Notes under the pieces: generated by a model | The model's input: only the letters and a program-made list of their open reading frames with translations | What the model was told of the DNA's origin: nothing | Database searches by the model: none | Shown here: piece by piece, positions 1 through 64,000 of the stretch | Position numbering within the stretch: the first letter of the stretch is position 1 | Layout of the letters: each line of letters starts with the position of its first letter | Position numbers and translations under genes: made by a program | From: Marsupella aquatica | Taxonomy: Eukaryota > Plantae > Marchantiophyta | DNA: 64,000 nt | Direction of reading: 5' to 3' | Assembly: GCA_973895155.1 (NCBI GenBank) | Contig: OZ316891.1 | Span: 31,317,112-31,381,111, forward strand

Positions 1-11
1 CAACATCAAGC

Positions 12-602
12 GTGGATCAGATTGTTTCCAGTTGGTCTAATGACGAAGTGGCTACCATTCCTGGAGTTCTCCATCGGGTGTCGAGTGACTCGATAGTTGG
101 AGAGATCGCGCAAGCATTTGGTAGGCAAGGTGTGATAAGCCGAAGTGGCAGCTTCCGAGATGCGTCTCGTAGTAATGACAACAGTGCAGAACTCTTTTTC
201 TTGCCATCATCCCCACCGAAGCCCTCTGAGAGATGGGCTGGTCCTGCCTACACGAATTCCCCCCCTCCTAGTACTCTTCCCTTCCCCACGTTCCCCCTTC
301 AGCGCGTGAAGACCTCTATGACGGAGGTCACCCTGGCGGAGGTGGTTCTGAGGGGACCTCAGGATACAAACTTGGAGACACTGTCTTCCTCCGATCCTTC
401 TTCTCCCACTCGGGTGGCGTCTTTGTTGTTCTCGGCCACCGCGATGCAGTCGCCCTTTGTGGACCCATCATCTGCGACTAAGGATCTGAGAAGGATATTA
501 AATCTGAACGTGGAGAATAGTTTTGATGTCAGCGCGGAGTGGAGCGAAGGCGGTGTGGAGTCAGCTACTCAGAGCTTGAAGAGGATGCTGCAGCTAGGAT
601 GA
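12..602 (+). CDS. Open frame of unknown function, Ser/Pro-rich, probably the 3' end of a TE-associated or host ORF starting left of the window
   Basis: 196 codons without a stop from near the window edge; no recognisable domain. Confidence 0.25.
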   Translation: MDQIVSSWSNDEVATIPGVLHRVSSDSIVGEIAQAFGRQGVISRSGSFRDASRSNDNSAELFFLPSSPPKPSERWAGPAYTNSPPPSTLPFPTFPLQRVKTSMTEVTLAEVVLRGPQDTNLETLSSSDPSSPTRVASLLFSATAMQSPFVDPSSATKDLRRILNLNVENSFDVSAEWSEGGVESATQSLKRMLQLG

Positions 603-3514
603 CGAGGAGGCGCCGCCTAGGTGCTTTTCAGTTAGGGTATAACATATTCACCCTGTGTAGATTCTGGTTCTATTTGGCCCGAAAGCGTACGCTTCTTGAG
701 GTCACAGGTTGTAAAGTAGGTGGTATGTGTATAGTTCGTAAGAGGGAAGCACTTGGTGTCAGGCTTGGTTGCCACCCGTTGTGAAGCTTCATCGGGAAAC
801 AATGGCACCTCCTATCCCAATTTTGAAGATATCGCCTGGGCGTCGGAGCTAGCGGAGCCGTGTATAGTGATGTTTGCTGAATTAATCCCTTGGAGGGATT
901 GATGACGAGCTTGCATGATGGATAAAGTTGGGTGTGTTCGTTTGAAGACAACAGCTCCGACGTGCTTGGTGTGGTCTTTCACGGAAAGGCGCATCAGGTA
1001 GGTCCTGCGGCATCGAAAGAAGTTTACGATATGAGTCTCTGCTAAGAAGGACTGGTAGTCTGGGCGAAGTCTGGAAACCGGTTGAGGAGAGATATCCTGG
1101 CGTTGTAAGTACGTGAAGATATGGTGTGACATTGATTGTAGGTCGATTGGTGGCAAAGTGTTTAGGTCAGGTAGGCGGATGCAATTTTATCAATTTTTCT
1201 CTCCCGTAATCGGAGATCTTTTGAACCCCTGGTGGGGTTGACAGAGTTAGGATCTCTCTCCTTGTATCATACTCTGGTGTATCTAGCTCCTACTTAGATA
1301 GAACAGGTATTGTATTCTCGAATAAAAGGTGATAGCTGCATCTGAAACCAACGACTTCACGAATGGAAGTCTGCGCCAAAGGTGCTCTACAGTGTTAACG
1401 GTTTTGGTGATCCAAAGCTTGAGGTTGTCTGCTGAGTGCAGGCGCCGCGGTGCCGAATGTTTCCTTGGGGAAACAATGGTCCAGTTAAGGCGTGGATGGG
1501 AACGTTGTAGAGGAAAGGAGAGGAAGACAACGATCTTGTGGTGGCACGTTTGTGTTCATTCAGCGATCTTGTCCCGGAAGGCGATTTTTTAAGCGCTCTT
1601 GCCCGGAAGCAGTTTGAGAAAGTCGAAAGCTTGAGTAGGATATTGTTGGACCGTTGCCAGACAGCAGCCTACTTTTTAATTGGTCTGCCGTCTCAAAAGA
1701 GGTATCAACGTGTCCTGAAAGCATAGATAGTCTTAAGGCAACCCGATTGCAAGGGACAGTCAGTGTTGGTAGATGTTGGGTATGTAGTTCAAGTCCGAGT
1801 TAGTGTTATACATGTTATGTTCGAGTGGCGGCGGTGTGCCGTCTGGGGTCATGGAAATTTTTGCGACCCTTTCAGAAGAGGACCGAAGTCTCTGAAACAG
1901 GACATTGAGTTGATCATATGAAAGTACGTGTTCTGTAAGGAAGTTGTGCTGGAGAAGGTGGCGATGGCAAAACATGTGAAATACCAGCCGAAAATTGTTC
2001 AGTTCTGCGGTGGGGGTCAAATTGAGGTGAACAACCGACCGAAATTGGTGTAGTTGCGCAGTGCGAGTCGTTCACAATGAGGCTTGTGATCACGAAAAGG
2101 TATATGACAAGACTTATGAGGGGGAACTACTGCGAAATGGGCGATATTGTACGATCAGACATGAAGGAGGATGTCAGGGATTCTATTGACACTGGGCTAT
2201 GGCTTGCGGGCTTCTGAGGGAGGAGAGGAGATTCAATCTGTAGAGGATGGGAGTGATGTGATCAATCGTTGATGTGAGATCTTAAGAGTGCTCTGGACGG
2301 CCGTATTTGATTGGTCATTCGATGATACTATACTCCAGAGTTCGATTTGTCACTCACTACGGGAGGTCTCCTTCGATTATGCTCTGCAGAAGATCTAGAG
2401 ACGGCACTTGAGAGGTGCGAGTTGGAAACTAACACTTTTGTACCGAATGAAACATCGGCTGTCTTCTGCGGAATGGAGCGTCATGTTTACCCAGATAGCG
2501 GACTGCAGAAGTGGAGAACTGGAGAAGACGTAAGGAGATCAGTGTCTGTCATGTTTGTGCACGGGACCGTTGTACGTAAGAAGGTTGCCTTACTTTGTGG
2601 AGGGTGTAGAAGTTTGTGACACTGCCTTCTGCGGTGATAACAACGTGCGCATGTGTATGAAACTGGTTTATGAATAAAAGATGAAGTATGAAGTTGTGGA
2701 ATTGTTGCGATCTGTCTGATGGTTCTTCTGATAATCTGTTCCCACATGGTAGTGTCTGGAAAAGTTGCAGGTCGCCCGAAACAAACTCAGAAGGAGCAAG
2801 CTGAGGCCTCGAGTCTCAACCATCGGTCAAGTCGATAAAACTTAATTACTTTGCTCTAATTGGCTCTTATTATAATACTTTGACTTTGTTTCCGTGATGT
2901 ATTGTCTACTTCCTGACGTCTATTTTGTGTGTTGGTAATGATGGAATTTTGTTTGAGGGTATGACACTATGACTCGTCTTTTGTGCTGATGATTACTTCG
3001 TCAACAGATTTGGATGGTTGTGGATGTAAGGTGCCTCAGAAGTGAAGGCGGTGATCCTTATTAGCCGAACATCGTATCCCCCGAATTGTGTAGCCTGATT
3101 CCGAGTTTGTACAATGCTTTCCAGAGAAGGTTTGGTAGTGGTTGATACCTGTTCTGTGGTTCTATCCCTCCTTCCATGTTTAGAAGTGCATCCTTTGGTT
3201 GTAGTGGCACAGCTGTCCATTTTCCTGGATTGTCTTCTGGGATGGTGTGCCATCCGTGTGGAGAAGTCTTCACCACTATAATGTCGAACGGATAGAAGTA
3301 TAGAACGCTTTCAACGAATCCATCTCGTAGTTTGCGCATCGTTAATGACCAGAATACCCGCACGGGAGAAAACCTGCCCTGGATTCTTGCTTTTGAATGA
3401 ATTCAACGAGAGCAATAAACACTCATTTTTAAGGGTGGAAAAATACGGAATGATAGCATCTCCTACGGTTATTGGATTGGTTTATTGGAGTCTATTGTAA
3501 CGCGATGTTACCTA

Positions 3515-4700
3515 ATCCAGTACGGCTAAACAAAAAAGGCAACCCCAATGCCATGTTTACCAAACCTATTAAAGCCAAACAAAAAAGGCAACCCCAATCG
3601 ATTAGTGAAGGCATTCACTTTTGGCGTCCCTCAAAAAAGGCTATACCCCAATGGATGTCTATAAGCTATGTTTACTATACCTAGTAAAGCTAAACAAAAA
3701 CATAACACAAAGAATTAGTGTAAGGTTATTCACTTTTGGCCTTCCTTGGTTTTTGGTGTGTACACGAGCTCAGAGCTCATATTCAGATACAGCAGTTTAT
3801 ATGCAGTTCCATCAGAGCTCATATACAGATCCCGGTACAACAGCTTAGATGCAAATCCATCCTGTAACCAGAAGATCCAGATATGGCAGCTTATATGCAA
3901 ATCCATCTTGTAACCAAAAGATCCAGATACAGATCCATCATAGCTCATATACCAAAAAACCAGTAAGCTTCACATGAGCTCAGCATCCAGATTCAGCAGA
4001 TTATATGCAAATCCATCTTGTAACCAAAAGATCCAGATACAGCAGCTTATAAGCAGATCCACCACAACTCATATACCAAAAAACCAGTAAACTTCACATG
4101 AGCTCAGCATCCAGATACAGCAGCTTATATGCAAATCACATGAGCTCAGCATCCAGATACATCAGCTTATATGTAAATCACATAAGCTCAGCATCCAGAT
4201 ACAGCAGCTTATATGCAAATCCATCCGGTAACCAAAAAACCAGGAAACTTCACATGAGCTCAGCAGCTCATATACAGATTCAGATACAACAGCTTATATG
4301 CAAATCCATCCCGTAACCAAAAACCAGGAAAGTTCACATGAGCAGCTCACTACAACAGCTCATATACAAATCCAGATACTGCAGCTTATATGCACATCCA
4401 TCGCAGCTCATTTACAGATCCAGCAGCGTATATGCAAATCCATCCGGTAACCAAAAAACCGGGAAACTTCACTTATGGCCTTTAGCTCATATGATCACTT
4501 TTAGGCCCGTTTTTTGGTTAGTGTATCTGTATATGAGCCACTATACATATCCAGACACACAGCTCATATGCACTAACCAAAAAACCACAAAGACTATTCA
4601 CTTTTGGCCTTCAGCTCATATATAGATCTAGAAACCCCAAAACCAGGAAGGCTATTCACTTTTGGCCTGGTCACTGGATCTGTATATAAGCTGCTGTATA
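3515..4700. repeat. Complex minisatellite-like array with direct and inverted motifs
   Basis: Three consecutive 42-bp units CACATGAGCTCAGCATCCAGATACAGCAGCTTATATGCAAAT at ~4095-4220; many partial copies; recurring TTCACTTTTGGCC motif; inverted segment ~4510-4585. Confidence 0.85.
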
Positions 4701-7348
4701 GCTCTTTGACTGAATACAGGATTGACTTTGGGTTCTCCATGATCTAATGATTAGTTTCAATGAAAACCTATGACAAGAGGGATTGAAAACCCCATTCACC
4801 ATTGGGCTTGTTTTTTGACATATCATTCTTGCTATATACAGTAGACCAGAAAAAGACAACTCTGTACACTATATTTAATGTATTCAGTAAGCAAATAGCT
4901 TCCACCAAAATAAAGGGAATGATAGTTTAAGCAATTGAGTGTAACTGACTTTAACGTCAAACAAGCAAGAGAAGAGCTGCATTCTCGTGCACGTGTAGGT
5001 GGGATAGTATTGGTCAATGATGTACAATCTTATTTTCTTTTAGGTGAAGGATTGAAATATATTGAAGTTGGTGTCTTAGAATATCTTCATATTTCATTTT
5101 AGTTTACTGCATGTTCCCCTCTTTATATTTTATGTTGCCGACCAACAAAAAGTGCCTAACCACGAGTAGGATCCCAAAGGCCAAAGATCCAGTAGGGTGT
5201 CTCAAACTAGTTTTTTCATGATTTGTTTTTATCAGCAGCTGCAAGGTATTTGCCCAAACCAAACTTTGCCATGTCTCCAAAGGTGCACAAATTTGTGTAT
5301 AATGTATCTCAGTTGGTGGAGTAATATCTATCATCCAGTTAACTTTTCCTTGTGAGTCTTTTGAATTGTTGGAATGGGGTTTCTATTTTGCACTTACAAA
5401 TGCAGGCTTTTCAACCCTATCATGAGTTTGCCCATAGTCATTTGGGACTGCAAAAAGCAAATACTCAATTTTATGGAGAAACAATTTTATAGTTTAGGTC
5501 TTTGTGACACAGGTTTTTCTTTTGGAGCTGTTCCGACACTTGCTGCACCTAAAATGAATGAAATTCTTGTGTGGGAGAATCTTACTGAACAACTTTTAAG
5601 TACTTTGTCACTAAAGGTGTTCTAATTGACAATATTGCCACTATTTTTTTGCATTTTTAAAAATGTCATGGTTTGTATATGGATGACAATTTTTAAAAAT
5701 GGCATTTTTGTAAATACAAAAAAAAGCAGTGATAGTATTGTAAATTCAAACATATTTAGTGTCAATGTACTTAAAAGTTGTTTTACTGAATGTCAACAGT
5801 ACTCTATAATGCTGGAAACTTAAGGATTGCGGATTGACTTTGCTGCAGGAATCCCTGGCTTTGATGATTGAAACGTGCAGTGTGTCTTGGTTATCCTCTT
5901 TGGTGGCCTACTGTGTCTTGGTTATCCTCTTTGGTGGCCTACTGATTGTGAATCACTTCTCCTGCCTTAACTCCTTCACCTCTGCCCAATTGGTATACTT
6001 GTGAACTTCTTGTTTTTTTTTAATTTGTTCCCCAAAACAATTGCCCCATTTGTACAAAAGAATTATAAGACCAGGGCCATTTTTCCCCTGGAGACTGCTT
6101 CTGACATGATATGCTTGTACCCTGTTAGTCTACTAATTCTATTTAGGTGACTCCACAAAATTTGGATGTTGCTCTTGATATACAGTAGTGATGGGTGATA
6201 CTTTGTACCAAGGCAGGCGACGACTCCCTCTTTGCGCCCCATATTGCAAATGTTTTGTATCCATGGGAACATGTTTATTGAAGGGGCAGATTTTGGAGTG
6301 ACACTAATTAATTGCACATCAAATAGTGTGATTGGTTAACATCGAAGGGACACTATTTACCTGCGCATTAAACAGTTATTTGTAAAAATTGTTTGAGGAT
6401 GCAAGCAATATCAGTTCACTGTGAATTTTTGAAAGCAATAATATTGAATGTGTGCTGGGCTCTAAAACCTTTAGGGATAAGGGCCTATGTATCCTCATAT
6501 TCCTTGGAATTAAAAAAATAAAATTCCTTGCTACTTGTATCCGCATATTCAAAACTGAATAGTCAAGTGACCATTTATCTTTACAAAAAATCCCAAAGAA
6601 CATGCAATGACCTTCCAAATCAGTTTGAAAACCCATAATTCACTCATCAGTTTTCCAAATCAGTTTGGAGTTCAACAATAATGAACTGTTAACAATGTTA
6701 GGATTAGCCAACTGTTGTCCCCTCTGTTGGAATGGGAGCACAATTCTTTGGTGGAGCCAATGGTGTATGCTTTACTCTTTCCTCAGCTGGAAGGTGAACA
6801 CAATCAGTCACCATAATCAGCCTATTATCCCTTTCATTCCAAGTAATGCATCTGATAATTCTAGGTTTTGGTCATAGTTCTTCATCATTATTGGTTAGCT
6901 CAGAATAATGGAACTCGTCATCACTATCGGACAAAGTGTCACTCTCATCTCCATTAGAAGAATGTCCAATATTGCTAGACCTTGGGGGTCAACTTAGTGT
7001 ATAGTTTGGGGGGCCATGTGGGATCCTAGCCTAATATAAATACTTATATTTTATGGAGAAAAAATATTATGTTTTTAATATTAATTGTGCCTATTTTACT
7101 TTATAAAAGGTATTTATTAGAGAATATTCTATAAATTTGAGTTTTAAATAGTTTAGTTTACCACCTACATTTTTAAAACATTTAGCTAATCTTCATGAAA
7201 AATACATAATTTGGATTGCTCATGGTTCCTACAATTTTTGGAACTCAACTCCTCAAGTGCTAGACAAAGCACTGGCATGTGGGTCAATAATTGCTTTACA
7301 GTATGGTTTCTTGAAGCAACAGATTTTCATGGCACTTCCTCAAGGACT

Positions 7349-7692
7349 TGTTGAGCATAGACGACATTCGCAACGGCAAGCCCATGAACCATCCAACGCA
7401 CAAGAGTCGACACAGAGAGATACGTGGTTCACCTCCACATGAGGCTACGTCCACGGGAACACACAAGAGCTTTACTGCACTCTAGGCCGACCGGCCATAC
7501 CAAGCATCCACAGCACAAGCTCTCCCTATCTCTCAATTAGCTCCGTAACAATGAGCCTAAGTTCCACCAGGGTCTGGCATCAGCCCTGACTATATACACA
7601 ACAGCACTACCGCTAACAATAGCTAAGTCCTAACCCGAGTTAGCCTAACTGTAGTTAGCTCATGAGTCACAAGACTAGAGCAATATCTAACA
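7349..7692 (-). mobile_element. Solo LTR (344 bp) of the copia family at 15327-26619
   Basis: TGTTGAGCATAG...ATATCTAACA termini; perfect 5-bp TSD GGACT (7344-7348 / 7693-7697); near-identical to the LTRs at 15327 and 26276. Confidence 0.97.
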
Positions 7693-7759
7693 GGACTTTC
7701 TATTCCTGATCGCCAATTGGTTTGTCTTCTTGGCTGGTTCATCTACTTGCTTAAGCAAT

Positions 7760-8320
7760 CTGCTCAAATGTGACTGTCCTAACCAAGTCTAGTTTACTTA
7801 TGTAAAGACCATGCTTCAACAACAATTTGAGATGACCTATCTTAGGGAGTGTATCACGTCCTTGGCATGCATATCCACCGTGATTGTCAACAAGGGTACC
7901 CAAGACTACTTTTAGCATTTGTCTACTCCATTTCATTTGGAAGGATACTCTAATGCTGCCTACGCTAACAACATTGACTCTAGGAAGTCAACCAATGGAT
8001 TTTGTTTTCTTCTAGCTGGAGGAGAAATAAGTTGGGCTACTCAAAGCAAAAATTACTAAATTGCTCTGTCTAGCACAAATTAAGTCAGATGTTTTTGTGA
8101 AGGATTGAACACCAAACTCACACCTTTTTTATCAAAAGCCCACTCAATTGGACTCTATACTCGTATGTATCTCCAAAATGGGAGCCTATACTGTGACCGC
8201 CCTAGATTCAGAGATTGTAAGAGCCATATAGTTTTAGAATTGGTGATGTATGTAGACACTAACAAACTGAAGAAGACAATGAAAGAACTAGATGGGCTTA
8301 CAAAAGCTTCTTGATCCATC
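7760..8320 (+). pseudogene. Degraded Ty1/copia RT-RNase H fragment
   Basis: Remnant peptides LQQQFEMTYL, GMHIHRD and LEGYSNAAYANNIDSRKSTNGFCFLLAGGEISW, broken by stops and frameshifts. Confidence 0.75.
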
Positions 8321-8756
8321 CAAGAATAAAAACTTTGATTGAGACTATGCTCACAGTGGGTTCTGAAAAAGGGGTCCAAGTCAAACTCCTCCAGGTTAGC
8401 TCCTCTTGCCCTGCACATAACAGAACCTCATTTTCTCCTCACATTTCATCCTTGTAATATGTACCATACGAGCAGGAGAGAACCAAAAAAAAGCATGAGG
8501 GAGCATTTCTCTGTTGTCCATCCTGTTTCTAAAAGTACATCTGAGTATTTTGGGGGCTTCCATTTCACATTTTAGAAACATTACATTTTTTGGTGTCAAC
8601 CTAGAGTAATGCTCGGATGGACCAGTTAACCCCGATAGATCAGGTTACTCGGGCTAAAAAATACACCTAAAGAAAAAGTGTGATCTGAGCACACAAAGAC
8701 TTTTACGCAGTCCATGTGGGCTTCTTTGGTCCATCCAGGCATTCTGTCAACACTAG

Positions 8757-9545
8757 GTCCATGGGGTCTCCTACCAGCTTATTTTTAGGTGCAAATTTTT
8801 GTCAAATTCCACCTCCCCAAAAAAGCTAAACTTCCCTACATACTTTGTATGCCATTAGCCACTTTCCCACCAAATCATGAACCCCATTTGCCAGAATCTA
8901 ACGGTAGTCCGGAAATCTAGGGGTATCTGATGGTCAAGATATAATCCACCCGGTTTGGCCTTGACGGGAGTCTCGACCCTGTCAAACTGTCATCCCGACA
9001 CTTGGTCCTCCCCAACTTTTCTCCTACCCAGCCTTGACCTTGCTCGGTCCCACCCACCCTGCCGGCCTTGTACCCGACCCCGCCCTGACCATTTTAGACC
9101 CGGCCAGGCCATGGTCCCGACCATTTTTGACCTGGCCCTGACCCCGCCCCCACCATTTTCAACCCCAGCCCGGCCCCAACCTCGACCGGTCCCCCCACCC
9201 ATCTGGCCCGTCCCGACCCCGACCCGGCCAGGTCCAGGTCCTACGCCGGGACCAGGTCGGGACAAAGTTTGGGAAAGTTAGGGAAAGCCCGGGGAATAAT
9301 TTGGAATATGCTTCAAATGGGCCATTTTTGGCCCGTCATTTGACTATTTTATGTGCCGGGCAAGGTGTCAAGTTGCCCGTCAGGTCAAACTGGGATAATC
9401 TAGGAAAAACTGATCTGGAACATTCCTAGCATCTCCTCCCTTAGAGTGGCTTACATTTGCCGGGATATCTGATGGTCAAGATATAATCCAGGAAAAGTTG
9501 ATCAGGAACATTCCTAGCATCTCCTCCCTGAGTGGCTTACATTCG
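8757..9545. repeat. Dispersed repeat (possible non-autonomous TE) with a GC-rich internal array and internal duplications
   Basis: TATCTGATGGTCAAGATATAATCCA at ~8924 and ~9466; GGAACATTCCTAGCATCTCCTCCCT at ~9417 and ~9506; diverged inverted homologue at ~39105-39350. Confidence 0.6.
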
Positions 9546-9626
9546 TCACACTGGCCAAAAACAAAAAACCTTAAAAAATACGCGGGCTCTTTTACCCTAA
9601 TCACCGATACGGTACTCGACTTCCCC

Positions 9627-9634
9627 TATAAATA
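9627..9634 (+). promoter_or_regulatory. Candidate TATA box for the TFIIE-beta gene
   Basis: CCTATAAATA followed by a GA-rich 5'UTR-like stretch about 1 kb upstream of the ATG. Confidence 0.45.
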
Positions 9635-10683
9635 CTGGGCCAGCGAGCCCTCAAGGTTGTTTCATCTTTCTCCGCACGGGAGGAGATCTTCACGTCGTGG
9701 AGAGACCTCTGTGAGGAAGAAGAAGAGGAGAGGAGAGGAGTGTAGATCGATGCTCTGCTGAAGTCAGGGACTGCAGACAAATCCGAGCGGAGTGATTTGA
9801 TCGTGGATGCATGTCCTTAAGCGGGCAGTAGACCTAACGGAGTGGCTTTAGGAAGGATTTCGAGCTTGAGGGAATTTCGGGAAACCTTTCGATTGCGGAA
9901 AGAGATGCTTCAAGAGAGATTTTAGGTGGGGTTGATGTTTTGCAGTGTTTCTATCGCAGAAACACTTGGACTGCATTTCTAGTGCGGAAAGTGGTAGACT
10001 GCATGTCTGTTGCTGGGCAGAGAGATTCTCGGAAAAGCTTGCCGTGGGAATTAGCGCTGCTTGGAATCGGTGGAAACCTTTAAGCAAGGCTTCAAGCTCG
10101 ACGGCACGCTGAAGTGTCTGTGGTTGGTCTATTCAGGTTTGGGAGTTCGCAACACAGCACAGTGCTGTGCAGTGCGGGGTGGAAATGCGACGAGTGAGCT
10201 CCTGCTGATTTGCTCTATTCTCGGCCCGTGGTTTCGGATCGAGCTTTCCAGGAGAGAATCAGAATTCGGAAGCGGGCGGTTTGATTAGAGGGCAGCCTCA
10301 GCCTCTCCTTGTTCGTTCGCTGCTAGGAATCTATTTGGGAGTGCCATAAGGTTTGCACCCGATTGACAGTTTTCTAGTTACCCTACATTTCAAGCTCCAC
10401 CGGAGATCTAGGGTTTGGTGAGGTATACCCTCGTGGACTCGGTTGGCATTCTATTTGGGAGTCCTGAAATTCATTTGACCGTCAGGTGTCGGGTCACAGG
10501 GCAGTTCACACTCCACTCAACTCAGGTTTTAGGTTTTGCAGAGGTAGCTGTTGAATACACAGGACCATTCCATAGGACATTGGAAGGCGAAGGGATTAAG
10601 ACGCTCTCAGTACAGTAAAAAGGGAAATTTTGTAGATTGATCAGGAGGCTCATTTGTTTCCAAGCAAAGAAAAGCAACCGATC

Positions 10684-12095
10684 ATGGCTCTCTCACAAAA
10701 GCTAGCGCAATTTAATAAGCAGCAGGAGAAGCTGCACGCCTCTTTGGCAAAGATTACAGCTCGCCCGACGCCAGCTGCAGCGATTCCCAACAGCAAAGCT
10801 CCGGCGTCCCGCAAGGCTCCCCCTGCACCTCCCTCGCAGAACAGCAGCGTCCCGTTTGCGCAGAGGTTTTCTTTCTCCACGGAAAAGGAAAAACTTCAAC
10901 AAATTGCCACCATCCAGAGAGCACCTGTGGGAGCGCAGATTAAGCGAGTCCTTGACCTTTTGCTTGAGGTGTGTTGACGGCTTGAAGCGGGAGTTGAGTT
11001 TAGCTGCTTGCACACTTGCCTGAGTCCTTATAATTATATCATTTTATCGGATATTTCCGGTTGATTGATTCGGAGTTGTAGCTCCTACCGCTCTGGTCTG
11101 CCTGCTGGCTTGCTGAAGACGATGGACATGACTTTGAGTTGAGCAAGTACGTTACGTTGCCGCAATTGTTCTGATGGGTGGTCAAATTGTCCCCTTTCCA
11201 GACAAGACAGGCTCTCCGGCCTGAGGACATCAATGATATGTGCTATGTTGATGTCAATGCACACAAGGAATTGTTTGAAAGTCTAAAGAGCAATGTCAAA
11301 GTAGCATTTGATGGCGAGCGCTTCTCTTACAAGGTACAGTTTCCAAACTGTCGTCGTTTGGGGCATTCACTTCCCCTCAGAAACGCGTCGGCCTCAATTT
11401 AGCTCAGTTCATGTCCTCATTTCATTCCTTCGGAGCTTTGGTGACAATGATAGCCTCTCTGGAGTGATGATCTGAAATGACAATATGCTCCTTCATGAAT
11501 GGTCTTGCAGTCGAAGCATGACATAAAGAACAAGCCAGAATTATTGGTGTTGATAAGAAAGGTTCCCGAAGGCATACCTATGGGTGACTTAAAGGATTCG
11601 TATCCTGCAGTAATGACTGATGTTCAGGTACACTTTTTGAATATTGGAAAGCCTTGTGATGAAATCTTCAGTGAGCGCTGTTAGCGTTTGAACGGATAGT
11701 GTGGTCTGAAGGTTTCAAAAGACAACAACTTTTGATTTGTTTTCCTGTGGTTGCAGGAGTTGAAGGCAAATGGTGATATTTGGCTACTCATGAACAGTGA
11801 TTCTCAGGAGGACATTGCTTATCCAAATGACCCAAGAATAAAAATAAAAATTGACGAGGATTTGAAGCAGCTAGTGAGGAGTATTGAAATGCCACGTGAG
11901 TTCATTGACATAGAGAAAGAGTTGACTAAAGCCGGCCTGAAGCCTGCGACAAACACGGCCAGACGGGAGGCTCTCAAGGGCGCGTTAAGAACTCAACAGA
12001 CTCAGAAGAAGATGAAGAAAAGAAGGGAGACCAAACGCACAAAATATACCAATGCCCACTTGCCTGAACTATTCCAGAATCTACAAGTCCCTTGA
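10684..12095 (+). CDS. TFIIE-beta: Transcription initiation factor IIE subunit beta (4 exons: 10684-10968, 11202-11333, 11511-11627, 11757-12095)
   Basis: GT-AG introns join in frame; motifs APVGAQIKRVLDLLLETRQAL, FSYKSKHDIKNK, DLKDSYP, EDIAYPNDP, TKYTNAHLPELF match plant TFIIE-beta. Confidence 0.92.
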
Positions 12096-13769
12096 ATGTA
12101 TGGCACCCTTCAGCAGCTCCTGTCTGATTTTTCCTGTAAATAAGCCCTCTTCTTCTCACTGTTGATTCATCGTGGTTTTTCACTTTCAATTGCAACAACG
12201 TTACTTCCCGTTTGGAGACGGGCTCTGATTGTTTGCTCTTGCTTGTTTTGAGTGCTGTTAGGAAGCAATGACTTGTGTATTTGGTTGAAGTATGAACAGC
12301 GTCATCCATGTCCTTTCAGCTTGTATGTCGTCAGGTGTTCGTGTAGCAGAAGGTAACGCGATTGATGTTATCCGCAATCAGAGAAATGGGATGCCTACTG
12401 GCCGATGTTTCCACCTTACTTGACTCGTTTTACCTGCACTGTAATTGTGCAGTTACGAAAGCAAGAGAAACAGCTTCTTTCTCGAAATAAGCAAGTTTGT
12501 GTACATCATAGCATGGACCTGGTTTGAGTGTTTGCTGACGTACTTTTCAAGGTCTCTATCCTGTGGTCATGGTGAGCAATGCAGGCTTCCGATCTTGTTT
12601 TTGTGCTCATCTTTATGTAGACAGTCTCAGATCTGAAAAATCTGGACCAATGCACGCAAATGGTCACAGGCGATGTATTAACCTGATGTCGTCGTAATGT
12701 TAAGTACTTATGTGGGGTGCGACTTCATATATACGCCTAAAGCTGTAATGTGCGACAAAGAATACAAGAGACGCCACAAAAGTTTGTCTAGGAAGAGTGC
12801 ACGGGGCCTGGGCCTTAGATACTGACGGAGCATTATGGAAATGGAAGCAATGAGACCTCGATAAAGAAATCCAATCCTAACAACAGGACTTGTTTTGGTT
12901 TCAAGCAGGATGGAAGTGGGAAGGAGTAGTGCGGACGACTGAATGAGAGTCGCTTCATGAAATGGCGCCAACGATGTGGGAATCGATGAAAAAAAGACGG
13001 TTCTTAGGAGATATACAGATAGTATATTTAGCAGCTCCAGCATGTTATCCTGGCATGTTATCCGGCAACCTGATCAGGATCAAATGGCCAACAGAGTTGC
13101 CTTGGAGTAAAAGGACGTGAGGGCTTGTTTGTTTTAAGGATGCAAATTCTTTGCATGAACTCCTGTACAAGATTCCTCCTGAACCCTGAAGGCTGTTCTA
13201 CAAACCATCTTTGTAGGGTCTTCCCTTAGATATGTTTCACTCAAGCAGCCAGTAAATCAATGGGATGTAGGCAGTTTGTTCAGCATTGGAGAGCCCAATT
13301 GTCTCCGGAGAGTTTCAAATCACACCAGATTGAATTATCATATGGGCCAATAAAGATCACAACAGGCATTAAATCTGGCATGCGGGTCACCTTCCTGGCA
13401 GTCCTTTGATGTCTCTTGGTCATCAGATGCTAGAGAAGGTAAGCCCTGGGCTCCTTTGATGATTGTCTGCCGAGCTCTTTTAACGATGGCCCTCAGAGTA
13501 CCTGTGTGGTTGTTGTCCTCATGTCCAGTTGGGACACTTAACAGCATACGAAGCTCTTTGGACAATGGCCTTGGATTCGCCAGGGTGACCTAGCCAACCA
13601 GGTTATGATCACATTGTCATCTACTCACCCAATGACATAGCTTCTCTTGCTCTTTGCTGCCTGCTCTTTGCCACCTAACGCCGACAATGATGTGGTTAAT
13701 TTCCCCCCGAAGTTGTGATAGCCTAATAAGGGCCAACTTGCATGTGAGCAGCCCCGAAGCATGGGGCCC

Positions 13770-14085
13770 TTTGCACTCCCTATACTTTTGGGGGCCGCAC
13801 TCCCTATAGATTTGGGTAAAATTAGCACTTCTTTGGTAACATTATTCGATACAAATCTGGTCCCTTTGCACTCCCTATACTTTTGGTTAAAAGTAGCACT
13901 CCCTTGATAACATTCTTTGACACAAATCTGGTTCCTTGCGGCCCTTTGCACTCCCTATACTTTTGGGTAAATGTAGCACTTCCACATAATTAGACACAAA
14001 TCTGGTTCCTGTTTCCCACACTCCCTATATTTTTGGGTAAAAGTAGCACTTCTTGATGATATAATTCGACACAAATCTGGTCCCC
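13770..14085. repeat. Tandem repeat, ~72-75-bp unit, about 4 copies
   Basis: Recurring CACTCCCTATACTTTTGGGTAAAAGTAGCACT...ACAAATCTGG. Confidence 0.85.
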
Positions 14086-15326
14086 TCTTTCCCAACTAAG
14101 GCAGAGTTTACAACAGGGGTGCAGTCTTTTTTTGTTTTATTTACAAGGCAAAGGCCGGGACATGCAAGGGCCTGAAACTTCCCAGTATCTGGCCCTTGCC
14201 TTTGAAAATGAATGGATTCTGTTGTCAGGTCTAGTGCATGAGGAGGCCCAGCCTGCTTTCTCTTGCTCGGTGATATGATGGCAGCTGTGAGGTTTAGGGC
14301 CACATTGTGAAGAGCAGCTCACATGCAAGTTGGGCCTAAGTGTTCTACAAGTTTCCAGGAGGTGCTTTCTTGGCCTTTGTATTATTACCCAGAATCTTTC
14401 TCCAAAAGGCCTAGAAAGAGTTTGGGATTGTTGATGAGTCCTCACTTACTGAAAACTAAAAATCTGGGCACAACAATAAAGTGGTAAACAACCCTTTATG
14501 AACTTAAGCAACCAGTCTTTATGTATATGGTACAGTGCCACAATGATCCCCCAAGATGAGAGCCTAAGCTAAGTTTTGAGGGGCTATGATTGCCCTTAAT
14601 GCACTACTAACAGGACTTTATTACACTCAAAAGGCCACCATTTTACTATTTTTAGTACAATTCAATACTAAGTTTCATGATGCCCCAATCCAAACATGGA
14701 CCATGCATTCTTCTCCATAAACCATCGAGAAAACTACAAACACAAAATCTCAAAAGGCATTAAAACTACAAAAAATAATGAAGGACACAACTACAGAAAC
14801 AACTCACCTGATATTCTGCTTGAGAGGACCTGAGGGAAACTTGTCGTTAGATTAAACAAGGCTTACTGTGCATTCCGGCAGGCAATCTTGCATGATAAGG
14901 GGGTTGGCTAGGATAAACGACATTCAGAAAATCAATCCATATCATCAAAATAAACCCACCTCACCAGTTAAGTAACTTGGCATCTAACGGGTTTTAATCA
15001 TTTGTACTTGTAATGCAAAACAAAAGAATGGTACATGATATAAAGTAGCAATGAACCCTAAACTTAAAGCATGGGCAGACAAGTGCCAGGCTGTTCTTTA
15101 ATGCCACAAGCCCTCCCTAAGCCCTTCTCGAGCCCTGCATAGGGAGTTGGGCCAGGTAATTAAAGCTCCTTAGAGCAGCCCTGATGCGTGATGCATGGCC
15201 CTGCACAGTTGGCCCTGCCGAGGCTCGCATGCATCTGCCTGGCTCACAGTCACTTCGTACCCTTGCCTTGCCTCGCTCAAGGGGGTATTTGAGGGTCTTG
15301 GATCAACTCAAATGGGTACCCAATAT

Positions 15327-15670
15327 TGTTGAGCATAGACGACATTTGCAACGGCAAGCCCATGAACCATCCAACGCACAATAGTCGACACAGAAAGATA
15401 CATGGTTCACCTCCACATGAGACTACGTCCACGGGAACACACAAGAGCTTTACTGCACTCTAGGCCGACCGGCCATACCAAGCATCCACAGCACAAGCTC
15501 TCTCTATCTCTCAACTAGCTCCGTAACAATGAGCCTAAGTTCCACCAGGGTCTGGCATCAGCCCTGGCTATATACACAATAGCACTACCGCTAACTTTAG
15601 CTAAGTCCTAACCCGAGTTAGCCTAACAGTAGTTAGCTCATGAGTCACAAGACTAGAGCAATATCTAACA
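15327..15670 (-). repeat. 3' LTR of the copia element
   Basis: TG...CA; adjacent PPT (AACTCCCCCT on + at 15671-15680). Confidence 0.97.
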
Positions 15671-15877
15671 AACTCCCCCTTGACTCTTGTCTTGGGGACT
15701 GGACTAAATGCTACCATATGGAATCCTCAGCGGGAAGTTCTAGACAATCACCAAACCAGGTCTCCCCCTAAAAACCACAAGGGTTAACTAAGGGTTAACT
15801 AGAACTAAGCCGTAGCCAAACAAGAATGAGTAATCCATATACAAATAGTCACACATTGCTAAATAACTCTACTTGCA

Positions 15878-18800
15878 CTACAATTGCAAAACCTGCAAAG
15901 TAGCACAGTGTCTTGAGAAACTCTCCAAAGGAATCACTTTGGTAAAAGCATCAGCGGGATTGAGCTTTCCATCAATCTTGACTAGCTCAAAAGTTTTATC
16001 AGACACTGCTTGCCTGATAAAATGGTACCTGATATCAATGTGCTTCACCCTGCTATCCATCACCTGGTTAGCAGCCAAGTGAAGAGCACTCTGACTATCA
16101 CAGTTTAGAGTCATTTTTCCATGCTCCAAACCCATCTCCGCGATCAACTTATCCAACCAAATTGCTTCCTTTGCTGCTTCTGTTGCTGCAACATACTCTG
16201 CTTTTGTAGTAGACTGAGATATACACTTCTGCAAGGTAGATTTCCAACTGATACATCCTCCTCCAAGAGTGTATACAAACCCAGTTGTAGACCTCCTTGT
16301 ATCCAGACAGCCTCCATAGTTAGAATCTACATAACCAACTAACGTTCTATCTGATCTGTTATCAAATAGTAATCCATAGTCCTCTGTTCCCTTCAGATAC
16401 CTGAGAATCCACTTCACAACTTCCCAATGTACCTTCCCTGGATTTGACATGAATCTGCTAACCTTGCCCATCGCTAGGGCCAAGTCAAGCCTAGTACAAG
16501 TCATCAAATACATCAGACTGCCTACTGCCTTCTCATAAGGAATCTTAGCCATCAGACCTTTCTCCACAGCATCCGTAGGGGAGAAAGCCAATTATAACTT
16601 GAAATGTGAAGCTAAAGGAATACTCACTGGCTTACAGTTTTCCATGTTGAATCGTGCAAGTACTTTCCTTGCATATTGGCCTTGACTCAAGCACAACTGT
16701 CCAATATCAGAGTTCCTAAAAATCTCCATCCCTAAGATCCTCTTGGCCTTACCAAGATCCTTCATCCTAAATTCAGCGCTCAATTTCGCCTTGAGACTGT
16801 CAACCTCAGATTACAACACTTTCAGCCCGCTCTCTATGGGCCAATGACCCAAAAGGCACACATAGAGCGGTTCTCGTGTGTGGAAATCCACGAGCCATTT
16901 CCAACCTTCGGACCTTACTTGGCTTTACCGGAAAAGGACCAAAAAAGAAAAATATATTATTCAAACGCGGCCCGTTTATTATTCCAGATAAACATAAACT
17001 TGCTTTACTTTGATTTTTTGTGGATATCCCAATCCCAAAGCTCGACCTAACTCTTACTTTCGGAAATCCACCAGCCTGTGGCCCTGAGTTCTCTCTCTCG
17101 CTAGGGTGCGGGAATCTACAAGCTATTTTCGACCTTTAGGTCCTTCGGACCGACGAAGACCCCTCAAGTATCCGCTCCACGGGCATAAAATGATAGAAAA
17201 AGTCCCTGGGCCGCTGCCTTGAACCAAAGGTAGGCGCCGAGTAAGTTCCTGTATTACCGTAGGGGGGCGGGTCCGAGCGAGACATGAGACTAACGGCCCA
17301 AAGGCCACGAGACTCTTATCTTTAGCCACAATTAGCATGTCATCCACATAGATCACCAGAATGATGAAACCAAATACATCATTCTTGACTGATTTCGTAT
17401 ACACACAAGGATCATACACCATCCTTGTAAAACCTTGAGCAAGCATGAAATCATCAAACCGCTTGTTCCACTGTTTGGGAGACTGCTTCAATCCATACAA
17501 GGACTTGAGCAATCTGCAAACTAGGTTCTCTTGGCCCTTCTTCATAAAGCCTAGTGGCTGTCTCATGAAGATCAACTCTTCTAAGTTGCCATAGAGAAAA
17601 GCAGTAACAACATCCATCTGATCCATCACCAGACCAAAAAACACAACAAGTTGACACAAGATCCGAATTGTGGAATACTTAGCCATCGGTGAAAAGACCT
17701 CATTGTAATCCATTCCTTTCTCCTGAGTGAACCCCTTGGCAACAAGCCTTGCCTTGTAGATCTTGTCTCCACCCTCTGAAGGACTATCCTTCAACTTGTA
17801 AATCCACTTGCTGTCCACCACTTGCTGACCTCTTGGAAGCTCCACCAGCTCCCATGTCTTGTTGTCACTCAAAGATTGCAACTCCCTCTGCATTGCTGCA
17901 TTCCACTCATGCTTCTGCTCTGAAGCACAAGCCTCACTGTACGAAGAAGGCTCTCCTTCTTCCAAGATCAAAGCCATGTCATCTTCATCACGTGCAATGT
18001 CAATATCATCTAGCTTAGATGAGTCTGCCCATTGACCATACCTGGTAGGAGCTCTAGTAGAACGACTGGAAGTTCTTCTAGTAGATGACTCAGGCTGATC
18101 TGCTGCTGCTGGTTGAATTTGAGGTACCCCAGCAACAATCTGCTCCTCTTGTTCTATCACAGGAACCAGCTCCAAGCCCGAAGCTTCTCCATCTCTCCTG
18201 TCATGAACAACATCATGACTAATCTCCCCCTCAACCCGGTCCGGGATGGGAGATTTCCCCTTGTCAGTATGGGAGTCTTGAGAACTCTCCCCCTCCTTTG
18301 ATGATCTGGACTCATTAAAGGACACATCTCTACTGACAATTAGCTTACAGGTTACTGGATCCCATAACCTATAACCCTTCACACCTTTCTGATAGCCAAG
18401 GAAAATGCACTTCTTCGACTTGGACTCCAGCTTGGATCAAAGTTGGGAAGGTGTAAGGACATAAGCATCACATGCAAAAATCCTTAGATGTGAGTAATCT
18501 GCTGGACGCCCGTACCTCATTTCAAATGGCGTCTTGAATCCAATAGAACTGGATGGAGAAAAATTTACCAAATAAGCTGCAGTGTTGACAGCTTCAGCCC
18601 AAAACTCATGTGGTAAGCATGATTGACTCAACATACTCCTCGAGCGGTCCAATAGTGTTTGGTTGAGTCTCTCAAAAACACCATTCTATTGAGGAGTATA
18701 ACTTGTTGTGAGATGGCGGGTGATCCCCTGCTCCTTACAATACGTTCCAAATTCCTCGGAACTGTATTCACCGCCGTTATTCGATCGAAGATATCTCACC

Positions 18801-19200
18801 TTATTACCAGTCTGATTCTCAACTTGGGCTTTCCACTCCTTAAAAGTGGCAAAAACATCAGACTTACTGTGTAGAAAGTATATCCACACATACCTTGAGT
18901 AATCGTCTATGGACGTGACATAGTATAACTGTCCAGAATGTGAGGGAGTAGGGGCTGGACCCCACACATCACTATGTACATACTCAAGTACCTCCTTGCT
19001 GGTGTGAGTTCCAACTCCGAAGGGTTTCCTGTGCTGCTTCCCAAGCACACAGTTCTCACAAAATTCCAAATTACAAGTTTGCAAATTAGAAAGTAATCAT
19101 TTCTTCTGAAGAATAACCAAACCTTTTTCACTCATGTGGCCCAAACGGAAGTGCCACAGCCGGGCCGTCTCCTCATGAGATAAGTTTACATTGGCTTCAT
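15878..19200 (-). pseudogene. copia pol: GAG-pre-integrase, integrase, RT, RNase H (stops, frameshifts, 504-bp insert)
   Basis: LWHFRLGHMSEKG; EFCENCVLGKQHR; LEYVHSDVWGP; YKARLVAKGFTQ; QMDVVTAFL; SLYGLKQS; YVDDML; EFRMKDLG; KHIDIRYHFIR; NPADAFTK. Confidence 0.95.
16811..17314. mobile_element. Unclassified ~504-bp insertion in the copia RT
   Basis: Removing it restores [32 protein letters not shown] in frame; no TG...CA ends, no clean TSD; boundaries uncertain by ~3 bp. Confidence 0.8.
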
Positions 19201-22200
19201 TGTCACTTGCCTATCCAACGATTAATACGTGCAAACCGTACTTTTCTTCGCTTAAACCGTTGGTATCGTATTACGGGGTCGTGGAGGGACGCTATTTGGA
19301 GGATTTTCACACCTAAGGATGAGTATGTTTAATTCCGCTCCCGGAAGTGTACTTTTTGATCAAGTCTACCGACTGGTCTCTCCATTTTTTATCAAGTCCA
19401 AGGGACTGATCCTACCATCTACAACTCATGCCCACCGGGTGAGTGCTGTCACCACCCCCCTCCCATGGGCAAGCATACAAACGTTTACAATAAGGTTTGA
19501 ACACTAGTGAAAAGGGAAAATGTTTCCACAACGAAACCGACCACATGCACTAGGGGAGGAAAACAAACAACACAAGCAACAACAAGTGACACACAAAATA
19601 TTGGAACCTCAAGCCAAATCCATATCTCTTGGTGTTTCCTGTAACACATGCAAGGACAACCCGGCCTCCTGCCGTCTGCCCAACTCCTGCCTCCCTGGGA
19701 CAAGTGCTACGTTCTCCATCTCACTACTCTGGCTTGAACTTCACCTAATCGGTGCGCTACTCACAAAAGCTACTCAAAAGCATCAAAGCACTACGCTGAG
19801 TTCCCCCCCTCACTACTCTGGGGCTCTCCCCCTAAATACCAAGAAAACACACCAAAGCACCCCTCACGGGGCCACAACGATGGCGGCTTACCCTAGCGGC
19901 GTCGCTAAACCCTTCACTAAGAAACCCCTAAACTAAAATCATGCGGCACACACATGATTCTAAAACCCTAAACCCTAAACTAACAATGGGCCGGCGGTGC
20001 CTTCGACGGTGCCCCAACATTACTCCATGAACCGTGAAATTGCAAGGAACCCCACAATGGCCGAAACTAGGTGCCCTTCCACTTGCACTTCTGAGTTCAC
20101 CCCTGGATAGCCCTCCTCCTCCTGATCATGAATCACTCAACTTCTCTTGAAACGGACATCGGACGACCAAGTTATGGTCGTTTTAGTATCCCGTAAACCC
20201 AACTTTGTCGGGCCCTAACTTGCTCATCCTGGCTCCGTTTGAGGAGCGCCGCCTCTTGTTGGAATCAGCTCCGCGAGCTCTTTCCAACAAGCCCGTGAGT
20301 GATCCCTCACAAAAAAGTTGGAAAGTCAAGGGGCCGTACAACCACGTCCGTACGACCACTCTAATCCTCCTCCTCTTCACTCACGGTACCCTGGCTTGAG
20401 CCCCGTGAGTGGGCCTCCTCATCACTCTCCACCGGAGTGAGTGCCACTTCACTCCTCTTTTTCTTCACCGGGGTACTCCTTGTGCTAGTGTTCCCCTACT
20501 TCTCAAATTGGCCAAGGCTTGCCACGCCTTGATGTACCCCTCACCAATGGTGTCCTTCCATAAGGCCGCCTCTTCACCGGACCGCAATTCCAACGATAAA
20601 ACCTGCCCGGTGGCCATGGGAGTCCCAGGGGTGACAGATCGGGGTGGCATCCCCGGGGTCTCCGTGTTGACCTGAGCTTCACGTAAAGATTTACGTACCT
20701 CCCTGAGCTTCTTCTCTAAGCTCTTGCTCTTCTCTTGACTCTTCTTGGCTGCATCTTGACTCTTCTTGGCTGCATCCAACAGGGGTCCATACTTCCCACT
20801 GACTTCCTTCACCACCATCTCAATGGCCCTGGAGATCAGATCCGGGGACAGGGTGGAGCTAAGTGTGCAGGGGCTCTTCCGTTTCCCCAGACTCAAGGCC
20901 TCACTCCTCTTAGCCCTTGTCTCAAAGATCACCAATTGACTCCGTAGTGCTCCCACATGGGCTCTTAACTCCACCATTTCTCCAGAATTCTGCTTCTCTT
21001 TGGCCAATGCCTGTTTCAATACTCCAACCTCTTTCGCTTCCTTGGCCTTGGAGGACAAGGCTCCCTTCAAGTTGGAGATCTCTAAGTGAGCTGCTTGGAG
21101 AAGTTTAACCTTCTCATGAATGGCCTCCTCCTTGGCCTTGATCACCTCCTTCATAGACAGGGCACTCTGCTCCAAAGTCTCTACTCTGGCGGTGGCCTGC
21201 TTGAGAGAATCTCTCAATGCGTGGACTAGCTTGAGTCCCTCATGGACTCCCTCCCGGAATTCCCGTAACTCCGCCAGGTAGACATCAGGAATGTCATAGA
21301 CCAGGGGCTCCTCCGGATTTCCCACAAGTGATTCAAGCCACTCCAATGTGGAGTCCTCATCCTGGTTTTCTTCCTCTCTATTATCATCCCCAACCGCCAA
21401 GGATGATCCCTCCGTTAGTCTCCCAAAGATGGTAGTGGCAATACTCCTGATTTCCGTGGTAAGGGATGATCCAGTGTCTTCCTGTCCCGGGGAAACAATC
21501 CACCCTTCTGCTCTGGCTAGCAAAAATGACCTCATCAAATGTACAGCCCCACCTGGTTTCACACTCCCGAGATTGGCGTCCAATAGCTTCTTCAACCCGT
21601 AGTACCACCATCCGTACACATGGGCTGGATAGTTCTTGATGTCCATAGCTACCACGAAGTGCTCTCCATTCACCACCCCGGATTGCACGTTACCAAGGAC
21701 CCGTTGATGAACCTTGGCCAGAAATCCCTTGTGCTCAACATCCTTGACGGCGGAAAGAGGAATGGAAGTAGTGGAGGTGGGATTAATCACCCAACTGGCC
21801 ACCATTGTCAATGTGAGCTCTCCCCTTATGTTCCGAGGTGTGAATGAGAATTGTTGGTTCTCCAGAAACAGAAGCTTAGCTAACTCCACATGGGGCACTA
21901 CCCGTCGGAGACATTCAAAGTAGATTCCTTCCGTACGTAACTCCATCCCGGCCCCAATGTTCCAACTCTTCCCCGAAGGGATTGTAATCTCCACCTTCAT
22001 GAACTCCATGAGCCCGGTGGCTAGAAAAATATTCCTACAATCCTCCATCACCTTGGCGGAGGTTTTGGGATAAATTCGACGAAAAACCTTCCTCATAACC
22101 GGTGCTGGACTTGCTGCCGGTCCAATACGCATTGTAGCGTCTCTCTCTTCTCTCTCTCTTGCAATCAATGTCTCAACGTAGTCACGGTAAGCAGCCTTGT

Positions 22201-23674
22201 ATCTCCGAATGTGTGCCTCACTAAACTCTGGTTGATCCAGCATCCATGCATCCAGAAATCCAATCCCCAATCACCAAATCTCGTCACCCATAGCAATGTC
22301 AATTCCCTGGCCCGAAACGGCCCCCGTATCCCGATCAATCAATGACCCAATCTCAATTTCCCAGACATAATTCACTGCAGCCACCGTTAATGCTCGGAGA
22401 CAGTGAGTCCCCCAATTCAATGTTGAGCTAGAGAGAAAGGGAAAAAAATTGGAGAACCAGGAACCAGGGTACTGTTTACAGAGAAGCAGTTTTGAGGGAA
22501 GCTTTCGGCATCTCAAGGGAAGCAAGAAAAAAGTTAAGGGGGAAGCAAGAAGTGGTGGCCTTCCTAAGGGCGCAGGGTCCCCCTTAAGTATACCCCTGAG
22601 CGCCAGGTGCCGTCCGCTGCCCTCTCCCGGTTATTGACTCACCCGAGTATCGGGGAGTATTTTCTCCCCCCTTCTGCCGCTCGCGTACCTGCCCCCCTCT
22701 CACCTGCCCCCCGAAGCATCCCGGCTGCGCTTAAATGGGGGATTTAATTCTCCCCCCACTACTCGCGGGAGTGCCTCGCGCCTCCCTTCTCGCGGGAGCT
22801 CCTTGCGCCTCCCTGACGGGGCATACTCGCGGTGGCCTTCCCCCCATGGGGTTTGAAACCCCCCTTCTCTTTCTTCACCCTCCTGTGCCTCGCGGTGGCC
22901 TTCCAGTCCTTCGAGGCCGGGGAAATTTAATCCCCCCTACTCACAGCCCCTCATGCGGGCTCTTCCCACGGGAGCTTAATTGCCCCCCCAATTCATGATC
23001 TTCTCCTCCCGGCGCCGGCTGCGCTGTGCCTCGGCTCGCCCCGCTTTCTCCCCCTCGCCGCTGCGTCTACTTGCGGCTGTGGCTGGTGGGCTTGCGGCCC
23101 TATGCAGGGCTCGCTCCCCTCCCTTCGTTCACTTGCAGGCCCCAGATGCAAGCGGCCCTATGCAGGGCGCGCCCGGTCCTGCTCCCTCCTCGCGGGAGGG
23201 TTTAATACCCCCCTCCCTTCTTCACTCACCCGTCCTTTGGGCCCGGCTCACGGGAGCTCCTGGCTTGCGGCACCCTCGCTCGTGCGGCGCGCCTCCCTAT
23301 GCAAGGGCTAGGTTTCCCCGAGCGCCACCTGGTCACTCGCAGGGCTCCCTAATGGGGAATTTTAATCCCCCCAAAGCTCCCTTTTATTCCTCAAATTACA
23401 AGGGGGTCGCAACAATAGCTCAAGCAAACGATAATTCCTATGGGGTTGGCCCTCTAGCTTTTTAAGGTCCCAAAATATTTGCCTGCTTAGGTCGCCACAA
23501 ATCTTAGAACTATTATGAGAGAAAGAATATAAAGTCACCCGGGGCATCATCAACCTACAATGGCGGAAATAACTAAAAAAAAATTAAAAATGGCTTATTT
23601 ACAGTGGCTATTAACAAGGCACACCCCTCTGCAACCCATTATTTGTGATTTCGAGTGACGGGGACCCCGTCACA
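19201..23674 (-). mobile_element. 4474-bp nested insertion, putative giant solo LTR carrying an ORF
   Basis: Termini TGTCAC...GTCACA; perfect TSD TTCAT (19196-19200 / 23675-23679); removal restores LYVLEGSVVCDE-ANVNLSHEETARLWHFRLGH; no internal terminal direct repeat and no gag/pol seen. Confidence 0.85.
20465..22270 (-). CDS. ~600-aa TE accessory protein: globular N-half, acidic linker, C-terminal coiled coil
   Basis: 601 open codons; first ATG at 22243 (592 aa); upstream ATG at 22291 separated by a single in-frame TGA (22271-22273); K/E/A/L heptad-rich C-terminus. Confidence 0.75.
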   Translation of the reverse strand: MGIGFLDAWMLDQPEFSEAHIRRYKAAYRDYVETLIAREREERDATMRIGPAASPAPVMRKVFRRIYPKTSAKVMEDCRNIFLATGLMEFMKVEITIPSGKSWNIGAGMELRTEGIYFECLRRVVPHVELAKLLFLENQQFSFTPRNIRGELTLTMVASWVINPTSTTSIPLSAVKDVEHKGFLAKVHQRVLGNVQSGVVNGEHFVVAMDIKNYPAHVYGWWYYGLKKLLDANLGSVKPGGAVHLMRSFLLARAEGWIVSPGQEDTGSSLTTEIRSIATTIFGRLTEGSSLAVGDDNREEENQDEDSTLEWLESLVGNPEEPLVYDIPDVYLAELREFREGVHEGLKLVHALRDSLKQATARVETLEQSALSMKEVIKAKEEAIHEKVKLLQAAHLEISNLKGALSSKAKEAKEVGVLKQALAKEKQNSGEMVELRAHVGALRSQLVIFETRAKRSEALSLGKRKSPCTLSSTLSPDLISRAIEMVVKEVSGKYGPLLDAAKKSQDAAKKSQEKSKSLEKKLREVRKSLREAQVNTETPGMPPRSVTPGTPMATGQVLSLELRSGEEAALWKDTIGEGYIKAWQALANLRSRGTLAQGVPR

Positions 23675-25130
23675 TTCATCACAGACTACACTGCCCTCCA
23701 AAACGTATAGATTGCTATGTCTCTTTCCCTTCAATACAAGTTTAGTACCAGTTGAAACCTGAAGGACACCATTAGCAGAGCTCCACTGATGGCCATTTGC
23801 TTCTAAAACTCCAAGTGAAATGAGATTTTTTATCATGCTGGGAATATGTCTCACATTCCTCAATGTTCTCACAGCACCATCAAACATCTTAAATCTTACA
23901 GATCCAAGTCCAACAACTTGACATGGGATTCCATTTCCCATCAACACTGACCCATTGGAAACCGTGTAAGAACTAAAACAATCTCTCCTAGAGTAAATGT
24001 GAAAAGTATATGCACTATCTAGAATCCAGTCATCACTACCTGGATTTGATATTACGTTGAGAGCATAACCTTGACATCACAATATGTCATCATCATCGAG
24101 TAAATCTACCTCATGCGAGCTCGATGCCGCATTAGCAGAGGCAGTAGGGACCTTTACTCAACAATCCCTTTTCATGTGGCCAGGCTTGCCACAATTCCAA
24201 CATGCAAGAGACTTCCTCTCTTGCGATTTCCCTCTGGATTTAGATCTCCCCCGTGATGTAGATCTAAACCTGTTCTGCCCATTCGTGCGCTACACTGCTC
24301 TTCCCCTGTTCACATTGAGCGCAGTGCCAAAAGAAGATGCTGTCTGTGATTGACCCAGCTTCTTCTGAGCATCATCAGACAGTAAAGAGCTCACCACCTC
24401 ATTATACGAAATGGACTTCAAATCTCTGTACAAGAGCACCTGTTTCAAGCCCTGATATGACGGCGATAAGGAGCTCAGCAAAAGCAAGGCCTTATCCTCA
24501 TCTTCAACTCCTTTTCCCAGGTTTGACAGATCCACTGCTAGACTATCAAACTCATCCAGGTGATCCTGCATCTTGCTCCCTTCCTTGAGCCTGAGGCTCA
24601 TCAAGAGAGACTTCTTGTATAGCCGGTCTGACGCATCTTCCCGGTAGTACTTCTCTTGTAGAGCCTTGAATAGTGACGTGCAATCCGCATAATCATCCAG
24701 CTGCTTGATGATGTGCGGCTTGAGATATAGCATCATTGCATTGACAGCAATCACCTGCTCCTGTCTCCATTATCTCACAGAAATCTCCTCCTCTCCATCA
24801 TACTACTCTCGCGATGAAAGCAAATGAGCTAAGCCCATTGCACGAAGAACACCCTTCACTTGCTTCTCCCACAACAGGTAATCAGTACGACCATCGTACT
24901 TTTTCCACCTCAAACTTCACTCCTCCGAATCTAGCCATCTCTCTCTTCCCAACTACCAACAGCTCTGGTAGTAGAACAGCTTCCTCCACTGCATGTCGCA
25001 CTGGTGATCGTACCGGTGAAACCTGTTCCTCCTCAAAGGGTAGCAGCTCCTCCTCAGACTCTCCGTCTGACCGTCGTGAACCTGAAGCTTCACCGACTCC
25101 AATTCTCCCAGTCTCCTCCGAGTCACTCAT
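23675..25130 (-). pseudogene. copia gag, zinc knuckle and protease (frameshifts and stops)
   Basis: KFEVEK/YDGRTDYLLW; DEDKALLLLSSL; CWNCGKPGHMKRDC; WILDSAYTFHI; TLRNVRHIPSMIKNLISLG. Confidence 0.93.
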
Positions 25131-25158
25131 ATGAGAGAATCACCATGCAACCAAATTG

Positions 25159-25431
25159 CGAGAGGCCACAGGCCGTGGGCTGTGGGTGCCAACCCACACA
25201 ACCAAAGATGAATCGGTCACAGGCCGTGGGCTGTAGGTGCTAGCCAAGCTGCAAGGGGCCACAGGCCGTGGGCTGCGAGTGCCTCCTCACCAAGCTGCAA
25301 GAGGCCACAAGCCGTGGGCTGCGAGTGCCTCCTTACCAAACCGCAAGAGGCCACAAGCCGTGGGCTGTGAGTGCCTCCTCACCAAGATGCAAGAGGCCAC
25401 AGGCCGTGGGCTGTGGGTGCCAACCCACAAA
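25159..25431. repeat. Tandem array (~43-49-bp unit, 6 copies) in the copia 5' leader
   Basis: Core CACARGCCGTGGGCTG repeated six times. Confidence 0.9.
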
Positions 25432-26257
25432 GACTCTCTTCGCTCAAGTCATGCGCTAAACACGCCGCAATTGACGGGAAAATCACTATTCACTATTTGT
25501 CGTTTCCTTTGTGCCCTAAGTCACAGCCGCCTTGCTACTCCGCGGTGCCTTATCTCGTCGCACGCCGACAACATAATTCACCAACATTCAACGTGTTTCT
25601 AATGCCATCGCCGCTTTATACCATGAAATGACTAGTTTCCGATGGGAAATGTTGTTGAATTGCACCGACACAGTCTGCAATCCCAACAAAGAAAAAAAAC
25701 TTCCGTCACATCGCCTTCACTCCGCGTCAAGTGCCAATCCCGGACTCAAAATGACCGCCTTGCCACGATCTCACCGTTGAGCCCTAGCACTTTGTGTTTT
25801 CTTCTTCGAGTCGAATGTCACGATGAGTAACCCGGTTCAGGGAAAAACAAGCACCATAGCTTGTCAAAAAACCAGAACTCAACTTTCACTCGTCACGACA
25901 CACTCGCTTAACAAACGTCAGCATACCAGGTGCCAAAACAACCAGCTCGCTTCAATCTACAACTTGAGCTATAACATGTGATGCCTCCTGCACCACACAA
26001 CTCACACCGTTGCAAAAACGCAAACTCTGGTCTCTCCACAAAAAGCCGTCGAACATGAATAAACCCTTAATAACGAAAACTTTGATTCCTCCGCACCACG
26101 GAAACCGATCAGCGAGTTCTAACCACCGTTAGAAAGCCCTTTCACTAACCTATCCACTTAGCCACACACATTCGAGTTTCATGCGATGAAACTCCGAATG
26201 TACCATCGACAATGAACGCTGGAAAACCTGTCACGAAAAAACCTCGTCACCTCCCAG

Positions 26258-26273
26258 GCATGCTTTGATACCA
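26258..26273 (-). promoter_or_regulatory. Primer-binding site (initiator tRNA-Met type)
   Basis: Minus strand TGGTATCAAAGC 2 nt after the 5' LTR; one mismatch to canonical TGGTATCAGAGC. Confidence 0.9.
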
Positions 26274-26275
26274 CT

Positions 26276-26619
26276 TGTTGAGCATAGACGACATTTGCAA
26301 TGGCAAGCCCATGAACCATCCAACGCACAATAGTCGACACAGAGAGATACGTGGTTCACCTCCACATGAGGCTACGTCCACGGGAACACACAAGAGCTTT
26401 ACTGCACTCTAGGCCGACCGGCCATACCAAGCATCCACAGCACAAGCTCTCCCTATCTCTCAACTAGCTCCGTAACAATGAGCCTAAGTTCCACCAGGGT
26501 CTGGCATCAGCCTTGGCTATATACACAATAGCACTACCGCTAACTTTAGCTAAGTCCTAACCCGAGTTAGCCTAACAGTAGTTAGCTCATGAATCACAAG
26601 ACTAGAGCAATATCTAACA
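26276..26619 (-). repeat. 5' LTR of the copia element
   Basis: TG...CA; 7 substitutions versus the 3' LTR by manual comparison. Confidence 0.97.
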
Positions 26620-29449
26620 AATATTGGTTTTACAGTAAGGCTACAAGCTATAGAATATGTGATAGGGTACATATTATAGCCAAAGCACAAAGAGCTTTTT
26701 GGCATGGAGCATTAAGGAGAAACAGATTGACTTGAGATTGAGGTTTCTGGCATGGGGGGAGTAAAGGAGAAGTGGTGGACATGAGAAAGGTTTTGGCCCT
26801 TTGCTCCTGAGACTGGAGTTTTCAGTTTTTGGAGGTTAATGTTATATTTTCTTCTCAATTTTTTGCCTATTTTAATGATGTTGGAGGGAAGAAAAAGGGA
26901 GAGTGGGAGGGATGGATGGCAGGGGGCAGGGGGAATAGGGGGCCAAAAAGGTAAATATATATGTTCTCCCTCCATATAGCATGGAGCAACCCCCCATGGA
27001 CCCCACAATGCCCCGATGTTCTTACTTGTCTTGCCCCCCCCCCCCACCCTGTTCGGCCTCACCATGCCAAAGGACATCACTTTCACAACAACAACATCGA
27101 CTAAAATGAGAACATTGCCACACCAACAACCATGCACACAACACTTTTGCAACCATAACATGATTACACGGATGACACAATTGGAACAACAACACTTCTG
27201 CAACAATCACACGGACATAATGACAATCCAGCTGAAATGACAAGTAACCTGACAACCACAACATAATTGCAAAGATAATCCAATGACAAGCACAACATAG
27301 TGACAATTATAATTGTGCAATGCATGGACATAGGGCTCAAAAGTTAACATTGTCTCCACAACATGTCTTTTCCTTAGTGACTTCCTCCACAATGAACATC
27401 TTAATTTGCACAATAATTTGTTTCACTTAACCACATCTTTTCCACATTGACATTTTTTGCACAATTGTATCTTTTACACAACTACATCGTTTATGAAATG
27501 ACATCTTTTTCACATCAACTTCTTTTTGCATTGACTCTTTTTTGCATTGAGATCTTTAGACAACGACATCTTTTGTGCAATACACAGGTATTGAGCTAGT
27601 CTTTTATAACATAGCAAGGCCATGTATAAAGCAACTTTGGGGTATGTTATATAGGCCCAAAGGGCTTTGCATATAGGCTGAAACAACGTGTTAGACTTAA
27701 CAAAGAGTTTTCAAAAGTCCCCCCGCCAAGTATTTGAGGATACTGGAGGGGGCCATTCATACTTAGGTGGGTTTTTTATTTTACACTAAGTAGGGCTAGC
27801 GACACTGGCTTGGCTGAATTATTACAGGCCAATATTTGGGTGCACCAATGTCTTATATGTTGAGCGAGATGAGGCTACTATGAGTTCATTTCTCTGCCCA
27901 TGTTGCCCAACTCACGCAGAATTATCTTGTTTGTTGCTCATATCTGCCGTGCGAGCATATCAGCATCAATTGGTAGAGGTATAAATTTTATTGTTGGAGG
28001 TATGGAATTTGGATCGAGTTGGAGAGATCCGTCTGGTTATTGCTAATTGACACTATCAAGGGCATTCCACTATCGGTAGAGGAGAAGTTCAACAAGATCA
28101 TGGGTCTGGAATGTTTTAGCTTCTACTGAAGATACTAATTAGCAATCATAAGTATTGTCGTCGGCTCCAGTCAGAACCAGTGATGAGGATAATTGGGAGC
28201 CAAAAGTTTCTCCCAAGTGTACAGAAGCTGATAGAAGAACCTGTGATCTAGAATACTTGGGAACCAGACATGGGTCCCAAATGTACAGAAGCTGAGAGGA
28301 GGCTCCTTCTGACACTGTAGTGCCAGCAAAGATTCATCCCTGGCATTTGCATGTATAGTCGGATTGTGGAGACTACCTACCTATTAACCAGCAAACTAAA
28401 CTGGTATGCCGTGCCTACTCCTGAATAGATTTTTGATGCAATTCGGTAGTAAGATAGGTAGAACACTCCATTCTAAGCGATCGTTGCTCTTGGCCTTTGG
28501 TTCAAAGAATGCCTTTGTTGAGTAGTGGACAGGATTTTGGCTGGTTGGACTTGTACAACTCAGATTGATGACGTTATTGTGTTTAGTGACTCTCTGGTCA
28601 TCTAATTCGAAACCCTTTCACCCTCATCCAGTATCATCAATTATTAAAGTGGTTCATGGAGTTTGACAAGCTTAGAGGGAAGAGGGTGAACGGAAATCAT
28701 CGCTAAGTCCTGAAAAAGGGTTGGTGGTTTTTGGTCTCATGCTCTCCACTACTACAAGAATACTTACCTTCTTGCCATAGACAGAAAGAAGTCGCACATA
28801 CATCTAATACCTGGATACTGCCAACGAAGATGACGAGTATGAAGACACGATGCTGAGTATGCAGGTTTGCTAAATTTACAAACCTGACCAAATCTTCGTT
28901 CATTTTCTTTCTCTCAGCCATACAAGCACTGCAATGAATTCATCTAACATGTCCCTGATTCATTGTCATAATATTCCCCTCTTTTTGTGACATTTGTCTG
29001 TCACAAAGAGCGCACCAAAGTGCAAAACTTAAACGCTTGAAACAATGAGTATCACGATTCAGCACCTGCATCACTCCTACTGTTGTTGCCGAAGATGTAC
29101 AATAATGTGATAAGTTGGTTATATAAATTGGAGCTCTGTCGATTGCACTGACAAAGGTGCACAGAAACAAAATCCTGTTGCAGACAGTCAAACAGTTACC
29201 CTATCAATATAAGAACGTGAAACAAATGGGCCAAGCTGAGCCAATCTAAAGAAGATCTAAAGAAGAGATATGCCCTCAAGTAACAGTCTGTGCGATAAAT
29301 AGAAACCCCTGCAATTATTATTCGCGGATCATCCAAACAGATCCTCGATTACAAACCAGAATATAGCCAAGCCGATGCACAGTTGCTTTTGTGAGGAAAC
29401 TTGTCAGACGTATAGAGGAATGAGTCCAAAACCTTTCACAGCCATTTCA

Positions 29450-32400
29450 TTAGTAAGGCAACAAGATAGAATCGATGAGTTCCTGCAATGGTGCAAGCTC
29501 CTTCTTGTCAACTAGCGCAAACTCCTGCAACCAGGTAAAAGAGTGCACAACAGACAAACAGATACTTCAGCCCCACAAGCAGACTTCCACGCTAGAACGA
29601 ATAGGATGCAGAGTTGCACAAACAGAGAACGAGTTCCTGCAAATCATTGACAGCCTGAAAGAGACAGCCCTCACAGATAGGTGACAATTTTGTGCCCAAG
29701 AAATGATCCTAATCACATTCACTTCCTTCTGACTAGTATGACGATACAGATGCACTTTCCTATGCTACCTCCCATACCTTAGTATACTTTGATATATGTT
29801 ATACAAAGGTCAATCAAACGATTGAACTTACATAGGTGAAGAGAATGAAGTGCTTGAAGCAGGTGTTCAAATGAGCCTCCTCATTCAAACTGACAATCTT
29901 TTGGAAATGCGAGTGATATATGTGTGCATAAACACGGAACAAACGTTTGAAAATGGTTCTCACAACATCCTTGAAGTTAACTGGAAAAGGCGCCCCTGAA
30001 ATATCCACAAAAACTAGATTAACAAGCTTGAAATCATGATGGTGCAATCAATGACAACTCTTGCACTTCAAATTAGAAAGGTTCAAACCATAATCCATTC
30101 ACGATGCCCAATCCACAAGCAGTTGACATTTCCTTCCACGCTCGTTATAGTTTTATGAGTAAGAATGTGATAAGCTGGTTATGGTGGGATAAGCATGGCG
30201 GGTCAGGTCGCTACTGCTATGAATTTGGCCCGGGTCCAAATCCTCTATATGCACCTCTCAAGTATTTCATTGTGGTGTGCATGAGTGCACGTAAAACTGA
30301 TACTTTCTCTGACGGATAAGAAGGTTGCAAACAACGTTCTCGCTGCTCCATTTCTATTTTCATCTTTTGAAACTATTTTTCCTGCCTGCCCTATATTCAG
30401 ACATATATATCCGTGCGGAGTGCCTGCCCTGGCAACCAAACAAATTCCATTTCCACGATTTTTGGGACTTTCCTTAACATCTCCCAAAAACGAAATTTAG
30501 AATCATGTGAGAAACTAATAGATCAAAGTCGACAACAGCAACAAGCTTGTTAAAGTGGATACCAAGTTTCTGAGGGAAAATGGACTCGTCGTCAAGTTGG
30601 CCCTCTATCCAATCCATCAAGTACTCCACATATTTTGGAGCTGAGACTTCCAAAGGCTTTTTAATTTGGACTCCGTCTGCCCACCTGTACTCGTACCTGC
30701 CATTTGCAAGCACTCCTTTCGTCAAAGAATTGTCCGGAAATTTTAAAAACAAAAGCACTGACATCTATTACCATTTGAGCAAATAGGAGAGACTCAGAAA
30801 CGCCAGCGACACGACTAAAACCTTTCGCATTACAATTTAAACAAGTTGCTAACAGCCTTGGACTGGACACACAGTGCATAACATGGCAAACACAAGAGTA
30901 GCTTCACATTTTCTAGAGGGTAACGATCATATAAAGGCGATTCCAATACAGACATATGTTCCAACAGAACGAATAACAAAGATACCAAACATCAAGCTCA
31001 GAAAATTATGCTCAGAAAATCATGGATACAGGATCATACTTTGGTCCAGCTGACATGGTGGGACAGTTTTCGGAGGTGCAAAACTCTGTCAAAGTCCCAA
31101 ACAATAAATTGACCTGGTTGAAGAAATCCACAGCTGCAGTACACCCGACACGGTCAATACTGCTTTCATATCTTGCCTTCAGGGTTGAAAACCACTCATT
31201 ATACCCAAATCTATGGAATCCCAATTACTTTAAATTGTTCTCTCGCATGTCATGGTTAGGGACTCTAAAGAGTATACAATCATTCGACCGATCATTACCT
31301 TCGACCTAGGTGGACCAGCTAGATACAGACACAGCACCCATTGTTGAGCATTCAGTTCATTCCTCTGCCAAATGCCAACTTTTGGCCCGGATTATTCATT
31401 CCAAATAGTTAGGATTCTTCCCACCCTAGAGCCGTGCTGCAAGCCGAAGTCTTGTTGATGCCATCAGTCTCTAATGGCATTTGGGTTCATTTGGTCCTAA
31501 TTATTCTCCACGAGCTGGGACTCTTCCCACCCTAGGGCCGGGCTTGCCAGGTCCTGCCTATCTGCTGGCCTGTCTTCTCAAGTGAATGGAGTGGTCTAAT
31601 TGCCTTCATGGACAGTTTCTGCACAATTTTCCCCTCTTCCTGCAGTTTCTGCTCAGACTTTTAACTTTCATTGCTGCAGCCCAAGAGCTCCTATTGCTGT
31701 TGTAGCGTCTGCCACCTGAACGACTGGCAGCGATATTTCAACTTTAAAGGGCCACCTATCTGTCCCACCCTCCCAAGGCATAGCTGAAGACAAGGCCTTG
31801 ATACTGTTGCATTCTAGCCACAACATAAACAATTGATCAACAGAAGACAATTGTAATTTTGGATCAGAGGTCTCTACTACACATGCACTCCTGGACATGT
31901 GTTAAAACTCTAGGTCTGGTGGAGCTCTCTAGTCTTTACCCTGTACCCTAACCTTTTCCTTATCAGAAGAATTGAAAGCCGCCAGCATTGCGAATGACCA
32001 GCATCTACGGAGGAGTGTTGCAAAAACAATACACGCAATCCCATGCTGGAAATTGAATATCGTCTTCTCCGTCCGAACATCTCGGCTACGGCCATCCCGT
32101 TGTCACCTTGAGCCGAATTGCCATTACTGAATGCTTGTTTCATATATTGATCTTCTGCGGTGAGCCCTTCTAAAGTGAGATACCAAGGCCAATTCAGTGG
32201 AGGAGAGAGGGTCTGTCGTAACAGTACCTAAACTTCGACAACAGACGATAGGAACGATGTACAATCGTAGACAAAGTGATAAAGAACTACCATAAATATG
32301 GTCATTTGGTATCATACGTCTTCGCAGGGACGGAGAGAGATGTAGGTGATATTATACAGTCAGCAATCCAACTCTATCTCCGGACGTAACTCCCAGAGCT

Positions 32401-33683
32401 TTATCCAAAGTCATGAATTCTAGTGCCGGGCAGACATTGGCCCGATTAAGTTATTGAGCAGCTTAGCTGAAGCAAGTGATAAGCGGCTTAAGCAAGTGAT
32501 AAGCGGCAAGTTTTGCAGACATTTAGGTAGTTACAGTTTCACGGTGATCTGTCTATCTCTCTAACTCAACTGGTCAGATCATCAGACACATAGCTGTAAT
32601 CAACGAGAATCTGATCGCAATTTTTCTGGTTACAACTACGTGTCTATTGACTCAACGAATACGACCATGTTGCACTTACTTAAACGGACACTGAGAAAAT
32701 TTACTCATAGTTTTCCCATACGAGATATCCTAGCCGTATAAAAATTAATAGAACGATTGGCGACATAGAATCTGCCTGTGCCAAATTGCGAGTGAGAATT
32801 CGAGAAGGTACGGAGACATACTGTTGACAGCCAGCCATTCGTAGAGATCCTCTCCAGCTGGGAGGCGGACAGCCTCCCTCAAGTTACCACTTCCGAGAGT
32901 GGCATCGATGTGTTTCCGTAGCTGTGCTCCCTACATCAGCCACAAAGCTCCAGAATCACGAGGATATCCAAATAGCAAGCAAACTGATCCGTGATGATGA
33001 GGGGCGGTTGGCAGCCATCGACACCTGAACAAGTTCTAAAAGCATGATGGCATTCGATGACAAATAGCATAGCAGCAAAAAGGATGGAATCAAATATACA
33101 CGAGATTTAGTCCGATAACGATCGCAACGGATCGAAAATTAGAGATGCCATTCTTGCAAACGAAGAGCACGCAGATTTTGGCATTAGATGTATTTTTCTT
33201 ACTACTACACTAGAAATAGCACAGAATCCAGGAAACTCCTCCCTTGCAGCATGAAGTTGTGCTCTCGCACAATGTGCTTGACGGGATATGAAGAATCATC
33301 CTGCCCTTCCCACCCTTTGCAGCCCACATGACCCAATAAAATCCACACGCAGAGAAGACGCCTGATTCGTAAGAACACAACGACTAACAGTAACCTCACC
33401 TTACTCCCAGAAGGGCCACTCTTTTTCGGGCGAAATGTCCGTTGATTCCTGCAACCGCAAAATAGACCGATTTTGCTTCAGATTAAGATTAGCAGAGTGC
33501 AGTCTTCCAAAGGACCGGAAAAAAAGAAAATCCCGATGTTCATGTAAGCATAGCCAACGTTCAGCACAAACGACTTGGGAGAGCAGATCATCCAAAGCAG
33601 GAATTACGTGCAAAGAAAACACGCGACAACGCGGCACACAGCGGTGGAGACGCAGAAGACCTGCCCAGCCCAAAGAGGCTCAT
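29450..33683 (-). CDS. MOB1: MOB kinase activator 1 (7 exons: 33683-33661, 33448-33400, 32930-32822, 31133-31040, 30696-30563, 29995-29832, 29524-29450)
   Basis: Spliced peptide [48 protein letters not shown]...EWLAVNTVDFFNQ...YEYRWADG...[11 protein letters not shown]...ELAPLQELI; all GT-AG with consistent phases. Confidence 0.96.
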
Positions 33684-34216
33684 AGCGCGAAAGGCGGCCG
33701 TTTCTATAAACTTTCGAGAGCGAGCTCCGCACTGGAGAATTCTAGCACCCCCCGCCGCCCAAATCTTTCAATTTCCGCTCTCTTCCAAGCGATCCACAGC
33801 TTCCTCTCACTCGCGCTGCTCGAGAGTCCCCGAACTTCGAATCCTCGATCCCCCTCCTCTCCTCCCTCCCTTCTCTTCTTCCCTAATAAACTCCCATCCG
33901 GCCCCGAAGGACCACCCGCACTAATGAACTTGCCTCCTCAGCTACTTCAATGGCTGCACACGCCCAGTGCTCCGACACAGCCTTCGCCCTCACCCGTGCT
34001 ATTGATCTCCGCTCTCTGTCCCACGACACTGCTTCGCCATCATCACGCGCATCGCTCCGACGGCAACTTCCATTCCGCTGCAGCTCTCGCCACTTTGTCA
34101 ATGACTCAATGCTCTATTGCTCTCGCTCTTCCTTTCCTTCCATATTGCAATCACAACATTTCGGTACATGTCGAGTGCAATAAATTGTGTGTCAATGCAG
34201 CGCTGAGCGTGAGATG

Positions 34217-34256
34217 CTGCCCGCTGCCCGCTTCCCGCTGCCCGCTGCCCGCTGCC
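34217..34256. repeat. 7-bp microsatellite (GCTGCCC)n upstream of MOB1
   Basis: About 6 copies. Confidence 0.8.
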
Positions 34257-36230
34257 GGCACAAAACTCCACTACACTACACTGCTCTACTGTATTAATGA
34301 ATTAATTGTATTGTATGTATTATATTATCGTGTACTGTACTGTATTTGAGTAGCGACCAACTTTGGGTACTCAAGTGTTTGATTTAAAAAAAAAAACCAT
34401 TGAAAAGGAGCATTTTGCTTGAGTTTGGTCTCTGGGTGATTTTACTTTCGGTCCTTGATCAGTTTCTATTTGGCCAGTTTTACTCCCATTTTTTACTGGG
34501 TTTTACTATTCTCATAAGTAAAGTGCTCCTTTCAAGAGAAATGGGTAGACAGAAAGCAGAAGGGCGGGGCTCAAATGTGCATGGGTTCAAGGCTCAAAAC
34601 TTCAAACCTCTCCTAGCTCACTCAGAGAAACTTTTATACATTAACGTCTGGTAACATGAGATTGTGGGTCATAGTGCCCCACAAAATGAGTGCTTAGCTA
34701 GTTTGAGGGGGCCATTATTGCTCATAATGCCCTTGTAACATGGCTCTAATACACTTGAAAGGTCTAAGGTGATTTTTGTTTTCACTGTTTTGAGTAAAAA
34801 GTAGAGGAGAATTTTGATAATACCCAAATCTGGACTCTCCATTCTTCTCCTTAAAGCACCAAGAATTACAAAGAAAATACTCACAAAGTGCATTAACTTT
34901 GTTGTAGAGTCCATACCCCATTCTTGCCAAGGGGTGTGGCACAAAGGAAGTGTACTGTTCTTGGGAGTGTACAGTTTGACGCTTATCTTTGTCAACCACA
35001 ACAAGGGTAGAGGGCAAACAAGGGCGAATGGAAATCAACGCCAAAACGTTGGTGTATAGGAAAGCCTTCTTATGAGGCATTGTCCTGCATCAAGCCCAAA
35101 GTGCGTTCTGGGGGCATTGCTTTGGTGAAAGGGCTTTAGGGTGCTTGGAGTCTGACTTAGTCATTTTGGAATATTAGATAGCTAAAAGCCTGGATGTTCA
35201 CACACTTGCCTATAGCCATACACCATACAACTGCATTGCAAAGTACAAACAAAAAATCCCTGGAGGGCATTAAGTGGTTTCAGCCAGTTGGCCACTGGAT
35301 GAGCCTGGGACCTCTCAGTTGCAGGTTCAATCCCCCCCTCAACTCTACACATGGAGTCAATTATGGGGGGAGGGTCTCTGTGTGCCGGATGGGTTGTTAA
35401 AGTATCTTGCCAGTCGCGATAGAAACCTACTCTTCAGGGCCTCATTCAGGGCTACTGTCTAGAGTGAATTTGTAGACCCTGACTCTAAGGGAATAACTAA
35501 ATGTGCATACAGAAAATAGACATGCGACCAAAGGTGAACATGAAATAATAAGGAACGTTTTTTTACAATGTTGTTTTTTTGTCTCATCTCTATTTACTTT
35601 CAAGTGAGGGGTAATCAGGCTAGTAGACAGTAGTAGACTGTATCTGCATCCTCCCAGTAAGAAGGCCGCAACATGCACTTATACTTGGTATGCAATACGA
35701 TATAAGTTTTATCTTGGATTATTGAAAGTTGCACTTGACCAGTAAATGCTATAATGTGCTTACACATAAAGGCATGGTGCACTTCAAAGTAAAATAATGT
35801 GTAATGAGCTTAGGCCCTGTCGGCCTGTTGGGTTGTATTTGGTCTCCCTTGCACAGACTGTAATAGCACCTTATAACAGCCCAAGGCTCAAGTACATCCC
35901 TTACACAGGGGGAACGACTTAGTGAAGTAATGTACTAGTGCAATATTACTTCTATCAAGTATTGCAGCTTTTACTCTAAACAACATGCACATGTTGGTAT
36001 CAATAGATGAAAGGTTTCTATTGGATAAGATTTTCGTATATAGTTACACATTACATGTTTAGCACATACATATTTGTAGTCCACTGAGTCTGACATGCAC
36101 TTATAAAATATGCACTTTCCATGGGAAATTTTTTGGATGAAGCCAACTGCATGTGCTAATCCATGTTTAGCACTTATGCACATTGCACTTAAAAAAAGCT
36201 TGACTGCACTGGTTATTACCTTGAACACTG

Positions 36231-36585
36231 GGTTGGCAACTTTGAGACCCTAGTTGTGAGGGTTAACTCTTAAGTCTTGGTTAACCTCTCTTAGGCTAAT
36301 AGACACGAGGATGTCAATGGTGACTAGCCACGACTCTACTTCCTAGCATATAGGGGAGCAAGGAAGTGCTCCAAGACCTGAGCCTCATGTTCATTGTTGA
36401 AGGAGCAAGGTAGGTGTTAGGTGGAGCATTCTTGGAGAGCTTTACTTGGAGGCTTAATGTGACTATTGTTTGAAAAGCTTAGGAAAGCTCTAGCATTCCG
36501 TGGACGTAGCCTTGACAAAGGTGAACCACATATCTCGTGCTTGTTGCTTGTCCCATGTGTGTATCATGTCGCTGGTTCTCCAACA
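36231..36585 (+). mobile_element. Old solo LTR of a related copia family, opposite orientation
   Basis: Contains CCGTGGACGTAGCC...AGGTGAACCACATATC, reverse complement of the conserved motif in the other LTRs; ends CCAACA; left end and TSD eroded. Confidence 0.55.
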
Positions 36586-37539
36586 CTGGTACAGGGTCCC
36601 CCTGCTGGATCCTTGAGTGGTATCATCCCCCCTCATGGGTTACAATAACTGTCTAGTGATGGGTGGATGGGTGGGTCTTCTTTCGATTTCAAGGCAAAAC
36701 AAACACACAACCTTTACCCAAAGAGGAGTACACCAGAATCCTCTAGACACTTTGAAAAATTGAGGGGGTGGATTGCCCAGTAGATTGCAATCTAGGGGGG
36801 TTGACTACAAAATGTATGAACCATGTGCTAGTAAAAATAGGTATGACTGTTTGAGAGACATTCACAAAAGCTTTTTAAAAGCATAGGAGATCAAAGATGT
36901 AATACACAATCATAAATTAAGAATAATTCTCAAATATATACCCTTTATAAACCAAATTAGATCATTAAAAAACAAAGAAAACCTTGTTATAGAATATTTT
37001 CAAAGTAAATCTTGAGTATTTAAATTAGACGTGACAGCTCATGATATACACTTAGTTAACCCCTTGAGATTTGCAATGAAGCACACAACAAGGATTTGAA
37101 GGTGCATGAAAGCTCAAGGCTCATTGATGAGTCTCAATATTGTCTGTTACTGCCATTTTGCAGTAGCAAATATATTATATAGGATTCAGGTTCCCCAAAC
37201 TACTTGAAAAAGTTATTTTATTTCATTTAATGAAAAACATTTATAGGCGTAATTTGGAGAGTTAGAGTTAAACTGTACGATGGCCTAGTTTGGTTTGGAG
37301 ATACCGAATAAGTTAACAAAGGACACCAATGACAGATTCACATATTTGAAGACCTCATGAGTGGAAAAGAAAGAAGAACTCAAAGACTTCCTTGAAAGAT
37401 GTTGTGCTCGCCTTCAACTACCTTGTTCTTGACTTTGGGGTTACTTGGGTTTCCGCCCTCTTAACTTGCCTCTTAATTGTACTTGTCATGTCAAAAGAGC
37501 AATTATCTTCCTTTATAATAGGTCTTGCCATTGCTTAAC

Positions 37540-37870
37540 TGTTGAGTATAGACGACAATCACAACGGTGAGCACATGACACATCGATCCAATGCGCAAGT
37601 AGTCAACACAAGAGATACGTGGTTCACCTCCTCGAGGCTACTTCCATGGGAACACACAAGAGAGTTTTACTGAACAAACCAAGTATCCATAATGTAAGCT
37701 CTCCTCATCTCTCAAGTGGCTTCGTAACAATGAGCCTTAGTTCCACTTATCCTAACAAGCACTACTTAGGATATAGTGTGTAACTTAGTTCACCTAACCA
37801 TGTTTTGACTATGGTTAGCCTAACAATGGTTACTTGTTGGAACCCTAGACGTAGGAGTAAATATCTAACA
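37540..37870 (-). mobile_element. Solo LTR (331 bp) of a related copia subfamily
   Basis: TGTTGAGTATAGACGAC...ATATCTAACA; GATACGTGGTTCACCTC motif; TSD TTAAC/TTTAC (1 mismatch). Confidence 0.9.
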
Positions 37871-39489
37871 TTTACCTCAGATATGCACTCCTACACATAT
37901 AGTAAACCAGCAGCCGTTTAGTTATCCTTTTGCACACATGTCTATCACCTCATGAAGGTCTTACTCCAACAAGTGGAACCTCAAGCAAATGTTCTTCTTG
38001 ATCTTAGCCTGTAGGTGGTATTTCCAAAACTCTTATGCCAGTCCTATGGTTTGCACTTGTTCTACTGTCTATCAAATGGCTCTAGGGTCCTATTCCCAGT
38101 CCTACTCCAAACTCCCCTCTCCTCCTTCCTTCTTCTTCAATTCAATCTCTCAGCTTTCTTGAGTAATGATGTACAACTGAGAAAATATGTGGTACTGATC
38201 TTGCCCTCTTGTTGACTTTCACTTTTTCTATCTCACACTTTGTTGCAGACATCTCTATCACTCCACTAGATCCAAGACCTTGCACACTAGTCCATGGCCT
38301 TTGCGACAACTTCTGATCAAAACACTACTTTGATTTATCTCAATGTTGTGTCAATCAAAAGACCCTCACTCCGTTCTAGGTACCTCCTAGTGCTGCCAAT
38401 TTGAAGAAATTCTAAATTCTATCAATATTCTATCTAGAACGGAGCGCATGTCAGCTCCACTTTGCACCCCAGCTACATTAATAGTCTTGTCCCATTCCCT
38501 GTCCCACTCACTACTCCTCATTCCTGTCCTGTGGTGAAGAGTGTACTCACCACCCTTAGTGGAGCTCAAGCCCATTCCTTGGTGAAAATGAAGTTGTGCA
38601 CTTTGTAATGACTCTTTAGGTGCACTTGTGATTTAATGTGCATGGAGAAACAAAGAGTTGGCATGGGAGATTTGTGGGTGATAGGGAAACAGCTGGGTGA
38701 AGTGGAATGCCCCCTACAAGAACCTAGGGTGACACAGAAAATGGGTCATACGGTAAATGGGAATCTATCTGTCCATGTGCAGGGAGAAATACACAGCAAT
38801 GGGGGAAATTGCCAGGTTAAGTGAAATGCCCCCCTCAAGAACCTAGGGTGGCAATGGCCAGGTGATAGGAGAGATGATCAGGTGACAGGGAAAACAGTGG
38901 GGCAAAGCAAAATGGACAGTTAATTATACATTTGTATCAGAAATAACAAAAGAGTATACACTTCTGGGTGGGACTAACATTTTTATTGAAGAATAATAAA
39001 TAAGAAAGCTCAAAACTCCTGGAAGGGCAAGTGAGTCGCTAAACTTGCAAGTGAGCCAGTAACCTTAAAAAATTCAGAACTCTCTCAATTCTTGATGAAA
39101 AAGCAGAGATATGCTAGGAATATTCCTGTCTAATTTTACTAGATTAATTCTTACCGTTAGATCTCCCCAGATTTTAAGGGTGACTATCAGATTCTGGCTA
39201 AGGGGTTTGTGCCTATGTGGGAAACTGGCTACTGGACCATGGAAAATCTACCAAATTTTAGTCAAACCTAGGGAATGCTTCTTAACGAGGTGGAATCTAG
39301 CAAGTTTTTGCCACTAAAAAAAGCTGGTGGGAAGGTCCATGGGGTTACATGGTTCACGAGCTGGGTCCACGGCAGCGCCATTTTTGCTTTGCTGGGACTA
39401 ACATCTGTATTGAAACAAAAAAAGAACCTGTACTAACATTTTCATTGAATAAAAAAGGAAAACGAATTCCAAATGCAGCATCATTTTCA

Positions 39490-40370
39490 CGTCGATGGGA
39501 GTAACATTTTTATTGAGAGAAAAACTAGAAGCTACTAACATTTTCCTTGGCCAATAGTATATAACAAAGAGAAAAAGAAAGCCAAATGGAACAACAAATC
39601 AACCGGATCCCAAACATGATGGGAATAACATTTTTACTGAGAGGAAAAAATGAAGCTACTAACATTTTCCTTGGACAATAATAATACATAAAAAAGAAAA
39701 AAGAAGGAAAATGGAACAATAAAATACCTCAGTTACCCAACCTGATTCAAACCTGAGTGGGAGTAACATTTTTGTTGTGATAAAAAAATGAAGCTACTAA
39801 CAGTTTCCCTGGACAATAATTATTACAGATAATATATAATACATAAAGAAGAAAAAAAGATAGGAAAAAATGGAACAAGAAACACCTCAGTTACCCAACC
39901 TGAACCCAACCATGATGGGAGTAAGTAACATTTTTGTTGAGAGGAAAAAATGAAGCTACTAACTTGTTCCTTGGACAATAATATTACATAAAAAAGAAAA
40001 AAAGATAGGAAAAATGGAACAATAAATACCTCAGTTACCCAACCTGATCCCAACCATGATGGGAGTAAGTCACATTTTTGTTGAGAGGAAAAAATGAAGC
40101 TACTAACATTTTCCTTGGACAATGATATTACATTAAAAAAAAAAATAGAAAAAATGGAACAAGAAATACCTCAGTTACCCAACCTGATCCCAACCTGATC
40201 CCAACCTTGATGGGAGTAAGTAACATTTTTGTTGAGAGGAAAAAAATAGCTACTACCAATTTCCTTGGACAATAATAATATCAATATCAATAATATATAA
40301 AAAAGAAAAAAGAAAGCCAAAATGGAACAATAAAAACCGCAGTAACCCAACCCCATCCCTCCCAATCACA
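39490..40370. repeat. A-rich tandem array, ~125-155-bp unit, 6 copies, upstream of MRL1
   Basis: GGGAGTAACATTTTT...GAAGCTACTAACATTTTCCTTGGACAAT...AAATGGAACAA...CAGTTACCCAACCTGA recurring at ~39493, 39619, 39757, 39913, 40058, 40209. Confidence 0.92.
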
Positions 40371-41659
40371 TCAGGCGCGACCAATGGCGAGGGGAGACAA
40401 AAAAGGAAAGGGAGAACCAACGCTTGAAAAAGCAGACAGACTGATAACATCGAAGCGTTTCAGCTGAGCCTAGTATGAGTGGACAGAAGTAAGGAGAGGC
40501 TACGATCCTCCCCACGAAGATCAGGCACAGAAACAACTATGGCGGTGCAGCACTAGCGTTTACCCCTCTCGTTGCGCTCTCTCCGGCTCTCCGGCTCTAT
40601 CTATCTCACTCCTCCTCTTCTTTGGAAGCGCTAGATTCGTTCCCCACTACAGTAGGTAAAGCGCCTAGTAATCCCAACCACCTCCTTTACACGAACGAAG
40701 AAGATATTAGACTCACGGTGGAATGTGATTTTTTTCGCTGGGCTGAGGTTTAGCGTACATATAGAGTAGCGAGAGAATCAGCCGCGCGACGAGGCTTTGC
40801 ATTCGGGCAAGTAGAGCGCAGAGGAGCTACCCCTGTTCTCATTTCGTTGGAGCTGGTGTCGTGAGACGGCCCGATTCAGGTACTCTCGTTGGTGCTGATC
40901 CTGGATCCTGGATCCGTTGGTCCGAGGCAAAAGGCTGCAACCCAGGTGTGGAGTTCTATCGGAGGCCATAGCGAGTGTTGTTTGAGAGATTCGAGTAGTG
41001 TCCGGTGCCGCTCACCCAATTTTTCCATTTCGGCTGGGTTTCCGGTGTTCGTGACTACTGGAGTAGAAGTGGTCATACGAGAAAAGCTTTTCTGTGGTCT
41101 GAGTGACCATAATGCTTGATCTAGAATGTATGGTGTTGTCATGTGTTGGAGTGTATGGGTTTCCAACATGAAGGTATCTCTCTTGCTACCTGTCGGCAAT
41201 CTGTGTTGGGCCATGCGTGCTTAGAATTTGGCTGTCCGAGTGATTTTTGTAAGACTGAATTGTGTCCTTGATATAGAAACTATGACACGCCTTGGAAGCC
41301 TCAGAGGTAGAACTCAGGTCCTTTGAATTTCTCCCGAGATTGTGGTGGAGGCGTCCACGTATAATGAGGATTGCTTCACTTGAGTGTTGACGGGATAAAA
41401 GTCAATTCCGTGGTGTCACACATGCTAGATTAGTCCCGGCACAATAAGCATGGCATCCTCTGTTTCCCTGTGTCACACGGTATTTGTCACGGAAGTAAGG
41501 AAGGAACAATTTTTCTTCTAGAGGCCTCATTAGCTCGGGAATATCCAGTTTGTTGTGAGGAGGCACGAATGGCGGCTAGATTATAACGAAGAAAACTTCT
41601 CAAAGCGCGGAGTCGGGCGCGTGGGGGCTCGAAGGGCAGCAGCAATTCAGAGTGCGCCC

Positions 41660-44600
41660 ATGGATGCGGGCCGATTGCAAGGCTTGGCAGTTGCGCGCTC
41701 TTGTAACCTGTCGTGCTCCTCCTCCAACCATGAACAACAATTGTTTCAGGTTGTTCCGTCTGCAGGCAGGCTAAAGTCCGCGCTCACTCCCGGCCTTGCA
41801 TTCTATCACCACCATGGTGGATGTCCGGGAAAGCATAGGGGAAGGAAGACCACTGTTATCAGAGCTGCCATTCCTCATGATTTGGCAGCAGTGGCAGTCG
41901 CTGCTGCCACGGTGCTGCCAATGTGCTGGATATATATCAACAGGTCGCAATTTTCCACAAGCTCAGCCTCCGGTTCAGTTCCATCGGCAGGCACTTCCTT
42001 TCCTGCCATAGCTCATGAGAAAAAGTCTTCAACAGCTGCTGGAGGTGCTGCTGCCTCTACAATGAACGCTTCTACGGCAGCAACGATAGCAGAGATTAGC
42101 CCTTCCTCCTCCACTGTACAATATTCGAATGGAGCAGCCAACGAAGGGGAACCCAGTCATCCTGCAGAACCAGCGTATCCCGAGGTAAGAGTTTTCGTGG
42201 AGTATTTTTTAAGTAACGGAATTCACTTGAATTACTGCCGGCTACATCTTAGCTCTGCTCGTTAATCCTATAAAGCAGGCGTCAACTGTATGATCACATG
42301 TCTATCCACTGACCTAAGCTCAGGATACAAATTGTTCCCGATCTTTGCGCGAAGATGATGTTGATTTGAAAGGGATCGTGGCCGTTGTGTTACAGCCATG
42401 CGCAACGAGATTCTTCTATTGGCACTCAAGACATTGACAATTGTTAATTTTCCCTCGTGTACATTTACAGATTTCTTGAAAGAAAACAATTAAGATTTCT
42501 TGACAGAAAACAATTTTCCCTCGTGTTAAACTGAAGTCGCGTTGGGTTCGGGCAAGCCGCAGAATCTGAACAAAAGATTAACTACTGTTAATTACTTTTG
42601 TAGCTTACAGGTCTTTTCCACCAAGGTTGGAATTCGCATCTGAGTTTGAATGCTCACGACGAGCTAGACATCAACGAACATCGTTCAAATTCAGGATCTC
42701 AGGCATCGACTCCAGAGACTACTCCTGGGAAGGTTAATGGGCACAGAATTGAGGGTGCGCATACGACTCCAGCTGGGGTAGATACCGCAGGATTGGAAAA
42801 TCTTTTACCGAGGTGTAGAGATGAGTTCGTCTCGACTGACATTACTAAGACACTGGGCAATGCACATCACCCATTCAATTCAAATTCGACGTTTGGCACA
42901 TCGGTGAATGGATCACCGTTCACTTTGATACCGGAGCTGGAGGATGCTTCAGCAGCGAAGGATAATGCCAACGTAATGAATGAGACTATCCCTAATGGTG
43001 CTCTGAATGGATCTTCAAAATCCAGGCCGGAAGCTCTCGGGGAGTCCATCGCAACGTTGATTTTGGATGAGAGAGTAGAAGAGAGTCAAGTCACAGAAGA
43101 TGAAGAGCGAGCCGATTTACTCATGGATGAAAATCACAGGAAAAATACGGCACACTGTGTAAAAATTAACGGCAGTGGAAAGCCATCTCCTGTTGAGGAT
43201 CATAGCAAAATTGAAGAAAAGAGAGCAGAGCTAGCAAAAATCATTAGTAATCTTAGTCTCAAACTAGAAGATTATCCCGGGAAAGTGAATGGCCGAAGGC
43301 AATCGGAATCCCTGCTGGCCCCAGCGGAGATATCTGCGTCCGAAAATAAATTGTCGACGAAATTGAAGAAAGAGAAACGGATGTATCCGAGATGCCCGCA
43401 GAGCCTAGCTGACATTCTTCCATTGAAGGTGTCTGCGGGTTCAGAGTTTTACCTTAAGATTTATGAGAAAATGCTCCGAGCCGGACGGTACGATCAGCTA
43501 TTCAATGCACACGCTGTTAGGATATTTGCGTTCGTCATGTCGTTCACGATTTTCGTTCAATAGAGCCTGTTTTACCTGCTTCAAAGTATCAGCATTGTTC
43601 ACTGCTTTTCTGCACTGCCCACTAAAAGATTGTCAACTCAAATTGTGGACCTCAAATCACACATTATAGTATCAGCGGCGTTTCTTATGCAGCGTAATTG
43701 CTTTGCACCTCTTCGCAGGGTCCCGGACTCCATTGTACTGCTGGAAGAAATGGAGAAGTTGAAGATTTTCGATTCGGACAAGGTGAGTTCTGGTTAGTTC
43801 ACACTATGTGGAGTGAGCTGGTAGTGATTAGTCGTTCTCAGCGTGTCTAACATTGTTACCTGGCTTGTCGGTCTGTAGATTTACCACTCAAAATTCTTCA
43901 GGGCTTGCCAAAGGCAACTAGCCGTCAGGGAGGCGTTCAGGTTCATGCGGTTGCTGAGTAGACCAACTCTGAGCTCATACAACATGCTTCTCTGTGTTTG
44001 TCGTGATGCACGAGACGTCGATGGTAGGTGTACTGGTTTGTTGTGCTCAGTAGGTAACCTTGCTATTTAACTTTGCGATGTAATGCAGTTGACTCTCGAT
44101 GGTATGCAGTTTCGAAAGGTAGTTAGCATAGATAATTAAGCTATATGAACTTCTTTCTATTTTTGCTCTCCCAGTTAGGCCATTTTGCATGCTTCGTCAA
44201 AATTCATGCTCTGCGATCTATTCCTAGTCATACACTATTGACAATAAAATTTCCACTCGCTGGCTTATTTCGGATAAGGCTGAGGGGCCAAGTACTGGGC
44301 TAGAATTCTGTGTCGTAGAAAGTCTTATCAACACATGGAAATCTGTCTCACATCTTTTGGCATAATCGAATTGCTAAAGATAAGCAACTAGCAAAATTAC
44401 ACCTGTAGTGGAACTGGAAAGCTCGCCTATTTTCTAAGCTTAAATAAAATGACTTCTTTTCTGCAGGAGGTTTACGAGTCCTCTCTGCAGCAGAGAATGC
44501 TGGTTTGAAACCCGATGGGATCTTGTACACTACTTTGATATCGACATGTGCAAAGGCTGGGAAAGTTGATATCGCCTTTAAGGTTTATCTTCTACAACTG

Positions 44601-47600
44601 TTTGAAGTTTCTTTGCCTTGTGAATTCTACAGGGCACACTGCCTTTCTGTAGTTTTTCTTTTTCTGCAGGGCGTGAACATGAGTTAAGCAGTTGTGATTG
44701 CACGAGTAATAAGCGATGTCATCACTTTGGCAGGTCTACCACGATATGGAGACAGCCGGACTTAAGCCTACTATTGAAACTTATGGTGCTATGATTGATG
44801 GTTGCGCCCGTGCTGGCCAAATAGCCAAAGCTTTTGGTGTGTACGGTATCATGGTCTCCAAGGTAATTTTCCGACTTTCAAGCCCCAACCTTAACTCTGG
44901 GTCGTTGTCAGCTTGGTTGTTGTTGTCTTTGGTTCTGAGACCTCTGTTTTTCCTTGTAGGTTAGGTTTTGCGGAATAGATCATTCGAATCTTCTTTGATT
45001 TTCTTCAAGACGTTGAAGTCTTTTAATTTTGGATCGTTTGATCTTCAGAAACTGAAACCAGATCATGTTATATTCAATACTCTTATCAACGCTTGTGGCC
45101 GAGCTGGAGCTATAGAACGTGCATTTGATGTGCTGTCGGACATGAGGGGAGAACCCTTCCACTTGGTTCCTAACCACGTCACCATGTGTGCCTTAATTTC
45201 TGCTTGTGCTCGAGCTGGCCAGGTAATATGTCGTTTCAGTCCGTTTGTGTTTCCCATTATATCACATACAGCTGGAGAAATTCAACTCAAAACATTCTCA
45301 AATTTTCTACAGGTGGATCAAGCTTTTGAAGTTTACAGAAACATGCGGAAATGGGGTATCAAAGGAACTCCAGAGTGCTATACGGCAGCAGTTCATGCGT
45401 GCAGCCCCACAGGAGACCTGGATCTCGCTCTTAGTGTTTTTGACGACACGAAAAGAGATGGCGTGAAGCCGGATGAGGTATGTCCTTAGGGCATACAGTT
45501 CATAGTTTTTGAAATGTTTTAGCTTTCTCGTCACCGCCTGTGTAATTCTGAAGGGTAGTTCCAAAACGATCTTCGGTACGTCCTCGTCAAAGTCTTCTTC
45601 TTACATTCGAATCTCGTTTTCACAGCTTTCTTCGCAGAAGAGGGTCTGACTTATCGTCCATGAAAACCCACAACTAACTCATAAGTAGGATCTCACTATG
45701 TTATGGTTTTATTATGTTGCAGATATTCTTCAGTGCTTTGATAGACGTTGCAGGACATTCCCAGCAGGTTGATGCTGCCTTCAGCATCATGGACGAGATG
45801 AAGAAGATTTCGGTGATACCTGGCGGAGTCACGTTCAGTGCCTTGATGGGCGTTTGTTGCAATGTATGTCCGAACATGAGCCTGAGAATGAAGTTAAAGC
45901 GGATAACACTGGCTCCGTCCAATTAAACGTGGCACACCTGCATTCCACTTGTTACGAAGAATTCAAGTGCTTTCATTGGGTGCAGCTGTTGCAATTTCTT
46001 TAGGATCCAAAATTTGTTAAGTTCCAGCTGATTGCCAACGGCACTGAGGCTGGATCCTCACTTTTGGGTGGAACTAAGCTTGTATCTCTGTAAACATGGG
46101 CATTCGACGGCGTATACTTTCCCCAGAAGCACCCACCCTGAGCGATTACGTGACGGTTATGCTGTTATTGAACTTTGCAGACAGGAAAGTGGGAACGAGG
46201 TCTGGAGCTCTACAGGAATATCACAGCAGCAAACTTTCGACCCACTGTTTCGACGTTCAATGCGCTCATCACAGCTTTATGTATGGCTCCCGAACTTTGC
46301 CAATCCTTTTTGCCTGCTTCTTTTGAGCTGATTTCTTATTTTGCAATGTGGGAAGTGTTGGCTGCTAAAAGGAGCTGCTTCCAAATCTGCAGGTGATGCT
46401 AAGGAAATCGAGCAATCATTCTCAATCTTCCAGGAAATGAAGGAGGCAGGAGTCCAGCCCGACCAAATTACTTACAGCATTCTTCTGGATGCATGTGAAA
46501 AGTAAGTTCCAATAATTGAGGAATGAACTTCACAGAGGACTGATGAAAGGCAGAGCAGATGGACGATGACTTTCGAGAGTAGGCTTTATACCGAAAGTCA
46601 TGGCTAGATATGCTCACTATCTCCTTCGCCTGCAGACAAGATGAGCCAGAGAGGGCATTTGACCTCTACACGAGCGGAAGGGCTGAAGGCGTCGTCCCCA
46701 ACGAGGCCATGTGCGCCAGCGTGATCGGTGTGTAGACTAAACCATATCGAGGTGTCACTATTGTAATTGGACGTTCTATACTCACATTGTGCCTGTCGGT
46801 GTGACCACCTTTCCGTTCATGCCGTGAGAGACTTCGGTCCTTTGTCTCTCAGAGTAACTGCGTTTTCTCCCTGTTGTGCATCTGCAAAATGTATTAATGA
46901 CGGGAATTTGGATTACATTGTCTGTGATATTCTGGATTTGACTGTAAATTTCGAACGTAATGCAGCGATATGTTACGCAAGAATAAAGAAGAAGCACCGT
47001 TTGACGAGCTATCCAAGCTCTATAGGACTTTTGGCTGGACAAACTAACGATGCACCTTACGAGCAGTGGTAATGTTTCTAGCCCTTTCATAACCTGGTTG
47101 TTGGTCGGACGTTGTGTGTAATTATACGTAGCCCATCCGATAGCCTGTAATTGACCTTATCTAAGAGCTCAATTCATCATAATGGAGAAAGAGAAGAACG
47201 ACTAAAATGAATGCTAATGGGAAGCGTAACAAATCTTAATACGTCAAAAAGTCCAACCCTGTCAGACAGTCCCGCCGGGAAAGAAAAAAAATATTTATTT
47301 TTTGTTTTCGTCCAGGGGAAAAGTCATCTAAGTAGTAAGCAACTACGTTTTGTGCTTAACCTTCATGCAATTGAATAGGTATGATTTGCTGCTGGATTTC
47401 AGTGGTAGATATTTTGTAGTTTATGAAAGTCTTGCGTTTCTTAAATGTGCAGGGCTTCTTGGGCTGTTGCCGTGTATCGGCACGCAGTTGCAGCCAATGT
47501 AGTTCCCACAATTAAATCACTGTCTCTGCTTTTGGGCTGCTTGCGCATTCCCGAACTATCGCATGAGAAGAACTATCTGTCCGACGATACATTTGCTCTT

Positions 47601-49218
47601 CCTGGCCAATTAAGGGGGTCGCGCCCCCCATCCCCATCCCCATCCGTTATGGAAGGTGCAGGGTTTTATGATCCTCGTGCACAAGCGTTGTTCCAGGAAG
47701 CTGCTTCTATGGGTGTCGTCCCGTCCATCAATTACACTGCTGGACCGATCACTGTGAACGCGCAGTCCATGCCAAGCTATGTTGCCGAGGTGATCTCTCG
47801 GCTCAAGACTTCTGTGTTCTTCGATTGGCCCTTTTATTTTGCCATGGCTTTTATATGGCGCACTTTCTCTTTCTTTGATTAATCCAACAGAATTTTCTGT
47901 GCAATTGGTTTGCAGTTTTGGACCAAGCATATAGAGTGTGTACCTAAAGATGGAAATCCAATTTGCAGGTTTATCTGATATTGCTGCTGAAAGGATTAAA
48001 GCAGCGCCACATCGATGGTACGAGATCTTACTTTACCTCCTCACTAGATTCTGTTTGCCGCTCGGAAGCTTGCTGAGACGTACGACTGGTGCTGCTGGTG
48101 ATGCGTCGGGACTTAGTACAGTGTAACCGGAATATTTTGAAACTTTTGAGGTCTATGTCCTTTGAAATGCTCGAGAACGGCAGTTTATGATGGCTGTGGA
48201 GCTACGAAGTTGAGAAAAGTGAACACATATTCCCCTAAGGCTATAGCAAGTAAGATTTCTGAAATGGATAGAAGTTTCTTATTGTTGAGATTTTGCTCTC
48301 CTCTGAAGCATTCTCCACTTCATGCTCGCTCTACAGGTCAGCAGTTGTTCCCCGTGACCATCTATTTTTCCACCGAGACGAAACAAAGAGTTTCGGCGAC
48401 GACAAATAAACTTAGAGAGATAACAATCAGTGGCAGGTGAGTTAGCTCAGCTTCACTTCACAAATAGCAAATTTTCTGACAATGTGGTGGCAGACCTCCT
48501 GGAATCTTCGGTTGAGCTGTCGGGAGACGCCTTTTCAAATGATCCTAACAACAGTTTGCCGAGAATAGTCCGCCATGGCAAGCGATTCACCAAAGTTGGA
48601 ATTCAATGTATTTCCTGTGCTATTCACTGGCTTCCTTAACCAGCGGATCGCTATCACTGTGTGAGGCTTCAGTTGGGAAGGAAATGGTTTTTGGACGAGG
48701 ATTTTGGAAGCTTTATGAAGTTCGGATCAGATGTTGAAGCTAAAACTCCGGTAACGTGCGCTTTGAGAGAAGTGGGGTCTTGAGACAAAGCTGACTTGTG
48801 ATTTGATGACAGGACTGGGCAAGGAGTGGCTGCGCTGTTGAGAAGGCTGAGACTACACTTTCGTGGTCATGAGAGTTCGGGTAAATTAAAAATTGATACA
48901 GCGTCAATCAGGAATTGGCTGAAGCCCCCCGCCGCGTTCCCACCATTGCAACGACATCAAGAATTGGGGCCTTTTGGACCTCCTCATACTTTTCTAGGTC
49001 AAGGTATTGCTGAACAACAGCGTAACATTCGAATGGCTGAAGTTTTCAAGAATTCGGACGACATAGAGCGAGTCTCAGGCGTAGACATGTATAGACACAG
49101 AAGAAGGATATCACAAGGCAAATCCTGGGATCGTGGAGAAAGCAACGATTTTGATTTCACTGAGAGCGTAAACGGCTCGAGTCAACGTGCGAATAGGAGA
49201 GGTACACGGGACAAATGA
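41660..49218 (+). CDS. MRL1: Chloroplast P-class PPR protein MRL1 (maturation of rbcL 1) homologue, about 17 exons
   Basis: Transit-peptide-like exon 1; PPRs LKPDGILYTTLISTCAKAGKVD, TYGAMIDGCARAGQIAKAFGVYGIM, KPDHVIFNTLINACGRAGA, IKGTPECYTAAVHACS; C-domain YDPRAQALFQEAASMGVVP, AEVYLILLLKGLK, GRTGQGVAALLRRL, GIAEQQRNIR. Confidence 0.9.
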
Positions 49219-51575
49219 AGGCCATGAGATAGCAGAGAGATCGTGCACGTGTTGTCTTTCCACAAGGACACATTGTAGGCATTCGTAATTGGGCACATGG
49301 TGCAGCATGTGGCTGGCTTCGCCTAGAGTGGATCAAATCATGAGATGGCAGTGTGCACTGCTGGGAATTGTATTCGTGCACTCTCCAACCGTGGTCATCT
49401 CAGAAGGACCGCGAGTTGGAGGGCACGTTTAGGGCCATGTTGTAGTACGTGGCTGCAACTCCTGACATCGAAAACATCGTACTCGCGGCTAGTGGTCGCT
49501 CTTCTTAGGTGATCGCCCGCACAAGTATGGTGCCAGTTTCCCCGGGGGGGGGAGGATTGAGCTTTCTTCGTTTCTATTTTAACGGATCGGAAGCCTAAAT
49601 TATTTGGAACAATTGTTCTGCTTAAATTACTTGGAACAACTGTTCTTGGTTCGAGGATGATAAATAATAGCAACTGTCAAGGTAAGATGGCAGGTCCGTC
49701 ATGCAGATCTATCCATCTTCTCTGGCCGTATTTACTCCCGGCAGTTTCCTAGCTAGACGGTCTTCTCGACATTGGGTCGAGTTGCTTTCCTTTTTGCTCT
49801 AATCTGTCAGCAGAGGAGTTCTACGATTTTTTCTGGGTGGCGTGGGATGGAGAGGGTGATTTGGAAATACATGTTAATGGTGCCTGTTTTTCACATTTTG
49901 CTCTCGCAGAGATTGACGTGCTACACCTGCACATATCTCCGTACCCAGTTGGGATACTTTAATATGCAAACTTGGGTTTCCTCGTATTCTTTGCAGTCAG
50001 TGTTGTTGTTTTAGAAGTAAGTGACCCTTTCTAAGGCAAAGGTCCACTGACATCTGCTAGCCACTGTCATCTGTTTGGAACCTGTGTCCATCTCTGTGTC
50101 CATCTTTTCCGTTTAATCTAGGGACTCGCCAAGCCTACGTAGTCTGTCGGAACCGTGGTTGTCTGAGACAATCTGATGGCCAGAATCTGGAAGCTCACAA
50201 ACAATTTGAAGTGACTCATTAAGACACCTTAGCTGCAACATATTTGTGTTTGTGAAGAAAAACTTTGGTGGACAGTACCTACTTGCTGATGTAACGGAAG
50301 ACATTCCGTGTGGAAGTCTCCTCGCTGCAACTATGAACACTGAGGAAGTCCCAGGTTCATGAACGCCAGACTAACTTTCAATCCACCCTCGAATGCAAAT
50401 TTTCGTGCAGTCTTGAACAATTATAGAATTCCATCTCCTTTCTGTTTCTCGGTCACTGCTCCACCACAAGAATGAAGAAAGTTAGGTTACTTCAGTGATT
50501 TAAATCGATATCGTTTTCGAAGTGCTGCACCAGGGTGCAGTCCAATTTTACTGTGAAAGTTGAAGACACTCAATTTTGTAGTAAGCTGTAAGTTAAGCGC
50601 GTAGTGTGGCCTGCAGTCTCTCAGTCTTGTACCATATGGCCATCGTGTGACAGTCAACACTGACATGGAACTCGTTCCACATTGCGTCCCCAAAATTGGA
50701 CTAGCCGGGGAGACAGTCGACCAGCCAATTCACGTAGCTCACTAGAATAATTTCTGGCAATTATTCTATGGCAATATGTGCGAGAGGTATGAAAGTACAA
50801 AGCACTATAAATTTTTTGCCAGTTATCCTTTGGCAAAAGGGATGGAAGTACATATGCGGAGTCAGGATTTTCCCCTTGTTTTCTCCCCTTCATTGGGTCT
50901 CCTCTCTCCCAGTGTGGGCCTTTCTCTTTGGCAGTGTCTTACATGTCATGCAGAATTATTTGCTTTAAAATTTCCAATTTTTCCGTCGGTAGTAAAAATC
51001 AACTGGAACTAGCTGAAGCTCCAGTCCAAATTTGTGCAAAAGCGCAAACTTCAAGGAGTCCATGGAGATGAAAGACGAATGATAAACTTTCTCCTCATTA
51101 TTCACATTTCTTTTTTATTCAAGCTTCACGTTTCAAACTACAATCGTTTTGGCTCAATGCCGCGGCCTTTCCTCGGCCAACATAGTTACGTAGGTTCCTG
51201 TGGACTGGCTTGACTAATCGAACCGATTCGCACGGTGGAGATTGTGTCTGAGAGTCTTGATCCCAACATTTTCCACCTCTTGGGCCATGAAAACATCGTC
51301 TTTATCAATCATGCTGGTGCAGTTGTTTCATCTCGTCCTGCTGCTGTTTCAGCCATTGCTCTCCTCACATCACTCACTCTTGACAACTCCAGATCACAGC
51401 TGGTCTACGGTTGGAGCTAGAACAAACTCCCCTTAAACCCACTGCCCCGAATGACCAATGTTGTCATCAAGATGTAGCTTATTCCTTGACTCCTAGAAAA
51501 CGTTGGGAAAAGACTAGGGTTTATATGATGTGATGGGCTGAAATGTTCAGTAAAATTGCCAAACCACTACTAACT

Positions 51576-54500
51576 TCACCAATAGTCTCCGCAAGAACAA
51601 AAACCATCCTCGAAGCGGTGAAAGCGATTGGCATCCCGTACAGTGATGGATCTTCCGGCAACCTTTGAAATGAACTTGGTTGCAGTATGACAATCGCCAC
51701 AGACTCGAAGATTCTTGTAAATGCGGAGTGGTGTTCCTGGAGGCGTGCTAATGAGGCCAAATGCAATGGCTAACTTCTCGCTATGGTGTCCCAGAAGAGA
51801 TATTTTTTCTTCTTCCTCTACATCATGCAATACAAAACTTGTGTCCGGGATATACCCTATCCCCTGCATTTGTGTCGACAGTCTCCTTAGCTCTGCATGA
51901 ATTTCTGTCAACCGAGGATGGTTTTGGTCATCTACCCTAAATGAATGTACCTCATTATTGACCTCAATCCAAGTGCGCCCAGGTTGTTTCTCCACACCCA
52001 TTTCTGTTCTGAGTCTTTGGATGTTTGCCCGGCTATCCCACATTCCGGCAGCAGCATAGATGTTTGACAATAGCACATAGCCAGCGGAGTTCTCAGGGTG
52101 ATATTCCAGAATTTGTTTGGCGATGCTTACTCCCAGATCCAAATTGCCATGAACCCTACATGCACCAAGCAAGGACATCCACACAGTTGCATCTGGTTCA
52201 AAGGGCATTGCCTCAACAAGATCTTCTGCTTCCTGGAGACGGCCAGCACGGCCCAGAAGGTCCACCATGCAGGCATAATGCTTGAGCGAAGGGGAAATAC
52301 CATAAACCGGGCCCATACTTCGAAAGTAGTACAAGCCTTCATCCACCAAACCTGCATGACTGCAGGCTGAAAGAAGAGAAACAAAAGTGACCATGTCCAC
52401 CTCCACCCTTTCGGCAACCATCTGTTCAAAATGTCCAATGGCTTCCTTTGCATGTCCATGCAAGGCATATCCTCCTAGCATGGCATTCCAAGCAACATTA
52501 TTGGTTGTGGATAGCTTGCCAAACACTCGCCTCGCATCCTCTATGCTGCCACATTTGGCATACATATCCACAAGGCTAGTGTTGATAAAGACAAAGACAT
52601 CTGCATCCATTCCTCTGTCGATAATACGTTGGTGAACACGTCTGCCTTCTTCAATTGCACACACGCTTGCACATGCATTGAGTATCCCCACAAAGCTGAA
52701 AGCATCCGGTTCTACACCTTCCTGTTCCATCTGACGAGATAGGTCTAATGCCTTTTGTCCTTCCCCACACTTCACATATCCCAGAATAATGGCATTCCAC
52801 CCAATGACATCATGAGTTTCCATCCTGTTAAACACTGTCCAAGCATCCTCTACACTCCCGCATTTCGTATACAAATCAACCAGGCTATTACCTACATATA
52901 TATTTGATTCACACCCTCGACGAATAACTTCTCCATGAACGTTCCTGCCTTCTTCAAGTACCCCTACACTTGCACACGCATTGATTACCGCAACAAAGGT
53001 GGTAGGGACGGGTTCCACTCCTTTGTGCTGCATTTGACGATAGAACTCCAATGCCTTTTGCCCTTGCCCACACTTCACACATCCAGAGATGATGCTATTC
53101 CAGGCAACAACATTGTGACTGGACATTGAGTTAAACACTCCACAAGCATCCTCTAGACTCCCACACTTTGCATACATGTCGATCAGGCTGCAAGACACGA
53201 AGATATCAGATTCGCAACCACTTTCAATGATCTGTTCATGAACACGCCTGCCTTCTTCGAGTGCTCTAGTGCTGGCACATGCATTTAGCATCGCGACAAA
53301 AGTGACGGGAACGGGTTCCACCCCTTCTAGTTGCATTTGACGAGAAAGTTCCAATGCTTTCTGTCCTTGACCACATTTCACATATCCTGAAATCACGGCA
53401 TTCCATCCTACCACGTCACGCTTAGGTAACCTGCTGAACACCATCCGGCTTTCCTCTATGCTCCCACATTTCGCATACATGTCCACTAAGCTATTGCCGA
53501 CGTAGACATGAGAATCATAACCTCGTTGAATGATGCGTTCATGGACACGTCTACCTTCTTCAAGTGCCCGGGCACTCGCACATGCCTTCAATACCCCTAC
53601 AAAGGTAACAGAGACTGGCTGCACCCCCTCCTCTTGCATCTGCTGATAAAGTTCCAATGCCTTCTTCCCCTGTCCACATTTCACATATCCTAGAATCATG
53701 GCATTCCAAGTTACCACATTCCGTGTTGGCATGTTGGAGAATACCTTCCACGCTTCATCTGCACTCCCGCATTTGGCATACATGTCAACCAGACTACTGG
53801 CTACAAAGATATCGTTTTCACAACCCTTTTCAATGATCTGTTTATGAATATGCTTGCCTTCTTCGAGTGCTGACACGCTTGCACATGCATTGAGAATTCC
53901 CATGAAAGTGACCGGGCTACGATCTATGCCTTCCTGTTGCATTCGGTGAGATAGTTCTAATGCCTGAAATCCTCGCCCACATTTCACATATCCCAGAATC
54001 ATTGAATTCCAGCTGACTACATCACGTGAAGGCATACTGCTGAACACTCGCCAAGCATCTTCTATGCTGCCACATTTGGCATACATGTCAATGAGACCGT
54101 TTCCCATAAGCGTGTAATACTCGAGACCTCTTTGGATGATCTGTTCATGAATACGCCTGCCTTCCTGCAGGGCCTTCACATTTGCACATGCATTCAGGGC
54201 ACCCACAAAGGTAACAGGATCTGGCTCCACTTCTTCCGCTTGCATTCGTTTAAAGAGGTCCAATGCTTTCTGCCCCTGCCCACATTTGACAGAGCCCAGA
54301 ATCATGGCGTTCCATGCCACCGCATCACGTGCAGACAGAATGTTGAACACCTCCCAAGCTCTTTCTATATCGCCACATTTGGCGTACATGTTGACAAGGC
54401 TACTACCCACATAAAGATCTGACTCCAAGCCACTTTGGATGACCTGCGCATGGATTCGTTTGCCATCTTCAAGGGCTCGTAAGCTAGCGCATGCAGTGAG

Positions 54501-56150
54501 CACTGGGACGAAAGTGAACTTGTCGATATTCATTCCCTCCTTTTCCATTTGGCGAAAGAGTTCCAATGCCTTTCTAAATTCCTTTCGTTTAACACACCTT
54601 GAAATTCTGGAATTCCAGGAAAAGAAGTTGGACTGCACAGCGCCTGGCGCCATTGCAGCCAATTCTGTTTCCACCCATGGAGGTTTGAACGTGCCATTGA
54701 GCCAGAGTGCGTCCCGTGTCTTCTTGTGTTTGAAGTCTGGATACCTTGCATTAACCTACGACCAGAAATCCAAATGTAGCTGATCACCCCTGTACTGAAC
54801 AGGTCATCACCAATGCACTTAGTTTGTGTATGAGCAAATATTTTCCACCACAATCATTTTTTTCCCCTTTCTTGCAAAAGTAATTAAGAAGTATACCTTC
54901 TCCAGTCTATAATCCCACCACTGTGAAGGATCTGCAAAAAATTCCCGCCAGAGTTTCTCGACGCTCCATTTCTGGCCTGAATGCAACAAACCCCGGAATT
55001 TCAAAATTCATACGCGTAAAGAAAACATCCAATGTGGGAAGGTGCACAGGTTAGGAATAGGAATTCTGGTATCCAATTTTGGCTTCTATTTGTAGTCTTG
55101 GGTTTTCTGGTTTCCACTTTTGCGATAACGGTTAAATTGCGGGATATCAGAAACCCGATGCGGGAGGGCGCAAAACTTCGGAGCCAATTTTCAGCCCTTA
55201 CTTTTCTCCATTTCTATACGTCTTGGATTTCCCTAGTTTCAGTTTTCAGATTGACTTAATAATTGAGACGTGATTTCCAACCCATGTGGGCGCTGTCAGT
55301 CTCAACCAAAGTTACTTCCATAATGGGTCATTCCCGAAAGATGGGGAAGCTTTCGATCCACTTTAAAAGTCTCTATTCAATCAGTTCCAAACCCTAAACC
55401 CTGAACCCTGAACCCTGAACCCCGAAGCTCTCCATAAACCCAGGTTGACACAAGGATTCAAACAGAGTCTCAAGAGTTGCTGGCTCTGAAACACCAGACC
55501 TGATGGAGCTCGCGGAAATTCTCCTTCTCTAGAGGTGAGGGCGCTGTAGTGGCACCACCCACCAGACCCTGCAACACCCAGTTAACATTTGAGAGCAACT
55601 CTACTGACTTGAATAAAGATTCGCCAAACCAGAAGTAAAACTTTCCAAGAGACTTCCGGTAGCAATTGATGGCAATTTCCCCGAAAAAAATTCTCGCATT
55701 GCATTCAATTACTCAGGATAGGAATTCATAGATGGTATTACCTACAATTCGAAAAAATGAGTACCATCTTGGGATTTAGAAAAAAGTGGTCAACTCAATT
55801 GCATTTCAATCATCACAGTGTTAAAAGGATGGTTCTCCACTAAGGATTGCTTTCTTGCGCGTCATTCGCAGGGAACTCAGTGCTGCTCACACGAAATTCT
55901 GCCAAATTAAATTACCCTGGAAGAACCATGAACATTGTAATTATCGAATACAAGCAAGAACCGGGAGCCAAAGCTTCCCATCCGTCACCTGAATGCAAAT
56001 CCCCGGCATACGAGACTAAAGGGCGAAGGGTTTGTAAAGTCTAGAAAATCGTAAGAGAAAAGAATGGATTCCTTAGGACTAACCGAAGAACGGCCGTAAC
56101 AGCCGTGTTGATGCAGTGGACTTCATGTGCTCTACTCCTCGCATTGCCAT
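51576..56150 (-). CDS. PLS-class PPR protein with E1-E2-DYW deaminase and N-terminal OSB-type PDF motif (exons 56150-56084, 55568-55500, 54976-54897, 54755-51576; 1131 aa)
   Basis: 7 P-L-S triplets + P2-L2-S2; PG box KQPGRTWIEV, HSEKLA, CGDCH, CSCGDYW; upstream exons splice GT-AG in phase; exons 1-2 less certain than exons 3-4. Confidence 0.93.
55389..55422. repeat. Telo-box-like repeats (AAACCCT/GAACCCT) in an intron of the DYW gene
   Basis: AAACCCTAAACCCTGAACCCTGAACCCTGAACCC. Confidence 0.7.
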
Positions 56151-56764
56151 GCTTCAATCGTCAATCCGCTGGATCTTCCTCACTGGAGCAGAGTAGAGCA
56201 TACAAAGTGGGTGCCGTGGCATTCGAACGAGCTCAGACGGTGCTCCGTTAGAGAAAAAAAAACAAGTTCGAGCTGGTCCGCTGTCAGTGTGATCCAGGAT
56301 TTATTCACGTACGATGGCTTTTCACGAAGCAATGGACACAAATTTTCTAGCAGGTCTGACATTAACTGCAGTTACCGAATTTCAGATCGACGGTCAAATA
56401 TTCCCCCAGCAGAGTCAGCCCACGACCCCCACCGCCGATCTCAACCGCGGTTACCGACCGGCGGAGGATAAGCCGAGTTGCGAGGACACATGGGGAACGA
56501 GTCCGTGAAGACGAGAACAGAACAGAACAGGACAGAACAGAACAGAGCGACAGGAGTGAAGAAGAGCTCGCTCGAGAGCTCTGAGAAATTGATGCAATGC
56601 TCGGTCCCTCGAGGCCGATTTCGACCAGTCGAAAGCAGGAGATAGAGCGCAACATCGAGAGGATTGCAATGGACCAATTTTGGCTTGTCGAAATTTAGGC
56701 GACGGGTTTTGTTGGACGAATTTCTACCCGCCTCCACACGAGGAGAGGGAGGGAGCAGGCGAGG

Positions 56765-59700
56765 ATGGGAGTCGGATCGGGAGAGTCGTCCTCGGGGTCG
56801 AGCTTGAGTGATGGAGTGGCGGGATGGCTTCCGACATTGGCCGTGGCTGGCGCAGCATTTGCAGCTGGAATTTTGGTCGCGCAGTTGCCCTTGCGTACTT
56901 CTGTTTCGAGGGCGCGGAGGAGTGCGGTGGGAATCATCCCGGCGCGGTACAAGAGTTCCAGATTCGAAGGCAAGCCGCTGGCTTTGATTCTTGGCAAGCC
57001 TATGATTCAGGTGAGTTAAAACCCTGCTAGTCCAATATCCGTTCCCGACCAATGCAGAGGTTGGACGTTCTCAGTTGGAAGGGCGAGAGAAATTGTTTTC
57101 TGTGGAGGGGCATAACAGAAATTTGACATCGGTCGGTTCACAGAAATCTTGGTAATTTTTTGAGAATCCCTGAACCCTAAACTTCCACTATAAGTTGGTT
57201 CGTCAATGTTTGGACCTATGCCGCTCTCTGAAAAGCGTTTTGCTACGTGACAGTCACTTTGAGGTCATTTTGGTGTGGTGCTATATTAAGTAAAGCTCTT
57301 ACAGCAAAATTTGCCATGGCAGTGAACTCAAAAATAGAATGAAAGCAACTCGAGCTGTGCTGCTGTCTGAACACCGTTCTGCCCCTCTCTATTTGTTTTG
57401 AGGGTATTTTGGTGTGTTGTTCCTTTCAACTCTCCAGTCGGAGAACATAAATACAGTACAATACAGCCACAAGTGCTCACACGACTTCTACCAGCGTCAT
57501 TAATATTGACGCCATAATGCATTGCAGAGAACATGGGAGCAAGTGAAATTGGCATCTGCGTTGGATGATGTGGGTGAGTATCTGTCAATTTGTACACTCC
57601 TTTGCTGAGAAGAGTGCCGTAGGTCGATCACACATTCTTAAGCGATTCAAAATTGCGATCTTGCAGGGAAGCAGCCCCGTCTTTCGTTTTTATCGTTGTT
57701 GCTTGGCGTGCTGGTTAAACCTTTTGCCTCCAACTAGAATTCCACTGCCATTGTCGACGGTTTTCAGGCTCGCACAATTTGATTGGGTCAGCCTTTTTCA
57801 AATTGGAAGTCCTGTAGTCTGATGTTGATGGTCAGCTTCATTTTCAGGCTGCGTGTTCAGTACTCAGCGAAGGGCCAAGTATGAGAACTCATACGCTCTA
57901 ATCGAATATTTGGTGTGCAATGTCAGTCGTGGCTACAGATGACAATAGGATTGCCGACTGCTGCAAGAGTTTTGGAGCACAAGTTGTTATGACATCTGAA
58001 ACTTGTTCCAACGGTGAGCTCTGCTGCACTTATCTCACTCTTCCATCCGCTGCCGATTTGAGCCCCTCTTGACGCTGTCGAACCGTCCGAATGTAGCATC
58101 AGCAGCCATGTCGCATGTAAACGTGTTTGTAGCGTGGATTTTGAGTCTCCAACTTGTTTTTGAATCTGAACCGCACAAAATGAATATTTGTCAAGGTCTT
58201 GAATACCAATCACAGCTCCAAGCCTTCTGTGCAAAGTGCCTCCAAAACGTTCTTGAATGTCAACATGAACAAGTTTATGGGCATGATATCTTGGGATCTG
58301 GGACCAGCTTTTGATCATAGTTTTTGAATCATGATGTTCTTCCCGTTATACAGACCAGTCTATGCATTGCCGACGTGCTTCTGTTTATGACTAATCTAGT
58401 GAGTTAAAGAATAGCTACTGAGCTGCTCAATGCCCGGACAGGAACTGAACGCTGTGAAGAGGCTCTGAGATTACTGAAGAAGAAGTACGACATTGTCGTG
58501 AACATACAAGGGGATGAGCCCCTGATTGATCCGGAGATAATCAATGGTGTTGTCCAAGCTTTGAGGGTAACTTACCAACGTTTTCTCGCTTCTTCATCTG
58601 TTTTGGTGACCACCAAGGATTAACGTTCAGATTCCATTGAATGACTAGGCAATTTAGTGGATTTTCTCATGTGAAGCAGCATCTCATGCTGGTGGTGGGT
58701 CAAAAGTTCTACAATATTGGTAGAAGGAATCTTCTCGTGGAAAAACCGTGCTGTGATTTTTGTAGAGTCTACATAGGTGTGTGGTTTCCTGTTCAAGCCC
58801 ATGAGTTCACTCGTTGGAATCTATTGGCTGGATTTATACAACCCATTTCGATGTAATATTTGATTGCAGAACTCTCCTGATGCCAAGTTCAGCACAGCCG
58901 TGACAGATCTGAGTCCTGAGGATGCCCATGATCCAAACCGTGTGAAGTGTGTTGTAGACCAAAAGGGCTATGCCATTTACTTTTCTAGGGGCATGATTCC
59001 CTACAACAAGTAAGATCGGCGTCTCTACAAGCAATGTGCAGATTCTTGATTTGCTTTGATCCATGCAAATATATGATTGTGCGGGGACATGTATCAAGGT
59101 TAGATAATTATATGTGGTATATGACATCGGCAGTTCTGTTGCATGTTTGGAAATCTGGACATCAGTCTTGCACTGATCAGCTAGGGTTCATATTTGTAGA
59201 CGGACTCAAACCCGTGGAGTTAACTTTATTCGTCTCGACCATCAACTGTTCAGCGTTACGTCTAATCCCCGGTTGTTGCAAGTCATCTAGGTTACCGTTT
59301 TATCGGAACGGTTTAGTAACTTGCAAACTGTAGGGAATTCTACATTCAGCGAATATTTTGGTAGCTGTTGTAGAGTTGATACTGACATCGGAAGGGTGAA
59401 CCTATTTCTGGGATGGTTTCAATGGTAATGCAGGAAAGCGATCGCTAGTCCTGATTTCCCATACTTTCTGCACCTTGGCATTCAGGTGACTATGTCTTAC
59501 TACCGGGCTGAATTTTTTAACGAAAAGTATTTTAATAAAGGGTGTAAAGGAAGCAAATTTGCTTCTGTTAATTTAAATAGGTCTTTGTGGAATTGTAAGT
59601 TGATGCGAGGGGCTACGTTTCGGTGTACATGCTCTCCCTCTTGTTTCGCATATCAATCAGTTCTGTATCAACCCTATCGTGGATCCAGTGCATCATGGTT

Positions 59701-60342
59701 AGATACAAGTTCATAGTGCAATTCATGATGGGTCACGGTTCTGTAATCAGTACTTCCTCTTTGAACGACTTGTTATTTGTTTTTCCTAGGGGACAACAAT
59801 TGAAAAGAAAACTGATAAAAGTCATGACTGATAATTGCCAGGAAAGACCAATTTCAGTTTACTTGCACTTCTATAAATGTGTCGTTTTTGGACTGCAGTG
59901 CTATGATGCGCAGTTTTTGTCTGCGTACCCAAAGATGGCACCGACTCCCCTCCAGTTGGAAGAAGATCTTGAGCAATTGAAAGTTCTTGAGAACGGCCAC
60001 AAAATGAAGGTGAGCCAGACGTTACTTATACGTTTTAGTGATTTTTAAATCAAACAAGCAGTCTACAAGACACCCTTTTAATCTTGTTGCCTTATGCTGC
60101 CCTAAACACAAGTGTCATGTTTGGGAGAAACCGCGCGTGGAATATAGTGAAGTCATATAGCTGGTCGTAGTTAAAGTTCCTACCGTAGTTGAAACAAACA
60201 AGAGCTCTCCGTTTTTCTTTTCGTGCTACTAACTATCTCCTGGCTGCAGATCATTAAAGTGGACCATACAGCACACGGAGTTGATGTTCCTAGTGACATC
60301 CAAAAAATTGAGAGTTTGATGCGGGCAGAGCACTTAGCTTAG
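56765..60342 (+). CDS. KDSB: CMP-Kdo synthetase / 3-deoxy-manno-octulosonate cytidylyltransferase (8 exons: 56765-57010, 57528-57573, 57927-58013, 58442-58566, 58870-59009, 59434-59485, 59899-60009, 60250-60342)
   Basis: [92 protein letters not shown]; hydrophobic N-terminal anchor as in plant KdsB. Confidence 0.96.
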
Positions 60343-62843
60343 CACCTCCAAGCTTTGTAAGGGCTTTGTTTGTTCTAGAGCTGTTGTCTCTTAGGTGAAG
60401 TGGACATTTCACGACACAGCATGTCCAACAGGACACATTCTTTTCAATTCTTTTAGCTCTCCTTCATTTCTAGGCGATTGACATAATAGCACCACAGATC
60501 ACAAATACACGCGATATGGTGTTAGCAACTGCATTCATTTCCTTGTCGGAGCCTATTATCAAGTGGCAAATGCATCAATGAGGATTTTAGCACACAGACG
60601 GAGGGCCTGCATTGGTACTTTTTGGGACATGTACCATTGTCCCTAGAATTTTGATCGGGGTCTTGCTCCTCATACTGACGAGGGTACAGACACTTCAGAT
60701 TAGAGTACAACGGCTGACAATTGGATCTAGAAGCTCATGTAAACTTGTTTAATCATGATTTGAGTAATCGATTAGTGCGTGGGGTGCAGTCTAAAGTCTA
60801 CGCAGCAGTCTAGACTGATGGACCTCGAACCATGATTTAATCACTCAGGTGACTTACTGTAAATTGATGCAGAAAGACAGACCCTAACGTGCAACTGCAG
60901 TTGTAAGGGAGCAGGTCGCTTTGAACTGATCATCAGTCCCAGTCAGTACCAAACGCTATAGCAAACGACTTGAAAACTATATTCGAACCTGATTGTGTGC
61001 ATCCTTTTGCTTATTACATCCTTGTCCAAGAAGCTGGTGGCAAGATTTTTTGTTGTGCTTCTACATGTGCTTGTCCGTAATGGGACGGAATTCATACAGG
61101 TAATGCATGGCTGTCTTCAGGCGTTCCATTGCTGTCTTCAGCTCGAGTCTTGAGACATTGGGTTAAGTTTGCGAGCGCAACCCTTTAGCTCGTGTCTAGA
61201 GACATTTCCGCGAGCAAAACCCAAATGTCAAAAAGTTCATCACTCTCCAAGGATTCATTGTAAAGGCTCTCTATGAAGCATACCCGCAAGAATGTTTTAT
61301 CTTGGTGTGGGTTTGGCGGCGTTTTGGAGCTGTCATCTTTGCCCAATCTTTTCATCTTTGCAACTGCAGTGAAACTTGGCGTTCGACCCCTTTGAAGCAC
61401 TGTTGTTCGACTTTCTTGTGCCGTTCTAAGATCCTCCTGATTTGTATCACTCGTCCTCTCCAATTCTTGCTCAAAACGTTTAATGACTTTGACCTTCATA
61501 ACAGAAGATTTTAAATATGGGGAAACCTCAACCAGTTTCTTGACTTTTGTTGCATATTGCCCATGTTTTCTTTGGTGGTTACAAATTTGAGTTCATCCCC
61601 TCAACCATTATTGGCTTCTTGTTGAGTCTCCATTGAGCAGGCAAATCTTTGATCATTCTCAAGCCTTGACTTTTCTTTTGCGGGGGCACAAAGGCGAAAA
61701 GACTAAAAGGAGGGACAACCCTCGGAGCACAAAATCTGTCAGGAGAAGGGATGGCAGAGAGGGAGTCTGCAAAAGAATGGAGGTGGGAAGATGCAAAAGA
61801 ACACTAGTTCAAAAGAGAAACAAGCCCTTTGTGAGGAAAGGAGTTGTGAAAAAGCCACCTGATTAAGGGGGACTTTACAAGAACAAGAGGACAAAAAACT
61901 GACTGGCCACTTTCAGCATTGTGCTTCTCAATTTCATCACAACAATTCATATCAAGTCACCCATCCACTCTTGCTTTACATGACATTTAGAGGTTGCTTG
62001 TACAAGAGAGTTCTTGTCATACACAAACCTCTCCAAATCCTACATAGGCTTGAATGGGTACCCCAATATGCTTAATATGGGGACAGTGTAATTTTGGCCA
62101 AAGTTTAGACCGCCACCTCTTGAGGTGGGATTTTGAAAGCACCTTCCATCTCTTCTGTCAGTAGAGTATTAAATGCATTACATGACCACCTATTTTGGTC
62201 AGGAGATAGTCTAAATGGACCTGTGGATCAGGTATGGTAAAAGACACATGCCCTCTCAATTTTTGTCCTCTCATTCTTGTAAACCCCCAACAAAGAGAGG
62301 AGCGAGGAGCTAGCACAAGATGAGACACAAGTGGTCACCCTAGCCAGCAATAGAGAAACAAAGATTGAAACAAAGGAAGACAAACTAAGATTATGTGGAA
62401 GTTTTCAGATGATTATGAAACTTGATTAACGTAAGGCACAATAGTGTGTTTAAATACATGAATGGAGTGGGGTCCAAGTGCGTGAGCAAAGGAAAATGAC
62501 AAGTAAACTCTGACCGGGAATATAAGTAGTTGAGTCAGTCTAAGTGGACGCAGCCAGATAGGACAGAAAGAGGATCAGAGTCAAACGGGATCAACCAGAC
62601 AACCTACCGACCGGCAGCAAGCTCAAGGTAGTCAGTAAGATCCGATGCAGCCAGAGTGTACAGTAACCACATCTGACAGCGAGGCATGGGAGCAGGCAAG
62701 AGACAAGACCGCGTGAGTTTCAACACCTCCCCTCAACCATGGCTCGCAAAGATTCAGGAGGAGAGTATGCTGTGATATATGGAACGTTGGTATGGTAACT
62801 GAATTTATCCAAATCAAGTTTTGTACATTGGATAGAGACCACC

Positions 62844-63326
62844 ATGGCGCAGGAGGAGATGACATTAAGGGAATCGGCGATGGCACTCGTTCTTTCCTTG
62901 TTGGGATTTATCTCAGTATTGTCGCGGAGTGTTTATGATTACCTAGTGTGTAATCATAGTGATTCATTAGGACCGGAGGAGAGACCCCTTGGTGGGCAAT
63001 CAGAAGAAACACCTATTGAGCCGCAGGCAGGTGCATCAACGGAGACTGATCGAGCTAGGGAGCTAATAGTCCCTGTAGAGCCAAGTGCTCCAATGTATAA
63101 AGAGGAGTCCCGTCACCCGTTGTCAGGAGAAATAGTGAGAGATTTCTCAGAAGAGCTGCCAAGGCGATACTATTCAGTAGCTCGAGGCCGACGTCCAGGG
63201 ATCTATACGACTTGGGAGGAGGTAGAACCCTTAGTAAGTGGCTTCCGAGGCAATAAGTACAAGTCTTTCAAGACTCGGATAGAGGCCGAGTTGTACTTAA
63301 AGAAAGAGCAGGCTAGAGCTCTCTAG
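62844..63326 (+). CDS. 160-aa antisense ORF: hydrophobic N-terminal helix plus RNase H1 N-terminal / caulimovirus viroplasmin hybrid-binding domain
   Basis: ATG to TAG intact; YYSVARGRRPGIYTTWEEVEPLVSGFRGNKYKSFKTRIEAELYL matches the FYAV.KGR..GIY.TW.EC...V.G.....YK.F....EA..FL pattern. Confidence 0.85.
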   Translation: MAQEEMTLRESAMALVLSLLGFISVLSRSVYDYLVCNHSDSLGPEERPLGGQSEETPIEPQAGASTETDRARELIVPVEPSAPMYKEESRHPLSGEIVRDFSEELPRRYYSVARGRRPGIYTTWEEVEPLVSGFRGNKYKSFKTRIEAELYLKKEQARAL

Positions 63327-63455
63327 ATGGAGAAACTGACTATTGACACCAGTTAATCGTGGGATGCTGTAAGACAATCTCAGAGCGATGGAGATGTATC
63401 AAAGATGTGTTATCGTAGTGGTAGCAACTTTGCCGACCTCATTCCTAATATATCT

Positions 63456-64000
63456 CTATTTAGTGGATAATGATTTAGTCAGAATGTCGGCTACCTGGTC
63501 TTCTGTTTTCACATGATGCACTGAAAGTTCTCCCTCCAAAACTCTTTCACGTACAAAGTGATGGTGAATTTCTAAGTGCTTTGTCCTCGCGTGGAAGACT
63601 GGGTTTTTGGCGAGCTTAACAGCGCTCATGTTATCGCAAGGTCTCAAATGTAAGTCCTGAAGGGATGGCACTGCAGCTTGCTCAAGATCAGTTGCTATTC
63701 CAGTGTTTTTACATTTGACCTTGGTAGGCAAGGATGAGTTGCCAACCAGTTCTTCGAGTAATCGCTTTAGGTACACACCTTCTTGGGCGCCATCTGAAAG
63801 TGCCTTATATTTTGCCTCCGTAGTCGATCGAGACACTGTTGGATGTCTTTTGCTGCTCCATGTGATAGGACCTTCAGACAGCTTGAAGATGTATTCGCCG
63901 GTGGATCTTCGAGTATCAGGGCATGAATTTCCCCAATCAGAATCTGTGAAGCCTTCGAGATTAAGTTGACTGTCTCTGCTGTAGAACACTTGTCGTATAG
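63456..64000 (-). pseudogene. copia RNase H domain (end of pol)
   Basis: LEGFTDSDWG, RRSTG, ITWSSKR, STTEAKY, CDNMSA, NPVFHARTKHLEIHHHFVRE, DQVADILTK. Confidence 0.93.

Follow-up and report, generated by a model that had tools for sequence, protein, structure and literature searches.

A PDF motif of the OSB type ahead of the PPR repeats in a predicted DYW:PG editing factor and in a Sphagnum gene family

Results

Organization of the locus

The window (the whole stretch of DNA analysed, 64,000 nucleotides) carries on its minus strand a gene that was read from the sequence as four exons forming a single open frame of 1131 amino acids, with GT-AG ends at all introns (Table 1). The last exon (54755-51576) is open for 1059 codons from stop to stop and enters the frame in the middle of a PDF motif, and exons 1-3 add 216 nt (72 codons) on its 5' side. 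A 1032-aa open reading frame had originally been proposed as only the last exon of a longer gene; its status as the last exon holds, and its length is corrected to 1059 aa, the value of 1032 being compatible with an internal GTG start. The encoded protein consists of a 51-residue leader, the PDF motif at residues 52-104, a linker of 11 residues, a repeat array starting at residue 116, E1/E2 motifs, and a DYW domain.

Table 1. Features of the PDF-PPR-DYW gene in the window
Feature	Positions	Strand	Remarks
Exon 1, start of leader	56084..56150	-	67 nt; ATG at 56150; leader HMM 12.3 bits
Exon 2, remainder of leader	55500..55568	-	69 nt; inferred junctions
Exon 3, first half of PDF motif from 54959 (residue 52)	54897..54976	-	80 nt; 27.5 bits alone
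Phase-0 GT-AG intron within PDF motif	54756..54896	-	141 nt; common to paralogues
Second half of PDF motif, residues 73-104	54660..54755	-	40.5 bits alone
Linker from motif to first repeat	54627..54659	-	11 residues; P-G-x-x-Q pattern
PLS array, 24 motifs	52191..54626	-	7 x (P1-L1-S1) + P2-L2-S2
E1/E2 motifs	51984..52190	-	Pfam E_motif E=7.9e-14
DYW:PG deaminase domain and stop	51576..51983	-	Pfam DYW_deaminase E=4.1e-43, 93/93 positions

The leader is basic and Ser/Thr-rich (its first 50 residues contain seven R/K, three E, no D, and ten S/T) and is a predicted organelle-targeting peptide, whose match to the leaders of relatives is weak. A G-x-W-C-H stretch encoded in exon 2 resembles the leaders of Sphagnum relatives, and none of the 1944 scored shuffles reached the leader HMM score (best shuffle, 11.2 bits). 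Exon 1 is linked to the last exon by one contig of a relative, described below. The open frame and the leader score thus favor the two further in-phase exons with a presequence that had been predicted, at a lower level of support than the rest of the gene model, including the junction from 54897 to 54755.

Several other features were recorded in the surroundings. A multi-exon gene for a P-type PPR protein, which we take to resemble MRL1, occupies 41534-49218 on the plus strand and is convergent with the PDF-PPR-DYW gene. A divergent gene start at 56699-57019 (+), covered by record 7 of sequencing run X1, lies about 550 nt from the PDF-PPR-DYW gene ATG, and a bidirectional promoter common to both genes is possible. 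Telomere-like heptamers of the TTCAGGG/TTTAGGG type are located within intron 2 (55385-55421), where the depth of the DNA runs peaks. The regions 15878-24769 (-) and 63456-63998 (-), with gag, reverse transcriptase, and RNase H-like frames, are presumably remains of Copia-like retroelements; an unrelated 601-aa frame (20465-22270) lies within the former. Finally, the end of a 175-aa frame at 62799-63326 (+) presumably resembles the RNase H1 N-terminal hybrid-binding domain.

The editing core

The repeat array is composed of P1-L1-S1 triplets ending with P2-L2-S2, its 24 motifs being accompanied by Pfam PPR matches. The PG box, HSEK (51785-51774), CGDC (51701-51690), and the terminal DYW are all intact, in agreement with the deaminase site (HSEK/CxxC) described in the original prediction. 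PPR repeats run N-to-C along the RNA 5'-to-3', and in DYW:PG factors an array of 24 repeats would read approximately 24 bases (-27 to -4) upstream of a single cytidine, which the zinc deaminase would convert to uridine. The DYW:PG type is the C-to-U type, as opposed to the KP/HAE type, by the definitions in the available text of PMC9478123. By every sequence feature that can be tested, the protein is a predicted DYW:PG organelle C-to-U editor.

The same (P1-L1-S1)n-P2-L2-S2-E1-E2-DYW order, together with the PG box, HSE/CxxC, and terminal DYW, is common to the PLS DYW:PG factors, including PpPPR_45, PpPPR_56, and PpPPR_71 of Physcomitrium (family features as given in the accessible parts of PMC9478123 and PMC9459714). 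The window protein differs from them by an additional PDF motif of 53 residues, placed after the leader and ahead of the repeats.

Identity of the PDF motif

The PDF motif has also been ascribed to pTAC9, and the original account of OSB1-OSB4 is reportedly that of Zaegel et al. (2006). To characterize the motif, an HMM was built from the 34 motifs supplied by 35 angiosperm proteins that bear the name OSB. Residues 52-104 scored 74.2 bits against this OSB-only model, aligning with profile positions 2-54, and a chance match was rejected on the basis of a shuffling control, in which 1920 of 2000 shuffles received a score and the best of them reached 9.2 bits. Each exon half of the motif is also recognized by itself (Table 1), and when all six frames of the window were scanned, these two segments were the only ones to score, the next best value being 6.2 bits. 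The profile comparison therefore bears out the prediction that a PLS-E-DYW editor carries a PDF motif of the OSB type, and the location given for it (approximately residues 48-100) needs only a shift of its limits to 52-104.

A broader set of OSB motifs was obtained through a Sphagnum motif query, which led to a fern SSB+PDF protein (P0016) and from it to 355 relatives, the best 120 of which were used; 112 OSB motifs were cut by pattern from 106 of these 120 listed relatives. Eight positions (W5, P12, R19, K22, L39, W40, P47, and W49), all of them free to vary under the extraction pattern, are invariant in 112/112 OSB motifs, and all of them are kept in the window protein. The mean net charge of the fusion motifs equals that of the OSB motifs (+0.7). 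The Sphagnum fusion motifs differ from those of OSBs at N18 (Y in the window protein, C or H in most cases), R/K23, G36, and K51.

A compact helix-strands-helix fold was predicted by AlphaFold2 for the motif of the paralogue L001 from an 82-row alignment, with a pLDDT of 91.8; in a first fold of the motif with repeats, from a 28-row alignment, the pTM was 0.51 and the motif had low confidence. Pfam held no model for the PDF motif, and PHROGs gave no match to it. Among sequences of solved structures, the motif profile had no match under E=0.1, and a fern OSB retrieved SSB matches only. No significant match to the modelled fold was obtained in the PDB by Foldseek or among viral structures, and the best Z in a wide VIA-align comparison was 3.4; the absence of a structural match does not make the motif a new fold. 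Atlas searches yielded no usable match to the motif and, under 0.9, nothing beyond generic PPR clusters.

The full-length PDF motif with its invariant core is common to the window protein and the organellar ssDNA-binding proteins OSB1-OSB4 (available text of PMC6963530, PMC4166229, PMC6451138, and PMC13393729). In contrast to them, the window protein is devoid of the OB-fold/SSB domain, and its motif is single, N-terminal, and followed by PPR repeats. Neither the last exon nor exon 3 gave an SSB match, and just 51 residues precede the motif. Membership in the OSB family was thus rejected, given the lack of an OB fold and the position of the motif at 52-104 of 1131 residues rather than at the C-terminus; the motif itself is homologous.

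The splice junction inside the motif

The fusion in the window depends on an intron that interrupts the motif. In 11 of 13 intron-bearing paralogue loci, the place of the 141-nt intron of the window is taken by a phase-0 intron with GT-AG ends, 123-159 nt long; locus L057 has no valid GT-AG solution, and the best solution for L064 is different. Two pairs of contigs capture the removal of this intron: the spliced-type contig L001 matches the genomic contigs L036/L037 over eight blocks at 99-100% identity but lacks the motif intron, and the intron is likewise missing from the spliced-type contig L010 as compared with the genomic L062. The whole motif is also present in six annotated Sphagnum proteins (P0001, P0002, P0003, P0006, P0008, and P0010) among 13 close relatives and in the JGI protein P0005, while several JGI predictions start at the exon border of the motif. 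The possibility that the joined motif is an artefact of gene prediction was rejected on account of the paired spliced and genomic contigs. Upstream of the motif exon, positions 1-2040 of L001 hold about 2 kb of further sequence with six more introns, which may be a long leader or read-through from another gene.

Sequencing runs were also inspected. Run X1, which like X2 was taken by guess to be RNA, comes from a relative approximately 95% alike, and its record 6 connects 54373-54788 with 56083-56242 across 140 intervening letters; no depth was seen in two bins inside intron 1. Record 6 appears to retain about 24-33 nt of the 3' end of the motif intron. Since it extends up to 33 nt into this last intron, an upstream acceptor is suggested, and in the window the 24-nt alternative acceptor would bring an in-frame stop. 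Splicing to any of the upstream AG acceptors at 54780, 54790, and 54795 would introduce a stop or shift the frame immediately ahead of the second motif half. One of the three seems to be the acceptor of record 6, possibly in unproductive splicing. In the DNA runs X5 and X6, the 12 indels listed of 16 were all located in introns or upstream.

The proposed splicing of 54976-54897 to 54755 is thus favored by the homologues and the paralogue contigs, whereas the X1 contig of the relative appears to use an upstream acceptor. The PDF-PPR fusion is seen directly in the family, and we infer it for the window gene.

A large family in Sphagnum, with members in clubmoss and fern

Every close relative that has a name is a Sphagnum protein, and the window gene is thus of a peat-moss type. 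A metagenome scan gave at least 600 pattern matches and at least 463 relatives, the best 80 of which were kept and formed 50 groups. The family linker pattern immediately follows the motif in 69 of these 80 best loci, and one locus (L069) is a true OSB. By these sequence comparisons, the PDF-PPR fusion is a large Sphagnum gene family. Copies without introns are also found in long genomic contigs (149 kb in the case of L007), as expected of retrocopies.

A full-library search with the motif produced 1258 cluster representatives at E<=0.001. Among the best 150 examined, 11 have PPR repeats, 64 have an SSB domain, and 75 have neither by phmmer. Among the matches listed, named PPR fusions belong to Sphagnum, the clubmoss Diphasiastrum complanatum (P0228, P0231, P0280, P0288, and P0304), and the fern Adiantum capillus-veneris (P0213). 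The original prediction of a probable family is therefore upheld and extends past mosses. One of the clubmoss members, P0280, is a full PDF-PLS-E-DYW protein, which is identical to the window protein at 65% of positions in the motif, 45% in the adjoining repeats, and 68% in E/DYW. A group of 14 other matches (P0170-P0176, P0183, P0185, P0187, P0190, and P0193-P0195) contain 4-13 tandem PDF-like motifs, most without an SSB or PPR match and many with signal-peptide-like leaders, which suggests that stand-alone PDF-repeat proteins exist, perhaps (as a guess) outside green plants.

In P0228 and P0280, the linker has 11 residues and the P-G-x-x-Q pattern, as in Sphagnum and the window protein. This linker, shared between moss and clubmoss, suggests that the fusion is older than the split of mosses and vascular plants, unless it was transferred. 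In a tree of 55 motif columns, 15 Sphagnum fusion motifs group together (94/97); the alignment is too short to count the moss, clubmoss, and fern origins. The fusion is probably old and was probably spread by duplication and retroposition.

The fixed spacing of 11 residues to the first repeat in Sphagnum, P0228, and P0280 would also be expected if the motif were re-used as an N-terminal cap, or as a dimerisation or partner-binding surface, that stabilizes the long PLS array. This job is done in flowering plants by MORF proteins, which the available text of PMC9459714 describes as flowering-plant factors, and the OSB-conserved polar and basic positions that are changed in the fusions point in the same direction. 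However, in four proteins (P0181, P0213, P0231, and P0330) the linkers are long and unrelated and the motif is repeated in tandem two or three times, an arrangement that suits a module binding with avidity better than a cap, and the aromatic and basic core is retained as in OSB. We consider such a structural role doubtful.

The family is heterogeneous at its C-terminal end. A Pfam DYW match is found in only 4 of the 13 close relatives, although truncation may explain its absence in some cases; a DYW-less PLS-E member of 790 aa is conserved across S. fallax, S. jensenii, S. tenellum, and S. troendelagicum; and the clubmoss proteins P0228, P0231, and P0288 end after E. This distribution bears on the earlier suggestion that the motif brings the deaminase to organelle ssDNA, where the repeats would read DNA and the DYW domain would convert dC to dU. 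An intact active site and the preference of the OSB PDF for ssDNA agree with that suggestion, as does the binding of ssDNA by synthetic P-type PPRs through the same code (available text of PMC12733224). As a general role it is disfavored by the nine of 13 relatives that lack a Pfam DYW match, by the DYW-less member in at least four Sphagnum species, and by the 24 repeats that intervene between the motif and the active site, and none of the papers listed in the literature search dealt with a natural PPR-DYW protein acting on DNA. We regard it as very improbable; if true, seed-free plants would have editors that write C-to-T into the organelle genome and could erase their own RNA editing sites.

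Selective constraint on the motif

Substitution rates were compared in 27 loci and the window (28 sequences, 378 pairs), all with frames open over 155 codons only. The dN/dS ratio was 0.14 [0.08-0.21] in the motif vs 0.27 [0.22-0.36] in the 89 repeat codons that follow, and the pairs including the window alone also gave 0.14 for the motif; pN alone was 0.16 in the motif vs 0.19 in the repeats. Since the loci were selected through motif patterns and for open frames, the pairs are not independent, and the synonymous sites are near saturation (pS 0.61), these ratios overstate the constraint by an uncertain amount. In many of the best 80 loci, the frame after the motif is short, which is explained in some cases by contig ends and suggests that part of the family is decaying.

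Many copies being intronless or decayed, in a sample that is itself biased towards intact motifs, would be compatible with a motif carried along without a role, for instance if an ancestral PLS gene took OSB-like 5' exons for their promoter or targeting signal. Against this origin, the OSB motif is C-terminal and does not adjoin the transit peptide, the identity to the clubmoss P0280 is higher in the motif than in the adjoining repeats, and the dN/dS ratio of the motif is well below 1. A passenger motif is accordingly improbable.

Discussion

A proposed role of the motif

The PDF motif is likely (with a probability of roughly 55%) a built-in, sequence-non-specific single-strand grip that helps the PLS array to load on its target. 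This reading is favored by the OSB score, retained core, low dN/dS, and confidently predicted fold of the motif, by ssDNA binding in OSBs, and by the effect of upstream RNA on a moss editor. In AtOSB1, the PDF is sufficient for ssDNA binding (PMC6963530), OSBs prefer ssDNA to RNA (PMC4166229), and editing by the moss PPR56 is raised by RNA upstream of the PPR footprint and lowered by secondary structure (PMC10482289), as far as the available texts of these sources go. Given the N-to-C polarity of the repeats along the RNA, the motif would be located at the 5' end of the stretch that is bound, upstream of position -27, and would keep the upstream single strand open. Alternatively, it would dock the protein on exposed nucleoid ssDNA near nascent transcripts. 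Its presence on DYW-less PLS-E proteins and the low number of close relatives with DYW suggest a closer tie of the motif to the array than to the deaminase.

Of the three functions originally suggested, either a non-specific grip or a nucleoid tether would fit the conserved core residues. The changes at the four OSB-typical positions count against the grip model. Moreover, OSBs bind as tetramers with nanomolar affinity, according to the accessible part of PMC6451138, and a lone PDF motif may bind weakly. The PDF does not appear among the extra domains in the available text of the Physcomitrium PPR catalogue (PMC9459714), which suggests that moss editors may work without the motif.

Comparison with known systems

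The extra domains named for Physcomitrium PPRs in the same text are RRM, LAGLIDADG, SMR, NYN, CBS, and SAP. A combination of a repeat array with a second nucleic-acid module is likewise found in P-type PPR-RRM (PPR4), PPR-SMR, and PPR-LAGLIDADG proteins (PMC9459714, as available). Unlike these P-type splicing and processing factors, the window protein has a PLS-type array with a deaminase, and its additional module comes from DNA-maintenance proteins.

A literature search, with subscription papers largely outside its scope, found no description of a PDF-PPR fusion, functional or otherwise, which agrees with the original prediction; supplements may list such proteins. A 2026 survey of OSBs (PMC13393729), in its available text, mentions neither PPR nor Sphagnum; it required both OB and PDF domains, and PDF-PPR fusions would thus be left out. 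The window protein and its relatives are a real and apparently undescribed variant of the DYW:PG editors.

The PDF-PPR fusion brings together in one natural protein family, with members in moss, clubmoss, and fern, organelle DNA maintenance (OSB) and RNA editing (PPR-DYW), two fields that are otherwise investigated separately. The finding bears on the way in which editors locate their sites among nascent, folded transcripts and on whether editing occurs at nucleoids. As a 53-residue module that can be deleted from an otherwise standard DYW:PG factor, the motif makes both questions testable in the established E. coli editing assay, and it could serve as an efficiency module for synthetic PPR editors.
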